A stretch of 64,000 nt of DNA, taken from the NCBI GenBank assembly GCA_038891035.1, contig JAWAEW010000002.1:22476-86475 (forward strand), given 5' to 3'. Positions 1 through 64,000 of the stretch are shown piece after piece. The translations under genes and the position numbers were made by a program. Source of the DNA: Candidatus Anstonellaceae archaeon (lineage in GTDB: Archaea > Micrarchaeota > Micrarchaeia > Anstonellales > Anstonellaceae). The notes under the pieces were generated by a model. It had not been told where the DNA came from. It did not search any database and saw only the letters and a list, made by a program, of their open reading frames with translations. Within the stretch, counting starts at the first letter, position 1; every line of letters starts with the position of its first letter.

Positions 1-1173
1 TTCTATTATAATGTCCCTTGCTTCGTCATGAATTGAGTTCTTTTCAGCAGCCTTCAGCACAAAATCAACCAGTTTCTTGATTGTAGGCAAGTATTGTTCA
101 TTCCCTTTTTTATTGGCTAGCTTATCATGAAGCTTCTGAAGTTGCGGCAAGTAATGCCAAGAAACACTGTCGTCGTGTTCCAAAGTTTCCTTTACACCCG
201 CTAAAAGCCTTTTCATCTTAGCTTCCACGACTTTTTCCAGTCTTTTGTTAGTGGTTTCTATATAAAATTCCACGACTTCGAAGATAAGGAAAGGCTCGTT
301 AAGGTCAATATACTTCTTCAATGCCAGTTCCTTTAGCTTATCATCGCCTGTCATCAGAATTTTGAATACATTCAGACTTTCTCCTGAATCTGAACTCTTT
401 TTGAATAATGCAGCAATTGCATTTTCCAGCGTTTTTGGAGATATTTCCTTTGCAGTAACAATGAATTCTGCTGCTGCTTCGTAGTTATTGTCTACTTCGC
501 ATGAAAGTTCTATCGTCTCGGGCAGCTTTTCCAAAGCAGCTTTCTTAATAGATTGCTTCACCCAGTTAGCTTTTATAATATCACCAAGCAAGTTGTAATC
601 TCCGCTTCCAGCAAAAACATCCTCAAGCAAATAGTTATTTACTGCATCACTGAATTCTTTTGAGGGCTTTATTCCAATTTCTTTCATCATGCCAACTATT
701 TTCTCAAGTGTGTAGAAGTAAGCGTCGATTTCGCCTTTGTCGAACATCTCTTTTATCAGTGCTCCTTGTACAATAGCAGTCATAAGTGCCGCAATCTCTT
801 CTTTGTGTTTGAGCTGTTTTGTTTCATTTAGCAGAAAATCAATAGCCTTCTCCTCAGGCCAATGATGTCGAAGGACTTCCACCAGCTTATCGTAAGCTTT
901 CTGCTTGAGCAATTCTGGAAGCATCTTCTTTACCAATTTCTCCTGCCTGTTTCTATAAAGCTTTAACTTTTTGTATTCATAAAACCTGTCCAACGCATCC
1001 TCTTTTTCTTTGAATGCCCCTGCCATAAGCTCCAATTGCTCTAAAAGAGGCAATTTCTTAAACTCGCTGAAAGAAAGCCCGTCCAGTCTCCCGAGAATCC
1101 CTGCCCTTCGCATTTCTACGGGAACGGGCCTACCTACAGCTCTTTCATCTCTGTTTTTCCCGACAACTGCCAT
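1..1173 (-). CDS. hypothetical alpha-helical protein, 3' end beyond window edge
   Basis: Minus-strand frame opens at ATG 1173 (GGAGGA 6 nt upstream) and stays open to position 1. No track entry because it has no in-window stop. My own translation MAVVGKNRDERAVGRPVPVEM... shows no recognisable motifs. Confidence 0.45.
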   Translation of the reverse strand, partial: MAVVGKNRDERAVGRPVPVEMRRAGILGRLDGLSFSEFKKLPLLEQLELMAGAFKEKEDALDRFYEYKKLKLYRNRQEKLVKKMLPELLKQKAYDKLVEVLRHHWPEEKAIDFLLNETKQLKHKEEIAALMTAIVQGALIKEMFDKGEIDAYFYTLEKIVGMMKEIGIKPSKEFSDAVNNYLLEDVFAGSGDYNLLGDIIKANWVKQSIKKAALEKLPETIELSCEVDNNYEAAAEFIVTAKEISPKTLENAIAALFKKSSDSGESLNVFKILMTGDDKLKELALKKYIDLNEPFLIFEVVEFYIETTNKRLEKVVEAKMKRLLAGVKETLEHDDSVSWHYLPQLQKLHDKLANKKGNEQYLPTIKKLVDFVLKAAEKNSIHDEARDIIIE

Positions 1174-1371
1174 CAGATCCTCCTCCCAACTACTGGCTTA
1201 ATATTTAAATGTTATTTTTTATGTCAAATTATGTTATGTTGTAAAATTTTATAAAACGTATAGTTAAACCGTCGAGAAAGATTAATTTTATTGGAAGAAG
1301 CAAAGCTTCGGTGTTGCGACTGATTTAAAGCGAAACGGTGCTTCAAGCCGCAAGCCGCGAAAAAAATGAGC

Positions 1372-1474
1372 GCCGACGAGGAGATTTGAACTCCTAAGCC
1401 CAAAAGGGCACTAGATTCCTCGCAGAATCTGAAGATCTCGAGTCTAGCGCATTACCAGATTCTGCCACGTCGGC
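1372..1474 (-). tRNA. tRNA-Ser (anticodon CGA) with ~20-nt intron at canonical 37/38 position
   Basis: Hand-folded from reverse complement: acceptor GCCGACG/CGTCGGC, 3-bp D-stem with 11-nt D-loop, anticodon stem CTAGA/TCTAG, loop CTCGAG[intron]A, long variable arm GCCC-TTTT-GGGC, T-arm AGGAG-TTCAAAT-CTCCT. No encoded CCA. Confidence 0.7.
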
Positions 1475-1520
1475 ACAAAGATAGTTTTAGGGCAATTCTT
1501 TAATAATATTTAGAGCTGAA

Positions 1521-2201
1521 ATGAAGAAGGGAAAAGACATGAAACCTATCATTGCGTTGAACCTTAAAGCTTACAAAGAATCGGTTGGGATGGGGGCAGA
1601 AACATTCTGCCAGATAGCCGCAGAAGTATCTCTTTTGTATGACGTAAGGATAATAGTTGCGCCACAGCATGTCGATTTAAGGAGGGCAGCAGAGATACAT
1701 TCTGATATTTTTGCACAGCATATGGATCCAGTTTTGTCAGGGCCATTTACAGGCAAGATAAGCATAGAAGCTCTCAAAGATGCGAAAGTAAAGGGCTCTC
1801 TTTTGAATCATTCTGAGTACAGACTTTCAGAAGAAGCTATTGCCAAATCTGTAGAATTGCTCAAAAATGCGGGCTTGCAAAGCATTGTTTGTAGCAAAGA
1901 TGCAGCTGAATCAGCCAGTCTTGCAAAATATTTGCCAGACTATATTGCAGTAGAGCCCCCAGAGCTTATTGGAAGCGGAATATCTGTTTCTACCGCAAAG
2001 CCCGAAGTAATAACTCAGACGATTGATGCAGTTAAGGAAGTTGCAGATATACCTGTCTTGTGCGGGGCAGGAATAAGCAACGGCAGAGATGTGAAAAGAG
2101 CCATTGAGCTTGGAGCATCGGGTGTGCTTCTTGCATCTGCTTTTGTCAAAGCAGGCAATCCAAAAGAATTACTTATTGAGATGGTTGAAGCGCTAATGTA
2201 G
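1521..2201 (+). CDS. tpiA: triosephosphate isomerase (archaeal short form)
   Basis: 226 aa, the size of archaeal TIM. Motifs IIALNLKAY, AVEPPELIGSG and CGAGISNG match the TIM barrel signature. Alternative start ATG at 1539. Confidence 0.85.
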   Translation: MKKGKDMKPIIALNLKAYKESVGMGAETFCQIAAEVSLLYDVRIIVAPQHVDLRRAAEIHSDIFAQHMDPVLSGPFTGKISIEALKDAKVKGSLLNHSEYRLSEEAIAKSVELLKNAGLQSIVCSKDAAESASLAKYLPDYIAVEPPELIGSGISVSTAKPEVITQTIDAVKEVADIPVLCGAGISNGRDVKRAIELGASGVLLASAFVKAGNPKELLIEMVEALM

Positions 2202-2204
2202 CAA

Positions 2205-3548
2205 ATGAAACACAGGCCTTTTAAATTGGGCAAAAAGAAAGTGAAACGAAGAGGGATTTGGATGAGTGATGAAGCAGAAGGTGAAAAAATCGAGATTGAT
2301 AGCAAGCCCAACAAAAAGGTTGTTTTGGCATATTCTGGCGGATTGGATACTTCATGCATTTTGAAATGGCTTATCGATAAAGGGTATGAAGTAATCTGTT
2401 ATATGGCTGATATTGGGCAAAGAGAAGACTTTAAAGCGGCCAAGGAAAAGGCTATAAAGATCGGCGCTTCCAAGGTTATAATAAAGGATGTAAAAAAAGA
2501 ATTTGTTACAGACTTTATTTTTCCTGCAATAAGGGCAAACGCGATATATGAAGGCCGCTATCTTTTAGGAACTTCACTTGCGCGACCCTTGATTGCAAAA
2601 TACCAAATAGAGATTGCAAAGAAAGAGAAAGCAGCTTATGTGGCGCACGGTGCAACAGGAAAAGGAAATGACCAGGTTAGATTTGAGCTGAGCTATTATG
2701 CCTTGAAGCCAGACATAAAGATAATTGCACCATGGAAAATGCCTGAATTTCTCGAGCAATTCAGCGGTAGAGATGATTTGATAGCGTATGCAAAAAAGAA
2801 TGGTATCTCTGTAAGCGCAACCACCCAAAAGCCCTACTCAGAGGATGAAAATCTCATGCACATTTCTCACGAAGCAGGGATATTGGAGGACCCTGCTCAT
2901 ATACCAAGTGAGGAAGTCTATTCGCGCACGCGTTCACCCCAAAAAGCACCCGACAAAACAACAACCATAGAAGTGCACTTTAAGGACGGGACCCCTATAA
3001 AGATAGTGAACAGAGATGATGGGACAATAAAAACTGATCCGCTTGAGCTTTTTATGTATGCAAATGAGCTTGGAGCTGCAAATGGGATAGGAAGAGTAGA
3101 TATGGTTGAAAACCGTTTTGTAGGAATTAAATCTCGAGGTCTTTATGAGACGCCCGGGGGCACTATATTGATGGTTGCGCATCGCGATATAGAATCTATA
3201 GCAATGGATAGGGAAGTTATGCGTTTAAGGGACATGCTTTCGCCAATATATGCACAGCTTGTATATTATGGCTTCTGGTTTTCGCCAGAGATGGAATTTC
3301 TTACTGCTGCCATAAATAAGAGCCAAGAATATGTGGATGGGAAAGTAGTACTCAAACTATACAAAGGGAATGTGATGCCTGTAGCCCGATCTTCGCCTAC
3401 CTCGCTTTATGATGAAAATCTTGGTTCTATGCATAAAGCTGGCGGTTTTGACCAGAAAGACTCTGCAGGTTTCATAAAGATAAATGCGATTAGACTAATG
3501 GCGCATCGGACAATCTTGGAAAAGATAAAAAAAATGAAGAGGAACTAA
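2205..3548 (+). CDS. argG: argininosuccinate synthase
   Basis: PP-loop [12 protein letters not shown] and full-length ArgG-like body. The more likely start is ATG 2262, preceded by GAGGGA. Confidence 0.9.
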
Positions 3549-4480
3549 GATTTTTTTCTGCCAAAAATGGCAACTGCACCATACAGCAGCAAAAGAAGTA
3601 TGGCGCAGCAAATTAGATAGAGCCAGACAGACATGGCAGTTTGGAAATCAAAAAAAAGCGAAGAGGACTGAAAAATACTTATTAGGCCCCAGCCCCAAAT
3701 ACTGTTTTGACCAAGCAGCTCGAAAAATCCAAATTTTACATCAAAAATATCGCACAGCAGCACCAGCAAAGTGAGAATAAAAATAGAGACAGAAAGAGAG
3801 AAGGCCAGAAAAGAAGGCGATAAGCTTGTGCGATCAATTGGCCAAAGCAAAGAAAAGAAAAATGAAATAAACGCAAGGGCAAGGAGTGAATACGAAAGCT
3901 TTTTGACTGATTCAAAATTAGAAGTTGATGACGGAAAAGCAAATCCAGAAATGACAAATCCTACTAAATAGATGATTGCAAAATAAGCAAACCCAAGTTC
4001 GCCTCCAAGCATTCTGAAGGAATAGGAAAGGGGAATTGATGGAAACAAAAGCCACAGCAGAAGTAAAGAAATGGACAATATTGCAGCAACGATGTAAATT
4101 CCAAAAAATCCAAAAGACCAAAATATGTTAATTGAAATGAGGCCCAATAAAGCAATTATTGTTACTTCATCTGGAAACACTAAAAAAAGCTTTACGCCAG
4201 CAAAGAAAATCCCAATCAATAAAAGATTGAGATATTTCTTTTCTGCAGTTACTAGGCGCCCATTGCTTTGTTTAAGTTTGTGAAGGTAAAGCCAAAGAGA
4301 AGCTCCGCTAGAAAATAAAAAGACCGGGAAGATTAAATCTCCTGGCTGAAATTTTTGAGGGATAAGATGGAAAAATAAAGAATAAGATGGGTCTGGGGTG
4401 CAGAGTGAATGCCATAGAGAAAAAATTATGGCCAAACAGATGAAGATGCCGCGGAGATGATCGATTGCTGAAATCCTCAT
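3545..4480 (-). CDS. multi-pass membrane protein, acyltransferase-3/DUF1624-like
   Basis: About 10 predicted TM helices. N-terminal [13 protein letters not shown] resembles the R-x-x-D-x-LRG motif of acyltransferase_3/DUF1624. Start placed at the internal M so that it abuts the thrS stop. Confidence 0.4.
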
Positions 4481-4481
4481 T

Positions 4482-6380
4482 CTAAAGCCTTTGGATGATT
4501 TGGGTTTTGACACGATTGATGAAATCGTCAATTAAAACATCGTTTTCTATTTTGCCATCTCTGTGGCGTATTGCAAGCTTGCCTGAATCGAGCTCTTTTT
4601 GCCCTATTACAAGCATATATGGAATTTTTTCAAGCTGAGCCGCTCGGATTTTAGCACCTATAGTCTCTTGCTTGCAATTAGCCTCTGCCCTAATCCCTTG
4701 GGACTTCATTTTTTCTGCTAAAGTAAGTGCAAAATCATTGAATCTGTCTGAAACAGGCAAAAGAGCTACTTGGACTGGAGAAAGCCAAACTGGGAACTTG
4801 CCTGCATAGTGCTCAACCATCACACCTAGAAATCTTTCAATGCTGCCAAGTATTGCTCTGTGTAAAAGGACGCAAGTGTGCATTTTTCCATCTGGGCCTT
4901 CATATTCACACTTGAACCGCGCAGGCATTTGGAAGTCAACCTGAATAGTGGAAAGTTGCCAGCTTCTGCCTATTGCATCTTTGAAGCGAAAGTCTATCTT
5001 GGGTCCGTAAAATGCACCATCCCCAGGATTTATTTCGTATGGGATATTATTCTTTTTTAGGGCAGTTTCGAGGTGTCTCTCTGCTGCGTCCCATTGCTCA
5101 AGAGTTCCCATATATTTTTCTGGCCTGGTTGAAAGATAAGCTTTGTATTCGACTTTAAACGTGTCATTATAAACAAACTTGACGAAATCTAGCATTCCAT
5201 CTATTTCCTGGCCGATTTGTTCAGGTGTACAAAATATATGAGCATCGTCCATGCAAAGCTTTCGTACACGGGTCATCCCTCCTAAAGCCCCTCGCACCTC
5301 ATTTCTGTGAAGCATGCAAAAATCTGCAATTCTTAGGGGAAGGTCGCGGTAAGAATGTGCTTCCATGTTGTAAATTAAACAGTGCGAAGGGCAGTTCATT
5401 GGCTTGAGCGAGAATTCTTGGCCATCCACTTCAAGCAAGAACATATTCTCTTTATAGTAATCCCAATGACCAGATTTGATCCAAAGCTCCTTATTGAAAA
5501 GTTGAGGGGTTATAACCTCTTTGTATCCTCTTTTTATGTATTGTTCTCTCAAAAAGGCAAACAGTTCATTTGCAATAATTGTGCCTTTTGGCAGAAAAAA
5601 TGCGCTTCCAGGACTCCATTCATGAAAAGTGAATAGCTTAAGCTCTTGGCCAAGGCGCCGGTGGTCCCTTTTTTCTGCTTCCTCAAGCATTTTTAGATAC
5701 TCTTCCAATTGGCTCTTTTGAGGGAAGGAAATGCCGTATATTCTTTGAAGTGACTCGCGCGAAGCATCTCCCCTCCAGTATGACGATGAGACCTTTGTAA
5801 GCTTAAAAGCCTTAATTAAGCCTGTTGAAGGGAGATGTGGGCCTCGGCACAAATCATACCACTTGCCAGAGTAATACACACTATGCTGCCCATCCGGAAT
5901 CTCTTCGATAAGCTCTAACTTAAATTTGTTGTCTGCAAAGAGCCTTTTTGCCTCATCTTTTGAAAGCTCTCGGCGCACAAATTTTTGATTTTCATTAACA
6001 ATTCGTTCCATTTCCTTTTCTATCTTCGCCAAATCTTCAATACCAATTGGAGGCAAATCGGCAAAATCATAATAAAAGCCATCCTCTATAGGCGGACCTA
6101 TAGTTGGCTTTGCATTTGGATAAAGGCTAACGACTGCCTGCGCAAGGACGTGTGCTGATGAGTGCCAAAAAACTTCTTTTCCTTCTTTGGAGTCGAATGT
6201 GATTGCCTTAAAGGCGCATTCTTGTGGCAAAAGGGCAGAAAGGTCTACCAGCTTCCCATCAATTTGCGCTGCAACACTTGCCTTAAGCAAGCTCTTGCTT
6301 ATTTCAGCAATAGCATCTGCCGCCGTGGAACCTTCAGGCACTTCAATTGAAGAACCGTCTGGAAGGCGAAGTTTCGGCAT
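4482..6380 (-). CDS. thrS: threonyl-tRNA synthetase, bacterial-type architecture (TGS + SAD + class II core + anticodon-binding)
   Basis: 632 aa. N-terminal TGS-like MPKLRLPDGS, HSSAHVLAQA (the HxxxH of the second additional domain), RDHRRLGQELKLF, and class II motifs. Confidence 0.9.
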   Translation of the reverse strand: MPKLRLPDGSSIEVPEGSTAADAIAEISKSLLKASVAAQIDGKLVDLSALLPQECAFKAITFDSKEGKEVFWHSSAHVLAQAVVSLYPNAKPTIGPPIEDGFYYDFADLPPIGIEDLAKIEKEMERIVNENQKFVRRELSKDEAKRLFADNKFKLELIEEIPDGQHSVYYSGKWYDLCRGPHLPSTGLIKAFKLTKVSSSYWRGDASRESLQRIYGISFPQKSQLEEYLKMLEEAEKRDHRRLGQELKLFTFHEWSPGSAFFLPKGTIIANELFAFLREQYIKRGYKEVITPQLFNKELWIKSGHWDYYKENMFLLEVDGQEFSLKPMNCPSHCLIYNMEAHSYRDLPLRIADFCMLHRNEVRGALGGMTRVRKLCMDDAHIFCTPEQIGQEIDGMLDFVKFVYNDTFKVEYKAYLSTRPEKYMGTLEQWDAAERHLETALKKNNIPYEINPGDGAFYGPKIDFRFKDAIGRSWQLSTIQVDFQMPARFKCEYEGPDGKMHTCVLLHRAILGSIERFLGVMVEHYAGKFPVWLSPVQVALLPVSDRFNDFALTLAEKMKSQGIRAEANCKQETIGAKIRAAQLEKIPYMLVIGQKELDSGKLAIRHRDGKIENDVLIDDFINRVKTQIIQRL

Positions 6381-6447
6381 TCACATCACACTGGAATTTC
6401 ATTAATGAAAAGTTAAAAAACGCTATGTAAATAAAAAGCGTCAAAAT

Positions 6448-7485
6448 TTATGCAAGCGCCCCGACAAAACCACCTATAACTGTTTTACAGATATAGAAGA
6501 TGAAAAGAGCAGCAAGTGCAAGTGGTGGAAAATATTTTAGTCCAAAAAGTAATTTCCCCTCCGCAATTACTCCTACTAAAATAGAAGTCAATATTGCTGT
6601 TCCTACAATGATCACTATGGTAAGATCATCGATAAATTTGATGTCAAGCTTAACCTTTGGCGTGGAAAAGCCACCTATCATGCTTTGGCTGGCACCAGTG
6701 CCGATATTAGACTGTATTTTGGTGAAAACTGCAAGAAATTGAGAAGAAATTGCAAGAAGCAGTGGCAATCCAAAAACCAATATGAAAACTATAAAAATTG
6801 CATAAGTCTTGGTATTGACAATCATTTGCTTTCGCAGTTCTTCTGTTTCTCTAATTTCTTCTGCCGAAGTCTCAAGTAGATAGGCCAGCTTTCCACCTGA
6901 GCGCAAGCCGTTCTCAAAAAACAAAATTGTCCGCCGCAGGATTGAACTGTCGATTGTAGCTGTTAGTTGGCGCAATGCATCTGCAAATGATTCGCTTCCT
7001 AAAGATAAGGATGAAACATAAAGGATTTCTGACTGCAGGGGTCCAAATTCAGGCCTTGCCGCGGCTTGAAATGCAGCAAAAGGGGTCATGCCAGAGCGCA
7101 TGTTTGCTGCCACCATCAAAAGAAAATCCGGAAGGACGGCGTCCACTCTTTGAGTTCTTTCAGTTATAAGATAATAAAGGTGCATATAGATCAAGATTGC
7201 AGCAGCCAAAGCAAAGAGAATGCCCAGCCCAAAGCTTATGACAAGTTTCCCAGCCAAGGTCGGCGGATTAAGGATGGGGTATGCAGATAGGTCAAAAAAA
7301 CGGAAAATGCTGACTGGAAGAAGAGCACCAACAATTCCAAATAAGATAACTATAAGAAGACGGGAGCCAAGCCAAAGTTCTGGATTTGTTTCTATGCCAG
7401 CATAAGCAAGAAGCTGCGAGATTTTGTCTTTTGGGCGTGGCTTGAAAAATGTTGAAAATCGTTTTTCAACTAAATATTTTTTCAT
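6448..7485 (-). CDS. type II secretion/type IV pilus platform protein, TadC/FlaJ-like (T2SSF domain)
   Basis: 345 aa polytopic membrane protein with a cytoplasmic T2SSF-like segment (LPDFLLMVAANMRSGMTPFAAFQAA...). Confidence 0.6.
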   Translation of the reverse strand: MKKYLVEKRFSTFFKPRPKDKISQLLAYAGIETNPELWLGSRLLIVILFGIVGALLPVSIFRFFDLSAYPILNPPTLAGKLVISFGLGILFALAAAILIYMHLYYLITERTQRVDAVLPDFLLMVAANMRSGMTPFAAFQAAARPEFGPLQSEILYVSSLSLGSESFADALRQLTATIDSSILRRTILFFENGLRSGGKLAYLLETSAEEIRETEELRKQMIVNTKTYAIFIVFILVFGLPLLLAISSQFLAVFTKIQSNIGTGASQSMIGGFSTPKVKLDIKFIDDLTIVIIVGTAILTSILVGVIAEGKLLFGLKYFPPLALAALFIFYICKTVIGGFVGALA

Positions 7486-7492
7486 AGAACCA

Positions 7493-8407
7493 CTAATCGC
7501 TAAACAGGCTTGGTCTTTTCATTTTGACGTAAGCAATGATGGCCATCTGACCTAAAAATCCAATTCCAACAACAGCTGAAAGAACTTCTGGTGTAACACC
7601 AAGCATCCCAAATACTGAAAAAATTACGAGGACGGTTGTTCCTATAGTAGGGAGTACGGCTGCAACCATCAGATATATCAGAATTATGAAGTTGAGTTCT
7701 GCATTGAATGATTTGAAAAGCGAAAACTGGTAGTCTACCAGCAATTTGACTATGCTTCGAAGGGTAGAGGACAGATTAGCGCCTGCTCTAATTGCAGTAA
7801 CGAGTTGCCATGAGACCTTTTTGAGATAGACCGACTGAGTCTTAATGGCCATATTTTCCAGTTCTTCTAAAAGAGGACTTCCTCCCCTAACGTTATTTGC
7901 AACTTCTTTAAATGCCGGCCCTACGTACTTGTAGTTTGAGTTTCCGATGTTTTCTATCGCATTGAAAAGCGGTATTCCAGAATTCACCTGTATTAGCATA
8001 TCACGCATGACAAAAATAAGCTCATGGTCTATCTTTGCTGCAATGCTCCTTGCAATAAGGCGAGGGAAAGCCAAATGAAGCAGAAGGAAAAAAAGAAAAC
8101 TGATTGCAAAAGAAAGGAATATTATAAGACCTTTAACAGGTGAAGGAAGAGTAGGGCTCAGCGTTGCAATTACGCCCACGACAATAGATATAAGTGCGGA
8201 CCAAATTGCGGCTGAAACTGCCGCAACTCCACAATAATATTCTGCCGGAAATTCAAGACCTATAGATCTTAGGTCATATCTTATTGATGGGTAAAATGCA
8301 AGGACTTTTAAGCCGATACCTTTCAGTCGCGCTCCTAAAGTGGGGACTGATGAGATTGGTAAAAGCATGACCGGAATGCGAACCGGCTGAGTTGTCATAA
8401 GAATCAC
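7493..8407 (-). CDS. type IV pilus platform protein, TadB/FlaJ-like (T2SSF domain)
   Basis: 304 aa membrane protein with a T2SSF-like segment (IFVMRDMLIQVNSGIPLFNAIENIG...). Separate gene, 8 nt from the downstream paralog. Confidence 0.6.
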   Translation of the reverse strand: MILMTTQPVRIPVMLLPISSVPTLGARLKGIGLKVLAFYPSIRYDLRSIGLEFPAEYYCGVAAVSAAIWSALISIVVGVIATLSPTLPSPVKGLIIFLSFAISFLFFLLLHLAFPRLIARSIAAKIDHELIFVMRDMLIQVNSGIPLFNAIENIGNSNYKYVGPAFKEVANNVRGGSPLLEELENMAIKTQSVYLKKVSWQLVTAIRAGANLSSTLRSIVKLLVDYQFSLFKSFNAELNFIILIYLMVAAVLPTIGTTVLVIFSVFGMLGVTPEVLSAVVGIGFLGQMAIIAYVKMKRPSLFSD

Positions 8408-8409
8408 GG

Positions 8410-10140
8410 CTATTTTTTACTTCCAATAGCTCGCTTGGCTATTTCTAAGATTTCATTTGGCTTGCTGTAATAAAGAGACATTATTCGGCCTACTGACTCC
8501 ATATCAGAAAGCTTGTTCTCAATCATCCATCTTATAATAGTGGCCCTGTTCTTTATATCTTGGTATATTTCCTCTTTGGTCATGCCTGTATGAAGGTTAA
8601 TTTCCTTGAGGTATTTGTTTGGCTCGCCTACCATTTCAAATGTATCAGTGCGTGGGCGCCATCTGTAAATTACATTGGTTGTTATTTCCTCGTCTTTGGC
8701 ACCTGGAACTATTTCGCAAATTTCCAAGGTTCTCCTAACATTCTTCCTCCTATCACGATATTGGACTACAATAAGGTTGACTGCTTCGAGGTCAGATGGA
8801 GGAAGGCTGATTGGGGGGCTAGTAAGCCTTCTTATAGCCTGCATCCCCGTATCAGCGTGCAAAGTTGCTGCAACAGAGTGGCCTGTGTGCATAGCCTCGA
8901 ACAATACTTCAGCTTCTCTTTGCCTTCTCATTTCACCAAGCAAGATTCTATCTGGCCGCATACGAAGCGAGGTAACCATCAAATCAAGCATTGTAACTTC
9001 ACCTAAGCCTTCTGCATTTGGATTTCGAGTTAAAAGAGGTACCCAGTTCCACTGGTAATGTGGCAGCATAAGCTCTCTGGTATCCTCTATTGTGACAATA
9101 CGCTGATTTGGAGGAATAAATGATGCCAGTGCGTTCAAAGCTGTAGTTTTTCCGGATGCTGTGCCGCCTGCAACTAAGATGTTCATTTCATAATGTATTG
9201 CCTGCCACAGCATTCCTGCCATTTCCGGTGTCATGGAGTAGCCTGGTTCACCCACAAGATTTACAATTGTCCATGGATTTCTTGCAAAGCGCCTAATTGT
9301 AATTGTGTTCCCATGTGCAGAAATCGGTGCAAGAGTAGAGCAAACTCTATCTCCGGTTTCAAGCCTAGCATCCAGTATTGGTGTTAAGTTTGCAATTTGT
9401 CTCCCAACTCGGCGTGCAATTTGGGAAGAATAATTGAAGATAGATTCTTCGTCTGGCATGTAAATATTTGACTTAAGCCAGCCAAACTTGCGATGATATA
9501 CTCCAATTGGGGTTTTTGAATTGTTAATAATAATTTCCTCAAGCCAGTCATCGTGGTTGATAATCTCTATCTCTCCTAACCCAAACAACTTATGCAAAAG
9601 CATTCCAACCAGAACTTCATCAACCTCCTTTCCGAGGTGGAACTGCCGAATATAATTGGTTATCGTAAGCTTGAATTCCTCGCGTGCTTTGGCTGCTTTT
9701 TCAATATCTGAAACATCAGACTGTGCACCGGCAGGTATTGCCCGCAAAAGTTCGTCTTTTATGAGGTCCAGAAAAATCTTGGTTGCAGTACCAAACTCAA
9801 CTAAGGTCAGGATATAGTGCTTTTCTCTTTCAGTATCTAATATCATTACACTTGCTGGCACTCCATCTGCTGAAAACATATAGCTGGCCAACACCTTTCC
9901 CTTTGTTGCACCGACTTCGGGCTTTGGTGGCTCAGCCGGCAGGATCCTGAAAGATACTGTTGGCTTTTCAGTTATGCTTAATGGGTAATGCAAATCTAAG
10001 ACCCCGCCCTTTTCAAGCACTGCACAGATAAGCTCAACGGTTTCTACCGGCATGTGTAGATATTTTGAGAGAATTTCAACACTGATATTTTTTTTGCGCT
10101 GTGCAAGTGAAACAAGCTGGTCTATCTTTGTCTCAAACAT
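8410..10140 (-). CDS. type IV pilus/archaellum-family assembly ATPase (FlaI/TadA/VirB11 superfamily)
   Basis: Walker A VAGGTASGKTT, Asp box IVTIEDTRE, His box, and an N-terminal extension, as in archaeal FlaI-like ATPases. Confidence 0.85.
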   Translation of the reverse strand: MFETKIDQLVSLAQRKKNISVEILSKYLHMPVETVELICAVLEKGGVLDLHYPLSITEKPTVSFRILPAEPPKPEVGATKGKVLASYMFSADGVPASVMILDTEREKHYILTLVEFGTATKIFLDLIKDELLRAIPAGAQSDVSDIEKAAKAREEFKLTITNYIRQFHLGKEVDEVLVGMLLHKLFGLGEIEIINHDDWLEEIIINNSKTPIGVYHRKFGWLKSNIYMPDEESIFNYSSQIARRVGRQIANLTPILDARLETGDRVCSTLAPISAHGNTITIRRFARNPWTIVNLVGEPGYSMTPEMAGMLWQAIHYEMNILVAGGTASGKTTALNALASFIPPNQRIVTIEDTRELMLPHYQWNWVPLLTRNPNAEGLGEVTMLDLMVTSLRMRPDRILLGEMRRQREAEVLFEAMHTGHSVAATLHADTGMQAIRRLTSPPISLPPSDLEAVNLIVVQYRDRRKNVRRTLEICEIVPGAKDEEITTNVIYRWRPRTDTFEMVGEPNKYLKEINLHTGMTKEEIYQDIKNRATIIRWMIENKLSDMESVGRIMSLYYSKPNEILEIAKRAIGSKK

Positions 10141-10436
10141 GAAGCAAAATCGCTTTTGAATTTATTAAACTTTCTTTCCTAGCAAAAATGAGGATACTTG
10201 ATGTTGCAGTGTTCTACGGGTGAAGTCGATTTTTGCGCAAAAGCAAAAAGAGCAGTGGTTGATTGAAAACTAGGCGCCGAGCTCGTATTTGCGCTTGTAA
10301 AGCTTAGCTCGCCGATAGTTTATGATTTTCATAACAGGAAATTACCTTTGCTTCATTTCAGAGGCGATTTGCAGCATACACTCAAAAGGCTTGAAAGCGA
10401 TATAGATTTAAGATAATCGGTGCAGATATAAACATC

Positions 10437-11696
10437 ATGAGAATGACTGCAAAAGCTACATTAGCTGGGATTGCAATTGCGGCATTAATTTCATTTCCTT
10501 CATCAAAATTGAACTCGCAAATAAATGAGAATCAGATAAAAAAGAAGTTAGCAGACAAAGTTCTTGTTGAAAATTCTTCAGCTTATACTACAGAAAAATA
10601 CAAAATCTACAAAGAAGGTGTAAATTTCGTACTTTTTCCACCAGATGTAAAAGTTGAAAAAATAGAACTAAAGGAAAGAAAAGATGAAAACAAAATAACT
10701 GCCTCCGACAATACAACTGGTGGAATGAGAATTATTTATGGGGATGCTTTTTGTCAAGCATTCGTACAAAAGATTATAGAAGATTCTTTAACTGGAGGAG
10801 GGGTAGGATGGATTTCGAAAATATACCCCCTTGATTCTTTTCCTTCACACAGAAACGGAATAAACCTATTTCCTCAAGGAAGGATCATAAAAAAGACCTA
10901 TCCAAGAATTCTAATGCCCCCAAATACGGATGGCCACTATATAGCTACTCGGACTTACTATATCGAAAATATCTGGCCTCCATACCATGACAGTGTAAAT
11001 GCATATTATCAGCAAATAGCATTAAACTTGATCTTTCAGCACGGGGATAGGCCAAGTGTTTTCTTCTTTGCAGGAGATAGGGATACTACTAAGAAGGCTA
11101 CTAAAATGATTATAATAAGTATAACGCAATTTGACTCTAATGGTGTTCAGATTGTGCCGCCGGATCCAAGAGTAAGAGGCCCCCCTGTAGCGGCTGCAGA
11201 AGTAGTAAGAGATGATCACATAAATGGAACGGGAGATTTTCGGGAGATAATAATGGCTATGGGGACACTGACAGATATGCAGATTTTGGCCGATGGTAAA
11301 ATTCTCGAAGAACAGGAATTTCAAATGTTTGGAGGGATGAATGAAGATACTCTCAATTCTTTTTTTGTTCGTCCTCCGATCAAAGCAAAAGAATTCGTGA
11401 TGGGAGTAGAGGAGAAATTTGAGCTGGTGAAAGAATATAGGCTTTCACAAAACTATCCAAATCCATTCAATTCACAGACAACAATTGAGTTTTCTTTACT
11501 CAGACCAGGACGCGTAGTGATTAGAGTGTATGATATGATTGGGAGGAGAATAGCAGAGATTGTTAATGAAGAATTAAAAGATGGGACTTATCGCGTCAAC
11601 TGGAAACCACAAGCAAGTATTTCAAGTGGTACGTACATCTATGAATTGAGCAGTGATGGCTATATCGACAGGAGAAAAATGATATATATAAAATAA
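10437..11696 (+). CDS. secreted protein with C-terminal T9SS-type (Por secretion tail) sorting domain
   Basis: N-terminal signal peptide. The C-terminal 80 aa, LSQNYPNPFNSQTTIEFSL...RVYDMIGRRIAEIVNEELKDGTYRVNWK...SGTYIYEL, matches the TIGR04183/Por_Secre_tail consensus closely. Confidence 0.6.
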   Translation: MRMTAKATLAGIAIAALISFPSSKLNSQINENQIKKKLADKVLVENSSAYTTEKYKIYKEGVNFVLFPPDVKVEKIELKERKDENKITASDNTTGGMRIIYGDAFCQAFVQKIIEDSLTGGGVGWISKIYPLDSFPSHRNGINLFPQGRIIKKTYPRILMPPNTDGHYIATRTYYIENIWPPYHDSVNAYYQQIALNLIFQHGDRPSVFFFAGDRDTTKKATKMIIISITQFDSNGVQIVPPDPRVRGPPVAAAEVVRDDHINGTGDFREIIMAMGTLTDMQILADGKILEEQEFQMFGGMNEDTLNSFFVRPPIKAKEFVMGVEEKFELVKEYRLSQNYPNPFNSQTTIEFSLLRPGRVVIRVYDMIGRRIAEIVNEELKDGTYRVNWKPQASISSGTYIYELSSDGYIDRRKMIYIK

Positions 11697-11709
11697 ATTT
11701 TTTCTTTAT

Positions 11710-14700
11710 TTAGGAGTTCAGTGTTGTAATGCTAACAGTAAAACCTTGGTTGTACAATGCACGTATTTCATCTTCTGAGAGTGCTCTTTTGAATATTTGG
11801 ACTTCATCGATTATGCCTTCATAAGGCTTATTGAGTGAAGGAGAATTTCCTATAATTAGTCTTGGGTAAGTCTGGCCCAGATCTCCTGAAACATCACCAG
11901 TTGCATAAAGTACTCCGTTAATGTAAATAAAGCCGACCCCATCTTTTCTGCTTACTGTGATATGGGTCCACTCGTCTGTGGCTAATTCGATGGGCGATGA
12001 TATTACTTTATTTGCTGCAATAAAGTTCAGATAACCATCTGACAACTCAAGGGCGAAGCCAGAATTCTGAATTTGGTTACTTATGATTTGGCTGGAGATT
12101 ACTGATTTGGGCTTAACCCATAAAGAAACTGTGAAATCATCTCTGCCCTGGAGCACAGGCGATGGGACCGAAAGATGGGAGAATAGAGATGTGAAGTTGT
12201 ATGCTCCACCTATTTTACCAAATGGAGTCCAGTTTGCTGAAACATTTGCATGAAGCAGAAGAGGAGAGTAATCAACCGATATTCCTTCTACTTCTCTATA
12301 ATCGAATGGCAATGAAAGTAGCGCATCAGGAAGCTGCCTTTTTAGGCGAAGCTTGGCATTATAATTTGCAGTAATATTGCTAAATGAAGCGGATGGCTTA
12401 TAAAAGACATCAAGGTCAAGGCTGCACTTGTCTTGATATAAGCCTTTGTAGTGATTTTCGATTTCCCGTTCAGATAGAGCTCTCTTATAGAACCTTATTT
12501 CATCAATCAGTCCTCTGAAACCGTTGCTTCCTGAACTATCAGATGCACCTATAAAGAATGGGGACGATGAGTTTATCCTCAAAAGGCTGAACTGACCTGA
12601 TGCAACCGATTTATCATCAAGATAGATGTTGTATTCGCCTAATCTTCTAACAGAAACTGACACCATATGCCAATTCCCATCTGATAAATCGAGTAGATGA
12701 CTTATCTGTGAAGACTGGCCACTTCCATTTGCACTATAAAATGAGATGTTGAGGAAATTAGCAGGATTCAAAAACCAATCAATCCCCTGTGCTGCCCCAA
12801 ATTCCTGTCCTAGCTGATAAAATAGCCTTGCAAAGCTTCCTTGGCCGGTATAAGGCCTTATCCATACAGACATAGTAAAATCATTGATCTCTGTAACTGA
12901 AACATCGTCTAGATAGACTACTTGGTTGTTTAGAGGTGTATAAAACCGAAGTTCAATGACTGCATTTTGAAGTGTAGAAAATGGTTGTGTGATCCTTTCA
13001 AAAGTAGTGCTTAGCTGCTTTGTGATAAATATGTCTGCACCGGGATTCAATGAATTCCACTGCCCGGAAGGCGCCAAGTACATTTGGTTTTGCACATCAA
13101 CAATTGCATATCTAATCGCATCATTTTGAAGCTCGCCTCTCGCCCAAAACTCAAGCAAATAATTCCTGTTTCCTTTCAGTGCTGAATAAAGAGCTGAACT
13201 GTAAATATACGACGAGGGATCGCTAGAGTAGATTTTAACTGAAGTCGAGCCTGACTTTACTATGTTGTGCTCTGGCTCAAATATGCCATTTCCTTGCTTT
13301 ATCCAATTGTTGAAAAGGAAGGATTGGCTGCCTACACCTGGAGGGATAATGCAGTACTTTACAGATCCGCTTGTTCTTGTTACATTGCACACTGCATTTG
13401 GATCACAGCAGGGATGAACATCGTCACAGCGAGAATTGGTTGGGAAGCAGGTTGTGCATCGCCCATAATCTTGTATTCCCTCAAAAAAGAAGGGAAGTTT
13501 TTTTATCTTGAAAAAGTAGTCGCGAGAATAGGTTTGCTGCTCTTGTTGTGCAACTGTATTTACAAGGTCACAGAAAAGCCCCTCGCAGCATTGCGTGTCA
13601 TTAGTGCAGAGGGCACCTTGCTGACCGCATGTAGGAAGAGGAGGCGCACATCTGAAGGTTTGTTCCCCGTCAAAAAGACACCTGTTTGAGCAGCATTCTG
13701 AGTGATTCCTACAGGTATGGTTGAGAGGAAGGCAGTCCACACACTTTGAGAAATTAGCAGAGGTGCTCAGTAGATCGCAAAGCCCGGAGCAACATTGACT
13801 GTTTTCAGTGCAATTGGTGGTGCTGTTCGTTTGAATGCAAACTGAGCATATCTTTTGGGATGAGCCTGCGGGTGCTGCACAAATACTGCATGTCTGCGGG
13901 CAGTCTGAAGAAATGGTGCAGCTCTGGTTGCATCCTATTCCGCATCGTGGTTGGCTTTCTTCATCTATAAAGCATCTACCACTGCAACATTCGTTGCTGG
14001 TTCCATCTTGGCAAGAGGCAAGTAACTGCCCATTTTGAAGGCAACAGATTCCGTTTAAACAGATTGAGGGGGGGCAACAAGGGATTTTGTTGTCTCCTGA
14101 ACACGGCTGGGAAGCATTTGCGCAATTTAGGTTTGTTAATTCAGCTACATTAGTAGGATTAGAACGATCAGACTTGGCAACAAGATTAGGATTGTTTTTG
14201 GCTTCTGCTTGTATGTATAATTGAACGCTTGTACCATTTTCAAACGTCGAAGTGTTCAATGGTTCTTGCTTACGATACAAAAACAAAATTGGTATTATGT
14301 TGCCCGGCCTCTGCGCAACAAAGACATATGAAATATTAATATATGGTGTGCTGTCAGGACAATTTTGTATGCAGTATACGTTGGACCCTCGAATAACAGT
14401 TGGTGTGGGTGAAATAATTGGAGTGGGTGGTTTTTTAGGTTTGCAAACTCCATTCTCGCATCTTAATCCTATCGTTTTATCGCTATCACAGCAATCAGAA
14501 TCCTTAGTACATTGTTGCCCTCCTTGTGAGCATGCAGAACACCTTCCATTAATGCAAACTGAATTCGAACAGCAATCAGAATCTCTGAGACAGCCATAAG
14601 TCCCACGTGGCCAGCAAGGAACACACTTGCCATCTCTCATCATATAGAACTTAACTGAGCTTGAAGACGGGATTGCAGACCATGGTTGGCGCTCCTCTTC

Positions 14701-15468
14701 ACCTAAAAGGCATTTGCCGGAACAGCATTCAGAATGATAAGAACAGTTTTGCCCATTAGGAATGCATGAACATATGCCATTTATGCACATGGAACTTATA
14801 CAGCAATCAGCATCTGAGCTGCAAGGCCCGTATCCTCTTGGCCAGCATGAAACACATGTACCATTGAGGGGAGTTTCGACGAGCTTTGCAAGCCCAGAAA
14901 AAAGATTTTCTGATGATAAAAACGCCCCACCATCATTGTTGGTGCGTATAAGACATTTGGAAGAGCAGCAATCATTATTTGATTGACAGACTGCACCTTG
15001 TCCTTTGCATGTGGATGTGCTATCCCAGTGACAACCCACTGCTACACATACAGTTTCGTTATAAATGGAAGTGCATGGTAGAGATGGCCCACTGCTTACA
15101 TCATCACATGGAAATGCTGTAAAAGCATTAAATCTGCAATACCCTCCTGCAATATTGCATGCACCAGCCGGATTGTGACTTTTAGAGGCACAGTCGGCTT
15201 CATTTAGAGAAGAACAGAGAGTTGGAGCTGTACCGCTTGCACATGTACAATTGTTTGTCACTAGCTCATATCTCAGATTGCAATATCCTCGCAATTCAAA
15301 TTCGTAGCAAACCGAGGGATAATCGATCGGACCGCATCCGTCGGATGTACACCATGGGTGATTTAGGGAAGTACAGCTTACGTTAGGAGAATTTTGGTTT
15401 TGCGGCACGCAGCCAGCAAAAATGGCTGAAGAAAGCAATCCAAACAGCAACAAAGACAACATTCTCAT
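11710..15468 (-). CDS. 1252-aa surface protein: lipobox signal, repeated knottin-like 6-Cys modules, Pro/Thr linker, two C-terminal LamG_3 (ConA-like lectin) domains
   Basis: MRMLSLLLFGLLSSAIFAGC lipobox. At least 6 repeats with the pattern C-x6-C-x5-CC-x4-C-x4-C (e.g. CWPRGTYGCLRDSDCCSNSVCINGRC). Two LamG_3 signature motifs (IDEIRFYKRALSEREI and IDEVQIFKRALSEDEI). Confidence 0.7.
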   Translation of the reverse strand: MRMLSLLLFGLLSSAIFAGCVPQNQNSPNVSCTSLNHPWCTSDGCGPIDYPSVCYEFELRGYCNLRYELVTNNCTCASGTAPTLCSSLNEADCASKSHNPAGACNIAGGYCRFNAFTAFPCDDVSSGPSLPCTSIYNETVCVAVGCHWDSTSTCKGQGAVCQSNNDCCSSKCLIRTNNDGGAFLSSENLFSGLAKLVETPLNGTCVSCWPRGYGPCSSDADCCISSMCINGICSCIPNGQNCSYHSECCSGKCLLGEEERQPWSAIPSSSSVKFYMMRDGKCVPCWPRGTYGCLRDSDCCSNSVCINGRCSACSQGGQQCTKDSDCCDSDKTIGLRCENGVCKPKKPPTPIISPTPTVIRGSNVYCIQNCPDSTPYINISYVFVAQRPGNIIPILFLYRKQEPLNTSTFENGTSVQLYIQAEAKNNPNLVAKSDRSNPTNVAELTNLNCANASQPCSGDNKIPCCPPSICLNGICCLQNGQLLASCQDGTSNECCSGRCFIDEESQPRCGIGCNQSCTISSDCPQTCSICAAPAGSSQKICSVCIQTNSTTNCTENSQCCSGLCDLLSTSANFSKCVDCLPLNHTCRNHSECCSNRCLFDGEQTFRCAPPLPTCGQQGALCTNDTQCCEGLFCDLVNTVAQQEQQTYSRDYFFKIKKLPFFFEGIQDYGRCTTCFPTNSRCDDVHPCCDPNAVCNVTRTSGSVKYCIIPPGVGSQSFLFNNWIKQGNGIFEPEHNIVKSGSTSVKIYSSDPSSYIYSSALYSALKGNRNYLLEFWARGELQNDAIRYAIVDVQNQMYLAPSGQWNSLNPGADIFITKQLSTTFERITQPFSTLQNAVIELRFYTPLNNQVVYLDDVSVTEINDFTMSVWIRPYTGQGSFARLFYQLGQEFGAAQGIDWFLNPANFLNISFYSANGSGQSSQISHLLDLSDGNWHMVSVSVRRLGEYNIYLDDKSVASGQFSLLRINSSSPFFIGASDSSGSNGFRGLIDEIRFYKRALSEREIENHYKGLYQDKCSLDLDVFYKPSASFSNITANYNAKLRLKRQLPDALLSLPFDYREVEGISVDYSPLLLHANVSANWTPFGKIGGAYNFTSLFSHLSVPSPVLQGRDDFTVSLWVKPKSVISSQIISNQIQNSGFALELSDGYLNFIAANKVISSPIELATDEWTHITVSRKDGVGFIYINGVLYATGDVSGDLGQTYPRLIIGNSPSLNKPYEGIIDEVQIFKRALSEDEIRALYNQGFTVSITTLNS

Positions 15469-15497
15469 ATAGATTCCTCTATAAAACTTCCCTTTAT

Positions 15498-16991
15498 CTA
15501 TCCGCTAGAGCCACCCACACTATAATATTGTTCAAACCCGCCGTTTAATCCTGAAGATTGCTTAAGTGAAACGGCATCATAAATCACGTCGCCGCTTTCT
15601 GCTGCAAAAAACTTCAAAGTAACTTCAGATGATCCAAGTGGAAGCAGGAATTCTTTAGTGATTCGGATAAAGTCAGAGTTGACACCTGTCTCGAATAGAT
15701 GTTCTGATGAATCCCAACTTCCGTCTGCTTGAAGGTATTTTCCCTTGCTTCTGTCAAAGATAGAGTATTTGCCGTTTTGGCCTTGCGAAAGAAACTGGAG
15801 TGTATAAAATGAGTTTTCGGATAAGTAAACATTTTGATAGATATAAAAATCAACACTTGCATAGCCTTGTGGATTGGAGATCTCTGCTGCCCAATTGTTT
15901 TGTATCAAAGCAGGGCCGATGTAAACATCTTCTGGGTAGTTGTTTTCAACCACCCATGAAGGCCAAATGTTTGGAGGAATTCCATTTCTATCTTCAAAAT
16001 CTCCGTTTGAAACAAGCTCTGAGCCTTGCGGAAAGATTATTTCTGTTTCGGTGAGTGAGAAGTTATTTCGGTACATGTATTGATTTCCTGTAAATTCCAT
16101 GCAGCCTTGGCTTTTGCAGGAAAGTTTGAAGAGGGGCGTGTTCTGTCCGCCTCCTACTGTAAAATCAAGGCCATAAAGAGAATAATCACGTACTTTCATA
16201 TTTGAAGCAGGCGAATCAAGCGGAAGTACAAGAGCTCCAGATGGGCTTTTCGTATAAGATATGGAAGTATAATTTCTTGAAAGCAATCCTGAGAAATTAG
16301 AAACAAACAGAAGAATTGTGCCATCAGGATATGAAATTTGCAAGGTTGCAATATGGTTTGACACCGGTGTATTGGTGAATCTTGTTTTTGTGCCGATATT
16401 ATCTACATATTTGAGATTATAATAGAGGTTGTCAGAACCTGCCTGACCACCAGAAACAGAAAAGGCACCGATGTTGGTTGCACTTTTTGAGCAGTTTACG
16501 GTGGCGTATATTGAGATGGGCTGCCAACCCAGAGGATGGTAATAAATTATCACATCGTTTGGGCCATCGTTGCTATAAAACAGACCTCCTGACTCTGAAA
16601 TATTCATAATAAATGCATTGCTTCCGTTTATCCAAGAAACCAAAATAGCTTCAACTCCGCTATTTCTCAGATTTTCAGGTAAGGTGGCTGCATACTCATA
16701 GAGATTTGCAATTGGATGGCCTTCTTTTTTGAATGGGAGGGTAGATGAAACTGTTAAATGTATAGAAGATTGGGTTTTTCTAATATCTGCCTTTGTCCCA
16801 AGTACAGCAGCAAGGTCAGAAGATACTTGTTCTTCTATCCTTGCAATTTCAGATGGCAAGAGTTCAGTAAATGCGGTTCTTTGGCTTTTTCGCCACTCCT
16901 GCGAAAATAGAGCCATTCCGATAAGCGTAATTGACAGAATTAGTATTGATATGGTAAAAGTGAAACCTTTCGGAAGCTTTCTTTTGGTCAT
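15498..16991 (-). CDS. pilin-like protein with class III-type signal peptide and CBM4_9-like carbohydrate-binding module
   Basis: N-terminus KRKLPKG|FTFTISILILSITLIGMALF fits the [KR]G-hydrophobic prepilin pattern. NGDFE and NGGFE motifs with an aromatic-rich beta region resemble CBM_4_9. Confidence 0.45.
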   Translation of the reverse strand: MTKRKLPKGFTFTISILILSITLIGMALFSQEWRKSQRTAFTELLPSEIARIEEQVSSDLAAVLGTKADIRKTQSSIHLTVSSTLPFKKEGHPIANLYEYAATLPENLRNSGVEAILVSWINGSNAFIMNISESGGLFYSNDGPNDVIIYYHPLGWQPISIYATVNCSKSATNIGAFSVSGGQAGSDNLYYNLKYVDNIGTKTRFTNTPVSNHIATLQISYPDGTILLFVSNFSGLLSRNYTSISYTKSPSGALVLPLDSPASNMKVRDYSLYGLDFTVGGGQNTPLFKLSCKSQGCMEFTGNQYMYRNNFSLTETEIIFPQGSELVSNGDFEDRNGIPPNIWPSWVVENNYPEDVYIGPALIQNNWAAEISNPQGYASVDFYIYQNVYLSENSFYTLQFLSQGQNGKYSIFDRSKGKYLQADGSWDSSEHLFETGVNSDFIRITKEFLLPLGSSEVTLKFFAAESGDVIYDAVSLKQSSGLNGGFEQYYSVGGSSG

Positions 16992-17049
16992 TGAACCTCA
17001 ACCCTTAAGATCGCAAAAAAAGCTTAATAAATTTCCTATGAATGCCATT

Positions 17050-18090
17050 TTATTTTCCACGATACCAGCCACGAATGATAACAAAACCATAATCATTTTG
17101 AAGCTGATTGGTATTTTTTGCAAATGGGACAGTTAGAGATTGGATCTCTCCACCTCCATACAGGCATCCAGGTCTGTTGACCATGTATAAAATATTTTCA
17201 GGATTGCTGTAAAGAAGCTGCACTTCTTGATGAGAAAGAACACGGTCGTAAAGGCGCACTTCATCCAAAATGCTGTCGCTGTTGAATCCTATTTGGAGAG
17301 GGTTGTTATTACTATTTGGTGCCATGGCAAAATCATCAGTGTCTGCCGCAGTTCCATCTACATAAAGAGTAGCCACTCCTTCTATATCAAAAGTTGCAAC
17401 GATGTGATGCCAGTTGCCATCAGCAATATATGGTCCCTCCAACCATGATTCATCAGATGAAAATATGTGGAAAAAGACGTTTCCTTCTTCAGTAATGCCA
17501 ACAGAATATTTTTCCTCAAATGAAAATAATAATTGTTGATTGCCAATATTTTGACTTTTAACCCATAGAGAGACTGAAAAACTTTCTTGCTCAAAAAGAG
17601 GAGAAAACTGAACTGTTCCGTATGTTGTAGAAGAGAAATGAATGGCCCCGCCCGCTTTCCCATTTTGGACAAATATAGGGGATCCGATTAAAATCCCAAA
17701 AAGTCTGTTTGGAGTGGAGTCATAGATGATCGAACCTGCCACTTCATCAAGCTTCCAATATCCTACAAGACCATCCGCAAGCTGATTGCTAAAACCAACC
17801 ACCTCTATGCAAATTGAAGGAGAAGTCGCACTTAACACCTCTCTTATGGAAGCCGTGGTCTGTGTTAGGTCTTGTGGAGGAGAGAGTAGGCCCTTTTTTG
17901 AAAGCACTGTTGCAACATCTTGTAAGTAAGTTCTCAAAAGCTGGGTTTTAAAGTCTGAATCTTGAGTGTTGCCATAGAAAGTAAAGGCAATAAAGGTGGC
18001 CAGTATAATCATGAATATTGAGATTGCTGCATCAAGACTGAGGAATACTCCCCTTAGCCTCGAGTTAGAGATTTTCATTTTTTCTTCCAT
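17050..18090 (-). CDS. pilin-like protein with C-terminal LamG_3 lectin domain
   Basis: N-terminus SRLRG|VFLSLDAAISIFMIILATF is pilin-like. C-terminal motif ILDEVRLYDRVLSHQEVQLLY is the LamG_3 signature. Confidence 0.55.
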   Translation of the reverse strand: MEEKMKISNSRLRGVFLSLDAAISIFMIILATFIAFTFYGNTQDSDFKTQLLRTYLQDVATVLSKKGLLSPPQDLTQTTASIREVLSATSPSICIEVVGFSNQLADGLVGYWKLDEVAGSIIYDSTPNRLFGILIGSPIFVQNGKAGGAIHFSSTTYGTVQFSPLFEQESFSVSLWVKSQNIGNQQLLFSFEEKYSVGITEEGNVFFHIFSSDESWLEGPYIADGNWHHIVATFDIEGVATLYVDGTAADTDDFAMAPNSNNNPLQIGFNSDSILDEVRLYDRVLSHQEVQLLYSNPENILYMVNRPGCLYGGGEIQSLTVPFAKNTNQLQNDYGFVIIRGWYRGK

Positions 18091-18596
18091 ATCTGAACCC
18101 GAACTCTGACAATCTTATCATCCAAAATTGCAAGCCTTTCAGCACTGGATATCTTGGAATTAGTATAATCAGGTTCTAACCCGAAAGAATAAAGCAAGCT
18201 GCCCGAATCTGCATCGATTACACTCAGATAAATATCGAATGGCCCTGCACCCATCTTTTCCTTTACCAAATCATAATATCCGTTCATGGGCGACAGTGCG
18301 GAAAGTTTAGATGGCGAAAGAACATTTCGTGATGAAGCAAAACCGAAAGCATTGGCTTTGAGAAAATCGTCATTTTCCCAATCAGAAGGAACTCCCGAAG
18401 AAAGCACAAACATATCTGATATCCCTACCAAAATAGTTTGCATATCATGCATCGATTGCTCTTCATAATATGAATTTGAAACTAAATTCCATGAAAAAAG
18501 AAAAATTGCAAGAGCTGCAACAAATATTGCAGACGATATTACAAGCTCTGTAGAAAGCATTTGGCCAAGTGTTGAAGAAAATTTGGATTTACCCAT
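18075..18596 (-). CDS. minor pilin-like protein
   Basis: 173 aa. N-terminus LGQMLSTELVISSAIFVAALAIF has G-Q-x-x-S-x-E followed by a hydrophobic helix. Confidence 0.4.
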   Translation of the reverse strand: MGKSKFSSTLGQMLSTELVISSAIFVAALAIFLFSWNLVSNSYYEEQSMHDMQTILVGISDMFVLSSGVPSDWENDDFLKANAFGFASSRNVLSPSKLSALSPMNGYYDLVKEKMGAGPFDIYLSVIDADSGSLLYSFGLEPDYTNSKISSAERLAILDDKIVRVRVQIWKKK

Positions 18597-18601
18597 ACTG
18601 C

Positions 18602-18994
18602 TTACGCCTCGTATATGTAAATGACATTATCCCTATTTTCTATTATTATTTGGGTGTTGAGTGGAACAGAAGAGGACTGAGTCATGTTTGTAGTCAGTGG
18701 AACGGAATAAAGGCCATTTGCTGAATATCGAACAGTTACAAATTGTCCTTTAACCGAAATATCAACTATATTTTCACTCGCTGTAGTTGAAAGGAAAATC
18801 TTTGTAGAATTTCCTCCGGCCGCAGCGCGGTTTATCGCAAGCGCCAATTTGTTTGCCACTGACCCAGCCTCGAGCAATTGCTTTTGTCTTTCCCATAAGG
18901 CCTGCAGATTCTGGTTTGCAATATAGATAATAAAAAGGATAAACGCCATTACTGCTGCAATCACAACCAATTCAACTGAAAGCTGTCCTTTCAT
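18602..18994 (-). CDS. archaeal type IV pilin (class III signal peptide)
   Basis: MKGQLSVELVVIAAVMAFILFIIY is the canonical KG|Q-x-S-x-E prepilin motif. 130 aa. Confidence 0.6.
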   Translation of the reverse strand: MKGQLSVELVVIAAVMAFILFIIYIANQNLQALWERQKQLLEAGSVANKLALAINRAAAGGNSTKIFLSTTASENIVDISVKGQFVTVRYSANGLYSVPLTTNMTQSSSVPLNTQIIIENRDNVIYIYEA

Positions 18995-18998
18995 ATTT

Positions 18999-19784
18999 TC
19001 AACCTATTTCAAAGCTTACAGGAACAATAAAAAACTCCTCCCTGCATTCTTGCACGCATGATGGATGGCGTAGTGAAGTATTTATTAATAGATTCCAATT
19101 ATAGACGCCTCCCGCATCAACTGAAGGTTGGAAGATGATACTAACGATTGCTCTGCTTCCAGCAGTTTGAAAAGATGAAGGAAAAATTGCAAGAGGAACT
19201 TTTTGATATTCATTGAAAGCTTGGATATTAATCTCCAAGTTATCAGAAGATGAAGGGATTATTTCCAGCGAAGCTGAAGAAGGTTGCCCTTTTTTGCCTT
19301 TATGATAAATTATGGAAGGCTGGATTTCAACCAGGCTTGCCCCAATAGATACATAAGAACCAAAGGAAATAACTTTGATTTGATAAGTTCCAGGCGAAGA
19401 AGGGAATACTCCAGAAAGAGGTGCTAGAGTGCTTGCAGAATAGTCTGAGCCAGCTACATGAAGGTTGATAATATTGTTTGAAAGCACCGAAAAATCTAGC
19501 GGTTTTCCAATATAGCTTTTTTTGAGAGAAAGATTCGCAGAAGGAGGGATTGTAATACTGACAATTTTAGTAGCTCCTTTTCCTTCTGCGTAAACACTAT
19601 CTGCCGCATTGGCAAGTGTTTGCACTGTCTCTTTTGCCAACTTGGCATCTTTCTGGACGCTAACATCAAACAAAAGATTCGAAGATAGGACCGTAAAAGT
19701 CAAAAGAATGAGAAGAAGAATGCCAAGAACCGAGATCAGCTCTGCAGACGCTTGGGCAGAGAGGACTTGGAAAAATCTATGCAT
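18999..19784 (-). CDS. pilin-like beta-rich protein, paralog of 19821-20576
   Basis: N-terminus LSAQASAELISVLGILLLIL is pilin-like. The body aligns with the neighbour (VYAEGKGATKIVSITIPP...KSYIGKP vs VYAQGAGASVIVEIFLPP...KTYIGKP). Confidence 0.45.
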   Translation of the reverse strand: MHRFFQVLSAQASAELISVLGILLLILLTFTVLSSNLLFDVSVQKDAKLAKETVQTLANAADSVYAEGKGATKIVSITIPPSANLSLKKSYIGKPLDFSVLSNNIINLHVAGSDYSASTLAPLSGVFPSSPGTYQIKVISFGSYVSIGASLVEIQPSIIYHKGKKGQPSSASLEIIPSSSDNLEINIQAFNEYQKVPLAIFPSSFQTAGSRAIVSIIFQPSVDAGGVYNWNLLINTSLRHPSCVQECREEFFIVPVSFEIG

Positions 19785-19820
19785 AGAGTAAGAATACAGA
19801 TTTTATTTTAAATTCTTTCA

Positions 19821-20576
19821 TTAGCGCACTTCTACAGTAACTGGAACCGTAAATGATTGGTTTCCTATTTCTGAGCTCACAAAAATTTCCATATTCAAAT
19901 TATAAATTCCCTCTGCGTTATTATTTGCGGCTATTGACACCAAAAACTGAGTGGGTTCGACCTGAAGCTCGCTGGAAGAGGGAGAAACGTTGATGGATAT
20001 ATCTGAGGGCACCCACGGTAAGTAAATAGATGCAAATGCTAAAGAAGAAATCTTCTTTTCCAGAACTATTGATTCGTTCCTGATTTCTCCCTTTGCCATG
20101 CTAACAAATACTGATGGTCTGCTGATAGAGGCGATATATGGCACAATGAACACTTGCCCTCCTTTTGAAAACAAGTACATTTTGTGGGAGCCGCTTTTAG
20201 TCGGAAAAGAACCGGCCAGATTTGCCTGTGTAGATGCAAAGATATCGCTTTGTCCTACTCGCATATTAATGGTCTTTGGGAGTATGAAGGATGAGACATT
20301 TGCAGGCTTGCCTATATATGTTTTGTTAGGATTAAAATCGATTGTCGGAGGTAGAAAAATTTCAACTATTACTGATGCTCCAGCTCCTTGCGCATAAACC
20401 GTATCTGCTGCAATTGCAAGTCTTCTTACTGAATCATAGGCAAGTTTTTCGTTCTTTTCAATTGAAGCTTCGGATAAAAATGAAAGAGAAAGAGACATGA
20501 ATATGAGAACAACTAAAAGTGAAATTCCCATTATAGTGATAAGTTCTGTTGCTACTTGGCCTATTTTGCTATGCAT
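19821..20576 (-). CDS. pilin-like beta-rich protein, paralog of 18999-19784; first gene of the pilus operon
   Basis: N-terminus KIGQVATELITIMGISLLVV is G-Q-x-x-T-E plus a hydrophobic helix. Paralogy as described for the neighbour. Confidence 0.45.
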   Translation of the reverse strand: MHSKIGQVATELITIMGISLLVVLIFMSLSLSFLSEASIEKNEKLAYDSVRRLAIAADTVYAQGAGASVIVEIFLPPTIDFNPNKTYIGKPANVSSFILPKTINMRVGQSDIFASTQANLAGSFPTKSGSHKMYLFSKGGQVFIVPYIASISRPSVFVSMAKGEIRNESIVLEKKISSLAFASIYLPWVPSDISINVSPSSSELQVEPTQFLVSIAANNNAEGIYNLNMEIFVSSEIGNQSFTVPVTVEVR

Positions 20577-20627
20577 GAGGTATTAGCGAAGCTGTCCTTT
20601 AAATAAATTGTAGCATATTTTAACTTC
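20577..20627. promoter_or_regulatory. 51-bp AT-rich divergent promoter region (TATA-like TTTAAATAAATT) between pilus operon and DNA ligase
   Basis: TTTAAATA lies about 25 nt upstream of the lig ATG, which implies a leaderless transcript. Its reverse complement supplies a TATA-like element about 30 nt upstream of the pilin ATG. Confidence 0.35.
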
Positions 20628-22370
20628 ATGTTATTTTCGCAAGTTGCAGAAATTTTTTCAGAAATCGAACGCGAGCCTTCAAGGCTTGAGATGTCTGCAA
20701 AGATAGCAAATCTTCTTGCAAAGTGCGAGCAAGATGAAATAAGACCACTCATATATATTATGGAGGGGAGTATAGCTCCCCCATACGAAGGATTGGATAT
20801 TGGCATAGGTGAAAAATTTGCCATTCGAGCTATATCTCAAGTAAGTGGGCAGGACCAAAAGATTGTGGAAGGATATTTCAAAAAACTTGGGGACGTGGGC
20901 AGTGCAGCAGAAGAAGTGCTAAAGAGAAAAAAACAAACAAGCTTAGGATTCACACCGAATACTATCCAGAAGGTCTACCAATCCTTTCTGAAAATTGCCA
21001 GGCTTTTTGGACCAGGGTCGCAGGAAGCAAAAATCTCAGTTCTTTCTGAGCTGCTAAATGGGGCTACGCCACTTGAGGCCCGCTACCTTGTCAGGTTTTG
21101 CCTTGGAAAATTGCGGCTTGGAATTGGGGATCCGACAATAATTGATGCCCTTTCGATGCTGAAAAAAGGCAGCAAAGAAGACAAGGATATGATTGAACGT
21201 GCATTCAATTTATGCTCGGATATGGGAGAGGTAGCCCAAGCTTATTTGGCAGGAAAAGATTTGTCAAAATTTACTCCTACCCCTGGCAAACCCATCAGAC
21301 CTGCACTTGCTGAAAGACTCTCTTCGGCTGAGGAGATATTAGAAAAAATGGGTGGGAAATGTGCAGTTGAAGCAAAGTATGATGGGTTGAGAATGCAGGT
21401 CCACGTATATGACAAGAAAGTTGAAATTTTTTCCCGCAGACTCGAAAAAATGACTGAGATGTTCCCTGAGATTACAGAGGCTGCAAAGGATCTGAAAATC
21501 CAACAAATAATATTTGAAGGTGAGGCTCTTGCATACAGCAAAAAGGAAAAAAGGTACATGTCATTTCAAGAGACAATTCAGCGGAAGAGAAAATACGGCG
21601 TAGATATGATGGCTAAAGAATTCCCTTTGCAACTTTTTGTTTTTGATGTTTTATATATAGATGGAAAGGACATGACACTTCAACCGTATAAGGAAAGAAG
21701 GATGAAGCTGGAGCGAATCTTTTCAAAATCAACGGTTTTGGTTCCTGCCCAGCAAATAATAGTTGAAAGCAAAAAGCAGCTGGAAGAATATTTCCAAAAA
21801 TGCGTGCTTGAAGGACTAGAGGGGGTCATAGCAAAGGATCTGGAGCAACCGTATATTGCAGGTGCCAGAAAATTTGCTTGGATAAAGCTCAAGAAGTCTT
21901 ATGGTGAGATGGTAGATACTATTGATGCAATAATAGTTGGCTATTACTTAGGCAAAGGGCAGAGGAAGGAATTCGAATTTGGTGGGCTGCTGGCAGCTGT
22001 ATTGAATGCTGAAAGCGGCAATCTTGAAACTATAGCAAAAATTGGAAGCGGATTTTCAGAGGAAGAAATGAAAAACTTGGAGAGCATGCTTAGCAAGATC
22101 AGAATAAAACAAAAGCCACCAGAAGTTATTTCAGAACTGGAGCCAGATTTCTGGGTTGAACCCAAATATGTGGTGACAGTTGCCGCAGATGAGATAACTC
22201 TTTCTCCTGTACACACATGCGGAAAAGAAGAAAATCCAGAGGCAAAAGGATATGCACTCAGATTCCCAAGAATGATAAGCATTAGGCAAGACAAAGGGCC
22301 TGATGAAGCAACTACTACCCAAGAAATTCTAAGAATGTATAAGATGCAGAAAAAAAGGGACCTTAATTAG
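20628..22370 (+). CDS. lig: ATP-dependent DNA ligase
   Basis: 580 aa with the KYDG adenylation motif (EAKYDGLRMQVH) and OB-fold C-terminus. Archaeal Lig size. Confidence 0.9.
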   Translation: MLFSQVAEIFSEIEREPSRLEMSAKIANLLAKCEQDEIRPLIYIMEGSIAPPYEGLDIGIGEKFAIRAISQVSGQDQKIVEGYFKKLGDVGSAAEEVLKRKKQTSLGFTPNTIQKVYQSFLKIARLFGPGSQEAKISVLSELLNGATPLEARYLVRFCLGKLRLGIGDPTIIDALSMLKKGSKEDKDMIERAFNLCSDMGEVAQAYLAGKDLSKFTPTPGKPIRPALAERLSSAEEILEKMGGKCAVEAKYDGLRMQVHVYDKKVEIFSRRLEKMTEMFPEITEAAKDLKIQQIIFEGEALAYSKKEKRYMSFQETIQRKRKYGVDMMAKEFPLQLFVFDVLYIDGKDMTLQPYKERRMKLERIFSKSTVLVPAQQIIVESKKQLEEYFQKCVLEGLEGVIAKDLEQPYIAGARKFAWIKLKKSYGEMVDTIDAIIVGYYLGKGQRKEFEFGGLLAAVLNAESGNLETIAKIGSGFSEEEMKNLESMLSKIRIKQKPPEVISELEPDFWVEPKYVVTVAADEITLSPVHTCGKEENPEAKGYALRFPRMISIRQDKGPDEATTTQEILRMYKMQKKRDLN

Positions 22371-23008
22371 TTAAGATGGGCAAACATATATGGAAATATT
22401 TTGAAGGTCCTGTGAAGGATATAAAATGGAAACTACCATCGATTATTCATAAACTCAATTTTACTGTTAAATTATACCTAACGCCTTATTTCCAATGTCC
22501 CAAAGCACTCAAAGTTATTATTTGGTGCATATTTGGAAATGGCCATCGATAGTCGACTCTACGGTATAATAGACTTTCAATTGATTCTGTCATTCTACTA
22601 AATGACAAATATAAACAATTGCCCGATAAACCGTTCCGAAAAGAATGACATTTTTATTTCCCCACTAAGCCTTCTATCCTCGTAACTCGATATAATATGG
22701 AAGTTTGGCAGACAAAAAGCGAAGCATATGAATTTAAGTTAGGCCAGATTACTCAAATCCTTTCAATACTTCAACAATTATTGAATTTTCACTTCCGAAG
22801 GAATCAGTGGCAACTATATTCTTGCTGATGCATTTGCCAAGAAAGTTGAAACGATTGTTGACTAAGATTTGCAAGAAGGAAGATACAAAACCGAAACCAA
22901 GGGATATATTTCTACAAATTGAAAGCCAGAACCTGTAGGAATAAAGTATTCAGCAAAAATCTCTACGTAGTGCAAATAATTTAAGGATAGTAGAAAAAAG
23001 ATACAAAT

Positions 23009-23851
23009 ATGGTTCAAATATTCGTAAAAAAAGCAGATGGGACAAGAGAGCTTCTTGACTACAACAAAATAAGGAATGCGCTCAGAAAGGCAGGAGCAAA
23101 CAACCAACTTGCTGACGAAATAGTAGATGCAATTATCCCTAGAATAAAAAATAACATGTCAACTGGTGAGATATACAAGATGGCTTATGAGGAACTTGCA
23201 CAGGTTAGACCAGGTGCTGCGGCCAGGTTTGGGTTAAGAAACGCCCTGCTGAAACTTGGTCCGGACGGCTATCCTTTTGAGACTTTTATAGGTGCACTTT
23301 TGAAAGGAAGAGGGTATCAAACTCAATTGAGGCAGGTTCTTGCTGGTAAATGCATCCAGCATGAAATTGACGTAATTGCTACACGCGGAGAATATGAAGG
23401 CCATCCTCCTACAAAATGTATAATTGAATGCAAATTTCATAATTCTATACACTATGAATGCCACATCCAAGCTGCGCTCTATACTTGGGCACGGTATTTG
23501 GATGTGAAGGAGAACAATCCCGACATAAAAAATTGCTGGCTTGTAACCAATACTAAATTTTCTATGGATGTAATAACATATGCAAACTGTGTAGGGTTGA
23601 AGCTTCTGGGATGGAGCTTTCCAAAAGATGAAAGCTTACAGATCAGAATAGAAGAAAATAAGCTTTATCCCATCACGCTTATGCCCAGCTTAAGCCGGCA
23701 CACGTTTACTATTTTGCACAATGCAGGGATAATAACGATAAAAGAATTCTTGGCAAAAGATGATGAATTCCTCCGCGAATTGAGCTTGAGTGGGAAAGAG
23801 ATCATGAAATTGCGGCACGAAGCAAAGATGATTATGTCGTCGAGAGGCTGA
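23009..23851 (+). CDS. ATP-cone domain fused to Mrr-like PD-(D/E)xK restriction-endonuclease domain
   Basis: The N-terminus MVQIFVKKADGTRELLDYNKIRNALRKAG is an ATP-cone of the kind in NrdR and ribonucleotide reductase. The middle has FETFIGALLKGRGY...HEIDVIATRG...KCIIECKF, which is the Mrr_cat pattern (D...E-x-K). Confidence 0.55.
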   Translation: MVQIFVKKADGTRELLDYNKIRNALRKAGANNQLADEIVDAIIPRIKNNMSTGEIYKMAYEELAQVRPGAAARFGLRNALLKLGPDGYPFETFIGALLKGRGYQTQLRQVLAGKCIQHEIDVIATRGEYEGHPPTKCIIECKFHNSIHYECHIQAALYTWARYLDVKENNPDIKNCWLVTNTKFSMDVITYANCVGLKLLGWSFPKDESLQIRIEENKLYPITLMPSLSRHTFTILHNAGIITIKEFLAKDDEFLRELSLSGKEIMKLRHEAKMIMSSRG

Positions 23852-23856
23852 GAAAA

Positions 23857-24372
23857 ATGCCACTAAAAAAGATCATAGATAAAAAAATTCACTTTTTGTC
23901 CACACAAAAAGCAGTGCTTATGTCGAAAATAAAAATACATACTGAAGGGTATGCAAAAAGAGGAGAAAAACTTTTTTTGGAAATCGAATTAAATCTTCCT
24001 CAGCCATTAAAAGCAAGAAAGTTGGAAGTGACCCTCAACTGTATTCAAATAAAGAAAAGCAAAACTATGACTGAGATGCATGTGTTTGATCGTATGGAGG
24101 AAAAAGAGTTGGGGATTCCTCATCAGACGCACATGAGAGAGAGGACTTCCATAATTGAGAAAGTGGCTTATAAGCAAACCAAAAAGCTAGATGGCGAACG
24201 TTTATACGAAAGTGCAAAATATAGCGTAGATTTTGATATCCCGAATAATTCGCTGCCCACCATCAAACATTTTGATGCACATGGGCGCAAGGTTGGTTGG
24301 TTTGTAGTGGCAAAGCTGGACGTGCCTCTTGCTTTGGACATTGTCGCAAAAAAAGAGATAATTGTTGAATGA
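23857..24372 (+). CDS. hypothetical protein (co-operonic with ATP-cone/Mrr gene)
   Basis: ORF 5 nt downstream on the same strand. No recognisable motifs. Confidence 0.3.
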   Translation: MPLKKIIDKKIHFLSTQKAVLMSKIKIHTEGYAKRGEKLFLEIELNLPQPLKARKLEVTLNCIQIKKSKTMTEMHVFDRMEEKELGIPHQTHMRERTSIIEKVAYKQTKKLDGERLYESAKYSVDFDIPNNSLPTIKHFDAHGRKVGWFVVAKLDVPLALDIVAKKEIIVE

Positions 24373-24615
24373 AACGAGATACTCTTTTAGTTATCATTTT
24401 TTGTTTTTGATGCAGAAGTAAGCAAGGTATGGCAGAAGGATAAAGCACCTCCAACGATGCGATATGATTGAATAATACTATGCTGGTTGATGTGATGAAA
24501 CAAGGATATCTTAACAAATGGAGTTTTTCAAAATGGTTCTGACACATAAATCGCTGGTTGGCATCCCTGACTGGAAGGTAAAATAATTTAAAAGATTAGG
24601 CAGCAAAGCCAACAT

Positions 24616-26007
24616 ATGGTTTCATCTGATGCGTCAAATGCAAAAAAAGGGATCGTCTATATTGTTGCTTTGCTTGTTTCATCTTTGATTCTTAATGTAG
24701 GGCTGGGTTTGAACATCAAGCAGACCATAGCAACTGCACTTGTGCTTGGGCTTGTGCTTGGCACTGTGCTCTTTTGGGATATAAGGCTTGCTTTTGCACT
24801 AATTGGATCTTTTGTACTGATAAGCTTTGGTCTGCTTGGAATTGAAAAATTCATAGAGTTTTCTTCTTTGAATATTATTCTTTTTCTTGCAGGCATGATG
24901 CTTTTTATTGGATATTTGGAAAAGAGAGCTTTCTTTGAATATTTGATCTTCAGAGTTATGAAATATATAGGTGGCGGGGGTTTGCGCCTTGTATTTGTAA
25001 TTCTGTTTTTTTCTGCATTTTTTGCTGCAATAGTTGATGAGGTAACCTCAATACTTTTCATGCTGTCAATTGTACTTTCCCTGTGTGCAAGATTGAGAGT
25101 CAATCCGATACCTTTTGTGATGATGACTGTTTTTGCAACGAATATTGGAAGCAGTGCAACCGCAATAGGAAATCCAGTGGGAGTCATGATTGCGTTGAGT
25201 GCAAAGCTTTCATTCATAGATTTTTTGGAGCATGCAACAATAATTGCATTATTTGCTTTTATTGTGATGTTTATCACTGTTTTTTTCATTTTCCGCAAAG
25301 AGATTCTCGAATTTGCAGAACGCTCGCGTGAGATTGCGATAGGTGACATCTTCGAAGGCCATGCATTTGGAAACAAGATTATAACCGGCTTATTCTTCTT
25401 GGTGGTGTTTGGGGCCTTGGTGCTCCATACCCAGCTGGAAAATGCATTAGGGCTTGAAAAGAATGCTATGCTTCTTGGTGTTGCACTTGGTGCAGGAGGC
25501 GTAGCGTTGCTTGCTGAAAGGAGGGAAGCGCGCCACTTTGTTGAAACAAAGATAGATTGGTGGACACTATTTTTCTTTATGCTTCTTTTTGCTTCGGTTG
25601 GTGCATTGGAGCAGTCCGGAGTAATGGAGATTGCCGCAAAAGCATTCTCATCTATATTTGGAGGAGAGAAAGGCCTTGCCTCTGCGGCAATAATGATAAT
25701 TTCTGGTTTGCTTTCTGCTGCGCTTGACAATGTGCTTGCGGTTGCTGTTTTTATACCACTGGTACATGATTTGCAGACTACTCATATCGGAGGAACATAT
25801 TTGTGGTGGTCACTTCTCTTCGGCGCAACTTTGTTTGGCAATCTTACTATGATCGGAAGTACTGCAAATATAATTGCGCTTGGGATTTTAGAAAAGAGAG
25901 GATTGCCTAGAGTCTCATTTTTTGAATGGCTTAATGCAGGAATAAAAGTAACAGTTCCAACAGTAATAGTTGCTTTTGTTATGATATATCTGCAATATTT
26001 GATATGA
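24616..26007 (+). CDS. ArsB/NhaD-superfamily (CitMHS-like) anion/cation permease
   Basis: About 12 TM helices. Duplicated motifs TNIGSSATAIGNPVGVMIAL and GSTANIIALGIL are typical of ArsB_NhaD permeases. Confidence 0.55.
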   Translation: MVSSDASNAKKGIVYIVALLVSSLILNVGLGLNIKQTIATALVLGLVLGTVLFWDIRLAFALIGSFVLISFGLLGIEKFIEFSSLNIILFLAGMMLFIGYLEKRAFFEYLIFRVMKYIGGGGLRLVFVILFFSAFFAAIVDEVTSILFMLSIVLSLCARLRVNPIPFVMMTVFATNIGSSATAIGNPVGVMIALSAKLSFIDFLEHATIIALFAFIVMFITVFFIFRKEILEFAERSREIAIGDIFEGHAFGNKIITGLFFLVVFGALVLHTQLENALGLEKNAMLLGVALGAGGVALLAERREARHFVETKIDWWTLFFFMLLFASVGALEQSGVMEIAAKAFSSIFGGEKGLASAAIMIISGLLSAALDNVLAVAVFIPLVHDLQTTHIGGTYLWWSLLFGATLFGNLTMIGSTANIIALGILEKRGLPRVSFFEWLNAGIKVTVPTVIVAFVMIYLQYLI

Positions 26008-26017
26008 GGTAGAGGGT

Positions 26018-26473
26018 ATGAAAGTAATCAAAAGGGATGGGAGATTACAGGATTTTGATATGAAAAAAATAGAAAGTGCTTTATCAAGAAGTGGTGAAAA
26101 AAAGCATGCAAAAAGAATTGCGCAGATAGTTGCCAAAAAGCTAAAAGGAAAAGAGCAAGTTCCTAGTGCATTGATTAGAGAGCTTGTAATTGCTGAGCTC
26201 CAAGCATGCAAGGAATGCAAAGCTGAGAACTTCATTAATTTCAGAAAAGCAGTCAGAAAACTGTCAAGTCAAGATGAATATTTGGAAAATAGGGTACGCG
26301 ATTTGGTAGGAAAGAATGGGAATGTAGAAGGAGTGTATGGCGGATTCAGGATAACTGTGACCGACCCTGATGAATTTGATTTCTGTGGGGTTTTTCTTGA
26401 ACTTCTCAAAACCTCAAAGTTTAGCATAAGTGTAGAGATGCAGGATGAAAAAATAGTAATTATTGCCAGATGA
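26018..26473 (+). CDS. stand-alone ATP-cone domain protein with uncharacterised C-terminal domain
   Basis: MKVIKRDGRLQDFDMKKIESALSRSGEKKHAKRIAQIV is an ATP-cone. No Zn ribbon, unlike NrdR. Confidence 0.5.
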   Translation: MKVIKRDGRLQDFDMKKIESALSRSGEKKHAKRIAQIVAKKLKGKEQVPSALIRELVIAELQACKECKAENFINFRKAVRKLSSQDEYLENRVRDLVGKNGNVEGVYGGFRITVTDPDEFDFCGVFLELLKTSKFSISVEMQDEKIVIIAR

Positions 26474-26501
26474 AGTACGCTCTTCAAAACAAAATCTCCA
26501 A

Positions 26502-27464
26502 TTACAGGACTTCACGAAGCTGCAAAGTAAATATTGTGAAAAGGTAAAGAAAGTAAAGCATTACCATTATCAAACCACGATTTCTTGAAAATACTCTATT
26601 TGAAAGAGAAAAGTAAAGAAAGATGAAATTGGCAACTATTGCAAAAATCAAAGCAACAATAAAAATGCTCAATTGAACTGTAACAGGGAATACAACTGCT
26701 GCAGCACCAAGCGCAAGGGTCATAGTAGACATGTTAGCTCCGATTGCATCACCTATCGCAAGCCCATATTGCTTGCGTTTTATTGCCTGCAAGCCGATAG
26801 AAATTTCCGGAAGAGAAGTACCTACGGCAATAATTGTTGCACCTACAAAGCTTTTTGCCAATCCTGCCACATCTGCCAAACGTACCGCAGAATCTACTAC
26901 CAGATTGGAACTTATCAAAACTGCAAGGATGCCTATGCTAAAAAAGATGAATGCCTTCAGTCCTTCCTGGCGGCTCATCCTCGGGTTTACATGATGAGAG
27001 AGGAATTTCTTTTGCTTAAGCATTCTATTTGCATACCACAAAAAGACCAAAATCAGCAAGACTCCTTCCAGAAAACCTAAAGCAGTGCCGCTTATTTCAG
27101 AATGCAAAAGGATGTATGCTGAAATAATTGTGGTAGTCAGCAGGACAAGAGCAATATCCTGCATGTTTTCTTTTGGAACCTGAAAGCCGTAAAGAAATGC
27201 CGCAATGCCAAGAAGAAGTAGTATGTTCGTAATGTTCGAACCGAACACGTTGCCTGCAGCAATTGAACTTTCCTTTGCACTGGAGGATGCAACTGAAACT
27301 GCAAGCTCAGGAAGCGAGGTTGAAACCGCAACCAGAAGCATTCCAATTGTAAGGGTGCTTATGCCAAAAAATACCGAGAGCTTTTCTGCATTTTCAACGA
27401 CAATGCTTGCGGATTTGGAAAGCAGTGCTAAAAAGAGTATGAGTAGCAAAAGCTCTGAAAACAT
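26502..27464 (-). CDS. Ca2+/Na+ antiporter (CaCA/YrbG family)
   Basis: Two alpha-repeat motifs, GNVFGSNITNILLLLG and GDAIGANMSTMTLALG. 320 aa, 10 TM. Confidence 0.75.
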   Translation of the reverse strand: MFSELLLLILFLALLSKSASIVVENAEKLSVFFGISTLTIGMLLVAVSTSLPELAVSVASSSAKESSIAAGNVFGSNITNILLLLGIAAFLYGFQVPKENMQDIALVLLTTTIISAYILLHSEISGTALGFLEGVLLILVFLWYANRMLKQKKFLSHHVNPRMSRQEGLKAFIFFSIGILAVLISSNLVVDSAVRLADVAGLAKSFVGATIIAVGTSLPEISIGLQAIKRKQYGLAIGDAIGANMSTMTLALGAAAVVFPVTVQLSIFIVALIFAIVANFIFLYFSLSNRVFSRNRGLIMVMLYFLYLFTIFTLQLREVL

Positions 27465-27578
27465 GAGGGCATTAAACTCTCAAAGAATATTTAATACTTG
27501 CAGAAATTTGAATGCTGCCTTTGTGCTTTCTGGAAACATTTAAATACTTGTAAGCTGAATTTTGTTGCGGCGATCAGT

Positions 27579-28640
27579 ATGGACAGCCTTGTGAAGTCCG
27601 TGCTAGGAGAGCAAGAGCCAGCTCCGACAGAAAATTTTGGCTCAGACCAGATTAAGATTGTGACAGTTGGAGTAGGCGGCGGCGGAAACAACACTATAAA
27701 CCGCCTTATTCGCTCGGGAGTCAAGGGGTGCGAGCTAATTGCGGTGAATACCGACAGGCAGCACCTCAATATGATTCACGAGAAAGCCAAGAAAATCCTT
27801 ATCGGTAAGACTATTACCAAAGGACTTGGCGCAGGCGGATACCCAGAAACCGGTGCAAAGGCCGCAGAAATTGACAGACCACTGATAGAAAAGGAGCTTG
27901 AAGGGGCCCACTTGTGCTTTATTTGCGCAGGTATGGGCGGAGGCACAGGCACTGGAGCAGCACCTGTCATTGCAGAGATTGCAAAGGAGCAAGGTGCTAT
28001 CGTAGTTGCCATGGTGACCTATCCGTTCAACCTCGAGCGCGCAAGGCGGGCAAAGGCAGACGAAGGTATTGCAAAGCTTCGCAAGCACGTCGATTCTGTA
28101 ATAGTGCTTGACAATAACAGGCTGGTGAAACTTGTTCCAAATCTGCCGATGAATGAGGCTTTTGCAGTAGCAGACGAGATTCTTGCAAAGGCAGTCGGTG
28201 GATTAGTCTGGACAATTACACAGCCATCATTGATTAACATTGATTTTGCAGATGTCCGCTCTATTGTGCAGGGTGGAGGAGTCGGCTTCATTGCAGTAGG
28301 AGAAGGGAAAGGCACTGACAAAGTCCGCGGAGCAGCAGAAGGTGTGCTTAAGAACAAGCTGCTGGACGTGGACTATGAAGGAGCAAACGGCGCGCTGATT
28401 CACATCTCAGGCGGAGCAGATCTCACACTTGGGGATGCCATTAAAGCAGGTGAAATAATCACCGAAAAGATGGATCCGCAAGCAAATGTCAAGTGGGGTG
28501 CAAGACTCATACCTGGCTATGACGGCAAGCTTGAAATAGTCGCCATAGTGACTGGGGTGAAAGGCGCAAATGTTTTTGGTGCATCTTCAGATGAACCAAG
28601 AAAAGAAGTCTCCTACTCTGACATAGAGATAATTGGATAG
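27579..28640 (+). CDS. ftsZ: cell division GTPase FtsZ (paralog 1)
   Basis: GGGGNN tubulin signature, GGGTGTG T4 loop, NLE. Start set at MDSLVKS (ATG 27579) rather than the upstream alternative start used by the track. Confidence 0.9.
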   Translation: MDSLVKSVLGEQEPAPTENFGSDQIKIVTVGVGGGGNNTINRLIRSGVKGCELIAVNTDRQHLNMIHEKAKKILIGKTITKGLGAGGYPETGAKAAEIDRPLIEKELEGAHLCFICAGMGGGTGTGAAPVIAEIAKEQGAIVVAMVTYPFNLERARRAKADEGIAKLRKHVDSVIVLDNNRLVKLVPNLPMNEAFAVADEILAKAVGGLVWTITQPSLINIDFADVRSIVQGGGVGFIAVGEGKGTDKVRGAAEGVLKNKLLDVDYEGANGALIHISGGADLTLGDAIKAGEIITEKMDPQANVKWGARLIPGYDGKLEIVAIVTGVKGANVFGASSDEPRKEVSYSDIEIIG

Positions 28641-28659
28641 ACGGCTTTTTTAACTCGGA

Positions 28660-28710
28660 GGCGCAAGGCATGTTTCCAACCCCGCTGCTTTGCGCCTTTT
28701 GTATTTTTTA
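28660..28710 (+). terminator. hairpin (7-bp GC stem GGCGCAA/TTGCGCC) followed by T-tract downstream of ftsZ1
   Basis: Seen directly at 28660-28696. TTTTGTATTTTTT follows at 28697-28709. Confidence 0.35.
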
Positions 28711-28856
28711 GAACGCGAGCGTTTTGAAATTCGTAATCTATTTAAATCTAATCAGCGTATGATGAGTAGGCGACCAGGATGTGCAGCGAATTATCGAGGA
28801 AGAATATGATAAAAACTTCTAGCGTAAGCTGCACAGAATGGAAGTAAAGAAAGTTT

Positions 28857-29909
28857 ATGGGGGTTGGAAATATGTTTGAAAATGCGGCAGGTTCTCGGAA
28901 CGATGAATTAATTTCAAACGAGAATATTCGTATTGCAGTCGTAGGTGTTGGGGGAGGCGGTTGCAATACTGTTGACCGCATGACAAGAAACGGCATACGC
29001 TCTGCACAAACGATTGCAATAAACACAGATCAGCTCCACCTGAAAATAGTGCAAGCCCACAAGAGAGTCTTAATTGGATCTACAATTACTAAGGGACTTG
29101 GAGCTGGAGGTTTCCCTGAAGTCGCAGAAAAATGTGCAGAAGTTTCGAAAGAAAAGCTGAGAGAAGTGCTTTCGGAGAAAGAGCTCGTCTTCGTGTGTGC
29201 AGGTATGGGCGGAGGCACAGGCACTGGCGCATCACCTGTAATTGCGCAAATTGCAAAAGAGCAAGGAGCGATCGTTGTATCTGTTGTAACGATGCCATTC
29301 AGACTTGAAAGAGCAAGGATGCAGAAGGCTTTGTGGGGACTGCAGCGCCTTGCAGCTCACTCTGATACCGTGATTGCAATTGAGAATGACCGCCTTGCAA
29401 AATATGTTCCTAATTTGCCAATCAATGAGGCATTCAACCTGGCGGATGCAATAACAAGCAAGGCAATAACAGGAATTGCGGACACCATCATGCTTCCTTC
29501 TCTTATGAACATTGATTTTGCAGACGTAAAATCTGTAATGGAAAACGGAGGCTTTGCACTCCTTTCGATGGGGGAAGGAAGAGGCCCCGACAGGATCGAC
29601 CAAGTAGTAAGAAACACTCTCGAGCAGCCTTTGCTTGACATCTCAACAGAAGGCGCAAAGGGAGCACTTTTGCACATAAGCGGAGGGCCACAGCTTACAC
29701 TTGGAGAAGGCATCCAAATTGGAGAAAAAATTTCCGAGAGCTTTGACTTGAACGCAGACGTCAAAATAGGAGCCAGGCTAGATCCATCATTAGGCGACAC
29801 GATAACCTGCGCTGCAATTATTACCGGCCTGAAGAATCCGTACGTTCAGCCGAGGCCGCCAGAAGAAGAAAAGAAAGTGATAGAGCTGGATGCAATTTCA
29901 TATCTTTAG
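28857..29909 (+). CDS. ftsZ: cell division GTPase FtsZ (paralog 2)
   Basis: GVGGGGCNTV and GGGTGTGASPVIAQIAKEQGAIVV. Distinct C-terminal region from paralog 1. Confidence 0.9.
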   Translation: MGVGNMFENAAGSRNDELISNENIRIAVVGVGGGGCNTVDRMTRNGIRSAQTIAINTDQLHLKIVQAHKRVLIGSTITKGLGAGGFPEVAEKCAEVSKEKLREVLSEKELVFVCAGMGGGTGTGASPVIAQIAKEQGAIVVSVVTMPFRLERARMQKALWGLQRLAAHSDTVIAIENDRLAKYVPNLPINEAFNLADAITSKAITGIADTIMLPSLMNIDFADVKSVMENGGFALLSMGEGRGPDRIDQVVRNTLEQPLLDISTEGAKGALLHISGGPQLTLGEGIQIGEKISESFDLNADVKIGARLDPSLGDTITCAAIITGLKNPYVQPRPPEEEKKVIELDAISYL

Positions 29910-29981
29910 TGGACGAGAGGGGATTCGAACCCCTGGCCTCGTCGTTGCGAACGACGCGCTCTACCGCTGAGCTACACGCCC
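29910..29981 (-). tRNA. tRNA-Ala (anticodon CGC)
   Basis: D-arm GCTC-AGCGGTAG-AGC, anticodon arm CGTCG-TTCGCAA-CGACG, T-arm AGGGG-TTCGAAT-CCCCT. G3:U70 wobble pair, the Ala identity element, is present. One U-U mismatch in the acceptor stem. Confidence 0.8.
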
Positions 29982-30036
29982 ACAAAATGCAGAATTTACT
30001 TTAAGTGTTTAAAAAGTAACTTGCTCTTAAAGAAAT

Positions 30037-30681
30037 ATGAAGGTTGCAGTCCTTTTTTCTGGGGGCAAAGATTCTGTTTTTGCAGCATTCTTATGCCAGC
30101 AGCTGGGGTTTGAAGTTGAGCTTTTATCTGTTATTCCTGCAGAGTACTCGACTATGTTCCATTTTCCAAATATTAAATGGTGTAAGCTTCAGGCCAAAAG
30201 GATGGGCATGAAAATCACTTTTGTCCAGCCAGAAGAAAAGACAGAAGAAAGTGAGCTTGGTTGTATGAAGAAGGCCCTTGCAAAGCTGAAAGCCGATGCC
30301 GTTGCCTGTGGAGCAATTGAGTCAGAGTACCAAAAAGAGAGGATAGACAGGATCGCACATGAACTTAGGATACCATGTTTTGCTCCTTTGTGGAGAAAAG
30401 GGGCGAAGCTCTTGGATGAACAGTGTAGGTATTTTGAGACATACATTGTGGCTGTAGCTGCAGAAGGGTTGGATGAAAAATGGTTGGGAAAAAAGTTTGA
30501 TGCGAAATTTTTAGAATATGCAAAGGAGTTGCGACTGAAAATAAATCCTCATTTAGAAGGAGGAGAAGGGGAGACTTTTGTTACAGACGCACCATTTTTC
30601 AGCAGACCAATTAAAATAAAAAGAATGCAAAAAAAGTTTGACGGAAGTTTTGGAGTTGCAAAGATTGTAGTTGCAAAATAG
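30037..30681 (+). CDS. PP-loop ATPase, MJ0570/Dph6-like (diphthine--ammonia ligase family, COG2102)
   Basis: MKVAVLFSGGKDS PP-loop at the N-terminus. 214 aa with family-typical length and layout. Confidence 0.6.
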   Translation: MKVAVLFSGGKDSVFAAFLCQQLGFEVELLSVIPAEYSTMFHFPNIKWCKLQAKRMGMKITFVQPEEKTEESELGCMKKALAKLKADAVACGAIESEYQKERIDRIAHELRIPCFAPLWRKGAKLLDEQCRYFETYIVAVAAEGLDEKWLGKKFDAKFLEYAKELRLKINPHLEGGEGETFVTDAPFFSRPIKIKRMQKKFDGSFGVAKIVVAK

Positions 30682-30682
30682 G

Positions 30683-31345
30683 CTATTTCTTTGCGAGCGC
30701 TTCTAGTCTATCTATTATGTTGTTGAGGTCTTGGCCATAGGCGGCTCTCACCCTTATTTCAGAAGACCACACTGCTTCCATGGGCAGTTCCTTGTTCAAG
30801 GTTATATTGTGTCCGGCAAAAGCCTTGGAGCCGTTGATTTGGACCTTTGTTTTGATAGGGACGGATTCTTCCACCCTAAATACGATCGGATGACCGGCAG
30901 GGCTTACACCTACAAGTTGTGTATTGATTGGAATAGTGAATTCAAGCGGCACTTCAAAGGTTTCTGGAAACATATCTCGAATAGGATAGGTTTTGTTGAT
31001 TCTCACAGAAGTTTGCATTGGTGCAGTCATTCTAATCTCGCGGTTTTGAAGTGAACGCAAATCGTCTGCAATTCCAAGCAATTGCTGCTTTTGGTATTCT
31101 GAAAGGGGCCTTTCTACAAAGAAAGAAAGATAAAGGCTGGCCAAGGAAAGGAGAAGGGCAACCCCTGCTACCATTAATGCGAATCCAGAATTATCTTGCT
31201 TTTGCGAAGGAGAAGCTTCATTTTCACCTGAAGCAGTGTAAATCTTTTGCGAAGGCGGAGTGTATGAGCCACTTCCACCGCGCAAAAAGCTGCTTGGCAA
31301 ATTAGATGCCATGAAGATCACCACTATGAAAACGGAAAAAACCAT
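30683..31345 (-). CDS. hypothetical membrane-anchored protein
   Basis: Single TM (ALMVAGVALLLSLASLYLSFF) followed by a beta-rich domain. No recognisable motifs. Confidence 0.3.
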   Translation of the reverse strand: MVFSVFIVVIFMASNLPSSFLRGGSGSYTPPSQKIYTASGENEASPSQKQDNSGFALMVAGVALLLSLASLYLSFFVERPLSEYQKQQLLGIADDLRSLQNREIRMTAPMQTSVRINKTYPIRDMFPETFEVPLEFTIPINTQLVGVSPAGHPIVFRVEESVPIKTKVQINGSKAFAGHNITLNKELPMEAVWSSEIRVRAAYGQDLNNIIDRLEALAKK

Positions 31346-31426
31346 TTATAATATTTGGTGGTTGCCAAAAATCAGCGAGTAATTTAAACTTTATCAGACG
31401 AATAAGAACAAGGCGGGTGATTTTAT

Positions 31427-31705
31427 ATGGCAAAAGTAACTTTTAAGTCAGACAACATACAAGTTGAAGTTCCACCAGGAACACCATTAGTCCAGATTGC
31501 AGAGGACAATGGAGCAAGCATTGCATTTTCATGCAAAGCAGGAGTCTGTGTCTCCTGCCTTATAAATGTGAATAAGGGGATGGAAAATCTTTCAGAAAAA
31601 ACCGATAACGAAAAGGCGACTCTGGAAGGCTTTGGGGCGAAGCCAAATCAGAGGCTTGCATGTCAAGTAATTGTAAATGGCGATGTGGAAATTGAAAATC
31701 CTTAA
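31427..31705 (+). CDS. 2Fe-2S ferredoxin-like protein
   Basis: 92 aa with Cys pattern C-x4-C-x2-C...C (SCKAGVCVSCL...RLACQV), typical of the fer2 fold. Confidence 0.5.
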   Translation: MAKVTFKSDNIQVEVPPGTPLVQIAEDNGASIAFSCKAGVCVSCLINVNKGMENLSEKTDNEKATLEGFGAKPNQRLACQVIVNGDVEIENP

Positions 31706-31793
31706 CTGCTTTCTTCTTTATTCTAAAAGACGCCTTCTAACTAATTTTTTCTCTTTAACTTCTTACTTTCAGCTTTTTGCCATATAAGATAAG

Positions 31794-31894
31794 CGCCGAC
31801 GAGGAGATTTGAACTCCTAAGCCCGAAAAGGGCACCAGATTTCCTGCTTTCGCAGTCTCAAGTCTGGCGCATTACCAGGTTCTGCCACGTCGGC
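31794..31894 (-). tRNA. tRNA-Ser (anticodon UGA) with ~16-nt intron at 37/38
   Basis: Same architecture as the tRNA at 1372-1474. Anticodon stem CCAGA/TCTGG, loop CTTGAG[intron]A, long variable arm GCCC-TTTTC-GGGC, T-arm AGGAG-TTCAAAT-CTCCT. Confidence 0.7.
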
Positions 31895-31957
31895 ACTGCC
31901 TTAAATAAAAGAAAGAAGAATTAAAAAAAGAATTCTTGAGTCAAGCCAAAAAAAGAA

Positions 31958-32674
31958 TCAGCTAGCCAAAATATCTATCGGATCGAATTTCTTTGTTTTT
32001 TCAGCAAATTTGTTAAGATCAATATTTCTTGCGTGTAATTCTTTTTTGTATTCTATGAAACTTGAGACAAAGATGCCTGCACTTTCAAGCACGTATGAAG
32101 GAGACAGGCTTGGCTCCAATTTGACAAGATGAGCTGCAAGCGGCTCTAGTTCCTGCACTGGAACATAAACTTTGTCTGTAATGAAATAGAATGGACTTAG
32201 TGGAACCATCTTAGGAAGTAATGGAGTAACTCTTTGGCGAAACGCTAAGATAACCCCACCTTCATCATTTGATTGGTCTTTGAATGGATTTTTGCTTGCA
32301 ATATGAACTGCCAAATATGCTTTTATGTCGGATTTTATTACTTCTGCTTCCCAGCTGGTGATAAGGAGAGGAAGAAAATATTGCGATTTTGACATATCAA
32401 CGAATCCCGTTGTAGCTGAAATTTTGAAATTGTAGGCTTCAAGGAACATTTTGTCTTCCTTTGAAAACTCCGGCAGTATAAATAGTAACGGAAAATACGG
32501 TACATCCGCGTCTTTCAGAATTTTGATGGATAGGGAAATTGAATCTGCAATTGCTCTTGCTTTTTCTGCATTTATTGGGTCCTCCTTAAGAACTTCTTTC
32601 CTTTTGAATATCTGTAGAACATTGGGTATCTTTTTGGAGAATGTCTTGTTTTGTTTGTTTTGCATTTCAACCAT
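31958..32674 (-). CDS. hypothetical protein
   Basis: 238-aa ORF with no recognisable motifs. Confidence 0.3.
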   Translation of the reverse strand: MVEMQNKQNKTFSKKIPNVLQIFKRKEVLKEDPINAEKARAIADSISLSIKILKDADVPYFPLLFILPEFSKEDKMFLEAYNFKISATTGFVDMSKSQYFLPLLITSWEAEVIKSDIKAYLAVHIASKNPFKDQSNDEGGVILAFRQRVTPLLPKMVPLSPFYFITDKVYVPVQELEPLAAHLVKLEPSLSPSYVLESAGIFVSSFIEYKKELHARNIDLNKFAEKTKKFDPIDILAS

Positions 32675-32742
32675 AGTACCACCTGGTAAAATAAAGATGC
32701 GAAATATTTAAAAAGTGGTATATAATAAAAAAACGTGTGCTT

Positions 32743-33048
32743 CTATTCTAATGAAATTTTGACTTGCACATTTTCTGGGACTCGCACCCTCATTATTTGC
32801 CTTAATGTGCGCTCGTCCCCAGCAACGTCAATAATTCTCTTATGAATCCGCATTTCCCAATGTTCGTAAGTATCAGACCCGTCACCGCAAGGGCTTCTTC
32901 GTGTCACAACCACCAGTCTGCGGGTTGGGAGAGGCACAGGGCCACGTATCTCTACTCCTGTTTGCTTGGCAATTTCGATTATTTGCTTGCAGACCTCATC
33001 CAGGTCTTTTGGGGTTTTGCCTATCAGCTTGATCCTTGCCTTTCCCAT
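32743..33048 (-). CDS. rps10: 30S ribosomal protein S10 (uS10)
   Basis: [11 protein letters not shown] and [14 protein letters not shown]. Canonical position after tuf. Confidence 0.9.
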
Positions 33049-33111
33049 CTATTCACCTTTCGGCTCCGGTTCGTTTGAACCGGATGCCGACCTCAAAAAA
33101 AACAAAACAAT

Positions 33112-34380
33112 TCAGGACTTTGGAACCACATCAAGCACCACTCCTGCCGCAACAGTTTGCCCCATGTCACGGATAGCAAACCTACCAAGCGGCGGAAAAT
33201 CTTGGAACTTCTCAATCACAACGGGTTTAAGCGGCTTGACTTTAACAACCGCTACATCACCCGATTTTATAAAGTCTGGGTTCTTTTGGATTATCTGTCC
33301 GGTCTTCGGGTCTTTCTTTTCGAGAATGTCTGTAATAGTGCATGCAACCTGTGCTGTGTGAACATGGAAAACAGGAGTGTATCCCTTGCCAATTGCAGTT
33401 GGATGATCCAACACCACAATTTGAGCTGTGAATTCTGCGGCGACTTTTGGTGGGTTGTTGACGGGTCCGACCACTTCGCCACGCCTAATGTCCTTCTTAT
33501 CTACGTTTTTGACATTGAAACCGATATTGTCACCGGGTATTGCCTGCTGGAGAGGCTGGTGATGCATTTCAATGCTTTTTACCTCGCCTTTTGCGCCAGA
33601 AGGCATGAAAATCACTGTGTCATTCACTTTAAGAACACCTGTCTCTACTCTTCCCACTGGAACGGTTCCATGGCCTGTAATCGAGAAGACATCCTGAATC
33701 GGCAGTCTGAGTGGCTTGTCAATCGGCTTTGGTGGAGGAACTAGTTTGTCAAAGCACTCAAGCAAAGTTGGTCCAGAATACCAAGGCATTTCTTTGCTTC
33801 TCTCCTTTATGTTTGCACCCGCATAGCCAGAAATTGGGACAAACGGAATTGACTCGATTTTGTAGCCGATATTCTTCAAGAGGTTTGAGAGAGCCATTTT
33901 CGTTTCATCAAACTTGACATGGTCATAATTTACTGCATCCATCTTGTTTATTGCGACTATAAGCTGATTGACTCCGAGCACCTTTGCCAAGAAGGCGTGC
34001 TCCTTGGTTTGCGCCTGAACTCCTTCCTTTGCAGAACAGACTAGGACTGCAGCGTCTGCCTGCGAAGCACCAGTAATCATGTTTTTGACGAAGTCGCGGT
34101 GGCCAGGAGCATCAATAATGGTGAAATAGTACTTTTGAGTTTGGAACTCCTTGTGCGAAAGATCTATGGTAACTCCCCTTTCCCTTTCTTCTTTAAGAGT
34201 GTCCATCGTAAAGGCAAATTCAAATGTAGCCTTTCCCAGCTTCTCTGCTTCTTCCTTAAGCTTGCGCAACTGCTGTTCGGAGAGGGCACCAGTCTCATAA
34301 AGGATGCGCCCCACGGTAGTGGATTTGCCGTGGTCGACGTGCCCTATGAAAATCAAATTCAAATGTTCCTTTTCCGCCAT
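33112..34380 (-). CDS. tuf: translation elongation factor 1-alpha (aEF-1A)
   Basis: [21 protein letters not shown]. 422 aa. Confidence 0.95.
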
Positions 34381-34489
34381 TGCAATTCACCTCTGTTTGC
34401 CGACTGACACGACGTCAGCCAAACTCAAGCCGAAGCGGAGTTATTATATTAGATTATTTTATAAAGGTTTCTCAGAGCCAACGCCAAGA

Positions 34490-34942
34490 TTAAGACTTTT
34501 TTCCAAAATTACCTTTTGGTTTTGGAATTTTAAGCTCCGGATAGACTTCTTGCAGGGTCTCTGGATCGAGGTTGGTTTTGAATCCTAGCATGTCCAGCAC
34601 TGTCTTGACAAGATAGTTTTCGGCAATCTGCAAGTGTTTTTCTGTTGGGCAAGAAGAAAGCAGCTGCTCCTTGAATTCAGATGGTCTAAGAGAAGAAAAA
34701 ACTTCTGCAAGGGAGGCAAAGCTTTTGCGTTTGCCTTTGACAAGCTTGGCTGCAAGAGCTTCAATCTGCTCTTGCTTTATGCCTGAAAATTGATAGCTTT
34801 TTCTTGAGAGCGTAGCTTCGATTGAGGCAAGTATTGCAGCAACTTCTTCAGGCTTGGTTTTGGAATCTATAGACATTTTTTTGATTACAATCCAGTCTTT
34901 GTATTTTGCAGTAAATACTATCTCGCCTTTTTCATCTTCCAT
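34490..34942 (-). CDS. hypothetical protein
   Basis: 150-aa ORF with no recognisable motifs. Confidence 0.3.
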   Translation of the reverse strand: MEDEKGEIVFTAKYKDWIVIKKMSIDSKTKPEEVAAILASIEATLSRKSYQFSGIKQEQIEALAAKLVKGKRKSFASLAEVFSSLRPSEFKEQLLSSCPTEKHLQIAENYLVKTVLDMLGFKTNLDPETLQEVYPELKIPKPKGNFGKKS

Positions 34943-34949
34943 AGCATCA

Positions 34950-35102
34950 CTACTTCTTAACTCGGATTTCTTTCCTCTTAGGTCTCAAATAGACAGAACC
35001 GCATTTTCTACATTTTTCAACATTTCTCTTGTTCCTTGCTTTGCACTTGCGGCAAATGAAAATATTTGAAATGACCACATCTGCTTCTGGAAATTTACCC
35101 AT
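34950..35102 (-). CDS. rpl40e: 50S ribosomal protein L40e
   Basis: 50 aa from the internal ATG. KFPEADVVISNIFICRKCKARNKRNVEKCRKCGSVYLRPKRK matches the L40e zinc-ribbon pattern. The upstream part of the track ORF overlaps tRNA-Thr and is not coding. Confidence 0.7.
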   Translation of the reverse strand: MGKFPEADVVISNIFICRKCKARNKRNVEKCRKCGSVYLRPKRKEIRVKK

Positions 35103-35183
35103 TGGATTCACCTTGCTAAGCGTTCCTTGCCAAGCATTCTTTCGATTAAGGTTTAAAACAATATGCCCGACAAGAAAATATAA

Positions 35184-35269
35184 GCCCCTGTAGCTCATCG
35201 GTAGAGCGGTTGTCTTGTATCCATTCGCAAGAAAACAACAGGTAGCGAGTTCAATTCTCGCCGGGGGCT
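35184..35269 (+). tRNA. tRNA-Thr (anticodon UGU) with ~14-nt intron at 37/38
   Basis: Acceptor GCCCCTG/CGGGGGC, D-arm GCTC-ATCGGTAG-AGC, anticodon stem GTTGT/ACAAC, loop CTTGTA[intron]A, T-arm GCGAG-TTCAATT-CTCGC. Confidence 0.7.
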
Positions 35270-35297
35270 TTCTTTTTGTTGGCTTGATGGCAAAGAA

Positions 35298-37022
35298 TCA
35301 GAAGATGGCTTTTTGCTTTCCTAAAGCAATTGCATTTTGAAGAAGATCCCAGACAAGAATCAGAGCAAAAAGGATTGCTATGTCGTCAGCAACCCCAAAT
35401 ATTGACGGAAGACCGATGCCTGCGACTACTTGACTTATCAAGGCTGCCAAAGCAAGGAGAAAAATAATAGCTGCTAAATCACGCAAAATTTTACTTTCGA
35501 GGGTAGCGTTCTTTTTGTGCCGTGCAATCGTTGATGAGAGCAAATCAAGTAATGGTTTCAAGTCACGGAATATCCCATAAGCAAGATATGAAAGAAAGAT
35601 CAACCCCAAAACGAGGAATATCGACCTCAACAAGATCGCTTCTTGCGCATATCCTTCCTGAAGAAGAGAAGTTGTTGCAGACCTCAAAACTACCATCAAA
35701 AATATCATCAACGCTATCCACCCTACTCTGTTTCTGATGCAGCTCCAGCAAGTCTGTGCAGAACGCCAAAAGATCCCGTGAGGTGAAAAATCTCGAATAA
35801 GGCCTGAAAGATATCTTGATATGGAAACTGAAGATTTCTGGAGGAAAAACGGCATATTTTTTAGACCAAATTGCAAGATTTCTTTTTGCCGATCAAGAAG
35901 TATTGAAGAAATGATTGCCGTTGAGATTACTCCAAATGAACCAACTGCAATCAGCACAGGACGGGAATATTCGGGGGCGATTGATGCAATTATAAGTGAA
36001 AATTCACCAAGCACTAGCATTGCGCTTGCGCCAAAAAGCGAACTTTTTGAGCTGGACCCTGTTGCAAAAAGAAGCCAAAGAACTGAAAAGAAGCAAACGA
36101 TTACAAAAGCTGCGACAAATACCATAGCTAAAGTAAGATTTTCAAGTATAAGAATAGGATTAACTTGCATGCCTAATGAAAGGAAGAAAAGGGTGGCAAA
36201 AGTTAGAAGCAACGGCTTTATTGACTTTTCTATTCTGTGCGAATGTGGTACAGATGAAACTATGCTGCCTGCCAAAAATGCACCTACCGATGCTGAAAGC
36301 CCAAAAAGTTGGGCAAGAAGGGCCATACCCATACAAAGTGAAAATGAAAGAAAGATCATAAGCTCCATATTGAACGATTGAGTAAGCCTTGTGATTGCAT
36401 TAGCTGCAGGCTTTCTAAATACTATGTAAAATGCACCAAGCAAGCCAAAAGAAACTAGAACGGAAAAAATTTTGTCTTCTATAGTAGGAACTTCTCCTCC
36501 AAATGAAAGAGAAGAAAAGAATGTAAGGGCTGCAACTGCCACAAAATCTTCAACAATCAGCATTGAGAAAAGAAGTGGCATAAGCTTATTTTTTGACAAT
36601 CCTTTTTCGCTGGTTATTTTGTAAAACAAAGCAGTGCTTGTGATTGAAATCATTGCGCCTAAAAAGAGCGCAGAAGTGAAATCCAATCCGAAATATAATG
36701 CAATTTCATATCCGGCCGCAAAAAGAAAGGCCATTTTGAATAAAGTTACGAATGACGCTCTAAGGCCTGACTTAAAAATGCGTGAAACCGAAAACTCTAT
36801 CCCAACTGTAAAAAGAAGAAGGATTGCACCGAGTTCTGAAAAAAGAGAAATAATGGTCTCATCTTTTACCAAACCAAGCACGTGTGGACCGGCAATAGAG
36901 CCAAGAATCAAAAGCCCAACTACATAAGGTTGCCTGAATCTTTCTGAAAAAATTGTTCCAAGTAGAGCCAGCACAATGAAAAAGGAAAGCTGTATTATCA
37001 AATTGTCTGAGCCAGTCAACAT
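35298..37022 (-). CDS. monovalent cation:proton antiporter (CPA2/Kef-type), no TrkA domain
   Basis: Na_H_exchanger core (ILGSIAGPHVLGL...LLLFTVGIEFS) with extra C-terminal TM helices. Confidence 0.7.
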   Translation of the reverse strand: MLTGSDNLIIQLSFFIVLALLGTIFSERFRQPYVVGLLILGSIAGPHVLGLVKDETIISLFSELGAILLLFTVGIEFSVSRIFKSGLRASFVTLFKMAFLFAAGYEIALYFGLDFTSALFLGAMISITSTALFYKITSEKGLSKNKLMPLLFSMLIVEDFVAVAALTFFSSLSFGGEVPTIEDKIFSVLVSFGLLGAFYIVFRKPAANAITRLTQSFNMELMIFLSFSLCMGMALLAQLFGLSASVGAFLAGSIVSSVPHSHRIEKSIKPLLLTFATLFFLSLGMQVNPILILENLTLAMVFVAAFVIVCFFSVLWLLFATGSSSKSSLFGASAMLVLGEFSLIIASIAPEYSRPVLIAVGSFGVISTAIISSILLDRQKEILQFGLKNMPFFLQKSSVSISRYLSGLIRDFSPHGIFWRSAQTCWSCIRNRVGWIALMIFLMVVLRSATTSLLQEGYAQEAILLRSIFLVLGLIFLSYLAYGIFRDLKPLLDLLSSTIARHKKNATLESKILRDLAAIIFLLALAALISQVVAGIGLPSIFGVADDIAILFALILVWDLLQNAIALGKQKAIF

Positions 37023-37026
37023 AAAA

Positions 37027-38016
37027 TTACCTGAAAAGTTTTGCTAAAGATACCAGCTTTATCAGCTTGCCAAAGGGCAGGCTGGAAAGCCTGGATGAGG
37101 CTGATGAACAGAAAGCCAGCCATTTTTGGAGCTGGCGCTTGAGCGCGGCTTTCCGCAGCTTCTTTTGGCCATGGATTAGCTCAAGGGAAAGCAGAGGGGG
37201 CAGGTGCTTTTGCAGGATTTGCTTCAATCGCTCTTGATCCTCTTCTTTTGTTTTTTCAATCATCTTGATGGTTTGCTGTATTTGGTTTTCAGTAACTTTA
37301 AGCTGCTGTAAAATTTCTTCCTTGTGCTTGAGCACTATTTGCTCTGGATCACTTTCTTTTTGCCCTTTAATTTCAAGCTGCTGAGCCTGCGTGAAAAGCA
37401 GCCTGGCAAGCTCTTCCCTCTTATTGGCTTCAGCAGTTGCCTCCTGAGCTGCGCAATACAAAATAAGTGGGGTAAGCGAGTTTTGCATGATCCCATTTGC
37501 AATTGCTTGGTGGCTGTCTTGAGGCATGGTAATTTGCTGCTTCATTTTTTCTTTTTCAGTAAATGATTGGGAACGGGAGGTTTCTACTTGGGTTTCTTTC
37601 ATATCCTCATTGTAAAAGCTCCAAATTATCGGGGAGATATCCACTTCCTTTTCTTGCGAAGCCTGTTTTTGTATATTTTCAAGCACTGCTTTGCTTTTTT
37701 CTTCTATGCTTTGTGCGTTTTGGACTTCGCTCAATTTCATTGCACCTCTTACGTAGCGAGCGGCATTTTCATATCCCCATGCAAATGATGCTGCATAAAT
37801 TGCATTTTGAGCACCTGGAGTTAAAGTGGTGATAAAATCAGCTATGCCGTGCTTGCGGAAAGATTTCTCGATAACAGAAAGTGAGCCTTCAAAGTCTTTT
37901 GAATCCGAAAAAATTGGCGCCTGCTCAAGAAAAGAAGATTGGAGAAATTGCCTCTGCATTGCAGTCTGCTCTTCGTTTTCTTTCTTTTTATGCGCTTGGA
38001 GCTGGAAAACGAACAT
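37027..38016 (-). CDS. hypothetical coiled-coil protein
   Basis: 329 aa, Q/E/K-rich predicted coiled coils. No recognisable motifs. Confidence 0.3.
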   Translation of the reverse strand: MFVFQLQAHKKKENEEQTAMQRQFLQSSFLEQAPIFSDSKDFEGSLSVIEKSFRKHGIADFITTLTPGAQNAIYAASFAWGYENAARYVRGAMKLSEVQNAQSIEEKSKAVLENIQKQASQEKEVDISPIIWSFYNEDMKETQVETSRSQSFTEKEKMKQQITMPQDSHQAIANGIMQNSLTPLILYCAAQEATAEANKREELARLLFTQAQQLEIKGQKESDPEQIVLKHKEEILQQLKVTENQIQQTIKMIEKTKEEDQERLKQILQKHLPPLLSLELIHGQKKLRKAALKRQLQKWLAFCSSASSRLSSLPFGKLIKLVSLAKLFR

Positions 38017-38156
38017 AGTAATCAGGTGAATTTCACCAAATGAAATAATAAAAGTTCCGCTTGGAAAATGTTGGTTATGAAAAGAGATATTTTTGAGTTT
38101 TTACTTATGAGGATGTCTGATGCTGTAACAATACTGCCGAATATTTTTTAAAAAAG

Positions 38157-38256
38157 TGCGGAGAGGAGGATTTGTTCTGCTATAATTGAACCCCCGCAGC
38201 CACTAGGGCACAGGGTCCTAAGCCCTGCGCATTTGACCAGGCTCTGCCATCTCCGC
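38157..38256 (-). tRNA. tRNA-Leu (anticodon UAG) with ~14-nt non-canonical intron in the T-loop
   Basis: Acceptor GCGGAGA/TCTCCGC, anticodon arm CAGGG-CTTAGGA-CCCTG, long variable arm. T-stem GGGGG...CCTCC encloses 21 nt (TTCAATT plus a 14-nt insert) instead of a 7-nt loop. The upstream half is closely similar to the intron-less tRNA-Leu at 42253. Confidence 0.55.
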
Positions 38257-38305
38257 AAAAATAATCTGAAGGGAATACATTAAAAACAATGCATTCTAAT
38301 CCTCT

Positions 38306-39475
38306 TTGGTGAGAAAGATGAAGGATATCATTCTGCTGGTAGTCCTTTTCCTTGCTTTTGGCTGCGTGCAACAACAGACCCAGCTGCAAGTAAGCGAACA
38401 GCCACAGATAATGCCTGCTAACGAGACAAAAATCCAAAATCAGACAAAGGTAGAAGAGATATGCACAGGCAATATTGTGCAGAAGGACGGCTGTTACCTT
38501 GAACTTGCCGCAAAAGAGAAAAATCCAGAGTGGTGCAAGCAAATATATTCTGTAGACAAGACCGATGTTTGCTATAGTATGTTTGCAAACGAGAGTATGC
38601 AGTACTGTGAAAAAGTACTTCAAAAAGAGCTCAGAGAAATTTGCCTGACAGAGAACGCCAAAAAACTAAAAGATGAAAAGATCTGCTTGAGGATAGAAGA
38701 CGCCAAAAAGAGGGCCTCATGCCTTGAGCAGATTTTGCCTCATTGTATGCTGCTTAATGTGGAGGAAAGACCTCTCTGCTTTGCGCTTGAAAAGAAAGAT
38801 TATATGGAATGTCAAGGAGATTTTGCCTGCCTTCTGGCATATGCAAGGAACACCTCTGACCAGGCCGCCTGCTATGCGATGAAGGAGGAGAGAGAAAGGT
38901 ACTTCTGCCTTGCAGTCATCAAGCAAGACCCCTCTGTTTGCACACAGGCAAGCTTGGCGGCAATAAAGGATTGGTGCGTACAAAAATCAGCAGAGGAGCT
39001 TGACAGAATTGAAGCTTGCGACCTCATAACTGCGGGAACCATTTACATGGATGGCTGCTACTTTTATTTTGCTGCAAAAAAGAAGGACAGCACAATATGC
39101 ATGAAGGCTTCCCGTGAGGAAAAGAGGGATGAATGCCTGATAAATTATGCCATAAGCACAAGCGATAGCTCAGTGTGCAAAAATGTAATTGAATCTACTG
39201 CAAGGATATCATGCTATTACAAATCCGCAAAGGAAAATAGGATGCCATCGCTTTGCAACCCGCTTTCTACTGGCCAGCTGAAAAGGGAATGCTATTCACT
39301 CAGCATATTTTCAGAGTATGGTCCACTGGCTTCTGATTGCTATTTTGTAGAAAACCAAGAATGGAAAGATAAGTGCTTTAGGGAAGCTGCAATAAAGAGT
39401 TCAAATGCGAGTCTGTGTGATATGATAAGCCCTGGCTCGGATAAAGATTATTGCGAGGACATATTAGGAGGCTAG
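38306..39475 (+). CDS. cysteine-rich repeat lipoprotein (novel ~35-aa repeat)
   Basis: Signal peptide with lipobox LAFGC. About 9 degenerate repeats of the form DGCY-x-E/F-AAK-x6-C-x-Q/I...D-x-C. Confidence 0.5.
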   Translation: MVRKMKDIILLVVLFLAFGCVQQQTQLQVSEQPQIMPANETKIQNQTKVEEICTGNIVQKDGCYLELAAKEKNPEWCKQIYSVDKTDVCYSMFANESMQYCEKVLQKELREICLTENAKKLKDEKICLRIEDAKKRASCLEQILPHCMLLNVEERPLCFALEKKDYMECQGDFACLLAYARNTSDQAACYAMKEERERYFCLAVIKQDPSVCTQASLAAIKDWCVQKSAEELDRIEACDLITAGTIYMDGCYFYFAAKKKDSTICMKASREEKRDECLINYAISTSDSSVCKNVIESTARISCYYKSAKENRMPSLCNPLSTGQLKRECYSLSIFSEYGPLASDCYFVENQEWKDKCFREAAIKSSNASLCDMISPGSDKDYCEDILGG

Positions 39476-40200
39476 CTTTTCTTTTTTGCTTTTTTTGGCT
39501 TTTTTTGTTCTTCTTCAGCTTGAGCCATGGTTTGCTGCTGCACTTCAGTTTGCGCTTCCGGCTGGTTGGGAGCTTCTTGCGGCTCTTGTAGGGAAGATTC
39601 TTTTTGCTTTTCTGACTCAAATGCAGAAAGCGGAGTGGTAAATTCATCATAAGAGCCGATCTTGTTTTTTGCCATCAAGTACTCCCGAGCCAAAAGATAG
39701 AAGATAAGGGCTAGCGAACGCCGCCCCTTATTGTTGCATGGAACGACCCAGTCGATAAACATAGTCACATTGTCAGTATCGCAAAGACCGATTATGGGGA
39801 TGCCGACTTTGCCTGCCTCGATTACTGCTTGTTTTTCACCTTTCGGGTCGCACACTAAAAGCAATTTCGGCTCAACAAAGTCCTCTCTTGCAACATTGGT
39901 GAACAGACCAGGTATAAACCTACCTTGAAACACCTTTATTCCCGTAAGGGCAGAGAATACAGAGGCGGCATTACCAGAGTAAGTTCTTGAGGCAACGACT
40001 AGTATCTCTTCGGGCTCATATCTACCAAGCATTTTGGCTGCAAGTCGCAACCTTTCGTCAATTTTGCGCAAATCAAGCACATAAAGGCCGTCGTTTCTCA
40101 TTTTGTATATGAATTGCCTCATATCTACAGTCTTAAGTTTGGTTCCGATATGTATTCCAGCCTCAAGATAGGCTTCTTGCTTTATCAGCAAACTATCCAT
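39472..40200 (-). CDS. rps2: 30S ribosomal protein S2 (uS2) with ~45-aa acidic/Q-rich C-terminal tail
   Basis: LLIKQEAYLEAGIHIGTK and VLDLRKIDERLRLAAK in the conserved core. C-terminal tail ...QEPQEAPNQPEAQTEVQQQTMAQAEEEQKKPKKAKKKS. Confidence 0.9.
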   Translation of the reverse strand: MDSLLIKQEAYLEAGIHIGTKLKTVDMRQFIYKMRNDGLYVLDLRKIDERLRLAAKMLGRYEPEEILVVASRTYSGNAASVFSALTGIKVFQGRFIPGLFTNVAREDFVEPKLLLVCDPKGEKQAVIEAGKVGIPIIGLCDTDNVTMFIDWVVPCNNKGRRSLALIFYLLAREYLMAKNKIGSYDEFTTPLSAFESEKQKESSLQEPQEAPNQPEAQTEVQQQTMAQAEEEQKKPKKAKKKS

Positions 40201-40269
40201 ATTTTCACCTTTTTGCGGATGGCTGCAGGCACTTTCACACCACTCTCAGCACAACCGCTTGCGCATAAA

Positions 40270-40374
40270 TGGGGCCATCGAGATTTGAATTTTCGGAATC
40301 CGGCAAAATGCCAAGACCCACTCGAATCACCAGCACCCCAAGCTGGCAGGATAGCCAGGTTACCCCATGGCCCC
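40270..40374 (-). tRNA. tRNA-Pro (anticodon GGG) with ~31-nt intron inside the T-arm
   Basis: Acceptor GGGGCCA/TGGCCCC (7 bp), anticodon arm CCAGC-TTGGGGT-GCTGG. T-stem TCGAG...CTCGA is interrupted by a 31-nt insertion before the loop TTCAAAT. The D-arm is imperfect (3 bp plus a U-U mismatch). Confidence 0.45.
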
Positions 40375-40525
40375 TTATTTGTCGAAAGGCAATTAAAAAT
40401 CTTCCACCTTCCAAAGTGCGCCGGCAAAAGCTTCCAAAGCCTTGCCGGGCTTCAAGCAACCAACGTATGCAAAAAGATATATAAAAGATGAAGATGGGGA
40501 TAATGCAGAAAAAACTGGAATTAGC

Positions 40526-40741
40526 TTATCTTTTGCTTTTAACTGATTTGATTGTCATGAGGCGTTTTCTGCCACAGTTTTTGCATTCGATTTGGATGAT
40601 CTTTGTGATTTTTAGTTCTGGAGAAAGGCATTTATGGCAATAGGCATGTTCCAGTTCTTCTTCGAGGTTTGTTTTCGTCAGCTTTTCGGCGCCGTATGGC
40701 TTGTCATCGCAATCAATCAGGTGGGCCTGGGTTGCTTTCAT
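40526..40741 (-). CDS. small zinc-ribbon protein (CxxC...CxxC), possibly RpoP/Zn-ribbon r-protein-like
   Basis: 71 aa with YCHKC and ECKNCG separated by 15 aa. Sits between RpoN and S2, where RpoK and enolase sit in most archaea. Confidence 0.3.
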   Translation of the reverse strand: MKATQAHLIDCDDKPYGAEKLTKTNLEEELEHAYCHKCLSPELKITKIIQIECKNCGRKRLMTIKSVKSKR

Positions 40742-40783
40742 GCTAGAAACAGGCCAGCAAAATTTTTACAACTTTTGCAGGTC

Positions 40784-40981
40784 TCAGTAGCGCTTGTAGC
40801 GTGCAATCTTTTCCATTGCGTCAACGTGCGAAAGGAACATCCTGCGACAACAGTAGCGCTCAATGCCAAGCCAATCCAAAGTTTTTGCAGGATCCTCCCC
40901 GTTTTTTACCTTTTCAGAGTATTTCTCATAAAGATGACCGATCACTGCGCCACAGCTGAAGCATCTGACTGGGAAATACAT
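40784..40981 (-). CDS. rpoN: DNA-directed RNA polymerase subunit N (Rpo10)
   Basis: PVRCFSCGAVIG and RYCCRRM, the conserved Rpb10/RpoN zinc bundle. Confidence 0.8.
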   Translation of the reverse strand: MYFPVRCFSCGAVIGHLYEKYSEKVKNGEDPAKTLDWLGIERYCCRRMFLSHVDAMEKIARYKRY

Positions 40982-40991
40982 CTAATACACC

Positions 40992-41429
40992 TCACCTGTA
41001 TGACTTTTGGAATCGTGCGCGAGCCTTTGGGCCTTTGTACTTTTTAGGCTCAATTCTCCTTGAATCCTCTGCAAGCAAAAACCGATCGTATTCAAGCATT
41101 TTTGCCTTAAGCTCGGCGTCTCCTGAAAAACCACAAAGCGCACGTGCAATTGCAACGCGGCAAGCCTGCGCTTGCCCCATCTGGCCCCCTCCAAACACAT
41201 TCACTGAAATATCTACTTTTGAAGCAAGTTGTGGGGCAAACCTGAGAGGCTCTGAAATGATTGCCTGCACATATTTGTTGTCAATTGCATTCAGGTTTAT
41301 GCTATTGATCCTAACAACCCCTCTCCCTGGCTTGATAGATGCCCTTGCAATGCTTTCTTTTCTTTTACCTCTGTAAACTTGAGGCTTTTCTTCTTTTTTT
41401 GCTTTCTTTTTCTTTTTTGCAACTGCCAT
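40992..41429 (-). CDS. rps9: 30S ribosomal protein S9 (uS9)
   Basis: C-terminal GPKARARFQKSYR and GGGQMGQAQACRVAIARAL. Confidence 0.9.
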   Translation of the reverse strand: MAVAKKKKKAKKEEKPQVYRGKRKESIARASIKPGRGVVRINSINLNAIDNKYVQAIISEPLRFAPQLASKVDISVNVFGGGQMGQAQACRVAIARALCGFSGDAELKAKMLEYDRFLLAEDSRRIEPKKYKGPKARARFQKSYR

Positions 41430-41441
41430 AAAGAACCACCA

Positions 41442-41873
41442 TTAAAGATTTCTTCTTCCTTGATAACCAAGATGCCTGCACAAAGTCTCAAGAGTGAAAG
41501 TCCCTTGTTTGTCTGGCGAAATTGTCTGAGGAATCTTTTGGGCAGAGCCCTTCAGATTTTCTGGTGTTGAAGAGACTACTTTGAGTCTTTTGTAGGCTTC
41601 TCTTCCTCTTTTTGAATCCCAAGGAAGCATACCTCGGATTATGCGTCGCAGAAGAAGGTGTGGAACCCGTGGCCAGACAGGTGAATGTTCTGGTTTTCGC
41701 TTGTCCTTTTGGCTTCTGCGCGAGAGATATTTTTCCTTTGCTACAAGAAGGGAGCCTTTCATCAACGCTTTCTCTGCATTCACAATAGTAACCTCTTTGC
41801 CTGCAAGCAACATTTTGCTTACTGCTGCGCCAAGCCGCCCCACGATTGCATCCTGCGCATCAACAACAACCAT
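41442..41873 (-). CDS. rpl13: 50S ribosomal protein L13 (uL13)
   Basis: VVVDAQDAIVGRLGAAVSKMLLAGKEVTIVNAEKAL. Confidence 0.9.
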   Translation of the reverse strand: MVVVDAQDAIVGRLGAAVSKMLLAGKEVTIVNAEKALMKGSLLVAKEKYLSRRSQKDKRKPEHSPVWPRVPHLLLRRIIRGMLPWDSKRGREAYKRLKVVSSTPENLKGSAQKIPQTISPDKQGTFTLETLCRHLGYQGRRNL

Positions 41874-41882
41874 CTTTTCACC

Positions 41883-42236
41883 CTATTTGATTATTACGTG
41901 GTCCTTTCCAGAAGGACTCTGTTTTGCAGCTTGAGCAATTGAAAGAATTTTCCCTCCTGCCTCCTCGATTGCCTTTTTTGCAGAGGCTGAAAATGAAGCT
42001 GCTGCAATCGCAATTTTTTTGGTTAGCCTTCCTGTTCCCAAAACCTTGTCAGGTACAACTACCACTGAACCTTCTTTTGCATATTCAGAAATTTTGCTTA
42101 AATTGACTCCTTTTTTTGAGCGTGAAGGAGAAGAAAGCAGATTGAGCACCCTCTTCCAGAACTTGGCTTTGCGCGCCTCGGCAGGCATCTCAGCAACAAT
42201 CTTCAAGTTTTTCTCTGAAAATTTTGGTCTTCTCAT
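41883..42236 (-). CDS. rpl18e: 50S ribosomal protein L18e
   Basis: From the internal ATG: KISEYAKEGSVVVVPDKVLGTGRLTKKIAIAAASFSASAKKAIEEAGG. The track ORF's first 34 codons read through tRNA-Leu. Confidence 0.8.
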   Translation of the reverse strand: MRRPKFSEKNLKIVAEMPAEARKAKFWKRVLNLLSSPSRSKKGVNLSKISEYAKEGSVVVVPDKVLGTGRLTKKIAIAAASFSASAKKAIEEAGGKILSIAQAAKQSPSGKDHVIIK

Positions 42237-42252
42237 AGCCAACACCACAGAA

Positions 42253-42338
42253 TGTGGGGGAAGGGATTTGAACCCTCGCAGCCCTAAAGGCACCAGCCCC
42301 TCAAGCTGGCGCATTTGACCAGGCTCTGCCACCCCCAC
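42253..42338 (-). tRNA. tRNA-Leu (anticodon GAG), intron-less, type II
   Basis: Acceptor GTGGGGG/CCCCCAC, anticodon arm CCAGC-TTGAGGG-GCTGG, 15-nt variable arm, T-arm GAGGG-TTCAAAT-CCCTT. Confidence 0.8.
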
Positions 42339-42341
42339 ATA

Positions 42342-42929
42342 TTACTTTTCTTTTACAGACTTCACCTCTTCAAGCTTCTTTTCCAACTCATCACATTTTT
42401 GGATGATTAAATCTGCAGTCCTTGCAAGTAATTCTCTTGGTTCCAGCTGAAAGAATGATTCCACTTTAAAGCGAAATTTATCTGGAGCAAGAATCTCGTA
42501 TGAAAGCAGGCCAGGCTGGAATTTTGCATGCTTCTTGCCGCAGCCCATCCTGGCTTTTGCTTCTAACCTTATGCTTTGGCCGTCAAGCAGCTTCACAAGC
42601 GGGATGTCGCCAATTGCAACCTTCACTTTTGAATCTGTGCTTTTCAGTTCCTTAGAATACACTGTTGTAGGTCCAGATGCTTCAAGCGTAAAACCTATTT
42701 CATCATTTTCTTTGCCTGAATCAGAAAGAATCGGAATCTGCCCTATGCGGTGTGCAATATACTCGTCAAACAGCGCAGAGCTATTTTCGTAGAAAGTAAC
42801 TGTGTCTATTGCAAAGACTTTCACTTGGCTTATTCCAAAGCGCCTGATTAGGTTGGCAAAATGCACCGAACTTCCTGAAAGAATAAAGTTGATTCTGTTA
42901 TCTTTTTCTAATTCTATTTCGATCATCAT
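42342..42929 (-). CDS. rpoD: DNA-directed RNA polymerase subunit D (Rpo3), short form
   Basis: RINFILSGSSVHFANLIRR and DEYIAHRIGQIPIL. Only 195 aa and without the Cys cluster of the 4Fe-4S insertion domain. Confidence 0.8.
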   Translation of the reverse strand: MMIEIELEKDNRINFILSGSSVHFANLIRRFGISQVKVFAIDTVTFYENSSALFDEYIAHRIGQIPILSDSGKENDEIGFTLEASGPTTVYSKELKSTDSKVKVAIGDIPLVKLLDGQSIRLEAKARMGCGKKHAKFQPGLLSYEILAPDKFRFKVESFFQLEPRELLARTADLIIQKCDELEKKLEEVKSVKEK

Positions 42930-42940
42930 ACGACCACCGA

Positions 42941-43474
42941 TTATACGCGCCTTCCTCTTCTGCCACCGGGCCTTTTTGTGGTGTCTGTTGGTATAGGTGT
43001 AACATCTTCGATTTTTCCAATTTTAAGGCCCATCCTTGCAAGCGAACGCACCACTGCCTGGGCTCCTGCACCAGGGGTCTTGGATTTGTGCCCGCCTGGC
43101 GCTCGGATTCTGATGTGCAAGCCTGTAATGCCGCGATTTTTGATCTCATTTGCAACTTTTGCTGCTGCCTGCATTGCTGCATATGGTTTGCCTTCTTCCC
43201 TATCGGCCTTAACCATCATCCCGCCTGAAGCCTTGGCGATGGTCTCGGCACCGGACAAGTCAGTAACTGTAATGATGGTGTCATTCTTGGAGGAATAAAC
43301 ATGGCAGATTGCCCACCTTTGCTGGCGATGTGATTGTTGCTGTTGCGGTGGTTGTTGTTGCTGTGCTGCCGCTTCTTTTTGCTGCCCGGATGCAGATGAT
43401 TGACTTTCTTCAGCCGGCGATCTATTTTCTGTCTTTTTCCTTTCCTGCTCTTCATTTGCCACATGAATCACCAT
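42941..43474 (-). CDS. rps11: 30S ribosomal protein S11 (uS11) with ~50-aa Q/A/E-rich N-terminal extension
   Basis: Conserved core [10 protein letters not shown]...[22 protein letters not shown]. The ATG overlaps the S4 stop by 1 nt (TAATG) with GAGG upstream, so the extension is translated. Confidence 0.9.
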
Positions 43475-43992
43475 TATGCAGCCTCAGCTTTTGGCTGCTT
43501 GTTTTCTGGGACAGAAAGGTCAATAGGCTTGTAGTAGCCTATTTGCTTTTCTTCAGCAGAAGAAACCATATAGGACGGCACAGTTACTTTCTTTCCATTA
43601 ATTGCAATAAAGCCATGTGTAATCAGTTGGCGAGCCTGTTTTATAGTGCGAGCCAAGCCCTTCTTGAAAACAATTGTTTGGAGCCGTCGGTCAAGGAAGT
43701 TTTCAACTGAAAGCGAAAGGATATCATCCAGCTTCGCATTTTCTGAAACTATTCCAAGCTTTGCCAACTTCTTTATCAGCGAGGATGCTTTTTTCTCGCC
43801 TTCCTCACCTAAAGACAGATACTTCATAGCATTCCTTCTTGCCCTTTTGAGAAGGTGAAGGGTTACCCAAACTTCGCGGCTATTTTTCAATCCGTAGATA
43901 CGCTTTAGCCTGCTTTCAGTGCGTATCCTTTGGGCGTCCCAAATTTTCTTTGGGCTTTCGTACTTATTTTTGAACTTGCGAGGGTCTCCCAT
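43474..43992 (-). CDS. rps4: 30S ribosomal protein S4 (uS4)
   Basis: From internal [20 protein letters not shown]4 domain [37 protein letters not shown]. Confidence 0.9.
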
Positions 43993-43996
43993 ACTA

Positions 43997-44668
43997 TCAC
44001 TTCTTTGCTGCTTCTTGTTTCTTTGCAGGCGAAGGCTTGGCTGCGCTCTTCTCTTGGGCAGCCGCACCTGTTTGAGCTGCCGCTGCGCTGCCTGCTTTTG
44101 CAAGAGTTGATTTGCGAATCACTCCAACAGTCATGCCAGTCCTTCCCGTGCTGCGGGTGTGCTGGCCTCTGACTTTTTGACCATATGTATGCCTGAAACC
44201 TCTCCAAGTATATGCTTCCTTTTCATGGTCTATATCCTGCTTGACTGCATAAACCAGGTCAGCTCCAACTACGTGCATATCTTTCCCAGTCATAATGTCT
44301 TTTCTTCTATTAAGCATCCAAGAGGGGATTCCGTATTCGAGTGGATTGTGAATGATATGCTCAAGCTTAGATACTTGCTCTTCTGAAAGCTCACCTACTA
44401 ATGTATTTTCGTTTATGCCCAAAACTCCATAAGCCTTGGAAGATATAACTTGACTTAGGTTTATTCCGATGCCTTTGATGGATGTAAGAGCACGCCATAG
44501 TGGAAGATTCCCTTTTACATCTTTTCCTGCGATCCGGACCACGCCTTTTATTTCTTTTCCGGAAGGAGAAACCATCGGCTTTTGCTGCGGCTTTCCTGGC
44601 TGAGGCTGGCCTCTTCGAGTATCAGCTTGGCCCTCTGGCCGCTCTCTTTTTCCTTGCTTATCTTTCAT
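43997..44668 (-). CDS. rps13: 30S ribosomal protein S13 (uS13) with N- and C-terminal low-complexity extensions
   Basis: Core VRIAGKDVKGNLPLWRALTSIKGIG...RGFRHTYGQKVRGQHTRSTGRTG. C-terminal tail A/K/Q-rich. Confidence 0.9.
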   Translation of the reverse strand: MKDKQGKRERPEGQADTRRGQPQPGKPQQKPMVSPSGKEIKGVVRIAGKDVKGNLPLWRALTSIKGIGINLSQVISSKAYGVLGINENTLVGELSEEQVSKLEHIIHNPLEYGIPSWMLNRRKDIMTGKDMHVVGADLVYAVKQDIDHEKEAYTWRGFRHTYGQKVRGQHTRSTGRTGMTVGVIRKSTLAKAGSAAAAQTGAAAQEKSAAKPSPAKKQEAAKK

Positions 44669-44686
44669 ATTTCTTCACCTTTAAAG

Positions 44687-44813
44687 CGCCGGGAATGGGA
44701 TTTTTTGGCGGCGCTGCTTGGATTCAAAAAACTCCAAGCACAGCCTGAACCCATACGGCCTTTCGACCACACGCTCTCCAGGCGTGCGCACTACCAGGTT
44801 ATGCGATCCCGGC
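44687..44813 (-). tRNA. tRNA-Ser (anticodon GGA) with ~42-nt intron in the T-loop
   Basis: Acceptor GCCGGGA/TCCCGGC (7 bp), 3-bp D-stem with D-loop TAACCTGGTAG (as in the other Ser tRNAs here), anticodon arm CACGC-CTGGAGA-GCGTG, variable arm GGTC-GAAA-GGCC. T-stem ATGGG...CCCAT encloses TTCA[42 nt, itself two hairpins]AAT. Confidence 0.5.
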
Positions 44814-44822
44814 AATTTCAAA

Positions 44823-45740
44823 TCACCAACCTTTTGGGTAAACCCCCCTTTGCATGAAAATCCTTTTAGGGACAGCCGCAACGCCAGTTTTGGTGACTGT
44901 AAGCTCTGAGGAAGACATCTGGGCACAGGCCACGCCGACAAGTTCCCCTTTTTTGCTTATCAGTGCGACCAGCGAGCCGCGCGTGAAACTCACGTCGTGC
45001 CCCTCGACCCCAGGCGCATACAACGGCGCCCCGGCGCAGACTGCCTCAATGGCAGAGTCCCTAAGGACTATTCTCGGAAGCGCAAGCGCTTCGTCCGCAG
45101 GGATGAGCATGCTGCGGATCCTGCTCTCATCATGCTTTTCTTTTGCCAGCCAAGCTGCATCAGAAAGATCATGAAGGGTGTGGGCAGAGGCTTCTGTTAT
45201 AGAGCCTACGCAGGTCCTTCGAAGCTCAAGCATCTTTGCCCCGCCGAAATACGGGGCAAAATCCTCTACCAGCACACGAATATATGTGCCTGCTTGGCAG
45301 CGCACTTCGAAAAGCACGTCGCTGGAGCGTATTTGGAGAGGCTTAATATAATAAACCTTGCGTTTGCGCGGCTTTTTTGCAACTGCAGATTCTTTCGGAG
45401 GAGTTTGCACTATCTCTCCTACAAACCTTTCAAATACACTGCGAACTTCCTTTTCAGTTGGCTTTGTGCCTGTGCGCATTAGGCAAACATAGGTTTTATC
45501 TTTGCCTGTCATATAGGAAAGGAGTTTGGTTGCTTTTCCAAGGGCGACTGGCAAAACCCCTGAAACTTGAGGGTCCAGCGTTCCGCTGTGACCGCTTTTG
45601 TTTATTCCCAAGATCTTTCTGACCCACGCCGAAACCTCATGGCTGGAAGGGCCCCTCGGCTTGTCTATAATTACAAATGAACAGTCCAAAAGTTGTCTGA
45701 GGCTGCATGACTCTCTGGTAGGAGAAGATATGAATGCCAT
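44823..45740 (-). CDS. cbf5: tRNA/rRNA pseudouridine synthase Cbf5 (H/ACA RNP catalytic subunit) with PUA domain
   Basis: TruB motifs IIDKPRGPSSHEV and HSGTLDPQVSGVLPV. C-terminal PUA. Confidence 0.85.
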   Translation of the reverse strand: MAFISSPTRESCSLRQLLDCSFVIIDKPRGPSSHEVSAWVRKILGINKSGHSGTLDPQVSGVLPVALGKATKLLSYMTGKDKTYVCLMRTGTKPTEKEVRSVFERFVGEIVQTPPKESAVAKKPRKRKVYYIKPLQIRSSDVLFEVRCQAGTYIRVLVEDFAPYFGGAKMLELRRTCVGSITEASAHTLHDLSDAAWLAKEKHDESRIRSMLIPADEALALPRIVLRDSAIEAVCAGAPLYAPGVEGHDVSFTRGSLVALISKKGELVGVACAQMSSSELTVTKTGVAAVPKRIFMQRGVYPKGW

Positions 45741-45747
45741 AAAAATA

Positions 45748-45948
45748 TTAGTTTATGCTGACGATTGTTTCGGTAGGCTCAAGGTGGAGGACCGAACATT
45801 TTCTCTCTGGCTTTTTCTTGCGTGCCTGCGAACGTATCATCACAAAATTTTTATCTATTATTTTTGTGACCACTACCTTTTGACCAGCGTCCCTTCCTTT
45901 TGTCTTAATGCAAACTCTTCCAACTTGAATTGCTGCCATAAAAATCAC
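45748..45948 (-). CDS. rpl14e: 50S ribosomal protein L14e
   Basis: KOW-like VGRVCIKTKGRDAGQKVVV. 66 aa. Confidence 0.7.
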   Translation of the reverse strand: MIFMAAIQVGRVCIKTKGRDAGQKVVVTKIIDKNFVMIRSQARKKKPERKCSVLHLEPTETIVSIN

Positions 45949-46490
45949 CGCTTCTTTTGCTTAGATGCGCCTTTTTTAAATCCCTTTGCCTTTGCAGCAC
46001 AGCAGATTATCTCTGCTGATTGCTTCGGGTGGAATTTTTCTGTGTTAATCACCAAATCGAAACCAGAATGATCGTAAATATCTATTCCGTATATTCTCAG
46101 GTATCTTTGCCTGTTGCTTTCATCTCTTTGACTTATATGCTGCTGTGCCTCTTCAGAAGTCATGCCGTCCCTTTGTGCTATTCTTTGCGCTCTTGCAGCT
46201 GCTGATGCATTTAGCCAGATTTTCAAGTCTGCATCTTTTATCATCCATGGACCAAGCCAGGTGGTAACTACGCAGTTTCCTTTTGCCTGCTTTATTAAAG
46301 CTTTGTCAAAATTTTTGTCTATACTACTGTTTTGCTCTGCTTTTTTGTGAAATTCCATAAGGCTGATTTTTGATTTTTTTGCAAGGGTTTTGAAAGTAGG
46401 ATTGATAAGTTTCATGCCGAGCTTTTTGGCCACCAGCAATCCTATGGAGTTCTTTCCGCTTCCTGAAAGGCCAGAGATGCAGATCTTCAT
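45945..46490 (-). CDS. cmk: cytidylate kinase, archaeal type
   Basis: P-loop ISGLSGSGKNS. 181 aa. Canonical position between L14e and the DUF106/adk genes. Confidence 0.8.
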   Translation of the reverse strand: MKICISGLSGSGKNSIGLLVAKKLGMKLINPTFKTLAKKSKISLMEFHKKAEQNSSIDKNFDKALIKQAKGNCVVTTWLGPWMIKDADLKIWLNASAAARAQRIAQRDGMTSEEAQQHISQRDESNRQRYLRIYGIDIYDHSGFDLVINTEKFHPKQSAEIICCAAKAKGFKKGASKQKKR

Positions 46491-46519
46491 TTATACCACT
46501 GTGATGCACTGCATATACT

Positions 46520-46846
46520 TTACTGCCTCACATAAGGCAAAAGCCTTACCTCGATTTCTTCTAGCTTGATCGCACCTTCTTTCAGGCGGTTGCGCAGCAC
46601 AAGCACTCTACTTGAACACGCACTGCAAAGCTGCCCCCCGAATTTCCTGTTTGGGGCTCTACTAGATGGAGTAAGGGAAGGGTCAGAAGATACTGCCTGA
46701 AGAGCACTGTTACAGATTGCACAATGGTGGTTCTTGAATTTTTTGCGTCTCTTGTAGTGTATTACTACTCCTCTTTTTGGAGTGCGCCTGAAAATTTTTC
46801 TTACCGACCTAGAGCGATTTTTTGGGACTGGCATAACACACCTCAT
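46520..46846 (-). CDS. rpl34e: 50S ribosomal protein L34e
   Basis: RSRSVRKIFRRTPKRGVVIHYKRRK and CAICNSAL...CSAC zinc ribbon. Confidence 0.75.
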   Translation of the reverse strand: MRCVMPVPKNRSRSVRKIFRRTPKRGVVIHYKRRKKFKNHHCAICNSALQAVSSDPSLTPSSRAPNRKFGGQLCSACSSRVLVLRNRLKEGAIKLEEIEVRLLPYVRQ

Positions 46847-47715
46847 TTATGAATTTTTTTGCTTGCCCACGTGTAAAAGGCCTTCCCTAAACTTAAAGAG
46901 AGGCCAAGCACAAAGGCAAAGAATATGAAAACTCCTGTTGAGCCGATTATGCGGCGGATGTTTAATAAAGGTAATGGAGCAGGCAAATCGATATAAAAGA
47001 AAGTCCCACTGTTGAACACTGCTTCAAGACGAGCATCCTTAGGTGGATTCGGCACAACGGTTGCATAAACTTTAACTTGCTGGCCGGAGGAATACTCCTT
47101 GCTATTCGTAGTTATGTTTATAGCGTATGCAGTTTTACCGAGAAGAGCGTCAAGCACTCCAGACTGAGAAGTGTTGTGCAACCAAATATCCTTCATGCTG
47201 CCGCCCTCATAAAATATGGGATGCTGGAACCTTGCAAGAGATTCGTTTTGAGCTGATTTCAATATTACATCTATCACCCATGCGCCTCTTTTTGCATTTT
47301 CAGAGAGGACAATGCAACCAGAGTAAATTCCGTCGTTTGCTGCTTGGTCGCAACTCTCGGCAGAGCCATCATCAGAAAGTTGAATGTAAATGTCATCATC
47401 TCCAGTTGGCTCAATGGCAGGAAAAACAAAGGATATAAGAAAGAAAAAAGGGATGAGAATTACGATGGCAAGTTTCAGCTGTATTTTGAAAAGCTCCATG
47501 GTCTGCTCGAGGTACTTTGATGAAAGCTCCTGGTATTCTTTTTCTCTTCTGGCTTTGCTTGCCTCAATCATTTTCTTTTGTGTCTCTTGCATCTCCTTTT
47601 GGAGAGAAAAAAGCCTTCCTTTACCGCCAACATTTTGCTGGGCAAAATTGTTGAATACTACATACCCAAAGGCCAGCAGAAGAAGAAAAAGCCAGTAATT
47701 TGAAAAATCAAACAT
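46843..47715 (-). CDS. DUF106-family (YidC/Oxa1/EMC3-like) membrane insertase candidate with ~150-aa C-terminal extracellular extension
   Basis: TM1, then coiled-coil LQKEMQETQKKMIEASKARREKEYQ, then TM2. Sits in the conserved archaeal slot between cmk and adk. Confidence 0.4.
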   Translation of the reverse strand: MFDFSNYWLFLLLLAFGYVVFNNFAQQNVGGKGRLFSLQKEMQETQKKMIEASKARREKEYQELSSKYLEQTMELFKIQLKLAIVILIPFFFLISFVFPAIEPTGDDDIYIQLSDDGSAESCDQAANDGIYSGCIVLSENAKRGAWVIDVILKSAQNESLARFQHPIFYEGGSMKDIWLHNTSQSGVLDALLGKTAYAINITTNSKEYSSGQQVKVYATVVPNPPKDARLEAVFNSGTFFYIDLPAPLPLLNIRRIIGSTGVFIFFAFVLGLSLSLGKAFYTWASKKIHK

Positions 47716-47727
47716 TGTACGCGCACC

Positions 47728-48267
47728 TTATTCAAGCAGCAAGAGAAACTTTTGCTGCGCTTCTTCAAGCTTGCCTTGCCTGTTTGAAATGATGGCACAG
47801 GGGGCTCCTGTTAGGCATGAATATGCTGCTAGCAAGGCTCGGTTGACAGAATCGTGCTCTGCAAGAGAATCAACTGTCTGTGAATCGCGAGTGCGACTTG
47901 CGTCTGCTTGCCTCCTTATAATTATCTCTTCAAATGGGGCTGTAATCAGGATCAAAAGCTCAACTTTCAGCTTTGAAAGGAGCCTGAAAGGCAAGCCTGG
48001 AAGGTAGCCTTTAGGGGTTGCTATTGAACAGTGAGTATCAAGAATGATTTTACCTTTCATTTTGGCAAGCTTTTTGCCAACTAATGATTGTATGACTGCT
48101 TGTTTTTTTGGATCAAGCTTGCGGATTTGGTCACGGTCTGAAACCATGTATCTTTTTTGCGCTATTTCAAACATTAAATCGCCGTAATTGATGATTTTGT
48201 AATCCTTTGGCGTGGCTGAAAGAACTGTGGATTTTCCTGCTCCAGGCAAGCCCATTACAACTATCAT
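47728..48267 (-). CDS. adkA: adenylate kinase, archaeal type
   Basis: MIVVMGLPGAGKSTV P-loop. 179 aa. Confidence 0.8.
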   Translation of the reverse strand: MIVVMGLPGAGKSTVLSATPKDYKIINYGDLMFEIAQKRYMVSDRDQIRKLDPKKQAVIQSLVGKKLAKMKGKIILDTHCSIATPKGYLPGLPFRLLSKLKVELLILITAPFEEIIIRRQADASRTRDSQTVDSLAEHDSVNRALLAAYSCLTGAPCAIISNRQGKLEEAQQKFLLLLE

Positions 48268-48271
48268 GTTC

Positions 48272-49798
48272 TCACCCCTTTCCTAGCAGATTGCTCAGAG
48301 TAGCATATGATTCAAAAAGGCGCTGGCGTTCAAGGTCTTGGTAAAGCCTGTAAAGTATTCCCACAGTAAGTAGTATTCCTGTGCCGGTTCCAAGTGCGCC
48401 CGTCAGGTCTGCAAGAGCAGCAAGCAGGCCGACAAAAGCCGAGCCAAGCACCACCACATAAGGAATATAGTTGTCTAATACTTTTTCTATTATGCGAGGG
48501 TCTCTTCTGAAGCCAGGAATTTGCAAGCCATACTTATCAAGTTGTTCTGCGACCTCTCTTGAACTCATGCCCGGAGTTGCTTCTACCCAAAATTGGCCAA
48601 AGATGATGCACAAAAACATCATAAACAAAATGTAAACAATTACATGCACCCATTCTGGAATTCCAAAAACTGGTGTAGTGCTATTGAGGATATGGCCAAA
48701 ATATGCTGCATAATTGCCCTGATAAGGCCGATAAATTGGAGAGATGAAATAAAGCAGGCCATCATGCAATTGGTTGTCAGTGCCCACAAAACCAATAATC
48801 TGCACCAGATCAATTCCTTCTTTGCATTTGTTGAAGGACGGACTTTCTGGGTCAAACTCCCCACCTATACACCAGTGCTTGCCTGCCAATCCGACTGCAA
48901 AAAACTGAAGGTTCAGAAGCAGCGCTGATGCAAGAATTACTGGGATATTGGAGACATACAAGAATTTTATTGCGTGCCTGCTTCCAACTTTTGCCTTGTC
49001 AAAAGCAAGCGGAATTTCAATTTTGATTCCCTCTGCATAGGAAACTATAAGTATCACTAAAATAGTGAAAAACAGAGGCAAGAGAGTAGTGATTGCTGCT
49101 GGCAGCGCCTCTGCGCTTCCAGAAGCAAGATGGGCGATGACACCTGCTGAAGGATCGGTCAGCAAAGCTAAAGACCCGCCAACAATTGCCTGCGAAACAC
49201 CTGCTGCAATGAAAAGAGAAATACCACTACCAATACCATGCTTTGAAACTACTTCGTCAAGATAAAGAAGCACAAGCGAGCCCAGCGCAATTTGCAATAT
49301 AACAAGCACTGTAGTGTATGGAGCATACACTATTTCTTTTCCTTCCTGAACCACTACACCTTCTCCAAAAGCTGGAAATAGTGGAACTAGCACCATTCTT
49401 GCAAAAATTACAAAGATTGCCGCCTCGACAAAACACAAGATGATTGCCAAAAGCTTTTGTGCGCCTTGAAAGGTCTTTTTTTGATCTGGGTCAGACAGAT
49501 CCACCTGAATTATTTTAGCTCCTGCAAAAAGCTGCAAAAATATGCTTGCAAGCACAATAGGGCCTATCCCAACCGTAATAAGTGAGCCTATCTTTGAAGC
49601 TGTAATCACCTGGAGGAAATCTGAATGGGAAGCAGAATGCCTAACTCCCAAAGCAACCACATGATACATCACAAAAAACAAGATTAGAGCAATCCCGCTC
49701 CACATCAGCCTTTCTGAAAGCGTGGGCGGCTTCGTTGGAGCCTCCACTTCCGGCAAGATGCGCAAAATTGGCTTGAGGAAATCAAGTGAACTGCCCAT
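48272..49798 (-). CDS. secY: preprotein translocase subunit SecY
   Basis: 508 aa, 10 TM, conserved SecY plug and TM2/7 regions. Confidence 0.9.
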   Translation of the reverse strand: MGSSLDFLKPILRILPEVEAPTKPPTLSERLMWSGIALILFFVMYHVVALGVRHSASHSDFLQVITASKIGSLITVGIGPIVLASIFLQLFAGAKIIQVDLSDPDQKKTFQGAQKLLAIILCFVEAAIFVIFARMVLVPLFPAFGEGVVVQEGKEIVYAPYTTVLVILQIALGSLVLLYLDEVVSKHGIGSGISLFIAAGVSQAIVGGSLALLTDPSAGVIAHLASGSAEALPAAITTLLPLFFTILVILIVSYAEGIKIEIPLAFDKAKVGSRHAIKFLYVSNIPVILASALLLNLQFFAVGLAGKHWCIGGEFDPESPSFNKCKEGIDLVQIIGFVGTDNQLHDGLLYFISPIYRPYQGNYAAYFGHILNSTTPVFGIPEWVHVIVYILFMMFLCIIFGQFWVEATPGMSSREVAEQLDKYGLQIPGFRRDPRIIEKVLDNYIPYVVVLGSAFVGLLAALADLTGALGTGTGILLTVGILYRLYQDLERQRLFESYATLSNLLGKG

Positions 49799-50026
49799 GA
49801 AACCAACTTATGCAAGTGGCTATCTTCTGTGCAGTATATTTAAATATGTAATGCCACTTTGCCTTTGGTGAAGCGAAATGCAGATTTTCAGGAAAATCTT
49901 ATGCGCAATTGGATTTCATCAGTGGGGCAAGGCAACGTATCTGGATAACCCAAGCTCGAACATAAAGGAGTTTAGGCAGAGGTGCAATTGCTGCGGAAAG
50001 ATAAAAACTTGGGTAGAGGCAAAAAG

Positions 50027-50461
50027 CTACTGAGCTGATGGCTGCCGAGGCTCGACAACTCCACCTGCTTTTTTTATCTTTTCGCTTGCAAGGCGTGAAA
50101 ACGCAACCGCCTTCACATGCACAGGAACCGAGATTGCGCCTGTTCCAAGTATTTTGCCCTCGAACTCAAAGTAGAGCTTATCGTCCTTTTTTTGAAGCTG
50201 GCCTTTTTGGGCAAGCTGGTCGATTTCGTAAAGATTTATAGTAGGAAGCTTTGGAGAGGGGTTGTGATTTACAAATCCGAACCGGCTGCCGTGCTCCATC
50301 CAGTCCCTTTCATATACAGTAACATAGGAAAACCTGTGCTTGTGCATGCCTGCTCTTCCCCATCCGCCTTTATTGCCCTTTCCTCGCTTGTTTTTAGCAT
50401 TGCCTTTGCCATGGCTTCTTGAACCCAAAAACTTTCTGCTTCTCTTCCTTTGGCGCACCAT
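50027..50461 (-). CDS. rpl15: 50S ribosomal protein L15 (uL15)
   Basis: Gly/Lys-rich N-terminus GKGNKGGWGRAGMHKH. Confidence 0.9.
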   Translation of the reverse strand: MVRQRKRSRKFLGSRSHGKGNAKNKRGKGNKGGWGRAGMHKHRFSYVTVYERDWMEHGSRFGFVNHNPSPKLPTINLYEIDQLAQKGQLQKKDDKLYFEFEGKILGTGAISVPVHVKAVAFSRLASEKIKKAGGVVEPRQPSAQ

Positions 50462-50890
50462 TTAAACCATCCTTCTGATAATCTCAGAAATATTTTCATT
50501 CTTTCCAACAGGCCCGAACGGGGAGGGCTTTTTGCGCGAATCAAACCCGCCCTTTGGTGGTGACAATCTAACAAAAGGCCGAATTCCAAGTGCAGAGAGG
50601 CTTTTTCCACCCTCAAGCTGAAGTGCAACTTCCTGAGCCTCTTTTTGCGAGATTTGAGATCCGTCCTGCTTTAGGCCTCTTTTTGACAGAACTTCGGCAA
50701 CGGTCTCTTTTTCTACTTTGCCAAATGAAACAAAATCCTTGCAGACTGCAAGCATTCCTCTGTAGCTTTGAGTGTCTGGGATGAAAGTGCAACAATAAAG
50801 CCTCGGCAGATTTAGGCTTTTGAGAGTTTCTTTTACCTTAGGGGAAAGCGAAAATTTGCCTTTCAGCCGCAACACTGCTAAGATCCCCAT
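50462..50890 (-). CDS. rpl30: 50S ribosomal protein L30 (uL30)
   Basis: AVLRLKGKFSLSPKVKETLKSLNLPR...YRGMLAVCKDFVSFG. Confidence 0.85.
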   Translation of the reverse strand: MGILAVLRLKGKFSLSPKVKETLKSLNLPRLYCCTFIPDTQSYRGMLAVCKDFVSFGKVEKETVAEVLSKRGLKQDGSQISQKEAQEVALQLEGGKSLSALGIRPFVRLSPPKGGFDSRKKPSPFGPVGKNENISEIIRRMV

Positions 50891-50900
50891 TTAAAGCACC

Positions 50901-51575
50901 CTAGTTATTCTTTTTTTCAAATCCTTCCTTTAAGCGCATGCTATTTAGCTGGTCGAGAGCAGATGCTGTTGCCATAGCCATATTATAAACATTTCTCGTT
51001 CTCCCTCTAGAAAAGCTCCATATATCCTTTACGCCTGCTGCTGCAAGCACTTTTTTGACCACTTCATTTGCAGCCAAACCAAGCCCGCGCGGAGCTGGTT
51101 TGAGCACTACCTCAACGCTTCCGGTTTTCCCGATCACTTTTATCGGAATGGAATGCTTTTGGCCGCAGCCGCATTCCCATGATCCGCAACCAAGGTTGAC
51201 AAATGTGAAATTCCTCTTTGCATTTTTGAGGGCAGCTTCAATTGCAGGTTTGACCTCTTCAGATTTTCCTGCACCTATCCCAAAATGACCGTTTCTATCT
51301 CCAATAAGCACCACTGCCCTAAATTGGGATTTCCTGCCATTGTCAGTCATTCTTTGGGTGCTTGAAACCTCGAGCGTCTCCTCGATCAAGTTAGGATAAA
51401 GATAGTCGATAATTTGGTGCTCCAGAATCCTTTTGCCCATCGCAAAGATTTGCTCTACTGAGGTAATTTGCCCTGCTTTAACCATTTTTCCAACTTCAGT
51501 TTTTGGAATCCATTCCTGAGCAGGTTCTTCAGAGCCGCTTGGCTTTTCAATCAAACCATCTTTTTTGAGTGCCAT
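50901..51575 (-). CDS. rps5: 30S ribosomal protein S5 (uS5)
   Basis: RAVVLIGDRNGHFGIGAGKSEE. Confidence 0.9.
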   Translation of the reverse strand: MALKKDGLIEKPSGSEEPAQEWIPKTEVGKMVKAGQITSVEQIFAMGKRILEHQIIDYLYPNLIEETLEVSSTQRMTDNGRKSQFRAVVLIGDRNGHFGIGAGKSEEVKPAIEAALKNAKRNFTFVNLGCGSWECGCGQKHSIPIKVIGKTGSVEVVLKPAPRGLGLAANEVVKKVLAAAGVKDIWSFSRGRTRNVYNMAMATASALDQLNSMRLKEGFEKKNN

Positions 51576-51579
51576 TTTT

Positions 51580-52179
51580 TCACCACTGTAAGTTTTCTAT
51601 CTTGCCTTTTACTATCTCAAAGATTGAAACAATATTTTCGGGTTGGAAGTTGCTTTTCAGATATGAAGAAAAAATGCTTGTGTATTTTTGCGGATTTTCG
51701 GTTTTGAGCTTTTTTGCATATTCAGCAATTTGTTCTCCTTTTATTCGTGCATCATCAATCATCTTTTCAGGGTAATTTGTAGAAAGACCTGCGTCCAGTG
51801 CGCCCTGCAATGCCGCAAAAACAACTGCTCCTTTTGACGGAGTTTGCATGCCTATGTCCAAATTGAAATTCTCCACTCCTGCCTTTTTGGCGCGCTTGCC
51901 GGCAAGCAATCCGACTAGATAGGCTGTCGGAGAGTTGCAGTGCGGCACCCATCCGAATTCCAAAAGTTCCCTGCCTTCTGCGCTGCAAATTACTTTGTCA
52001 CCTTGTGGGGAAAAATCAATGAACTGTACAGTCACGTTGCGGCTGCTTTTTCTCACTACCATCCGTGGGCGGCCTCCTTTGATTAAAGCAAGCCTTTTTG
52101 CATAATTTGTCAAATTAAGCCTTCTGCGCCTAAACGCAACTTTGTATTTTGGTCCTGTTGCTTTGCCCACATTCATCAC
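51580..52179 (-). CDS. rpl18: 50S ribosomal protein L18 (uL18)
   Basis: Archaeal L18p/L5e fold. YKVAFRRRRLNLTNYAKRLALI. Confidence 0.85.
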   Translation of the reverse strand: MMNVGKATGPKYKVAFRRRRLNLTNYAKRLALIKGGRPRMVVRKSSRNVTVQFIDFSPQGDKVICSAEGRELLEFGWVPHCNSPTAYLVGLLAGKRAKKAGVENFNLDIGMQTPSKGAVVFAALQGALDAGLSTNYPEKMIDDARIKGEQIAEYAKKLKTENPQKYTSIFSSYLKSNFQPENIVSIFEIVKGKIENLQW

Positions 52180-52634
52180 GTCTCTTTCAACAGTTTGTTA
52201 TCTTTAAGATATGCTTCCATGGCCTTTACTCCACGGAATGCATTCCCTTTTATCATAAGATAAATCTTGCGCATTACCGATTTTTCAATTCGCCCTGAAT
52301 CAGCAAGCTGGTGCAAATACTTTCTTTGTGCCCGAACCTTGGCAATCCAGGCCTTTTTGGTGCCTTGGCGAGCACCCATACTTCCTTTTCTGCTTCCGGG
52401 TCCGCGGCGCCTGCCTTTCTTTTGCGCCTGATGGTGCAACCTGCCCCTTACCCTTGAAACCCCACGCTTTTTGAGTGCGTAAATTGCTCCTTCCGAAATT
52501 AAGCTTCGTACATCTTCGCGAGTGAGGGCTTCCTTTATCTTTTGGTACGCCTCTGGCTTGAAACGCACTTTATTTTCTCCTACACGCAAAATCTCTGCAG
52601 CTATCCTTCGCACAGTGCTGGACATAAATATCAC
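52176..52634 (-). CDS. rpl19e: 50S ribosomal protein L19e
   Basis: VRRIAAEILRVGENKVRF. Confidence 0.85.
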   Translation of the reverse strand: MIFMSSTVRRIAAEILRVGENKVRFKPEAYQKIKEALTREDVRSLISEGAIYALKKRGVSRVRGRLHHQAQKKGRRRGPGSRKGSMGARQGTKKAWIAKVRAQRKYLHQLADSGRIEKSVMRKIYLMIKGNAFRGVKAMEAYLKDNKLLKET

Positions 52635-53005
52635 TTAGTTTTTTCTTTTATTACCTTTGGGTTGAGAACTTTTAGCCCAAGCTGCTGAGCCATCTTTTGG
52701 ATTGCTGCTCTCTTGAGAGCACCCACGCCTGATGCAATCCGCACTGCAACACCTGAAAGGCCGGCAAGTTCTGCCGGGGATTGCACTCGAATTTCTGGAA
52801 GGCCACAGGGGTGTCTATGTTTGAGCTGCTTGGGTTGTCCATATCCAATCGAAGGCGATGCGCCCATATAGGCAAGCTTTTGCCTCTTTTTATTGTCAAT
52901 TCCTCTTGGCCTTCTCCAAGAGAGAGGCACACGGCTCCTTTTGGTGCGGCCGTAGTTTGGCCTCAAAAACTTTGGATGCTTCCTTTTTGACACCATAAAA
53001 ATCAC
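52631..53005 (-). CDS. rpl32e: 50S ribosomal protein L32e
   Basis: KFLRPNYGRTKRSRVPLSWRRPRGIDNKKR. Confidence 0.85.
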   Translation of the reverse strand: MIFMVSKRKHPKFLRPNYGRTKRSRVPLSWRRPRGIDNKKRQKLAYMGASPSIGYGQPKQLKHRHPCGLPEIRVQSPAELAGLSGVAVRIASGVGALKRAAIQKMAQQLGLKVLNPKVIKEKTK

Positions 53006-53511
53006 TCAACTACATAAAATCCATCTTGGAAGATTCTTGAATCTCTATCCCTTATTTTTGTTGCCGCTCGCAGATTCGCGATTGTTTGCCCCACCTCTTC
53101 TTTAGAGGGACCTGAAACGGTCAATTCTTGACCCTTTGCCTCCACCTTTGTGGAGCCAACGATTCGCGCTTTGCGGGGTTGTTTTTCTCCCATGAAATTT
53201 TTTATCAGTATCTCTTTGCCTTTCACTTCAACCGAAATTGGAAAATGGGCATATATTGCCTTGAGCTTTTTGGTATACCCTTCAGTAACTCCCTTTGCCA
53301 TATTTAAAAGATGGGTTTCCACTGTCTTTTGCATAGTCTTGTCTGCGCTTACCAATATCTTGCCATCTTTAAGCTCTATCTTCACAGATGGGTGGAGGAA
53401 AACTTTCTCCACAGTCCCTTTTGGGCCGCTGAATGTCACCTTTTGCCCTTCTATGCTGACTTTTACGCCTTGCGGAATCTCCATCTTATCTACCCTAGTA
53501 AATATATGCAA
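53002..53511 (-). CDS. rpl6: 50S ribosomal protein L6 (uL6)
   Basis: GVKVSIEGQKVTFSGPKGTVEKVF. Confidence 0.9.
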   Translation of the reverse strand: MHIFTRVDKMEIPQGVKVSIEGQKVTFSGPKGTVEKVFLHPSVKIELKDGKILVSADKTMQKTVETHLLNMAKGVTEGYTKKLKAIYAHFPISVEVKGKEILIKNFMGEKQPRKARIVGSTKVEAKGQELTVSGPSKEEVGQTIANLRAATKIRDRDSRIFQDGFYVVE

Positions 53512-53881
53512 TCAGCCTTCCTCCTATCCCTCTCTTTTTTGCTTCCGCATTTGTCATCAGACCTTGTGGGGTGGAAACAATGAAAAGCCCAAAATTTGCG
53601 CCAGGCAAGTATTTTTGCTCCCATTCTGGCCATTCGGTCTTTTTTACTGCAAATCTTGGCTTTACTGCACCGCATTGGTTGATTCTCCCCAACAGCTTTA
53701 TCTTGAAATAACCGCTTCTTCCGTCATCTACAAACTCAAAATCTCCAATAAAGCCTTCTTTTTGGAGTATCTTGAGCGTCTCGCGCACCAGCTTGCTTGG
53801 CTTGACCTCGCAGAATTGTTTTCCTGCCATTTCATGCGTCTTTATGCTGTTGAGGGCGTCAGCCAAAGGATCGTTTGCCAT
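53495..53881 (-). CDS. rps8: 30S ribosomal protein S8 (uS8)
   Basis: MANDPLADALNSIKTHEMAGK. Confidence 0.9.
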   Translation of the reverse strand: MANDPLADALNSIKTHEMAGKQFCEVKPSKLVRETLKILQKEGFIGDFEFVDDGRSGYFKIKLLGRINQCGAVKPRFAVKKTEWPEWEQKYLPGANFGLFIVSTPQGLMTNAEAKKRGIGGRLIAYIY

Positions 53882-53893
53882 AAAATTACCTCT

Positions 53894-54085
53894 TTAATAT
53901 TTCCTAAATCCTATTTCCTCACCTACTTCACGGAAACAGCGCCTGCATATGCGAAGCCCGTATGAGCGTATCAAGGCTCTTGCAGAACCGCAAAACCTGC
54001 ATTTGCGCAATCCCTTACCTTGAAATCTGAACTCTATTGGGATTTCCTTCTTCTTTTTACCCATATCCTTCCTCCTATTGAACAT
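53894..54085 (-). CDS. rps14: 30S ribosomal protein S14 type Z (uS14/S29e)
   Basis: [22 protein letters not shown] zinc ribbon. 63 aa. Confidence 0.85.
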
Positions 54086-54608
54086 TTATCCCAAAGGCTT
54101 TTTTGGCAAATTCTATCCCTTCCTCTTTGCTTATTCGGTGCTTTTTGCCTATTTTAGCAGAGCCTCTTCTTCTTTTGTTTACTCTAAATCCTCTTCTTTT
54201 GAGTGTGACGCAAACATCAAAACCCATTATCCCTATTTGCGGGTCATACTTTGCTCCAGGAAAATCGATGTATTCTGCAATTCCAAATGAGAAATTGCCT
54301 TCCTTGTCAAAGCATCTTTTTGGAAGCGTCATTGCCTTTGCTTTGAGTGCCTTTTTGAGAAAATCAATTGCTTTTTGACCGCGCAAGGTTGTTTTTGTCC
54401 CTATCAGATCGCCTTTTTTTATCCTGAAGACCGGATTTCTGACTTTGGCCTTCGTTGGCACTGCCTTTGAGCCTGTTAGGCGTTCAAGCAACACTTTTGC
54501 ATTTTCCAGTTCCTGCCCTCCTCTGCCTACCCCTATGTTGAGAGTAACTTTGTCAACCATGATTTCTTTCATTGGGTTCATTTTTTCACCATCAGAATTT
54601 ATCATCAA
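54075..54608 (-). CDS. rpl5: 50S ribosomal protein L5 (uL5)
   Basis: [22 protein letters not shown]. Confidence 0.9.
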
Positions 54609-55290
54609 TGACGAACAAATATTTCATCAGCGTAACAAATGGGCCGCTTTCTGATGAAAGCATTGCCTCTGTTTCATGCGAGCCTGGCCTTTGGATCTCT
54701 TTTTCCAGAGTAGCAATTTGGCCTTTGTGCCTGCCATGAGTGATAAGGCAACGGGCACCTGACTGCAATTTAATGTGCGAAATCAGCTTAAAGTCTGGAA
54801 CCGAAAGGACGCACGTGTCACCTCTCTTTATGTTGTTGTCTCCTAAGAAAGTCCTGCCGTCATGAAGAGCAATTTGTACCTTGCCTTTCTTTATTATAGT
54901 TTTTCCTACTACTTTGAAATACTTTCTTGAAGCCTCTTGTGCAGTTATTTCCTTTGGGAATAGGTACTTTCCTGAAAGTGACATTCTGTAATATTTGTTT
55001 TCTGATGGGACAAAAAGAATGTCCATCAACCCGACTGAAAACTTTATGTCTTTGACTTTTTTGCCATCTACCAGCAAACCGCCCGAATTCAAAATCTTTT
55101 TGGCTTCTTTGGTGTTTGAGGCCAGCCCAAGCACTTCCTTCAAAAGTGTTCCTGCTGCGATGCTTTCGCTTTTTTTATGCTTTCCAGGATTTGGGGTAAT
55201 TACCCACTTGAATTTTTTCCTACTTTTGACACCTACCTCTTTTGGAGCGCAGATGCGCACAAGGTGGTGAGAACCTCCTTTTTTGCTCAT
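54592..55290 (-). CDS. rps4e: 30S ribosomal protein S4e
   Basis: KKGGSHHLVRICAPK and a KOW region. Confidence 0.9.
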   Translation of the reverse strand: MSKKGGSHHLVRICAPKEVGVKSRKKFKWVITPNPGKHKKSESIAAGTLLKEVLGLASNTKEAKKILNSGGLLVDGKKVKDIKFSVGLMDILFVPSENKYYRMSLSGKYLFPKEITAQEASRKYFKVVGKTIIKKGKVQIALHDGRTFLGDNNIKRGDTCVLSVPDFKLISHIKLQSGARCLITHGRHKGQIATLEKEIQRPGSHETEAMLSSESGPFVTLMKYLFVIDDKF

Positions 55291-55294
55291 ACTA

Positions 55295-55669
55295 TCACTT
55301 CTTTGCAGACCTCTGTATCATTTCCAGCCTATCTTTTGTGAACTCCCCGTCTAAGATAAGCAAATTTGATGGATCGACTGGGAAGGGCTTTTCTACTCCT
55401 TTTGAATTTTTTCGAGTTGCTCCTTCTACATATACCTTGAGTCTGGACAACTCCACACGTAGCACTTTTCCAATATGACCCTTTTTCTCTCCCCTCATAA
55501 TCTTAACTTTGTCACCTTTATGCACAGGGGCACTTCTTCTTGCAGTGCCAAGCTTTTGCCTCAGCTCTTTGCTTAAGTGTGCAGCAACCATTTTCTTTCT
55601 GAGGTGAAGTGGCGCACGCATGCGGAATTTGCGCTGCTTTCTTGGCTGCTTGGATACCATCAAAACCAC
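55295..55669 (-). CDS. rpl24: 50S ribosomal protein L24 (uL24)
   Basis: KOW motif KGDKVKIMRGEKKGHIGKV. Confidence 0.9.
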   Translation of the reverse strand: MVLMVSKQPRKQRKFRMRAPLHLRKKMVAAHLSKELRQKLGTARRSAPVHKGDKVKIMRGEKKGHIGKVLRVELSRLKVYVEGATRKNSKGVEKPFPVDPSNLLILDGEFTKDRLEMIQRSAKK

Positions 55670-55672
55670 TCC

Positions 55673-56071
55673 TTAAACTAAAGCCGCAGCTATTGCGGCA
55701 ACTTTTGGGAACCTGGAGGCAACTTCTCTTGCAATCACTCCTTTTATTTCTGTCCCGACAGGAAGCCCTTGGTCATCTATTATAACACAGGCGTTGTCCT
55801 CAAATGAAATCCGAAGCCCGTTTGGCCGTCTGAAAGGTTGCTTTTGTCTGACTATTACTGCCTTGAGAACTTTCTTTTTCATGGATGATGTGCCTTTTTT
55901 AACAGCAACTACTACAACGTCACCGACGCCCACTTTAGGATATCTTGCACGCTTTGCCTTTGCACCTTTCACACCTATTATTTCAACTATCTTTGCTCCA
56001 GAATTATCGGTGCAGACTAGCTGTGAGCCGGTCTGCAATGCTTTTGTAATTTTGCTTCCCAGACCCTTCAT
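55673..56071 (-). CDS. rpl14: 50S ribosomal protein L14 (uL14)
   Basis: LVCTDNSGAKIVEIIGVKG. Confidence 0.9.
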   Translation of the reverse strand: MKGLGSKITKALQTGSQLVCTDNSGAKIVEIIGVKGAKAKRARYPKVGVGDVVVVAVKKGTSSMKKKVLKAVIVRQKQPFRRPNGLRISFEDNACVIIDDQGLPVGTEIKGVIAREVASRFPKVAAIAAALV

Positions 56072-56463
56072 TGTACCACTTCTTTATTAGGAAGCTCTTC
56101 GCGCTTTACCTCTGCTTTTCTTAGCCTTTCTGCTTCCTCTTCTAGTGCTTTCCCGCCTTTCTTCTCGATTACGACCTCGCCCTCTGCCTTTTTGATGATC
56201 TTTGTAACAATCCATGCCTTTGTTTTGGAAATCTTGCGGCATTCCGCAATTTCAACTATGTCTCCTAGTTTAGCTCCGATTGAATCTGGATTGTGCGCGG
56301 GTATCCTTGATTTGGAGCGAGCATATCTTTTGTATTTTGGAAAGTACTCTAAAGTGTCCATCTCCACGATTACCGTCTTTTTTGCCCTATCTGAAACTAC
56401 TTTGCCTACTTTTATGTGACCTCTTGCAACGATAGGACCTTTCCTATTTGAATCGATTGCCAT
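56068..56463 (-). CDS. rps17: 30S ribosomal protein S17 (uS17) with K/E-rich C-terminal extension
   Basis: GKVVSDRAKKTVIVEM OB-fold. About 40-aa KKAEGEVVIEKKGGKALEEEAERLRK tail. Confidence 0.85.
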   Translation of the reverse strand: MAIDSNRKGPIVARGHIKVGKVVSDRAKKTVIVEMDTLEYFPKYKRYARSKSRIPAHNPDSIGAKLGDIVEIAECRKISKTKAWIVTKIIKKAEGEVVIEKKGGKALEEEAERLRKAEVKREELPNKEVVQ

Positions 56464-56472
56464 ATATACACC

Positions 56473-56760
56473 TTATCTTGCTTTCTTTGGCCTGTCATAA
56501 GGCCGAAATGCAATCCTTTCTCCCTCCAAAATGGCAGATCCGCCATCAGGCAAGCTGAACATGAATTTGCAGCCTTTTTTTGGAACCATCTTTTCTTTTC
56601 CCTCTTTGCTTTTCAGCACCAGCATGTTCTTTGTTTCATCTACCACCAGCCCTTCCAGACCGCAGAATGGCTCAGAAATGCTGGATACTACTTTTGCTTT
56701 GAGACCTATCAACTCATGTAACGCAATATTTTGCGCTGTAATCGGCAAATAACCACCCAT
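56473..56760 (-). CDS. rnp1: RNase P protein component Rpp29/Pop4 (Rnp1)
   Basis: Sm-like fold LIGLKAKVVSSISEPFCGLEGLVVDETKNMLVL. Conserved archaeal position between SUI1/L29 and S17. Confidence 0.65.
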   Translation of the reverse strand: MGGYLPITAQNIALHELIGLKAKVVSSISEPFCGLEGLVVDETKNMLVLKSKEGKEKMVPKKGCKFMFSLPDGGSAILEGERIAFRPYDRPKKAR

Positions 56761-57077
56761 TACTGCAATCCTTCAAGGACTGTAATGCTCTCTTCGGGGT
56801 AACCACTTTCCACCAGCAATTTTTTGATTTGCTTGGTGTGATCCCCTTGCAATATTATCATGCCATCCTTGACGGTCCCACCGCATGCGCGCTTTTGCTT
56901 GAGTTCTCGGCCGGTCTGTTCAAGTTTTGAAGGGTCAATCCCTTCAATTATGGTAACCAGCTTTTTGAATTTCTTTTTCGTAGCATACACGCGTATGCGC
57001 TGTGTGCCTTCTTTTTCCAAGATGTCACACGAGCATATTTCCTTTATCAGACCGCATTTTTGGCATATATCAGGCAA
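56760..57077 (-). CDS. sui1: translation initiation factor SUI1 (aSUI1/eIF1-like)
   Basis: QRIRVYATKKKFKKLVTIIEGI and RACGGTVKDGMIILQGDH. Confidence 0.85.
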   Translation of the reverse strand: MPDICQKCGLIKEICSCDILEKEGTQRIRVYATKKKFKKLVTIIEGIDPSKLEQTGRELKQKRACGGTVKDGMIILQGDHTKQIKKLLVESGYPEESITVLEGLQ

Positions 57078-57327
57078 CCGTTTTCACCTCTTTTTGCTCC
57101 GCAGTAGCTTCTGCGGGCTTTTTTAATCCAAGCTTTCTTTCGTGCAATATTGTCAAAATCCTTGCTATGGCAAGCTTCAACTGGCGCACTTTGCCGGGAT
57201 TTGATGATCTGCCTCCAGCAGCAATCACCCCGCGCTCTGCATTCAGCTCTTTTCGAAACTGGAAAAGCTTCTGGGAAAGCTCTGCATCAGACAATGTACG
57301 CAAGTTCGATTTGCGGATGATTGCCAT
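57070..57327 (-). CDS. rpl29: 50S ribosomal protein L29 (uL29)
   Basis: LSDAELSQKLFQFRKELNAERGV. Confidence 0.8.
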   Translation of the reverse strand: MAIIRKSNLRTLSDAELSQKLFQFRKELNAERGVIAAGGRSSNPGKVRQLKLAIARILTILHERKLGLKKPAEATAEQKEVKTVA

Positions 57328-57329
57328 AG

Positions 57330-58079
57330 TTATTTCCTCCTTATTCTTTTTCTGTCAGGCTCATCTTGGTCATCAACCGGCTCGTTTGGTGTGGAAGCAG
57401 TGATGTCCTCTGCTGATTCTATCACTTTTGCTATTTGAATCTTTGCTGATGGATCTTTGTCTGGGAAGACTGTGCCCGGAGGCACTATCCTTACTAAAAC
57501 TCCAATTGCTCCGGATTTAGGATAGGCAGTGACATGGGCTTCTCTGACTTGCCTTGAAGGCTCGCCTGCTTTTGGAATATAGCCTGCCATTACACGGAAA
57601 GATTTGCTTCTGCCCCCTTTTGCTGCAATCTTGCCTGAGGCTACAATTTCTGCACCAAGTGCGCCTGCTCTCATTATATCACGCAATCCAGCGTGCAAAA
57701 TTGCTCGGATTTTCTTGCCCATTTCAATATATCTGCAGATTTTCTTTGCCACCAGCCTTGGCTCTAAGTTTTGGTTTGCGGATTCCAGCACAGAAATTTG
57801 CGGGTTGTCAATATCGAATTCTTTTTGGATAGTTTCGGTCAGATCCTGAATAGACCTTCCTTTCTTCCCTATTACTCTGCCCGGATTAGTGACCTCCACT
57901 GCAATTCGGGTCACCATTGGAGTGCGCTGAATTGCTACCCGTGAAAACCCTGCTCGGTCTAGTTCTGCCTCTAGGAACTTAGAGACTCGGTAGCGTGTAA
58001 TTGCATCCTCAATAAATTTTTCTTCTGCTTTGATTTTCTCTGCCATAAATTCACGCCTTTGCCTGCTTGGCTTGCTCAT
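57330..58079 (-). CDS. rps3: 30S ribosomal protein S3 (uS3)
   Basis: KH domain VTNPGRVIGKKGRSIQDL. Acidic C-terminal tail. Confidence 0.9.
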   Translation of the reverse strand: MSKPSRQRREFMAEKIKAEEKFIEDAITRYRVSKFLEAELDRAGFSRVAIQRTPMVTRIAVEVTNPGRVIGKKGRSIQDLTETIQKEFDIDNPQISVLESANQNLEPRLVAKKICRYIEMGKKIRAILHAGLRDIMRAGALGAEIVASGKIAAKGGRSKSFRVMAGYIPKAGEPSRQVREAHVTAYPKSGAIGVLVRIVPPGTVFPDKDPSAKIQIAKVIESAEDITASTPNEPVDDQDEPDRKRIRRK

Positions 58080-58572
58080 TCTGGTGCGCCTTCTGCTCAG
58101 CGGCTGGCTGGTTTGCCAAGGACTGTGGTGGCTGCTGGATTTCTTCCAGCACTACCTCGACAAATGCAGTCTCGTAGTCTTGGCGTATTCGCCTGCCCTT
58201 TGGAGAAAGGCGCGGATAAATATGCTGTTTGTTTGCCATGATATGAGCAATCTTGGTTGCCCCAAGTCCAAGCTTAGAAGCATTGGCAGCTGCATTTTGG
58301 ACCACCTGAAGCACTAGCCTTGCAGACTTTATTGGCCAGCCTCCTTTCCTGCCTCCAAGCTCCTTTCGGTGACCTTTTCCATGATTGAATTTTGGATATG
58401 GAACTGCAACTTGCCCTGCGGCCGCAAGCTCTAGAAACTCAAGTGCATCTTCTGTTGGGAGGCCGCGCACGCTGCTGCATACGTTACACAAATCCTTATA
58501 TGAGGCATTAAGATTTCTGGCAACAGCACGGGCAAATCGGACATTTTCTTTTGGACAGTATGCATAAGCCAT
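58051..58572 (-). CDS. rpl22: 50S ribosomal protein L22 (uL22) with Q/A-rich C-terminal tail
   Basis: ARAVARNLNASYKDLCNV...IKSARLVLQVVQNA. Overlaps the S3 start by 29 nt. Confidence 0.9.
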   Translation of the reverse strand: MAYAYCPKENVRFARAVARNLNASYKDLCNVCSSVRGLPTEDALEFLELAAAGQVAVPYPKFNHGKGHRKELGGRKGGWPIKSARLVLQVVQNAAANASKLGLGATKIAHIMANKQHIYPRLSPKGRRIRQDYETAFVEVVLEEIQQPPQSLANQPAAEQKAHQNEQAKQAKA

Positions 58573-58576
58573 ATTC

Positions 58577-58984
58577 TCACTTTAGGGGGATGAACTTGGA
58601 ACCTCTGGTTGCGCCTACTCCTGGACCGGAGTGGATAACTCTGCCTGTTGTGTGAGAAAAATCACCCAGCCTATAGCCAATCTTGTCAATAGTGATATGT
58701 ACATTTTTCCATTCCTTTCCATTGTGCACTGCAAATGTGAGACCAAGCCACTGAGGAATAATGACTGCTTCGCGGATATGTGTCCTTATGATTTTGGAAG
58801 GATTCTTTGCTTTTATTTCTTCGACCTTCTTCATGAACTTGCGTAAGATGAAATTTCTGTTTTCCATTGCACGCTTAACTGCCCTTCTTGCTCTGGAAGT
58901 AAGCAGGGGCAAAAATTCCTCTAAGCTCATGGAAGAAAGCTCGTCCTTTTCCTTTCCCCGGTATTTATTTACTCTCGGCATCAT
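58577..58984 (-). CDS. rps19: 30S ribosomal protein S19 (uS19)
   Basis: GKEWKNVHITIDKIGYRLGDFSHTTGR. Confidence 0.9.
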   Translation of the reverse strand: MMPRVNKYRGKEKDELSSMSLEEFLPLLTSRARRAVKRAMENRNFILRKFMKKVEEIKAKNPSKIIRTHIREAVIIPQWLGLTFAVHNGKEWKNVHITIDKIGYRLGDFSHTTGRVIHSGPGVGATRGSKFIPLK

Positions 58985-59748
58985 GATCCCTCTTTGGTAT
59001 CATCCATCTTTTGCTCTTCAATATGGGCCTTCTTGCGCCCAACGCTTCTTGCGGCGATATGTCCAACTTTCCTACCAGGAGGTGCATTTCTTGAAGTCAT
59101 ACTGCTTCTTCCTTTATGGTGCTGCTTGCCACCGAACGGATGATTGTAAGCAGCCATATGCACTCCGCGGTTGACTGGCCATCTTCTATTTTGAGCATGC
59201 TTTTTGTAGAAGTTTGCGCCCGCTTTCATAAGAGGCTTTTCAAGTTTCCCGCCGCCGCAAATTACTCCTATCTGTGCCCTGCATGCGCCGTTTAGTGCAA
59301 TGGTGTGTCTGCTTGGAAGCTTGACATATACGGTATCTTTTTCTTTTGAGACCACTGTTGCATATGAGCCTGGGGTTCGCACTAGTTTTCCTCCATCCCC
59401 TGGAACCATCTCAAGGTTGAAAATCGGGGCTCCTTCAGGAATGCGCAAGAGTGGCAAGCAATTTCCAAGCCCTATCTTTGCCTCTGCGCCGCTTAAAATT
59501 TCCTGCCCAACAAATGCCCCCTCTGGCGCAAGCATGTGCAAAACAATTCCATCTTCAAATTCTACTTCCATCAAAAGAGCTCCTCGTGCAGGGTCATCCA
59601 CAAACTGCCTCACCTGCCCACGCACAAATGCTGTTTTCTCTTTTTCATCATACTTTCTGAACTGAAGGTCTGTCTTGTAGCGATGAGAAGGCGCTCGATA
59701 TGCCACCGAGCCTTTGCCCCTCCTTTGCTGCTTTAGCAATTTGCCCAT
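58981..59748 (-). CDS. rpl2: 50S ribosomal protein L2 (uL2)
   Basis: NPFGGKQHHKGRSS and GGGKLEKPLMKAGANF. Confidence 0.95.
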   Translation of the reverse strand: MGKLLKQQRRGKGSVAYRAPSHRYKTDLQFRKYDEKEKTAFVRGQVRQFVDDPARGALLMEVEFEDGIVLHMLAPEGAFVGQEILSGAEAKIGLGNCLPLLRIPEGAPIFNLEMVPGDGGKLVRTPGSYATVVSKEKDTVYVKLPSRHTIALNGACRAQIGVICGGGKLEKPLMKAGANFYKKHAQNRRWPVNRGVHMAAYNHPFGGKQHHKGRSSMTSRNAPPGRKVGHIAARSVGRKKAHIEEQKMDDTKEGS

Positions 59749-59757
59749 TTTTGCACC

Positions 59758-60018
59758 TCAAACAATCTTCAGCTTTGCGGCAATATCATCTGCCTTGTAT
59801 TCCTTTGCAAGCTTTACATAAGCTCTCTTTTTGCCAACCGGCGTGATTAGAGTGCGCACTGATGCCACTTTCACCTCGAACATTTCTTCAACATCCTTTT
59901 TTATCTGCTGTTTGGTTGCATTCTTTTCTACCACAAAGGTAAGTGTATTTTGGAATTCTATTAAGCCAACGGCCTTTTCATTTGTTATCGGATAAAGTAT
60001 GCAACTCATAACCATCAC
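59758..60018 (-). CDS. rpl23: 50S ribosomal protein L23 (uL23)
   Basis: [28 protein letters not shown]. Confidence 0.85.
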
Positions 60019-60815
60019 AATCCCGAGATTTCTTTAAGTGCGCTTTGAGTATAGATTGCAAGCCTTCCTGGCTTTGCACCAGGAGCAAGCAATTCAACTT
60101 TAAGCCCGGAAGCTGCAACCACATCAATTCCAGGTATATTCCTTGCCGCCAACACTACCGGAGAGTCTGCTTTCGAAACTGCAATTATTGCAGATTTTGG
60201 ATAGGTCTTTCCCCCTTTTCTTGCTCGCACTCCAACACGCTGGCGTGGTGCTTTTGCCCTTTCAAGGTCTTGTGGAATAATCGAAGACAAAAACTTTTGC
60301 ACTTCAGAAGTCTTGGAAATAGCCTCAAACGAATCCTCCACTATGATTGGAAGATGGACAAGAGAATCTGGAAGACGATGCCCGCGAGCCACAACAAGCT
60401 GGCGCTTTGCTGTAGCAGCAATCGCACTTCGAAGGGCAGCTTTATACTCCTTTTTGTTGATTTTTTCTACGATTTTTTCTTCTACTCGTGGTGGATGCGC
60501 TCTGCGCCCTTTGACTGCAGAAGGAATTCGTTTTACTCTTCCAAGTCGTCCTTTTGGAAGTACCTCACGCGGCCTGATTGCAATTCCCCGGTTTTTGCCA
60601 GAGCCAAAGTCGCCTTTCCTTCCGCGGTATCTTGCAGATGTCTCCATCCCTGCCCATTTGTAGTTCCCTTTTGGCTGATAGCGCTTGGTCTGATCAGAAA
60701 TTGCAGCTCTGGAGATTAGCTCGAAATTTACCTCTGTAGAAAAGACTTCTGGAAGCTCCACTTCTCCAGCAATCTTCCCGTCAATCGAATAAAGATTTGA
60801 CCTCATAAACATCAC
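60015..60815 (-). CDS. rpl4: 50S ribosomal protein L4 (uL4)
   Basis: 266 aa in the conserved L3-L4-L23-L2 order. Lys/Arg-rich loop. Confidence 0.9.
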
Positions 60816-61756
60816 TGCTTAGATGCAAGCGAAATGAATGTGATCTGGGGCTGTTTTAGATGAACCGGTGCCCTCACTGCCTTTCTAAATCTTATAAGCC
60901 TTTTTTGAGGGCCGGCTAAGCTTCCCTTAATCAGCATATATTCAGTCTTAATTACGCCGTAGTGTGGAAAACCACCTGCAACGGCCATCTCTGAGCCTGG
61001 TCCGATCTTCATTATGCGTTTGTTAAGCTCTGTCCTTTTATGATAACCCATTTGGCCAGGCATTGGAACAGTATATTGAACATAGGCAGGATGCCAGGGG
61101 CCTAAAGTTCCGATGTGCCTGCGCTTGCCTGTTGCCTTGCGCCTCTGTTGTGCTGTCCCAAACCTCTTGATAGTTCCTTGCCAGCCTTTGCCTTTGGTGA
61201 TTGCAATAGCATCCAAAAATTCTCCGGGTTTGAACACTTCTGAAACCTTTACTTCTTTGCCAAGTAAAGAAAGCGCATATTCTAGCTTTTCTGCGCAGTC
61301 TTTTCCTCCAACTGCAATTTCCATTCTTTCAGGGGTTTTTTTCCCTATTCCTGTAAGGAATGGGCGAGTATATGCCAAAACAAACACATGATCAACATCA
61401 GAAGCAGAAAATTGGTTGTCTTTTTTCTTCTTAATTCCAAGAGGTTTGAGCACCTTTTCATCAGAACAGAGTATATCTCCAATTGGTTGCCCATTTTTAT
61501 ATCCTCGAACTCCATAAATTGTCATAGGTGGGCATTCCACCACAGTGGCAGATGCAAAGACTTCATTCCCCTTGTTTGGAGATTCTGAGTCATCTATAAA
61601 TAGAACATGAGTCATTCCTGCCTTGTAGCCTGCAAATCCAAGCAGCCTCTTTTCTTGCGAGGCAGGCCAGAAATTAACTGATGGAACCTGACTGTCAGCA
61701 CGCTTGCGCGGCCTGAATGCAATCGAACCTTTTTTGTGACCTGAGCGCTTTCCCAT
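60812..61756 (-). CDS. rpl3: 50S ribosomal protein L3 (uL3)
   Basis: From the internal ATG MGKRSGHKKGSIAFRPRKRA, with AGGGG 6 nt upstream. The track start at 61840 adds 28 non-conserved codons. Confidence 0.9.
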   Translation of the reverse strand: MGKRSGHKKGSIAFRPRKRADSQVPSVNFWPASQEKRLLGFAGYKAGMTHVLFIDDSESPNKGNEVFASATVVECPPMTIYGVRGYKNGQPIGDILCSDEKVLKPLGIKKKKDNQFSASDVDHVFVLAYTRPFLTGIGKKTPERMEIAVGGKDCAEKLEYALSLLGKEVKVSEVFKPGEFLDAIAITKGKGWQGTIKRFGTAQQRRKATGKRRHIGTLGPWHPAYVQYTVPMPGQMGYHKRTELNKRIMKIGPGSEMAVAGGFPHYGVIKTEYMLIKGSLAGPQKRLIRFRKAVRAPVHLKQPQITFISLASKQ

Positions 61757-61770
61757 TAAAACCCCTAAAC

Positions 61771-61787
61771 TTGCGCATACTGCGCAA
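61771..61787 (-). promoter_or_regulatory. 7-bp inverted repeat (TTGCGCA-TAC-TGCGCAA) in leader of ribosomal operon
   Basis: Seen directly. Lies 15-30 nt upstream of the proposed L3 start. Confidence 0.3.
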
Positions 61788-61840
61788 ATGATTCGCAACG
61801 CTTCTTTCCCTCTCAATGGAGGGGTGGTTGCGAGTGTCAT

Positions 61841-61893
61841 CTTACATTATATGTAAGAAGTGCGGTTGATATATGAGACAAGTATTTATAAAC
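61841..61893 (-). promoter_or_regulatory. candidate promoter of the ribosomal-protein operon: 17-bp perfect palindrome CTTACATTATATGTAAG plus TATA-like TTTATAAA
   Basis: Palindrome at 61841-61857. TTTATAAA at 61885-61892, about 130 nt upstream of the L3 ATG, in the divergent intergenic region. Confidence 0.3.
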
Positions 61894-61948
61894 ATTCCGC
61901 TTTTGACTCAAGCCCAACCTTTTTATTTTATCAACAAGAAAGGACTTT

Positions 61949-62407
61949 ATGCGCCCATATATATTTGCATTTGGTTTACTACTTTGTGCATGCTTGACAT
62001 TTGGCCAACACGAATCACTAGAATGGAACGCAGAGGAAATGCTTACATACTATCAGGTAAACATCGACTACAAAGTGCCAAAAAGTGCTAAGATGCTTAT
62101 TGGAAGTGAGCGCATAAACGTATATGTAAAAGGATATATTATTGGCATACAGACTAAAAGAGGCGAGATCCAACATTTTGGCTTTGGGGCGCTTGAAAAT
62201 CCCACCATTGTGGTTTTTATAAGCGATAGAGCTTACGAAGATATCAAAAACCGAAAAATAGGGGTGCTGAAAGCCATAGATTTAGGGGAAATAAGAATAG
62301 AGGGCAAGACCTTGCTTTCTTCACTGAAGATAGAGGCAGCAAAAAGAATATACGCTGCTGCTGGCGGTGATGCACTTTTTTTGGGCAAAAAAGCAACGCC
62401 AAGCTGA
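61949..62407 (+). CDS. secreted SCP2 (sterol-carrier-protein-2)-like domain protein
   Basis: Signal peptide MRPYIFAFGLLLCACLTFG. C-terminal segment TIVVFISDRAYEDIKNRKIGVLKAIDLGEIRIEGKTLLSSLKIEAAKRI resembles the SCP2 motif (tl.msd.df..l..GKL.p..A...GklKi.Gn..la.kl). Confidence 0.35.
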   Translation: MRPYIFAFGLLLCACLTFGQHESLEWNAEEMLTYYQVNIDYKVPKSAKMLIGSERINVYVKGYIIGIQTKRGEIQHFGFGALENPTIVVFISDRAYEDIKNRKIGVLKAIDLGEIRIEGKTLLSSLKIEAAKRIYAAAGGDALFLGKKATPS

Positions 62408-62458
62408 CAAGCTGAGGAATCGTTCCGGCAGGCCTGATGGAGGCCAAAAAGTGAGTGG

Positions 62459-64000
62459 CTAAAGATCAAGGAAGTCGTTTGGAGATGGCGGTTCTGGCTT
62501 TTCGCCCTTTCTTGTGCGTATTTGCTTAACTACTTTTGCTACAAGCTCTTTCGGCAGAGGCTCGTAGCCTGCGTATTCTTGATATGGAATTCCTCGCCCT
62601 TGGGTTGCAGAGCGCAAATCATTGCCGAAGCCGAACATTTCAGCAACTGGCAGCTTTACTATAATTATCGAGGTTTCTCCTTCTTGCTGCATGTCAAGCA
62701 GCTGCCCGCGTCTTCCTTGGATGAGGTTGATAACGTTGCCTACATATTCGTGTGGGCAAAGTATTGTTACCTTTTGCTTTGGTTCTTGAAGCGTCACCCC
62801 TGCATAAAGCATTGCGGCGTAGATGGGTCTTTTTGTTGCAGGAATTATTTGAGCAGGACCTCGGTGGACAGGATCTTCGTGAATCAGAGCGTCTTGAAGT
62901 CTCACTTTTACACCGACTACCTTCTCTTTTGCAAGAGGACCGCAATCCATAGCTTCTTCGAAGCCTTGAATTAGAAGTTCCATTATTTCATTGAGATACT
63001 GAATTCCTCGTGTGTCATTTATCAGCACATTTTTGTTGTGGATGTCTATAACTGATTTTGCATCTTCACGTGGCATACCGCACTCAACTAGAGTTTCAAC
63101 GATCGCTTTGCCTTTAGGCCTTCCGTCTGGTATTTTGCCTTCGATCATTGCTTCGTAGACACTTTTTTCAAGAGGCTCCACCATAAATTTCAGCTTAGTG
63201 TGTTTGTTGGGCGACTTCCCCTCCACCAGATCCGATTTGCCAGTAATCATCTCTCTGTAAACAACGATCGGCGGCGAGGTTACAATTGGAATGCCCTTTT
63301 CTTTTGCTATTTTGTATTCAATTATCTCAAGGTGCAGCTCCCCCATTCCAGAAATCAGATGCTCACCGGTCTCGTGATTTATCTCTACTTTCAGAGTCGG
63401 ATCTTCTTTGCTTATTTGGCGCAAGGCCAAAATAAGCTTTGATAAGTCTTTGCTATCTTTTGCTTCGATACTTTTTGTAACCACAGGCTCGGAATAATGC
63501 TTTATTTGCTCAAATGGAGTTATAGGGCCTGCTGAAACAGTTTCACCTACATATATGTCTCTGAGTCCTACCAAACCGACAATTGAGCCTGCAATTGCAC
63601 CATCTACCATAACTCGGTCAGGTCCCATATAAATTGCACACTGCTGCACTTTTTCATTAGTCATTCTGGATGCAAGATAAAGCATGTCTCCTTTTTTGAC
63701 TGCACCGGAGAATAGGCGCACCACTGCAACTTCTCCTGCATGCTCGTCGTTTACCACGCCAAAACAGACGCCGATTGTCTTTGCTTTTGGATCGCATGAA
63801 AGCATTGCTTTTCCATCTTCTGAGTCCAAATCGCCTTTCCAAATGACCGGAATTCTGTACTTTTGTGCTTCTTTTGGATTTGGCAGATGATCCACCACCA
63901 TTTGCAAAAGGACTTCATCTAAGGGCGATTTTTCAACCAAAATTTTGTGTTCGCCTGCGCGGCAGTGGTTATAAATATCCGGGAATTTTATTGAAAATTT
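62459..64000 (-). CDS. fusA: translation elongation factor 2 (aEF-2), N-terminal G-domain beyond window
   Basis: EF-2 domains III-V (VEKSPLDEVLLQMVVDHLPNP...). The frame stays open to position 64000; the track start is an internal TTG. Confidence 0.85.
   Translation of the reverse strand, partial: KFSIKFPDIYNHCRAGEHKILVEKSPLDEVLLQMVVDHLPNPKEAQKYRIPVIWKGDLDSEDGKAMLSCDPKAKTIGVCFGVVNDEHAGEVAVVRLFSGAVKKGDMLYLASRMTNEKVQQCAIYMGPDRVMVDGAIAGSIVGLVGLRDIYVGETVSAGPITPFEQIKHYSEPVVTKSIEAKDSKDLSKLILALRQISKEDPTLKVEINHETGEHLISGMGELHLEIIEYKIAKEKGIPIVTSPPIVVYREMITGKSDLVEGKSPNKHTKLKFMVEPLEKSVYEAMIEGKIPDGRPKGKAIVETLVECGMPREDAKSVIDIHNKNVLINDTRGIQYLNEIMELLIQGFEEAMDCGPLAKEKVVGVKVRLQDALIHEDPVHRGPAQIIPATKRPIYAAMLYAGVTLQEPKQKVTILCPHEYVGNVINLIQGRRGQLLDMQQEGETSIIIVKLPVAEMFGFGNDLRSATQGRGIPYQEYAGYEPLPKELVAKVVKQIRTRKGEKPEPPSPNDFLDL

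Follow-up and report, generated by a model that had tools for sequence, protein, structure and literature searches.

The window analysed here is a stretch of 64 kb from the genome of Candidatus Anstonellaceae (Micrarchaeota, DPANN). It carries, on the minus strand, a ten-gene operon of the type IV pilus type (Table 1), encoding four small pilin-like proteins of the G|QxxxE kind (the bar marks the putative cleavage site), a LamG protein, a CBM protein, a giant of 1252 aa, a FlaI-like ATPase and two TadC/FlaJ-like platform proteins. The two lectin-module genes are genes 5 and 6, which the initial annotation had described as fusions of pilin-like N-termini with sugar-binding modules; both ORFs are present, with N-termini as it gave them.

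Table 1. Genes and sub-gene features of the operon, with positions counted from the first nucleotide of the window.
Feature	Position (nt)	Strand	Description or evidence
Gene 1, 251-aa pilin-like protein	19821..20576	-	ORF; N-terminus MHSKIG|QVATEL, then hydrophobic helix
Gene 2, 261-aa pilin-like protein	18999..19784	-	ORF; N-terminus LSA|QASAEL
Gene 3, 130-aa pilin-like protein	18602..18994	-	ORF; N-terminus MKG|QLSVEL, +1 Gln, +5 Glu
Gene 4, 173-aa pilin-like protein	18075..18596	-	ORF; N-terminus TLG|QMLSTEL
Gene 5, 346-aa LamG-bearing pilin-like protein	17050..18090	-	ORF; Pfam PF13385
Gene 5, hydrophobic helix	17974..18051
Gene 5, LamG jelly roll	17206..17784		aa about 103-295
Gene 5, three C-terminal predicted strands	17053..17205		aa 296-346; AF2
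Gene 6, 497-aa CBM-bearing pilin-like protein	15498..16991	-	ORF; family profile; AF2
Gene 6, hydrophobic helix	16881..16967
Gene 6, beta-sandwich	16062..16619		aa about 125-310
Gene 6, CBM4_9-like jelly roll	15552..16016		aa about 326-480
Gene 6, C-terminal tail	15522..15551		GLNGGFEQYY, invariant
Gene 7, 1252-aa secreted CBM+2xLamG protein	11710..15468	-	Pfam 2x PF13385
Gene 7, conserved core	11713..13443		aa about 676-1252
Type IV filament assembly ATPase, FlaI/VirB11-like	8410..10140	-	PF00437 T2SSE, E 7e-34
Platform protein 1, TadC/FlaJ-like, polytopic membrane protein	7493..8407	-	PF00482 T2SSF in L001 orthologue
Platform protein 2, TadC/FlaJ-like	6448..7485	-	PF00482 in L001 orthologue
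508-aa ORF outside the operon	48272..49798		match to relaxed class-III-type pattern

The operon is syntenic in at least eight Micrarchaeota genomes. Precisely, the order Lig, 251, 261, 130, 173, LamG, CBM, big, ATPase, TadC, TadC, ThrRS is conserved (loci L002-L008 and L010), and the gaps between the genes are short or the genes overlap. Identity between CBM proteins falls to 34% among loci with conserved gene order, and orthologues that are just 29-38% identical come from genomes still keeping the strict order of the operon. Horizontal transfer was rejected as an explanation, given that the GC content of the operon (0.39-0.43) is close to that of the remainder of the window and that DNA ligase and ThrRS flank the operon in all relatives.

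Among the small pilin-like proteins, those of genes 1 and 2 are paralogues (34% identity, E 2e-34), and the motif [GA]|Q..[AT]E is kept in the orthologues of both. Gene 3, the shortest of the six pilin-like proteins and a candidate filament subunit, has an N-terminal profile related to those of genes 1, 2 and 4 (hhalign probability 81-95%). A profile search with the family of gene 4 returned 72 clusters, of Micrarchaeota-type sequences only and annotated as hypothetical throughout, and thus no link to methanogen Epd proteins.

Lectin-type modules of three operon proteins

The LamG fold of the gene 5 protein (N-terminus MEEKMKISNSRLRGVFLSLDAAISIF) is a solid assignment. Pfam places PF13385 (Laminin_G_3) at aa 155-291 with an E value of 2.3e-24 and 86.7 bits, the cut-off being 27.6, and the family profile matches 4qvs in the PDB at E 9e-15. 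In Foldseek the domain matched neurotoxin HCN and AbnA lectin domains (E about 4e-14 to 1e-12), the matches overall lying between E 4e-14 and 1e-10 with a target-normalised TM-score (TMt) of up to 0.75. The protein had been described as ending with the LamG_3 motif (LDEVRLYDRVLSHQEV, aa 275-290); this was incorrect, as about 56 conserved residues, with three conserved strands predicted by AF2, lie after it.

The AF2 model of the same protein has helices at aa 19-39 and 44-65 and a strand at aa 93-101, hence, with moderate confidence, one strand before and three after the LamG domain. C94 and C309, which fit this topology, are invariant in 11/11 LamG-family sequences together with G14 and D20, and are often the sole Cys residues of these proteins. 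On this model the LamG domain appears to be inserted within the head, between its first and second strand; the two halves of the head are probably linked through Cys94 and Cys309.

For the gene 6 protein (N-terminus MTKRKLPKGFTFTISILIL) the NGDFE/NGGFE motifs previously noted are in place, as SNGDFE at aa 328-333 and LNGGFE at aa 482-487. A HMMER search against Pfam, which had been suggested as a check, found PF13385 in the LamG protein and, for the 497-aa protein, no family at E up to 1, PF02018 remaining below its gathering score. PF02018 is matched by 9 of the 15 aligned members of the gene 6 protein's family (best E 5.8e-8), and the family profile matches the CBM4 structure 1gui in the PDB over the entire domain at E 8e-4. 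The AF2 model has a pLDDT of 80-90 at aa 330-480, and Foldseek relates this region to CBM4-2 2y64 (TMt 0.72), 1gui and CBM16 2zex at E about 1e-7, and to CBM22 as well. A CBM4_9-type fold is therefore supported at the level of the family and of the predicted structure, a weaker call than that for LamG. Both proteins are predicted to contain jelly rolls, and the loss of fold that had been named as grounds for abandoning the proposal was not seen. From fold alone we infer that the LamG and CBM modules bind carbohydrates.

The modules are not fused directly to the N-terminal helices, as had been supposed: about 90 residues precede LamG, and about 300 precede the CBM, these being helices (aa 11-41 and 46-63) and the beta-sandwich. 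The AF2 confidence is moderate overall (pLDDT 69 and 72 for the two lectin-module proteins) and low across the N-terminal 120 residues of the gene 6 protein.

A motif of the form LxLPxD…DYS…GGCxxFxG occurs in up to 12 copies in proteins of 2,000-6,700 aa. It gave rise to the idea that aa 250-305 of the gene 6 protein are a truncated N-terminal half of LamG, which was unsupported when the gene 5 and gene 6 families were compared by hhalign (probability 4.8%).

The giant encoded by gene 7 carries a signal of Sec/lipobox-like type (…AIFAGC). Its N-terminal half is variable and rich in Cys, with 89 of them in aa 1-700, and its conserved core comprises a CBM-like module and two LamG_3 domains (2x PF13385, E 1.8e-50). 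The CBM of the giant is a paralogue of that of gene 6 (30% identity, E 4e-6), and some relatives have the core and gene 6 joined by fusion (proteins P0067-69, P0074 and P0075); at L010/L011 a single 1074-aa gene in the same operon stands in for genes 6 and 7. Depending on the relative, the same N-terminal module bears CBM, 2xCBM, 2xLamG or CBM+CBM+2xLamG, i.e. cargo modules are shuffled between lineages. In the fused relatives the GLNGGFExYY strand of the CBM protein forms strand one of the CBM that follows. We considered a 'split CBM', in which the tail NGGFExYY would supply a strand absent from the CBM of the giant, and found it unsupported, since the giant keeps a degenerate counterpart (GSVKYCII); in the alignment the L008 giant has AGGFEFF at this place.

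The filament machinery

The TFF ATPase (T2SSE) and the two T2SSF/FlaJ-like platform genes share the strand run with both lectin-module genes. Platform protein 1 is 58-82% identical across loci, and platform protein 2 has a sub-threshold match to NCBIfam ArlJ/FlaJ (E 6e-8). Archaeal TFF system 1 (Epd) combines a single ATPase with a two-gene platform and numerous class III proteins (PMC4858521; 2026 preprint), and it has been reported in some DPANN (PMC4858521; PMC4371748; bioRxiv 10.64898/2026.04.22.720090). The operon likewise has one ATPase, a two-gene platform and multiple class III-type proteins, and the best reading of its layout, from gene architecture alone, is system 1 (Epd-like), a subsystem 4A of DPANN being able to have two platform genes as well. 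A crude search for GxGD-type motifs in the 64-kb window found no prepilin peptidase, and the operon holds no EppA-type peptidase gene. In Mia14, another micrarchaeon, one A24 peptidase is found (PMC5498576 supplement), and LamG genes adjoining type IV pilus loci have been noted (PMC5498576).

The machinery could also serve a bindosome-like display, that is, a short pseudopilus or surface array in place of a long adhesive pilus, keeping class-III-signal lectin proteins at the envelope, where they would catch glycans, soluble or polymeric, for nutrition, as BasEF does for sugar-binding proteins in Sulfolobus. Archaeal class III proteins with large ligand-binding domains do use TFF machinery in this way, relying on an N-terminus of pilin type and on an ATPase/platform pair dedicated to them (PMC4371748; 2026 preprint), and scavenging is plausible in Anstonellales, which are metabolically fuller than most DPANN (PMC8561730). 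Weak NCBIfam matches link the 261-aa protein to BasB (E 0.0046) and the ATPase to BasE (154 bits, E 5.6e-45), both far under the cut-off; the ATPase, however, fits the FlaI model better (292 bits, under its 550-bit cut-off). Moreover, bindosomes carry the substrate-binding proteins of ABC transporters, whose genes lie beside those of the transporters, whereas here lectin modules lie inside the machinery operon, neither lectin-module protein has such a substrate-binding domain, and the operon has no transporter genes at any locus examined. CBM and LamG modules bind polymers, not monomers for delivery to a transporter. We consider a bindosome-like display unlikely.

N-termini of the lectin-module proteins

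Of the ORFs in the window that reach 100 aa, 112 in all, seven match a relaxed class-III-type pattern; six of these are six consecutive genes of the operon, and the seventh is the 508-aa ORF elsewhere. Pilin-like N-termini in the operon exceed chance. Both lectin-module proteins have a short, mostly basic leader ending in Gly before a hydrophobic stretch, KRKLPKG|FTFTISILILSITLIGMALF in gene 6 and SRLRG|VFLSLDAAISIFMIILATFIAF in gene 5. In the former the leader is aa 1-8, followed by the invariant G9, FTFTIS and the hydrophobic helix; in the latter it is aa 1-13, followed by G14 and VFLSLD with the invariant Asp at +6. About 30 members of the CBM family, whose leaders range from 6 to 38 aa, share the motif [KR]G|FTFT[IL]S, and all 11 LamG-family sequences share [RKH]G|[VI][FV]L[ST]LD.

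In the CBM family mean identity is 67% in the hydrophobic segment, 26% in the leader, 36% in the CBM and 83% in the 10-residue C-terminal tail. The hydrophobic segment is thus the most conserved long stretch, only the short tail being higher, and by these region identities the lectin modules evolve faster than their carriers. Such conservation is the reverse of that in a cleaved Sec signal and, with the invariant Gly ahead of the stretch, supports N-termini other than ordinary cleaved Sec signals, one of the outcomes that had been named as counting against a pilin-like reading. In AF2 models of both proteins, at low to moderate confidence, about 22 hydrophobic residues start a helix-break-helix of roughly 50 residues; the putative pilin-like head is a reading of the predicted topology.

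The relation to the other pilin-like proteins is uneven. The N-terminal profiles of the LamG family and of the 173-aa G|Q protein can be aligned in register (hhalign E 5e-4, probability 32%), and that of the CBM family has no similarity to the other five in the operon (hhalign probability < 2%). Genes 1-4 carry Gln at +1 and Glu at +5/+6 (G/A|Q…E); genes 5 and 6 are without the +1 Gln, and the CBM protein is the only one of the six without an acidic residue at +5/+6. The class III signal and pilin HMMs scanned (PF04021, PF07963/IPR012902 and the NCBIfam pilin models) gave no match to genes 5 and 6 at E <=10 with the first 60 residues or at E <=0.1 with the full length, and PF04021 (Class_IIIsignal) stays sub-threshold in the canonical-looking operon mates too (E 0.02-0.13 for the 130-aa family, the 130-aa protein itself at 0.13). 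A strict FlaFind-like regular expression is satisfied at the expected site by the 130-aa protein alone, and the lectin-module proteins fail there owing to Phe. PDB searches with the CBM, LamG, 130-aa and 173-aa family profiles found lectin domains only, no pilins. The pilin-like character first proposed is supported in part, by the invariant Gly, the conserved helix and the linkage to a pilus operon, and not by any class III or pilin HMM match or a +1 Gln.

Some of these observations would suit uncleaved bitopic proteins, i.e. signal-anchored accessories that span the pseudoperiplasm, fasten the machine to the cell's own glycosylated S-layer and are no filament subunits, much like ArlF and ArlG, which belong to the archaellum stator. 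Three observations point this way: the four G|Q operon mates have other residues at the cleavage site, the N-terminus of the CBM protein lacks profile similarity to theirs, and class III HMMs give no match; the conservation of the transmembrane helix could equally stem from contacts with the platform proteins, and proteins of the ArlF/ArlG type, which combine pilin-like hydrophobic N-termini with a beta-sandwich, are system-defining accessories (2026 preprint). On the other side, the Gly is invariant however long the leader is, and the residues at -1/+1/+2 are G-F-T, the same as bacterial prepilins have, which is unexpected for a plain anchor; the shuffling of cargo, its fusion to a multi-lectin adhesin and its evolution at a faster rate than the carrier's suit outward-facing adhesins better than a stator. 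Such anchors are in our judgement improbable. That the two are ordinary Sec-exported or membrane-anchored surface lectins, adjacent to pilus genes with no functional tie, is very unlikely: DPANN genomes do show a general expansion of LamG proteins (PMC5498576), but the gene order is strict despite 29-38% identity, with short gaps and overlaps, the hydrophobic N-terminal segment is among the best-conserved parts, unlike Sec h-regions, and the real Sec/lipobox-type signal of the 1252-aa neighbour looks quite different.

Modular pilins as the preferred reading

By domain predictions and by analogy, we give about even chances to the explanation that we prefer, in which genes 5 and 6 encode modular minor or tip pilins of a Micrarchaeota type IV filament with the Epd-like layout (system 1). 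The carrier would be the class-III-signal-like N-terminus (variable basic leader, invariant Gly, hydrophobic helix) with a small alpha/beta moiety, and the cargo would be lectin-type beta-jelly-roll modules, LamG inserted in the head of the 346-aa protein and, in the 497-aa protein, a beta-sandwich spacer carrying the CBM4_9-like module. The leaders would be removed by a prepilin (A24) peptidase encoded elsewhere, and the helices pulled from the membrane by the ATPase and platform machine. The two bulky subunits and the four G|Q pilin-like proteins may then form a low-copy priming or tip complex, with the CBM protein possibly outermost, being the sole one of the six without an acidic +5/+6 residue, and the Sec-secreted CBM-LamG-LamG giant may be displayed on the same structure as the CBM subunit. 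The assembly would bind glycans of another cell's envelope or environmental polymers. That the target is a host cell envelope, as first suggested, is speculation; even the host dependence of the organism is uncertain, because Anstonellales are DPANN with an unusually broad anabolic capacity (PMC8561730).

A bolder extension of the modular-pilin reading, to which we attach only a slight probability, is that the four G|Q minor pilins carry a dedicated tip complex of several lectins, made up of the giant and the two lectin pilins (LamG and CBM), by which Micrarchaeota set their specificity for a partner or host, GLNGGFExYY docking the giant by beta-strand exchange and the PilY1-like presentation having arisen by gene fission. 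PilY1 presentation would then, if this is true, have a lectin-based counterpart in archaea.

The recognition of partner cells by DPANN and attachment to them are poorly understood, and their genomes are rich in unannotated surface proteins. The operon, with three lectin-module proteins linked to one type IV filament machine, is a concrete, conserved and testable candidate. The lectin-on-pilin idea itself is already known; it would here be extended to archaea, the earlier catalogue of modular pilins being limited to bacteria because the survey was keyed on the bacterial N-methylation motif. Current HMMs entirely miss the class-III-like N-termini of these archaeal proteins.

GspK/PilX of bacterial T2SS/T4P is a large tip minor (pseudo)pilin with no acidic residue at position 5 and with a big domain inserted in the pilin beta-sheet. 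PilY1 is a very large, secreted, non-pilin adhesin presented by a minor-pilin complex. There is no sequence or demonstrated structural homology of the operon proteins to GspK, PilX or PilY1, the inserted domain is a LamG lectin and not the alpha-domain of GspK, and the giant has CBM and LamG modules and not a beta-propeller. The likeness is one of arrangement: a large candidate tip subunit without an acidic residue at 5, an inserted big domain, a very large secreted adhesin beside a set of minor pilins, and interchangeable N- or C-terminal modules in pilins and PilY1. The PilY1 analogy has also been drawn elsewhere (PMC4858521 and PMC8179133).

TafC, a subunit of the Tat-fimbriae of Haloarcula hispanica, contains a laminin-G-like domain; models place it at the end of the filament, and it has been proposed as an adhesin (PMC11821415). 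It parallels the gene 5 protein, a putative archaeal filament subunit with LamG, the similarity being confined to the LamG domain (weak NCBIfam match of the 346-aa protein over the LamG region, E 3e-8, 33 bits against a 410-bit cut-off); its fibre, unlike a type IV filament, is Tat-exported and uses donor-strand exchange (PMC11821415).

The +1 Gln and +5/+6 Glu of the four operon mates resemble those of the Epd pilins of M. maripaludis, EppA substrates that are processed at KG|QV, KG|QL and similar sites (PMC4371748). The lectin-module proteins differ from them in having no +1 Gln, and the operon differs in having no EppA-type gene; an EppA-like peptidase, if the peptidase is of that kind, would leave the two proteins uncut, because EppA is Gln-dependent (PMC4371748).

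In the definition of Raynaud et al. 2021 a modular pilin has an N-terminal IPR012902 and an extra domain; here the extra domains are present and N_methyl is not matched, and the lectin-module proteins, which would work like modular pilins, lack formal membership. They further differ from the bacterial ones in being archaeal, in the CBM protein having no Glu5 and in LamG appearing inserted in the head, not appended. PilC of S. sanguinis is a tip-located pilin with an Ig-like and a concanavalin-A-like lectin module, and few modular-pilin architectures are commoner in bacteria than pilin with PF13385 (PMC9934059, PMC8179133). The function, processing and tip location of PilC have been shown experimentally, while for the proteins described here we infer cleavage, incorporation in the filament, tip position and glycan binding. 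The likenesses are a short pilin-type carrier, with a signal of the class III type, bearing a bulky lectin jelly roll, PF13385 itself included, genes beside the pilus machinery and several small minor pilins, variable cargo on a constant carrier and, with PilC, the size and the spacer beta-domain ahead of the lectin in the gene 6 protein. The lectin proteins of the operon are probably an archaeal version of the lectin-carrying bacterial modular pilins, an adhesin candidate of a kind of system already known.

Domain composition of the two lectin-type proteins

Both open reading frames were found with the N-termini and the motifs described for them in the initial annotation. For the 346-aa protein (hereafter the LamG protein) the proposed LamG domain was confirmed by Pfam (PF13385, aa 155-291, E 2.3e-24), by Foldseek, in which the AF2 model resembled the lectin domains of clostridial-neurotoxin HCN and of arabinanase AbnA (E down to 4e-14), and by the comparison of the family profile with the PDB, which retrieved LamG structures (4qvs, E 9e-15). 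The model has helices at aa 19-39 and 44-65 and then one short helix, a strand (aa 93-101), the LamG domain (aa ~103-295) and three further strands (aa 300-343). Contrary to the initial annotation, the protein does not end with the LamG motif, since about 56 conserved residues come after it. Cys94 and Cys309 occur in all 11 sequences of the family, often as the sole cysteines. On the model, the LamG domain would be inserted between strands 1 and 2 of a small alpha/beta head, and a Cys94-Cys309 disulfide would close this head.

The 497-aa protein (hereafter the CBM protein) has a 100% identical match, annotated as hypothetical, in a Candidatus Anstonellaceae MAG, and all its named homologues are from Micrarchaeota. 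The CBM4_9 module proposed for it held at the level of family profile and predicted fold, but not for the single sequence, which had zero matches in Pfam or NCBIfam. Precisely, PF02018 (CBM_4_9) was matched by 9 of the 15 aligned homologues (best E 5.8e-8), the family profile matched the entire domain of 1gui, the CBM4 of laminarinase 16A (E 8e-4), and the predicted C-terminal domain (aa 330-480, pLDDT 80-90) superposed on CBM4, CBM16 and CBM22 with a target-normalised TM-score up to 0.72. In the AF2 model, helices at aa 11-41 and 46-63 are followed by a poorly predicted stretch, a beta-sandwich (aa ~125-310), the CBM (aa ~326-480) and a tail that is not placed. In neither protein does the lectin module adjoin the N-terminal helix, so the direct fusion initially proposed does not apply.

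No segment of the CBM family is more conserved than the tail, GLNGGFExYY. In fused relatives NGGFEYY forms strand 1 of the second CBM, which accounts for the presence of the conserved tail in the CBM protein. A simple complementation, in which this tail would supply the strand to the 1252-aa secreted protein encoded by the next gene (the giant), was not supported, as the giant retains a degenerate counterpart of the strand.

A further segment of the CBM protein (aa ~235-320; YTKSPSG.L.LP.D…DYS…GGG…C..GGC..F.G) is repeated up to 12 times in giant proteins of 2,000-6,700 aa retrieved by the representative search (P0073, P0080, P0082, P0083 and others). Its resemblance to the start of LamG_3 was not confirmed by hhalign against the LamG family.

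Features considered in the analysis (positions in the window unless a related locus or a protein is named)
Feature	Position or proteins	Strand	Remark
Pilus operon	20576 to 6448	minus	
Operon with flanking genes	6448-22370		DNA ligase and threonyl-tRNA synthetase at the flanks
G|QxSxE proteins	18602-20576	minus	PF04021, E 0.02-0.13
LamG protein, 346 aa	17050-18090	minus	PF13385 Laminin_G_3
CBM protein, 497 aa	15498-16991	minus	CBM4_9-like by family profile and AF2 fold
YTKSPSG… segment	~16032-16290	minus	
Tail GLNGGFEQYY, aa 481-490 of the CBM protein	15522-15551	minus	83% mean identity
Giant, 1252 aa	11710-15468	minus	Lipobox-like signal (…AIFAGC)
419-aa protein	10437-11696	plus	PF18962, 28.9 bits (cut-off 27), E 1.4e-6
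tRNA-Thr(UGU)	35183-35270	plus	88 nt
Fused gene, 1074 aa	L010 8001-11225; L011 8001-11225		GYTFT N-module + CBM + CBM + 2x LamG
N-module + two CBMs	P0019		
N-module + extra insert	P0016		
N-module + two LamG, without CBM	P0017, P0020, P0081		
N-module + CBM + CBM + 2x LamG	P0067, P0068, P0069, P0074, P0075		900-1086 aa

Operon context and exchange of modules

The LamG and CBM genes are the fifth and sixth of a run on the minus strand that starts with four small proteins (251, 261, 130 and 173 aa) and continues after the CBM gene with the giant. Its last three genes encode a FlaI/VirB11-like ATPase and two platform proteins similar to TadC/FlaJ. The intergenic gaps range from -16 to 58 nt, except where a gene of opposite strand lies between the giant and the ATPase. 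The order ligase, 251, 261, 130, 173, LamG, CBM, giant, ATPase, TadC, TadC, ThrRS is kept in seven more Micrarchaeota loci, with orthologue identity down to 29-38%, and this conservation of order at low identity indicates that both genes are core parts of a type IV filament operon and not bystanders.

The same flanking genes were present in all the Micrarchaeota loci examined, the ligase being divergent from the operon and 51 nt from its first gene. The chromosomal position of the operon is stable, in contrast to that of the LamG locus of Mia14, reportedly part of a genomic island (PMC5498576).

The product of the opposite-strand gene (419 aa) is Sec-like at its N-terminus and matches Por_Secre_tail, the C-terminal sorting domain of the bacterial T9SS; to our knowledge, no T9SS is known in archaea. 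Its homologues in other Micrarchaeota are at the same place (locus L002), elsewhere (L003) or in two copies (L004). Outside the operon, the called tRNA-Thr(UGU) exceeds the usual length of class I tRNAs; the gene probably contains an intron.

One N-module, the pilin-like N-terminal part of the CBM protein, was found with differing cargo, most commonly a CBM only (~500 aa); the other arrangements are listed in the table. In the longest of these, with two CBMs and two LamG domains, the C-terminal half has 30-35% identity (E 1e-55 to 1e-87) to the conserved core of the giant, which consists of a CBM-like domain and two LamG_3 domains. The giant has a Sec/lipobox-like signal and 89 Cys in residues 1-700; its Cys-rich half gave weak Dickkopf_N-like matches and is variable or absent in relatives. 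In two related loci (L010 and L011, 10 contigs) one fused gene stands for both the CBM gene and the giant, in an operon otherwise identical; these loci have a single copy of the 251/261-aa paralogue pair. The fused and the separate genes are a natural fusion/fission pair, which suggests that both products act on the same structure.

N-termini and putative role in the filament

In the CBM family the motif [KR]-G-[FY]-T-F-T-[IL]-S is nearly invariant in ~30 sequences, preceded by a leader of 6 to 38 residues, and all 11 sequences of the LamG family fit [RKH]-G-[VI]-[FV]-L-[ST]-L-D. Averaged over pairs of CBM-family sequences, identity is 26% for the leader, 67% for G9-Q37 (from the invariant Gly onwards) and 36% for the CBM; among LamG-family sequences the LamG domain (34%) is less conserved than the carrier parts (46-55%). 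Since the helix is among the most conserved parts, unlike a discarded Sec signal, it appears to be a retained and functionally constrained helix, and retained helices preceded by Gly correspond, at the level of sequence, to the class III pattern. A relaxed pattern of this type was matched by 7 of the 112 ORFs of the window, six of which are the six consecutive genes of the operon.

The four small proteins begin, in order, with G|QVATE, A|QASAE, G|QLSVE and G|QMLSTE (the bar marks the putative cut site), each followed by a hydrophobic helix. With Gln at +1 and Glu at +5 they resemble the EppA-type sites of the Epd pilins of M. maripaludis (KG|QV, KG|QL etc.; PMC4371748), and hhalign relates their N-terminal profiles to one another (probability 64-99.8%). 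PF04021 (Class_IIIsignal) barely picks up the canonical-looking G|QxSxE proteins, hence current models under-call class III signals in Micrarchaeota.

The LamG profile is in register with that of the 173-aa protein, weakly (32%), and the CBM profile had no match among the other pilin-like N-termini of the operon (<2%). Both proteins miss the +1 Gln and had zero matches to curated class III or pilin models of Pfam and NCBIfam, and a motif search found no prepilin peptidase gene within the 64-kb window. Motif, conservation and operon context thus support the pilin-like status initially assigned to the two proteins; curated models do not, and this status does not amount to demonstrated homology.

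The reading that we favour, about as likely as not, is that the two proteins are modular minor subunits of a type IV filament, pilin-type carriers displaying lectin modules. Together with the four small G|Q proteins they would probably form part of a low-copy priming or tip complex. Of the six proteins only the CBM subunit has no acidic residue at +5/+6, which recalls the tip pseudopilin GspK; it would be outermost, and the giant would be presented alongside, like PilY1. Two other readings are unlikely, and to the same degree. According to one, the proteins form a bindosome-like surface array capturing glycans; according to the other, they are uncleaved and, like ArlF/G, anchor the machine to the glycosylated S-layer of the organism itself; the missing model match and +1 Gln speak for this. 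Quite improbable is that they are unrelated surface lectins exported by Sec; ordinary Sec signals, named at the outset as what would refute pilin-like N-termini, are counter-indicated by the conservation of the helix. As for the glycan target of the modular subunits, a host envelope is only a guess, because the anabolism of Anstonellales is unusually complete among DPANN (PMC8561730).

Comparison with known systems

In its architecture, with one ATPase, a pair of platform genes and many pilins, the operon corresponds to the Epd-like system 1 of archaeal TFF. The profile of the 173-aa family showed no sequence relatedness to Epd components, and two platform genes are possible also in subsystem 4A of DPANN. 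Golyshina et al. described a LamG expansion in the micrarchaeon Mia14, linked to type IV pilus loci (PMC5498576). TafC, a subunit modelled at the filament end of haloarchaeal Tat-fimbriae, shares the presence of a LamG domain (PMC11821415), but its fibre type is unrelated to the type IV filament. In the literature consulted we found no description of a LamG domain inserted in a head with a conserved Cys pair, of the cargo shuffling or of the fission/fusion with a secreted multi-lectin giant.

We consider the observation real and the pilin/lectin interpretation reasonable, though demonstrated only in part, and the operon is a concrete adhesin candidate for Micrarchaeota. [quoted passage not shown] Modular pilin-like proteins that carry lectin domains and are encoded with a type IV filament machinery are of a kind already known, and unsurprising to a specialist.

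Follow-up and report, generated by a model that had tools for sequence, protein, structure and literature searches.

ATP-cones are the ATP/dATP switch of ribonucleotide reductases (RNR) and of the repressor NrdR, and nucleotide-gated PD-(D/E)xK nucleases are known in CRISPR and CBASS signaling. In DNA of a Candidatus Anstonellaceae archaeon (a stretch of 64 kb, analyzed here as a whole and referred to as the window), one gene appeared to combine both elements, and the question raised by this locus is whether it encodes a nuclease controlled by an ATP-cone and, if so, what such an enzyme would serve for. A first-pass annotation had read the product as an ATP-cone fused to an Mrr-like PD-(D/E)xK nuclease, had proposed a defense or DNA-turnover enzyme, and had placed a small co-transcribed ORF immediately downstream.

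The coding sequence spans positions 23009..23851 of the forward strand, from ATG to TGA (280 aa plus the stop codon), and was present exactly as originally annotated, including the motifs FETFIGALLKGRGY (aa 90-103), IDVIATRG (aa 120-127) and IIECKF (aa 138-143), with no sign of a chance pattern; full-length homologs measure 262-295 aa. The protein comprises an ATP-cone, a PD-(D/E)xK nuclease core and a C-terminal (HhH)2-like domain, an architecture that is established by Pfam and by structure prediction, as are its fold, the conservation of its residues, its phyletic spread and its gene neighborhoods, each described below. The Pfam models ATP-cone, Mrr_cat and AF1548-like_C all matched the window protein, with Mrr_cat (PF04471) at 20.8 bits, just under its threshold of 21 (E 4.4e-4). 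Among the 146 diverse family representatives on which our conservation counts are based (29-83% identical to the window protein), ATP-cone was matched in 134, Mrr_cat in 132 (E<=1e-3, with a best value of 2.1e-11) and AF1548-like_C in 95. The AlphaFold model, with a pLDDT of 96.6 and a pTM of 0.92, supports a compact multidomain arrangement. With its small size, its solubility and a confidently predicted structure, the protein lends itself to study.

The ATP-cone corresponds to positions 23009..23254 of the forward strand (aa 1-82) and consists of a beta-hairpin and, after it, a helical bundle. The Pfam model PF03477 was matched over aa 5-67 at 38.5 bits (E 1.8e-9; gathering score 25.8), and the predicted fold, in which the beta-hairpin caps the helical bundle, superposes on that of the ATP-cones in RNR and NrdR; profile and fold thus bear out the earlier assignment of the N-terminal ~90 aa. 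The putative nucleotide-contact residues are K8 (conserved in 145/146 representatives), E14 (112/146), K20 (141/146) and T52 (133/146), and the region of K8, E14 and K20 lines up with V-x-K...E-x-F...K, the signature seen in E. coli NrdR (V-V-K...E-P-F...K). The position after the conserved Lys is occupied by Ala or Ser in the family, as opposed to the Arg of canonical RNR ATP-cones, and E. coli NrdR is likewise non-Arg, carrying the V-x-K-S/A motif of the window family rather than V-x-K-R; because a canonical basic residue is replaced, the ligand preference could differ from that of RNR ATP-cones. Judging from its sequence, this domain is likely a sensor of ATP/dATP. The last helix of the ATP-cone is connected to the first helix of the nuclease by the junction L83-G84-P85-D-G87-Y-P89-F90-E91 (positions 23255..23281, forward strand), in which G84, G87, F90 and E91 are invariant (146/146), and L83, P85 and P89 are kept in 135, 140 and 103 of the 146 representatives, respectively. 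Through these residues the ATP-cone would be coupled allosterically to the nuclease.

The nuclease core occupies positions 23273..23623 of the forward strand (aa 89-205) and displays the alpha-beta-beta-beta-alpha-beta topology with the D...(D/E)xK acidic and Lys motif, which is kept in the homologs. Its catalytic residues are E91 (23279-23281), D121 (23369-23371) and E140-C-K142 (23426-23434), and these, along with E119, R162 and D165, are identical in 146/146 representatives, a result that upholds the PD-(D/E)xK assignment. From this conservation, the predicted nuclease is likely catalytically intact and the enzyme active. The core also contains Cys and His residues that make up a candidate metal site, with C115, H118 and C194 conserved in at least 94% of the family, C141 in 80% and H144 in 89%; however, the Archaeoglobus fulgidus protein AF1548 has Gln at the position of H118, which argues against a strict Cys/His metal site. 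Downstream of the core, positions 23666..23848 of the forward strand (aa 220-280) encode an (HhH)2-like DNA-binding domain that was absent from the first-pass description and that probably binds the DNA backbone regardless of sequence.

AF1548 (PDB 1Y88, PF22357), a structural-genomics protein that was predicted to be a restriction-like nuclease in the 2007 GOS paper, is the closest relative of the window protein: the phmmer match covers both the nuclease and HhH domains (E 7.5e-36), the AF1548-like_C model (PF22357) scored 31.2 bits against a threshold of 23.9, and a Foldseek comparison of 1Y88 with the AlphaFold model gave a TM of 0.87 normalized to the target. The solved chain of AF1548 (199 aa), however, lacks an ATP-cone, and the match begins at residue 93 of the window protein. 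The designation "Mrr-like" is accurate as far as the catalytic-domain superfamily goes, which is shared with Mrr and type IV enzymes (PF04471), but not beyond it, since Mrr proper carries an Mrr_N winged-helix modification reader at the N-terminus and acts in restriction, whereas the window protein has no Mrr_N match, bears an ATP-cone in its place, has AF1548 as its nearest relative and is encoded outside any restriction or defense context.

The sensor domain, in turn, is common to NrdR and to RNR (NrdA, NrdD and NrdB) by HMM and by fold, although the remaining domains differ. NrdR has a Zn-ribbon before its ATP-cone, whereas the window protein starts directly with the ATP-cone and scored 13.1 bits with the NrdR model TIGR00244 (cutoff 124.65); without the Zn-ribbon, it is not an NrdR. 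Similarly, RNR contains a reductase domain that the window protein lacks, its output being instead a nuclease domain with intact catalytic residues. Among the ligand-gated PD-(D/E)xK nucleases of CRISPR/CBASS signaling (Card1, Can2, Cdn1, NucC and Cap4), those whose sensors are CARF or SAVED domains for cyclic oligonucleotides (Card1, Can2 and Cap4) align with the window protein in their nuclease domains only; neither sensor domain was detected in the window protein by Pfam or by fold search, while its own sensor is an ATP-cone, presumably for ATP/dATP. Furthermore, and in contrast with the CRISPR/CBASS nucleases, the window gene has no CRISPR/CBASS context and shows a housekeeping-like distribution.

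Relatives of the 280-aa protein were found in at least 578 species genomes and in 573 clusters (50% identity) at E<1e-30, the best 150 of which, those listed, are nearly all full length. Among archaea the family extends over DPANN and other lineages, and among bacteria over Patescibacteria and several further phyla; its protein length is constant, and it is kept in reduced DPANN and CPR genomes. A neighbor-joining protein tree, built without support values, is largely congruent with phyla, the gene order mltG-mnmA-homolog is conserved in classes of Patescibacteria, and inheritance looks mostly vertical. Homologs were found on 2 of 72,556 plasmids, and none turned up among 50,697 phage records and 2.9 million viral contigs. 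Spread, tree, synteny, the absence from phages and viral contigs, the near-absence from plasmids and the core-chromosome context of the window gene point to a housekeeping rather than a mobile family. In NCBI its members are labeled only as "ATP cone domain-containing protein", and our literature searches retrieved no functional study of the family and none on an ATP-cone–nuclease fusion. Database records contained no entry for the exact window protein, and the window gene is an ordinary member of this large family already present in databases. A homolog, WP_237151220.1, also occurs in the cultured bacterium Pontibacter actiniarum, within an operon that includes genes for a beta-CASP nuclease, a phosphorylase and a PRPP synthase, and another is present in Methanomassiliicoccales.

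The neighborhood of the gene in the window is core chromosome, comprising a DNA ligase, transporters, two FtsZ genes and a diphthamide synthase. A spacer of 638 nt (33% GC) separates it from the upstream ligase gene; an Rfam scan of the window returned tRNAs only, with no match inside this spacer. The spacer holds a TATA-like A/T-rich element read from the sequence, aaataatttaagg (22974..22986, forward strand), centered ~29 nt upstream of the ATG, which could serve the gene as an archaeal promoter of its own and, if so, would yield a nearly leaderless mRNA. The small downstream ORF is real and lies at positions 23857..24372 of the forward strand (171 aa), beginning 5 nt past the stop codon; the N-terminal 21 aa of its product are conserved in locus L002, which supports the start at 23857, and it is probably co-transcribed with the ATP-cone–nuclease gene. 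It gave a weak Arrestin_N match (E 0.02), one match in 5.8 billion proteins and, using a locally built HMM, hits only in L001, L002 and the window; restricted to these three closest genomes, it was rejected as a conserved partner of the family and is considered lineage-specific. A neighboring 151-aa protein has an ATP-cone half that matches known structures and a C-terminal half for which the fold search gave none. By tblastn, the 64-kb window contains no NrdD, NrdG, TrxR, TP-family enzyme, PRPP synthase, beta-CASP nuclease or YfbR-like enzyme, so that the functional links considered next come from other lineages only.

Nucleotide-metabolism genes accompany homologs in 5 of 80 related genome loci, and some DPANN genomes have the gene beside those of RNR and its partners (nrdD, nrdG and trxB). 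In the Aenigmatarchaeota locus L037, nrdG, a thioredoxin gene and nrdD lie divergent from the homolog, which is followed by thioredoxin reductase, and the homolog and nrdD are divergently transcribed across an intergenic region of 181 nt; in the Iainarchaeum locus L024 the order is trxB, gdh, homolog, nrdG, nrdD. These two loci thus carry nrdD plus trxB, and two other Aenigmatarchaeota loci (L053 and L054) carry trxB in the order homolog, trxB, thioredoxin. The fifth is a Nanobdellati locus (L023), in which, as in L093, the stop codon of the homolog overlaps the start of a gene for a YfbR-like HD 5'-deoxynucleotidase. In a bacterial subclade, a beta-CASP nuclease gene abuts the homolog in 6/6 informative loci (one genome locus, L050, with the beta-CASP neighbor only, two plasmids and three metagenome contigs), and two of the six continue into an enzyme of the TIGR02645 thymidine/AMP-phosphorylase family and PRPP synthase; a metagenome scan with the Criblamydia homolog yielded four loci, which bore out the beta-CASP pairing but not the phosphorylase/PRPP-synthase extension. 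Because an RNA-specificity domain is part of the beta-CASP partner, the substrate of the nuclease could be RNA. Searches for the surroundings of family representatives led mostly to contigs of 1-3 kb with few flanking genes. The recurrence of nrdD/nrdG/trxB, YfbR-like and beta-CASP/phosphorylase/PRPP-synthase neighbors in independent lineages supports a role in nucleotide metabolism.

We tentatively favor, at a little under even confidence, an ATP/dATP-gated DNA endonuclease that would tie cleavage to the status of the nucleotide pool, with a role in turnover, salvage or pool homeostasis and not in restriction. Of the two functions offered by the first-pass annotation, turnover is the better supported by these nucleotide-metabolism neighbors, while the defense half did not stand. 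An anti-phage or anti-plasmid effector of restriction-like type (Mrr or type IV-like), triggered by ATP/dATP levels altered upon infection, would be consistent with a nuclease domain that belongs to the Mrr/restriction-endonuclease superfamily and resembles those of Can2, Card1, Cdn1, NucC, Cap4, Avs3 and HamA, and PADLOC-DB 2.0 did return PDC-S02 (E 7.6e-4) and the Mrr-like nuclease of ZorD (E 8e-3) as best matches. These matches, however, are at noise level and reflect merely the shared nuclease fold. The expected clustering of homologs with defense genes was not seen either, no such gene lying near the homolog in the window or in the 80 related genome loci, and the absence of the family from phages and viral contigs, its near-absence from plasmids, its retention in reduced DPANN and CPR genomes, the stable housekeeping synteny across Patescibacteria and a tree that mostly follows taxonomy all speak against defense. 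Rejected as the best explanation on PADLOC, phage records, plasmids and viral contigs, a defense role appears very improbable to us.

Two other readings keep the nucleotide sensor and change the output. The protein might be a nuclease of DNA repair or replication with structure specificity, comparable to NucS or Hjc, in which the ATP-cone would license cutting or resection only while the cell has the dNTPs and ATP needed to resynthesize and ligate the DNA. In the clade of the window the gene follows that of an ATP-dependent DNA ligase (with a gap of 0 nt in L002), Orc1/Cdc6 is adjacent to or near the homolog in a Micrarchaeota clade, DnaA lies directly upstream of it in L079, and in Patescibacteria it is followed by genes for a Cas4-like PD-(D/E)xK nuclease and an MGMT-like protein; given such neighbors, a repair role fits equally well. 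Each of these linkages, however, is limited to one lineage and may be a matter of inherited gene order instead of function, the nrdDG/trxB, YfbR-like and phosphorylase/PRPP-synthase contexts indicate nucleotide pools and not lesions, and we know of no repair nuclease with an ATP-cone, so that we regard a repair function as rather unlikely, if worth keeping in view. Alternatively, the nuclease fold and HhH domain could serve to bind DNA near nrd genes under control of the ATP/dATP ratio, making the protein a nucleotide-responsive regulator and functional analog of NrdR. Both by sequence and by structure, its ATP-cone is closest to the NrdR one, the divergent arrangement with nrdD in L037 and the position beside nrdG-nrdD in L024 would suit a regulator, and such a protein would matter most in archaea, from which NrdR is reported to be absent (bioRxiv 10.1101/2025.03.28.645925). 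Nonetheless, full conservation of the catalytic residues (146/146) is unexpected for a domain used just for DNA binding, the family also occurs in bacteria, most species of which are reported to have NrdR (same source), nrdD is nearby in only 2/80 loci, and the 64-kb window contains no RNR gene; regulation of this kind therefore seems quite improbable.

For the gated endonuclease that we favor, we infer nucleotide binding, nuclease activity, substrate, direction of regulation and physiological role as follows. In a cytoplasmic three-domain enzyme, the N-terminal ATP-cone would sense ATP or dATP, the invariant junction would connect it to the PD-(D/E)xK endonuclease, and the (HhH)2 domain would grip the DNA backbone. 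Nucleotide occupancy of the ATP-cone would turn the nuclease on or off, either by an altered oligomeric state or by repositioning of the E91 helix, in the manner of the ATP-cones of RNR and NrdR, and cleavage of DNA, or possibly of another nucleic acid, would thereby be coupled to ATP/dATP pool status. By analogy with RNR, our guess is that ATP would be permissive and dATP inhibitory. Physiologically, the enzyme would most likely serve the turnover of nucleic acids, or the salvage of (deoxy)nucleotides and the homeostasis of their pools, rather than restriction of foreign DNA. A broader proposal, which we consider doubtful but worth stating, is that this is the first ATP-cone-controlled nuclease, a salvage-side counterpart of RNR that would meter the breakdown of DNA or nucleic acid against the dATP/ATP ratio and by which DPANN, CPR and some free-living lineages would balance their deoxynucleotide supply; a variant of this proposal would make the family the missing archaeal functional analog of NrdR.

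DPANN archaea and Patescibacteria have reduced genomes and rely on scavenged nucleotides. For the window gene alone, a typical family member, the result is more modest, and it is at the level of the family that the reading would matter: an ATP-cone-gated nuclease, if true, would unite the themes of the ATP-cone and of the nucleotide-gated nuclease, and would mean that cells can make DNA cleavage depend directly on their primary pool of adenine nucleotides. It could thus expose an unrecognized control point of nucleotide salvage and, perhaps, a part of dNTP sensing in archaea that lack NrdR.

The open reading frame placed by the first-pass annotation at exactly 23009..23851 of the forward strand is present, running from ATG to TGA and encoding a protein of 280 aa (here T), in which the motifs quoted there were found at aa 90-103, 120-127 and 138-143. 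Pfam searches identified an ATP-cone (PF03477, aa 5-67, E 1.8e-9, 38.5 bits vs a gathering score of 25.8), a Mrr_cat nuclease domain slightly below its threshold (PF04471, aa 86-193, E 4.4e-4, 20.8 bits vs 21) and an AF1548-like_C domain (PF22357, aa 220-275, E 2.4e-7); the proposed pairing of ATP-cone and nuclease therefore stood, and the C-terminal domain had been overlooked. The sole sequence match among solved structures was 1Y88 (AF1548 of Archaeoglobus fulgidus; E 7.5e-36), which spans the nuclease and C-terminal domain (query residues 93-276) and leaves the ATP-cone outside. An AlphaFold2 model built from an alignment of 146 representatives (mean pLDDT 96.6, pTM 0.92) indicates a compact, well-defined three-domain arrangement. 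From the Pfam domains and this model, T therefore comprises a sensor (the ATP-cone), an effector (the PD-(D/E)xK nuclease) and a predicted non-specific DNA-backbone binder ((HhH)2-like).

A large protein search recovered 324 homologues, the nearest 97% identical, the majority being 280-aa proteins of Micrarchaeota or Anstonellaceae named "ATP cone domain-containing protein" by NCBI. A profile search of 1.84 billion representatives returned 1,697 clusters at E<=1e-3 of which 573 reached E<=1e-30, the best 150 being almost all 262-295 aa long and aligned end to end, and with one genome scanned per species, at least 578 species proved to carry a relative. Among the matches listed, the archaea included Micrarchaeota, Iainarchaeota, Aenigmatarchaeota, Undinarchaeota, Altiarchaeota, Hadarchaea, Hydrothermarchaeota and Methanomassiliicoccales, and the bacteria many Patescibacteria, Nitrospinota, Bacteroidota and MAGs labelled Gammaproteobacteria. 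The 146 representatives, 29-83% identical to the window protein, matched ATP-cone (134/146), Mrr_cat (132/146, best E 2e-11) and AF1548-like_C (95/146). Across their alignment, E91, E119, D121, E140, K142, R162 and D165 are invariant (146/146), as are G84, G87 and F90 at the ATP-cone/nuclease junction, and D121, E140 and K142 are the counterparts of the predicted catalytic residues D38/E51/K53 of AF1548 (PMC1821046). Conservation of the PD-(D/E)xK residues, on which the first-pass reading had been made to depend, thus holds in every sequence, and because of this invariance the nuclease looks catalytically competent. The N-terminal ATP-cone is likewise genuine, with K8 (145/146), K20 (141/146), T52 (133/146) and E14 (112/146) conserved and aligning with the V-V-K...E-P-F...K segment of Escherichia coli NrdR.

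T falls within the AF1548-like family as well as the ATP-cone and PD-(D/E)xK superfamilies. Its identification as NrdR was rejected, as it has no Zn-ribbon and its TIGR00244 score of 13 bits lies below the cutoff of 125; nor does T belong to the CARF or SAVED effectors. The label 'Mrr-like' holds at the level of the PD-(D/E)xK superfamily and fails for Mrr proper, since T is without the modification-reading domain. Card1 and Can2 are ligand-gated nucleases with the same logic as that proposed for T, whose sensor, in contrast, is presumed to read primary metabolites. Since the architecture is already recorded in public databases, under an NCBI name and with precomputed Pfam domains, the gene itself is no discovery; our literature search found no paper describing or testing an ATP-cone-nuclease fusion.

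The surroundings of T in the window are ordinary chromosome, ordered as Laminin_G surface proteins with a pilin-like protein, an ATP-dependent DNA ligase, T, a 171-aa ORF, a CitMHS transporter, a 151-aa ATP-cone protein, a Na/Ca exchanger, two FtsZ paralogues in tandem (27498..28640 and 28857..29909, forward strand; Tubulin and FtsZ_C domains) and diphthamide synthase. From Pfam matches and the ORF listing, the reverse-strand genes at 11710..15468, 17050..18090 and 19821..20576 form a probable cell-surface protein cluster. Among its products are one of 1,252 aa carrying two Laminin_G_3/ConA-like domains and one of 346 aa with Laminin_G_3; several further ORFs lack a Pfam match, and one of these has a hydrophobic, pilin-like N-terminus. 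Three reverse-strand Rfam tRNA matches of 100-104 nt (1371..1474, 31794..31894 and 38157..38256), none of them reported by ARAGORN, are probably intron-containing archaeal tRNAs; the ARAGORN tRNA-Thr and tRNA-Leu are 88 nt each. Between the ligase gene and T lies an AT-rich spacer of 638 nt (22371..23008, 33% GC) without a convincing ORF and with nothing at Rfam gathering thresholds, which is 92.7% identical in the related genome L001 and missing in L002, whose ligase gene ends directly before the T start codon.

The small downstream ORF of the first-pass annotation proved to be a real gene of 171 aa (23857..24372, forward strand), starting 5 nt past the T stop codon and restricted to the three closest genomes (the window, L001 and L002). 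One database match is annotated by NCBI as 150 aa, starting at Met22; the longer start at 23857 is favoured, because L002 conserves the first 21 residues yet has Leu, not Met, at position 22. Its Arrestin_N similarity is weak (E 0.02). Two genes 3' of T, the stand-alone ATP-cone protein (26018..26473, forward strand, 151 aa; Pfam ATP-cone E 3e-12) is found at the equivalent position in L001, L002 and L005, and its 12 homologues all belong to Micrarchaeota or Anstonellales. In its AlphaFold model (pLDDT 81.5) the ATP-cone half resembles class III RNR and NrdR, and the C-terminal beta-beta-alpha-beta-beta domain (~50 aa, aa ~101-150) had no structural match in the PDB. This protein may serve as a small sensor of nucleotides, or as a regulator, in archaea, from which NrdR has been reported absent (bioRxiv 10.1101/2025.03.28.645925).

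In other lineages the neighbours of T differ. Several classes of Patescibacteria share a string of valS, a sigma-like HTH gene, a membrane protein, mltG, mnmA and T, followed by a small membrane protein, a Cas4-like nuclease, an MGMT-like protein and an HD protein; orc1/cdc6 adjoins T in one Micrarchaeota clade, and the DNA ligase gene lies 5' of it in the window's own clade. In the Aenigmatarchaeota locus L038 (6857..8801), a LAGLIDADG homing-endonuclease-like gene is directly 5' of the homologue. Plasmids of Criblamydia sequanensis (NZ_LK031773.1, 2849..12874) and Pontibacter actiniarum (NZ_CP021236.1, 1972..6597), from unrelated phyla, carry homologues 35-36% identical to the window protein, each the first gene of an operon continuing with an MBL-fold hydrolase, a thymidine phosphorylase family protein and a ribose-phosphate pyrophosphokinase. 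A 58%-identical homologue at locus L050, a beta-CASP nuclease with an RMMBL domain, served to type the MBL-fold protein, and the best NCBIfam matches of the Criblamydia copy are beta-CASP models (Cas14, aCPSF1), under their cutoffs. The phosphorylase, a sibling of AMP phosphorylase, matches TIGR02645 ('putative thymidine phosphorylase') above cutoff, the kinase matches the PRPP-synthase subfamily PRK07199, and genes for glycogen phosphorylase, phosphoketolase and acetate kinase border the Criblamydia operon; the plasmid-borne operon resembles a module for nucleic-acid or ribose catabolism. The T/beta-CASP pairing occurs in 6/6 bacterial-subclade loci with enough sequence (L081 and L082, the two plasmids, L087, L088, L089 and L050).

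Three independent archaeal contexts are suggestive of nucleotide metabolism. At the Nanobdellati locus L023 (the same as L093), the T stop codon overlaps the start of a YfbR-like HD 5'-deoxynucleotidase. In the Aenigmatarchaeota locus L037 (4324..9796), T lies divergently to thioredoxin, nrdG and an nrdD that itself encodes an ATP-cone, and thioredoxin reductase starts 2 nt after T; in Iainarchaeum (L024, 1634..7362) the order is trxB, gdh, T, nrdG, nrdD, and two further Aenigmatarchaeota loci (L053 and L054) have trxB and thioredoxin after T. Since the L037 and L024 NrdD proteins are just 28% identical, the nrdD/nrdG linkage is either old or arose twice. Such neighbourhoods are a minority of T loci, suggestive rather than decisive, and tblastn found none of these nucleotide-metabolism partners (nrdD, YfbR-like, beta-CASP, phosphorylase and others) in the 64-kb window.

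The first-pass annotation had offered defence as one role of T, and a defence effector now appears highly improbable. Only the fold speaks for it; PADLOC, however, gave noise-level, fold-driven matches (E 7.6e-4 and 8e-3), homologues were absent from 50,697 phage records (tblastn) and 2.9 million viral contigs (pattern scan) and present in 2 of 72,556 plasmids (tblastn), and the GC content of the gene (40.8%) is similar to that of the window (42.5%), all of which argue against this role. Furthermore, when ORFs were called and clustered in 80 related genome loci, no defence gene was found beside T, nor any neighbour conserved across phyla. In a neighbour-joining tree without support values, bacterial proteins stand apart from archaeal ones with one exception, and Patescibacteria (two stray), Bacteroidota/Chlamydiota, Nitrospinota, Methanomassiliicoccales and Hadarchaea form groups, with Micrarchaeota split between two main clades. 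Because the tree largely follows phyla, T has the hallmarks of a housekeeping gene passed on mostly vertically rather than of a mobile defence gene. The exception, from a MAG labelled Gammaproteobacteria (L079, 6637..8873) with the homologue directly 3' of dnaA, sits among archaeal sequences, which suggests horizontal transfer or mis-binning.

An NrdR-like regulator would fit the reported absence of NrdR from archaea and the divergent nrdD arrangement in L037, but is hard to reconcile with catalytic residues invariant in 146/146 sequences, and we consider it very unlikely. A repair or replication nuclease whose activity depends on nucleotide status, for which the structural neighbours NucS, Hjc and RAD51-like proteins and the ligase, Orc1/Cdc6, DnaA and Cas4-like/MGMT gene neighbours, each in different lineages, can be cited, is unlikely to a lesser degree. 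We tentatively favour, at close to an even chance, a nucleotide-gated nuclease that would link the breakdown of nucleic acids to the adenine (deoxy)nucleotide pool. T has an ATP-cone with conserved putative ligand-contact residues, an intact D...ExK site and an HhH tail predicted to bind DNA, and its Gly/Pro-rich invariant junction leads straight into the helix bearing the invariant E91. The ATP-cones of RNR and NrdR change quaternary structure upon nucleotide binding; similarly, ATP or dATP binding to the T cone would alter either the quaternary structure or the E91 helix geometry, and the state of the cone would decide whether a sequence-non-specific DNA endonuclease is active. Its cleavage products would pass to exonucleases, nucleotidases and phosphorylases, and breakdown would thereby be coupled to the adenine (deoxy)nucleotide pool. 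Reasoning from RNR, we guess that ATP permits activity and dATP inhibits it; the polarity may be the opposite, or the substrate may be RNA, which is conceivable because the beta-CASP partner has an RNA-specificity domain. As a small, confidently modelled and widely conserved protein, T offers a sharp, testable hypothesis.

What the first reader, a model, noticed from the sequence alone, without database searches (positions are those of the whole stretch)
38157..38256. tRNA-Leu(UAG) with an apparent 14-nt intron in the T-loop
All arms fold normally, but the T-stem GGGGG/CCTCC encloses 21 nt rather than 7 (TTCAA-TTATAGCAGAACAA-AT or an equivalent placement). The 5' half matches the intron-less tRNA-Leu(GAG) at 42253-42338 closely. 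Together these support a true non-canonical intron near position 58/59-59/60 rather than a pseudogene.
Basis: seen in the sequence. Interest (0 to 1): 0.6.

Follow-up and report, generated by a model that had tools for sequence, protein, structure and literature searches.

The report
Short T-loop intron in archaeal tRNA-Leu
This is a real tRNA-Leu(UAG) gene from a tiny DPANN archaeon (Micrarchaeota), split by a 14-base intron in its T-loop; this kind of misplaced intron is already documented and shown to be spliced in the related ARMAN-2, so it is a genuine but expected feature.

Summary
On the minus strand, 38256..38157 encodes a class II tRNA-Leu(UAG). Its T-stem GGGGG/CCUCC encloses 21 nt instead of 7. 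Rfam scores it 43.7 bits. ARAGORN misses it, but calls a clean 86-nt tRNA-Leu(tag) once UUAUAGCAGAACAA (38185..38172) is removed.

The junction folds into a relaxed bulge-helix-bulge (hBH/BHL) motif: G53UUC56 pairs with intron GAAC, and 3-nt bulges AAU and AAA flank that helix. Cutting after the second bulge base gives UUCAA|AU, so the intron lies at 58/59.

The host is a Micrarchaeota genome. 24 distinct orthologous genes carry T-loop introns of 14-154 nt at 56/57, 58/59 or 59/60, and intron-free alleles have the same exons. Exons show compensatory changes. In the ten 58/59 introns only the last six bases (GAAC-AA) are conserved. The window's tRNA-Thr has a canonical 14-nt intron with the same 1+7+4+2 layout.

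Precedent: ARMAN-2 pre-tRNA-Cys has a 13-nt T-loop intron at 59/60 that its epsilon2 endonuclease cleaves in vitro (PMC3239211).

Verdict: a new member of a known kind. Splicing itself and the endonuclease of this genome were not tested. The most interesting by-product is fast intron turnover and intron sequence shared between different tRNAs.

The parts
38157..38256 (-). Complete pre-tRNA-Leu(UAG) gene, 100 nt (5' end at 38256, discriminator A73 at 38157; CCA is not encoded)
   Evidence: Rfam RF00005 43.7 bits; sequence read; ARAGORN calls tRNA-Leu(tag) after in-silico splicing
38186..38256 (-). 5' exon, precursor nt 1-71: acceptor 5' strand, D arm, anticodon arm (anticodon UAG at 38220..38218), long variable arm, T-stem 5' strand GGGGG, and T-loop U54 U55 C56 A57 A58
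   Evidence: 70/70 identical to L002 over the part compared
38172..38185 (-). 14-nt intron UUAUAGCAGAACAA at position 58/59. Layout is 1 nt (third base of the 5' bulge) + 7-nt cap UAUAGCA + 4 nt GAAC (pairs with G53-C56) + 2 nt AA (first two bases of the 3' bulge)
   Evidence: BHB scan and folds; removing it gives a canonical tRNA; its 3' hexamer GAACAA is conserved in 10 distinct family members
38157..38171 (-). 3' exon, precursor nt 86-100: A59 U60, T-stem 3' strand CCUCC, acceptor 3' strand UCUCCGC, A73
   Evidence: 16/16 identical to L002 over the part compared
38188..38191 (-). Exon strand of the central 4-bp helix of the splicing motif: G53 U54 U55 C56
   Evidence: Pairs with intron GAAC; the constrained fold is -4.6 against an MFE of -4.7 kcal/mol
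38174..38177 (-). Intron strand of the central helix: GAAC
   Evidence: 1.5-2.0 bits per position across family A, while neighbouring intron positions carry <=0.64 bits. L002 has GAGC, which keeps a U.G pair
38185..38187 (-). 5' splice-site bulge/loop bases A57 A58 | U (cut after A58). It opens into the 7-nt cap, so this side is a loop rather than a strict bulge
   Evidence: inner helix of only 1 bp; cut-after-second-bulge-base rule inferred from the A13-dU14-A15 substrate in the PMC12397907 supplement
38171..38173 (-). 3' splice-site bulge A A | A59 (cut before A59), lying between the central helix and the T-stem
   Evidence: The outer helix is 4 bp in a register shifted by one (G52.U60, G51-C61, G50-C62, G49.U63). 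Alternatively, the native register gives a 5-nt bulge
38279..38286 (-). TATA-like element TTTTTAAT at -30 to -23 from the tRNA 5' end (candidate archaeal promoter)
   Evidence: Sequence read. The assignment is an inference from the known archaeal TATA position and was not tested
38150..38155 (-). T6 run starting 2 nt after A73 (candidate archaeal terminator)
   Evidence: similar T-runs follow the orthologues. This is an inference

Best explanation
The locus is a functional tRNA-Leu(UAG) gene of a Candidatus Micrarchaeota (DPANN) archaeon, interrupted by a 14-nt protein-spliced intron between T-loop positions 58 and 59.

Proposed mechanism: in the precursor, G53-U54-U55-C56 pairs with the intron bases GAAC instead of closing the T-loop. 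This makes a 4-bp helix. On the 3' side it is flanked by the bulge A-A-A59 and the T-stem. On the 5' side it is flanked by A57-A58-U, which opens into a 7-nt cap. That is a relaxed bulge-helix-bulge motif (hBH, also called bulge-helix-loop). The archaeal splicing endonuclease cuts after the second base of each bulge. In this lineage the enzyme is expected to be the broad-specificity epsilon2 type. An RtcB-type ligase then joins the exons, restoring the 7-nt loop UUCAAAU and an 86-nt class II tRNA. CCA is added afterwards.

Shown here: the gene, the insert, the pairing potential and its exact geometry, conservation of the junction element, selection on the exons, and intron presence/absence among orthologues. 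Inferred: cleavage, ligation, the enzyme type and expression.
For: 1. A tRNA model match covers exactly these coordinates, and all arms are intact. ARAGORN calls tRNA-Leu(tag) only after the 14 nt are removed.

2. Only one splice register gives a BHB-compatible geometry: central helix GUUC/GAAC, bulges AAU and AAA, product UUCAA|AU. That fold is within 0.1 kcal/mol of the MFE of the T-arm.

3. The host is Micrarchaeota: EF-1alpha is 96% identical to MAG SKW47, and all 80 related loci are Micrarchaeota or allied DPANN.

4. 24 distinct orthologous tRNA-Leu(UAG) genes carry T-loop introns. Ten are at 58/59 (14-154 nt), eleven at 56/57, and two at 59/60 with a strict hBHBh' motif. One type (L018) has a position I could not resolve. 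Intron-free alleles with the same exons have the loop UUCAAAU.

5. In the 58/59 family only the last six intron bases GAAC-AA are conserved (1.5-2.0 bits against <=0.64 bits upstream).

6. Spliced exons of 10 distinct intron-bearing genes are 98.7% paired, and 6 pairs change on both sides. The covariation score is 0.247 against 0.109 in shuffles (0/500 reach it) and <=0.117 in slid registers.

7. Window versus L002: exons 86/86 identical, flanks 55-59%, neighbouring coding DNA 66-77%.

8. Internal control: the window's tRNA-Thr(UGU) has a 14-nt intron at the canonical site with the same 1+7+4+2 layout (U|CCAUUCG|CAAG|AA). tRNA-Ser(UGA) has a strict BHB motif. 4 of 6 tRNA genes in the window are interrupted.

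9. The ~60-nt module of some Leu T-loop introns also sits in an anticodon-loop intron of tRNA-Ser(UGA) in L006 (z 17-30).

10. CUA and CUG are 19% of Leu codons in the window's genes.

11. [quoted passage not shown]
Against: No RNA data were available, so splicing is not shown. The motif is relaxed. The inner helix is a single U-A pair. The outer helix needs a one-base register shift with two G.U pairs, or else a 5-nt bulge, so a strict-specificity endonuclease would not be expected to cut it.

The GUUC/GAAC pairing alone is only weakly significant. My own back-of-envelope estimate is a 6-10% chance for a random 14-mer over three registers; this was not computed by a tool. The case therefore rests on conservation across the family.

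The endonuclease type of this genome is therefore assumed from ARMAN-1/2. Registers 56/57 and 57/58 give the same mature sequence, so sequence alone cannot exclude them. The orthologue sample is not phylogenetically independent.
Confidence: 0.87

Rival explanations
1. A decaying tRNA pseudogene: a formerly intact tRNA-Leu(UAG) that suffered a 14-nt insertion in its T-loop and no longer functions.
For: ARAGORN does not recognise it. Its Rfam score (43.7 bits) is the lowest of the six tRNAs in the window. I could not check whether another tRNA-Leu(UAG) exists elsewhere in the genome.
Against: Exons are 86/86 identical to L002 while flanks are 55-59% identical. Stems show compensatory changes across intron-bearing orthologues. 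Insertions in the same loop occur in 24 distinct orthologues, with a conserved junction hexamer that is complementary to the exon. Promoter-like and terminator-like signals are in place. No other tRNA-Leu(UAG) lies in the window or in the syntenic loci.
Confidence: 0.04
2. A genuine EndA-spliced intron, but cut in another register (56/57 or 57/58), or via a fold other than the GUUC/GAAC helix. The A-run makes three registers give the same mature loop.
For: UUC|..|AAAU, UUCA|..|AAU and UUCAA|..|AU all yield UUCAAAU (read directly from the sequence). Relatives do use 56/57 and 59/60. The unconstrained MFE of the T-arm is marginally lower than the BHL fold (-4.7 against -4.6 kcal/mol).
Against: Only the 58/59 register gives a 4-bp helix with 3-nt bulges. 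The 3' hexamer GAAC-AA is exactly what that register requires, and it is the only conserved part of ten family-A introns. L002's change to GAGC keeps the pairing.
Confidence: 0.07
3. The insert is not removed, and the tRNA works with an enlarged 21-nt T-loop.
For: No direct evidence. Splicing has not been observed for this gene.
Against: Orthologues carry inserts of up to 154 nt in the same loop, which cannot fit the T-loop/D-loop elbow known from established tRNA structure. Intron-free alleles have the standard 7-nt loop. The insert ends in a conserved splice-motif element.
Confidence: 0.01
4. An assembly or sequencing artefact created the 14 extra bases.
For: The window comes from a metagenome-type assembly. 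The only exact second copy (L001, Logan SRR27730023) may come from the same sample.
Against: The identical sequence appears in a separately built assembly. Related but different introns occur at the same place in many independent MAGs and metagenomes.
Confidence: 0.01

Closest known systems
ARMAN-2 (Candidatus Micrarchaeum acidiphilum) pre-tRNA-Cys(GCA), with a 13-nt intron at 59/60 in a relaxed hBH/BHL motif that epsilon2 EndA cleaves in vitro (Fujishima et al. 2011, PMC3239211; Miyata et al. 2025, PMC12397907)
   Same: Same phylum-level lineage. Both have a very short intron (13 against 14 nt) inside the T-loop. Both are a relaxed motif with one proper bulge plus a helix and a loop on the other side. 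In both cases the genome has a majority of tRNA genes interrupted (56% in ARMAN-2; 4 of 6 in this window).
   Different: It is a different tRNA (Leu UAG rather than Cys GCA), and the position is one base upstream (58/59 rather than 59/60). Here the central helix borrows G53 from the T-stem, so the outer helix is shifted or shortened. I could not compare sequences because the pre-tRNA-Cys sequence is not in the text I could read. Cleavage of this particular substrate is untested.
Non-canonical BHB introns of Crenarchaeota/Thermoproteales tRNAs and their transposition between tRNA genes (Sugahara et al. 2008 and Fujishima et al. 2010, as summarised in PMC4033280)
   Same: Introns lie outside 37/38 with relaxed HBh'/hBH motifs. 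Presence and absence turn over quickly. Similar intron sequences occur in different tRNA species; here the L006 tRNA-Ser(UGA) intron matches the Leu(UAG) T-loop introns.
   Different: The phylum differs and the enzyme differs ((alpha-beta)2 there, presumably epsilon2 here). The specific intron families are unrelated as far as I tested.
Canonical archaeal 37/38 tRNA introns with a strict hBHBh' motif (for example the window's own tRNA-Ser(UGA) at 31794-31894)
   Same: Same 3-4-3 geometry and the same cut-after-second-bulge-base rule. The window's tRNA-Thr(UGU) 14-nt intron has the same 1+7+4+2 build.
   Different: This intron is in the T-loop, not the anticodon loop. The inner helix is reduced to 1 bp and the outer helix is imperfect, so it fails the strict definition.

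Membership tests
Archaeal protein-spliced (BHB-type) tRNA intron at a non-canonical position | Removing the insert restores a complete canonical tRNA with a 7-nt T-loop | tested here: met
   ARAGORN: none for the precursor, tRNA-Leu(tag) 86 nt for the spliced form. The loop UUCAAAU equals that of intron-free orthologues.
Archaeal protein-spliced (BHB-type) tRNA intron at a non-canonical position | The exon-intron junctions can form a 4-bp helix flanked by bulges (BHB), or a relaxed form lacking one bulge (hBH/HBh'/BHL), with cuts that give the exact mature junction | tested here: met
   GUUC/GAAC with bulges AAU and AAA; product UUCAA|AU. The fold is within 0.1 kcal/mol of the MFE. The definition of the relaxed forms is from PMC3239211.
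Strict hBHBh' motif (substrate of alpha4 / alpha'2 endonucleases) | 3-4-3 geometry with both bulges closed by flanking helices of at least 2 bp in the native register | tested here: not met
   The inner helix is 1 bp. The outer helix forms only in a shifted register with two G.U pairs, or else the bulge is 5 nt.
Archaeal protein-spliced (BHB-type) tRNA intron at a non-canonical position | Junction elements and exons are conserved among orthologues while the intron interior is free to vary; intron presence/absence polymorphism exists | tested here: met
Archaeal protein-spliced (BHB-type) tRNA intron at a non-canonical position | The host genome encodes a splicing endonuclease with broad specificity (epsilon2 or (alpha-beta)2 with a specific loop) | not testable with these tools
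   There is no EndA among the window's large ORFs and no hit in the related DNA I held. The rest of the genome is not available. The epsilon2 type is documented only for ARMAN-1/2 (PMC3239211, PMC4033280).
Archaeal protein-spliced (BHB-type) tRNA intron at a non-canonical position | The intron is actually excised and the exons ligated (RNA evidence or an in vitro assay) | not testable with these tools
   No RNA data or enzyme assay was available.
tRNA pseudogene | Relaxed selection: broken stems, and exon divergence similar to the flanking DNA | tested here: not met
   98.7% of stem cells are paired, with compensatory changes. Exons are 100% identical against flanks at 55-59%.
Self-splicing group I intron in tRNA (bacterial type) | A structured ribozyme of a few hundred nt, usually in the anticodon loop | tested here: not met
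   The insert is 14 nt. No Rfam intron family matches here or in the long relatives.

The most novel reading that the evidence does not exclude
The T-loop of this one orthologous tRNA-Leu(UAG) may be a hot spot of ongoing intron turnover in Micrarchaeota. Three observations point that way. Introns sit at three neighbouring positions (56/57, 58/59, 59/60), range from 14 to 154 nt, and are present or absent on identical exons. A ~60-nt intron module is shared with an anticodon-loop intron of tRNA-Ser(UGA). Dispersed hairpin repeats have colonised the long introns. Together these would indicate active intron transposition or sliding, and repeat-driven intron growth and shrinkage, in a DPANN lineage. 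The window's 14-mer would be the minimal remnant that still carries the recognition element.
Probability: 0.45. Interest if true: 0.5.

Novelty: new member of a known kind. Interest (0 to 1): 0.3.

Why it matters
For annotation: standard tRNA finders miss or mis-bound these genes. ARAGORN found nothing here. Rfam scored the long-intron orthologues only 26.6-40 bits, with the wrong ends. Micrarchaeota MAGs will therefore appear to lack tRNA-Leu(UAG), the only decoder of CUA.

For biology: the gene adds a well-supported natural substrate, 14 nt at 58/59 and close to the minimum size, to the set of relaxed BHB/BHL motifs that broad-specificity splicing endonucleases must handle. The orthologue series gives a natural mutagenesis panel showing which six intron bases matter. 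It also extends to DPANN archaea the evidence that tRNA introns move between genes and positions. None of this changes current understanding of the mechanism.

Tried and rejected
1. Strict BHB in the 59/60, 57/58 and 56/57 registers for the window's intron: no 4-bp helix forms (and inspection).

2. Looking for the splicing endonuclease or RtcB ligase. Pfam scans of 37 window ORFs (including all 30 non-overlapping ORFs of at least 250 aa) found none. The probe is unverified, so this negative result is weak.

3. Known RNA families inside the long introns of relatives, such as C/D-box sRNAs: no Rfam match at E <= 0.1 other than the tRNA itself.

4. Getting the ARMAN-2 pre-tRNA-Cys sequence for a direct comparison: it is not in the text or the supplement I could read.

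5. Homology between family A (58/59) and family B (56/57) intron interiors, as evidence for intron sliding: only one 12-nt identity at the same offset (L084/L114, z 5.2). I treat this as suggestive only.

6. My first automatic extraction of precursors used a wrong offset and ended some long introns too early. This was corrected. L098 remains unresolved.

7. The BHB structure of the L018-type 41-nt intron: no register gave a convincing motif.

Full report
**1. What is in the sequence**

Rfam's tRNA model matches exactly 38157-38256 on the minus strand (43.7 bits, gathering score 29). The match has a large insertion in the T-loop. ARAGORN does not report it.

Read 5'->3' on the minus strand, the gene is:

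GCGGAGA UG GCAG AGCCUGGUCAA AUGC G CAGGG CUUAGGA CCCUG UGCCCUAGUGGCUGC GGGGG UUCAAUUAUAGCAGAACAAAU CCUCC UCUCCGC A

This is a class II tRNA with anticodon UAG, discriminator A73 and a 21-nt T-loop. Deleting UUAUAGCAGAACAA gives an 86-nt sequence that ARAGORN calls tRNA-Leu(tag), with a normal cloverleaf and the T-loop UUCAAAU.

The resemblance to the intron-free tRNA-Leu(GAG) at 42253-42338 is real. Positions 8-30 are identical, and that gene's T-loop is UUCAAAU. A TTTTTAAT element lies at -30 to -23, and a T6 run follows the discriminator. These fit archaeal promoter and terminator conventions, but that is an inference.

**2. Organism and context**

The neighbours are EF-1alpha, ribosomal proteins S2 and L13, RpoD, SecY and a Cbf5/TruB-type pseudouridine synthase. 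EF-1alpha finds 80 genomic loci, essentially all labelled Candidatus Micrarchaeota/Micrarchaeia. The best is 96% identical (L002, MAG SKW47). An identical copy of the tRNA region is on a Logan contig (L001).

Four of the six tRNA genes in the window are interrupted:
- tRNA-Ser(UGA), 31794-31894: a 16-nt intron at 37/38 in a strict hBHBh' motif (CUUG/CAGG, bulges AGA and AAA, outer helix 8 bp).
- tRNA-Ser(CGA), 1371-1474: an intron of about 20 nt in the anticodon loop.
- tRNA-Thr(UGU), 35184-35269: a 14-nt intron at the canonical site.
- The present gene.

**3. The splicing motif**

A scan for two 3-nt bulges on opposite strands separated by 4 bp finds one solution that also gives a 7-nt T-loop:
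- The central helix is G53-U54-U55-C56 paired with intron GAAC.
- The 5' bulge is A57-A58-U and the 3' bulge is A-A-A59.
- The product is GGGGGUUCAA|AUCCUCC, so the intron is 14 nt at position 58/59.

I assumed cleavage after the second bulge base. This agrees with the ARMAN-2 EndA-RNA crystal substrate, where the bulge is A13-dU14-A15 and the 2'-deoxy block is on the second base (PMC12397907 supplement).

With this helix enforced, the T-arm fold is -4.6 kcal/mol against an MFE of -4.7. The motif is relaxed, for two reasons. The inner helix is a single U-A pair closing a 5-nt loop. The outer helix is 4 bp only in a register shifted by one base (G52.U60, G51-C61, G50-C62, G49.U63). In the literature's terms it is an hBH, or bulge-helix-loop (BHL), substrate (PMC3239211; PMC12397907).

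The window's canonical tRNA-Thr intron has exactly the same build, which serves as an internal control:
- Thr: U|CCAUUCG|CAAG|AA
- Leu: U|UAUAGCA|GAAC|AA

**4. Comparative evidence**

I collected orthologous tRNA-Leu(UAG) genes from the syntenic genome loci and from a metagenome scan with the anticodon-arm 22-mer. They fall into these classes:
- **Family A (10 distinct genes):** intron at 58/59, 14-154 nt, form UUCAA|...GAACAA|AU. The window's is the shortest. L002 has 15 nt ending GAGCAA, which keeps a U.G pair.
- **Family B (11 distinct genes):** intron at 56/57, 35-91 nt, form UUC|...GCCCAA|AAAU. The central helix is G51-G52-G53-U54/GCCC, and the inner helix covaries (CAGGGG/CCCCUG, CGCAGG/CCUGUG, GGCUU/AAGCC).
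- **Family C (2 genes):** intron at 59/60, 95 nt, strict hBHBh' motif (UUCA/UGAA, bulges AAC and AAU, with the native 5-bp T-stem as the outer helix).
- **One 41-nt type (L018):** I could not resolve its motif.
- **Intron-free alleles with the same exons (L103, L008, L123 and others):** the loop is UUCAAAU, or UUCGAAU in L120.

In family A the last six intron bases carry 1.5-2.0 bits each. The six bases before them carry <=0.64 bits, and the first twelve intron bases carry <=1.08 bits. Family B behaves the same way for GCCCAA. The only conserved part of these otherwise unrelated introns is therefore the part the motif needs: four bases complementary to the exon plus two bulge bases.

The spliced exons of ten distinct intron-bearing genes keep the cloverleaf. 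98.7% of stem cells are paired and 6 pairs change on both sides. The covariation score is 0.247, against 0.109 +/- 0.018 in shuffles (0 of 500 reach it) and <=0.117 in slid registers.

Between the window and L002, exons are 86/86 identical. Flanks are 55-59% identical and neighbouring coding DNA is 66-77% identical. CUA and CUG are 147 of 781 Leu codons in the annotated genes of the window, so a UAG-anticodon tRNA is needed. These results exclude a pseudogene for practical purposes.

**5. Mechanism and what is not shown**

Most likely, the precursor is cut by the archaeal splicing endonuclease at the two bulge positions and the exons are joined by an RtcB-type ligase. CCA is then added, since it is not encoded.

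Because the motif is relaxed, the enzyme must have broad specificity. In ARMAN-1/2 (Micrarchaeota) this is the three-unit epsilon2 EndA. That enzyme cleaves ARMAN-2 pre-tRNA-Cys, which has a 13-nt intron at 59/60 in an hBH/BHL motif, in vitro (PMC3239211; PMC12397907).

I could not find EndA or RtcB in the window or in the related DNA I held (the probe was weak). So the enzyme of this genome, the cleavage itself and expression are all inferred. Registers 56/57 and 57/58 give the same mature RNA. Only the motif geometry and the conserved hexamer argue against them.

**6. Comparison with what is known, and novelty**

Non-canonical archaeal tRNA introns with relaxed BHB motifs are well documented. 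That includes short T-loop introns in Micrarchaeum (tRNA-Cys at 59/60; tRNA-Pro at 53/54 plus 59/60), with 56% of ARMAN-2 tRNA genes disrupted. They are also well known in Thermoproteales (PMC4033280).

This gene meets every sequence-level criterion of that class. It fails only the strict hBHBh' definition. It is a new member of a known kind: a different tRNA, a neighbouring position (58/59), and near-minimal size. I found no paper describing this particular gene or intron family, but the library is incomplete.

**7. By-products**

The orthologue series shows fast intron turnover within one loop. Both exon types of the GCGGAGA clade (T-stems GGGGG/CCUCC and GUGGG/CCCUC) host both 56/57 and 58/59 introns, and one type also has an intron-free allele.

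A ~60-nt module of the L102, L122 and L121 T-loop introns is also present in the anticodon-loop intron of a tRNA-Ser(UGA) in L006 (local alignment z 29.8, 25.1 and 17.0; 0 of 300 shuffles reach the score). This resembles the intron transposition described for Thermoproteales.

Other long introns contain a tandem hairpin repeat that is also scattered in intergenic DNA of these genomes. Rfam scores the long-intron genes only 26.6-40 bits, with wrong boundaries, so routine annotation will miss them.

**8. Verdict**

The mechanism is known and the surprise for a specialist is modest. Interest is 0.3. My confidence that it is a genuine EndA-type intron is about 0.87.

Noticed in passing
window 1371-1474 (-), 31794-31894 (-), 35184-35269 (+): Three more interrupted tRNA genes: Ser(CGA) with an intron of about 20 nt, Ser(UGA) with a 16-nt strict hBHBh' intron, and Thr(UGU) with a 14-nt intron U|CCAUUCG|CAAG|AA. 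All are in the anticodon loop. The two Ser genes have near-identical exons but different introns. ARAGORN -i mislabels the first as Pro(cgg) and the Thr gene as Ser(tga).
   Followed up: partly
L003, L017, L089, L090, L093, L108, L114-L117, L131 (family B); L009, L109 (family C); L018/L124/L127: Orthologous tRNA-Leu(UAG) genes carry T-loop introns at 56/57 (35-91 nt, ending GCCCAA, with a covarying inner helix) or at 59/60 (95 nt, strict BHB). A 41-nt type has a motif I could not resolve. Both exon types host both 56/57 and 58/59 introns, which implies repeated gain, loss or sliding.
   Followed up: partly
L006, reverse strand of about 5280-5440; L102, L122, L121 introns: A tRNA-Ser(UGA) anticodon-loop intron shares a ~60-nt module (CCCAUAUCCCCUUUCUUU..AAAGAAAGGGG-CUGAGGGCUUCACCCC-AAAGAAA) with tRNA-Leu(UAG) T-loop introns (z 17-30). 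The same intron sequence therefore occurs in different tRNAs at different positions.
   Followed up: partly
L103:1632-1684, L010:13742-13792, L115:4539-4575, L108:5553-5587, L089:387-408; introns of L100 and L091: A tandem hairpin repeat (CUUUUUCGCC..GGCGAAAAAG-GCGCCCCUUUUUGCC..GGCAAAAAGAGGG) is scattered in intergenic DNA of Micrarchaeota contigs and also sits inside the long T-loop introns. It may be a MITE/REP-like element that inflates introns.
   Followed up: partly
L103:5125-5151 and L085 intron nt 76-102: A 27-nt piece of the 154-nt L085 intron is an exact inverted copy of sequence lying 30-60 nt downstream of the intron-free tRNA-Leu(UAG) of L103.
   Followed up: no
L045, about 12170-12375: A class II tRNA with both an anticodon-loop insert and a 61-nt T-loop intron at 59/60 (UUCG/UGAA, bulges AAA and AAU, 5-bp outer T-stem). 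This is a multi-intron tRNA in another Micrarchaeota MAG.
   Followed up: partly
L098, about 1428-1590: A tRNA-Leu(UAG) with a family-B-like intron, but no recognisable T-stem 3' strand before the acceptor strand. It could have a second intron or be a pseudogene; I did not resolve it.
   Followed up: no
L121, L102, L091, L017, L103 and others (exon type 2): The T-stem GUGGG/CCCUC has a U50.U64 mismatch in all members, including the intron-free L103, so the mismatch is a tolerated feature of the mature tRNA.
   Followed up: no
L086, L091, L102, L121, L122: Rfam's tRNA model scores the long-intron Leu(UAG) genes only 26.6-40 bits and bounds them wrongly (about 82-89 nt), apparently by using intron 5' bases (UCCC...) as a false T-stem. 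Routine annotation would miss or truncate them.
   Followed up: partly
window 27498-28640 (+) and 28857-29909 (+); 6448-10140 (-); 11710-15468 (-): Two adjacent FtsZ paralogues; a T2SSE ATPase plus two T2SSF membrane proteins (a pilus/archaellum-type cluster); and a 1252-aa Laminin_G_3/ConA-like surface protein next to a smaller paralogue (17050-18090).
   Followed up: no
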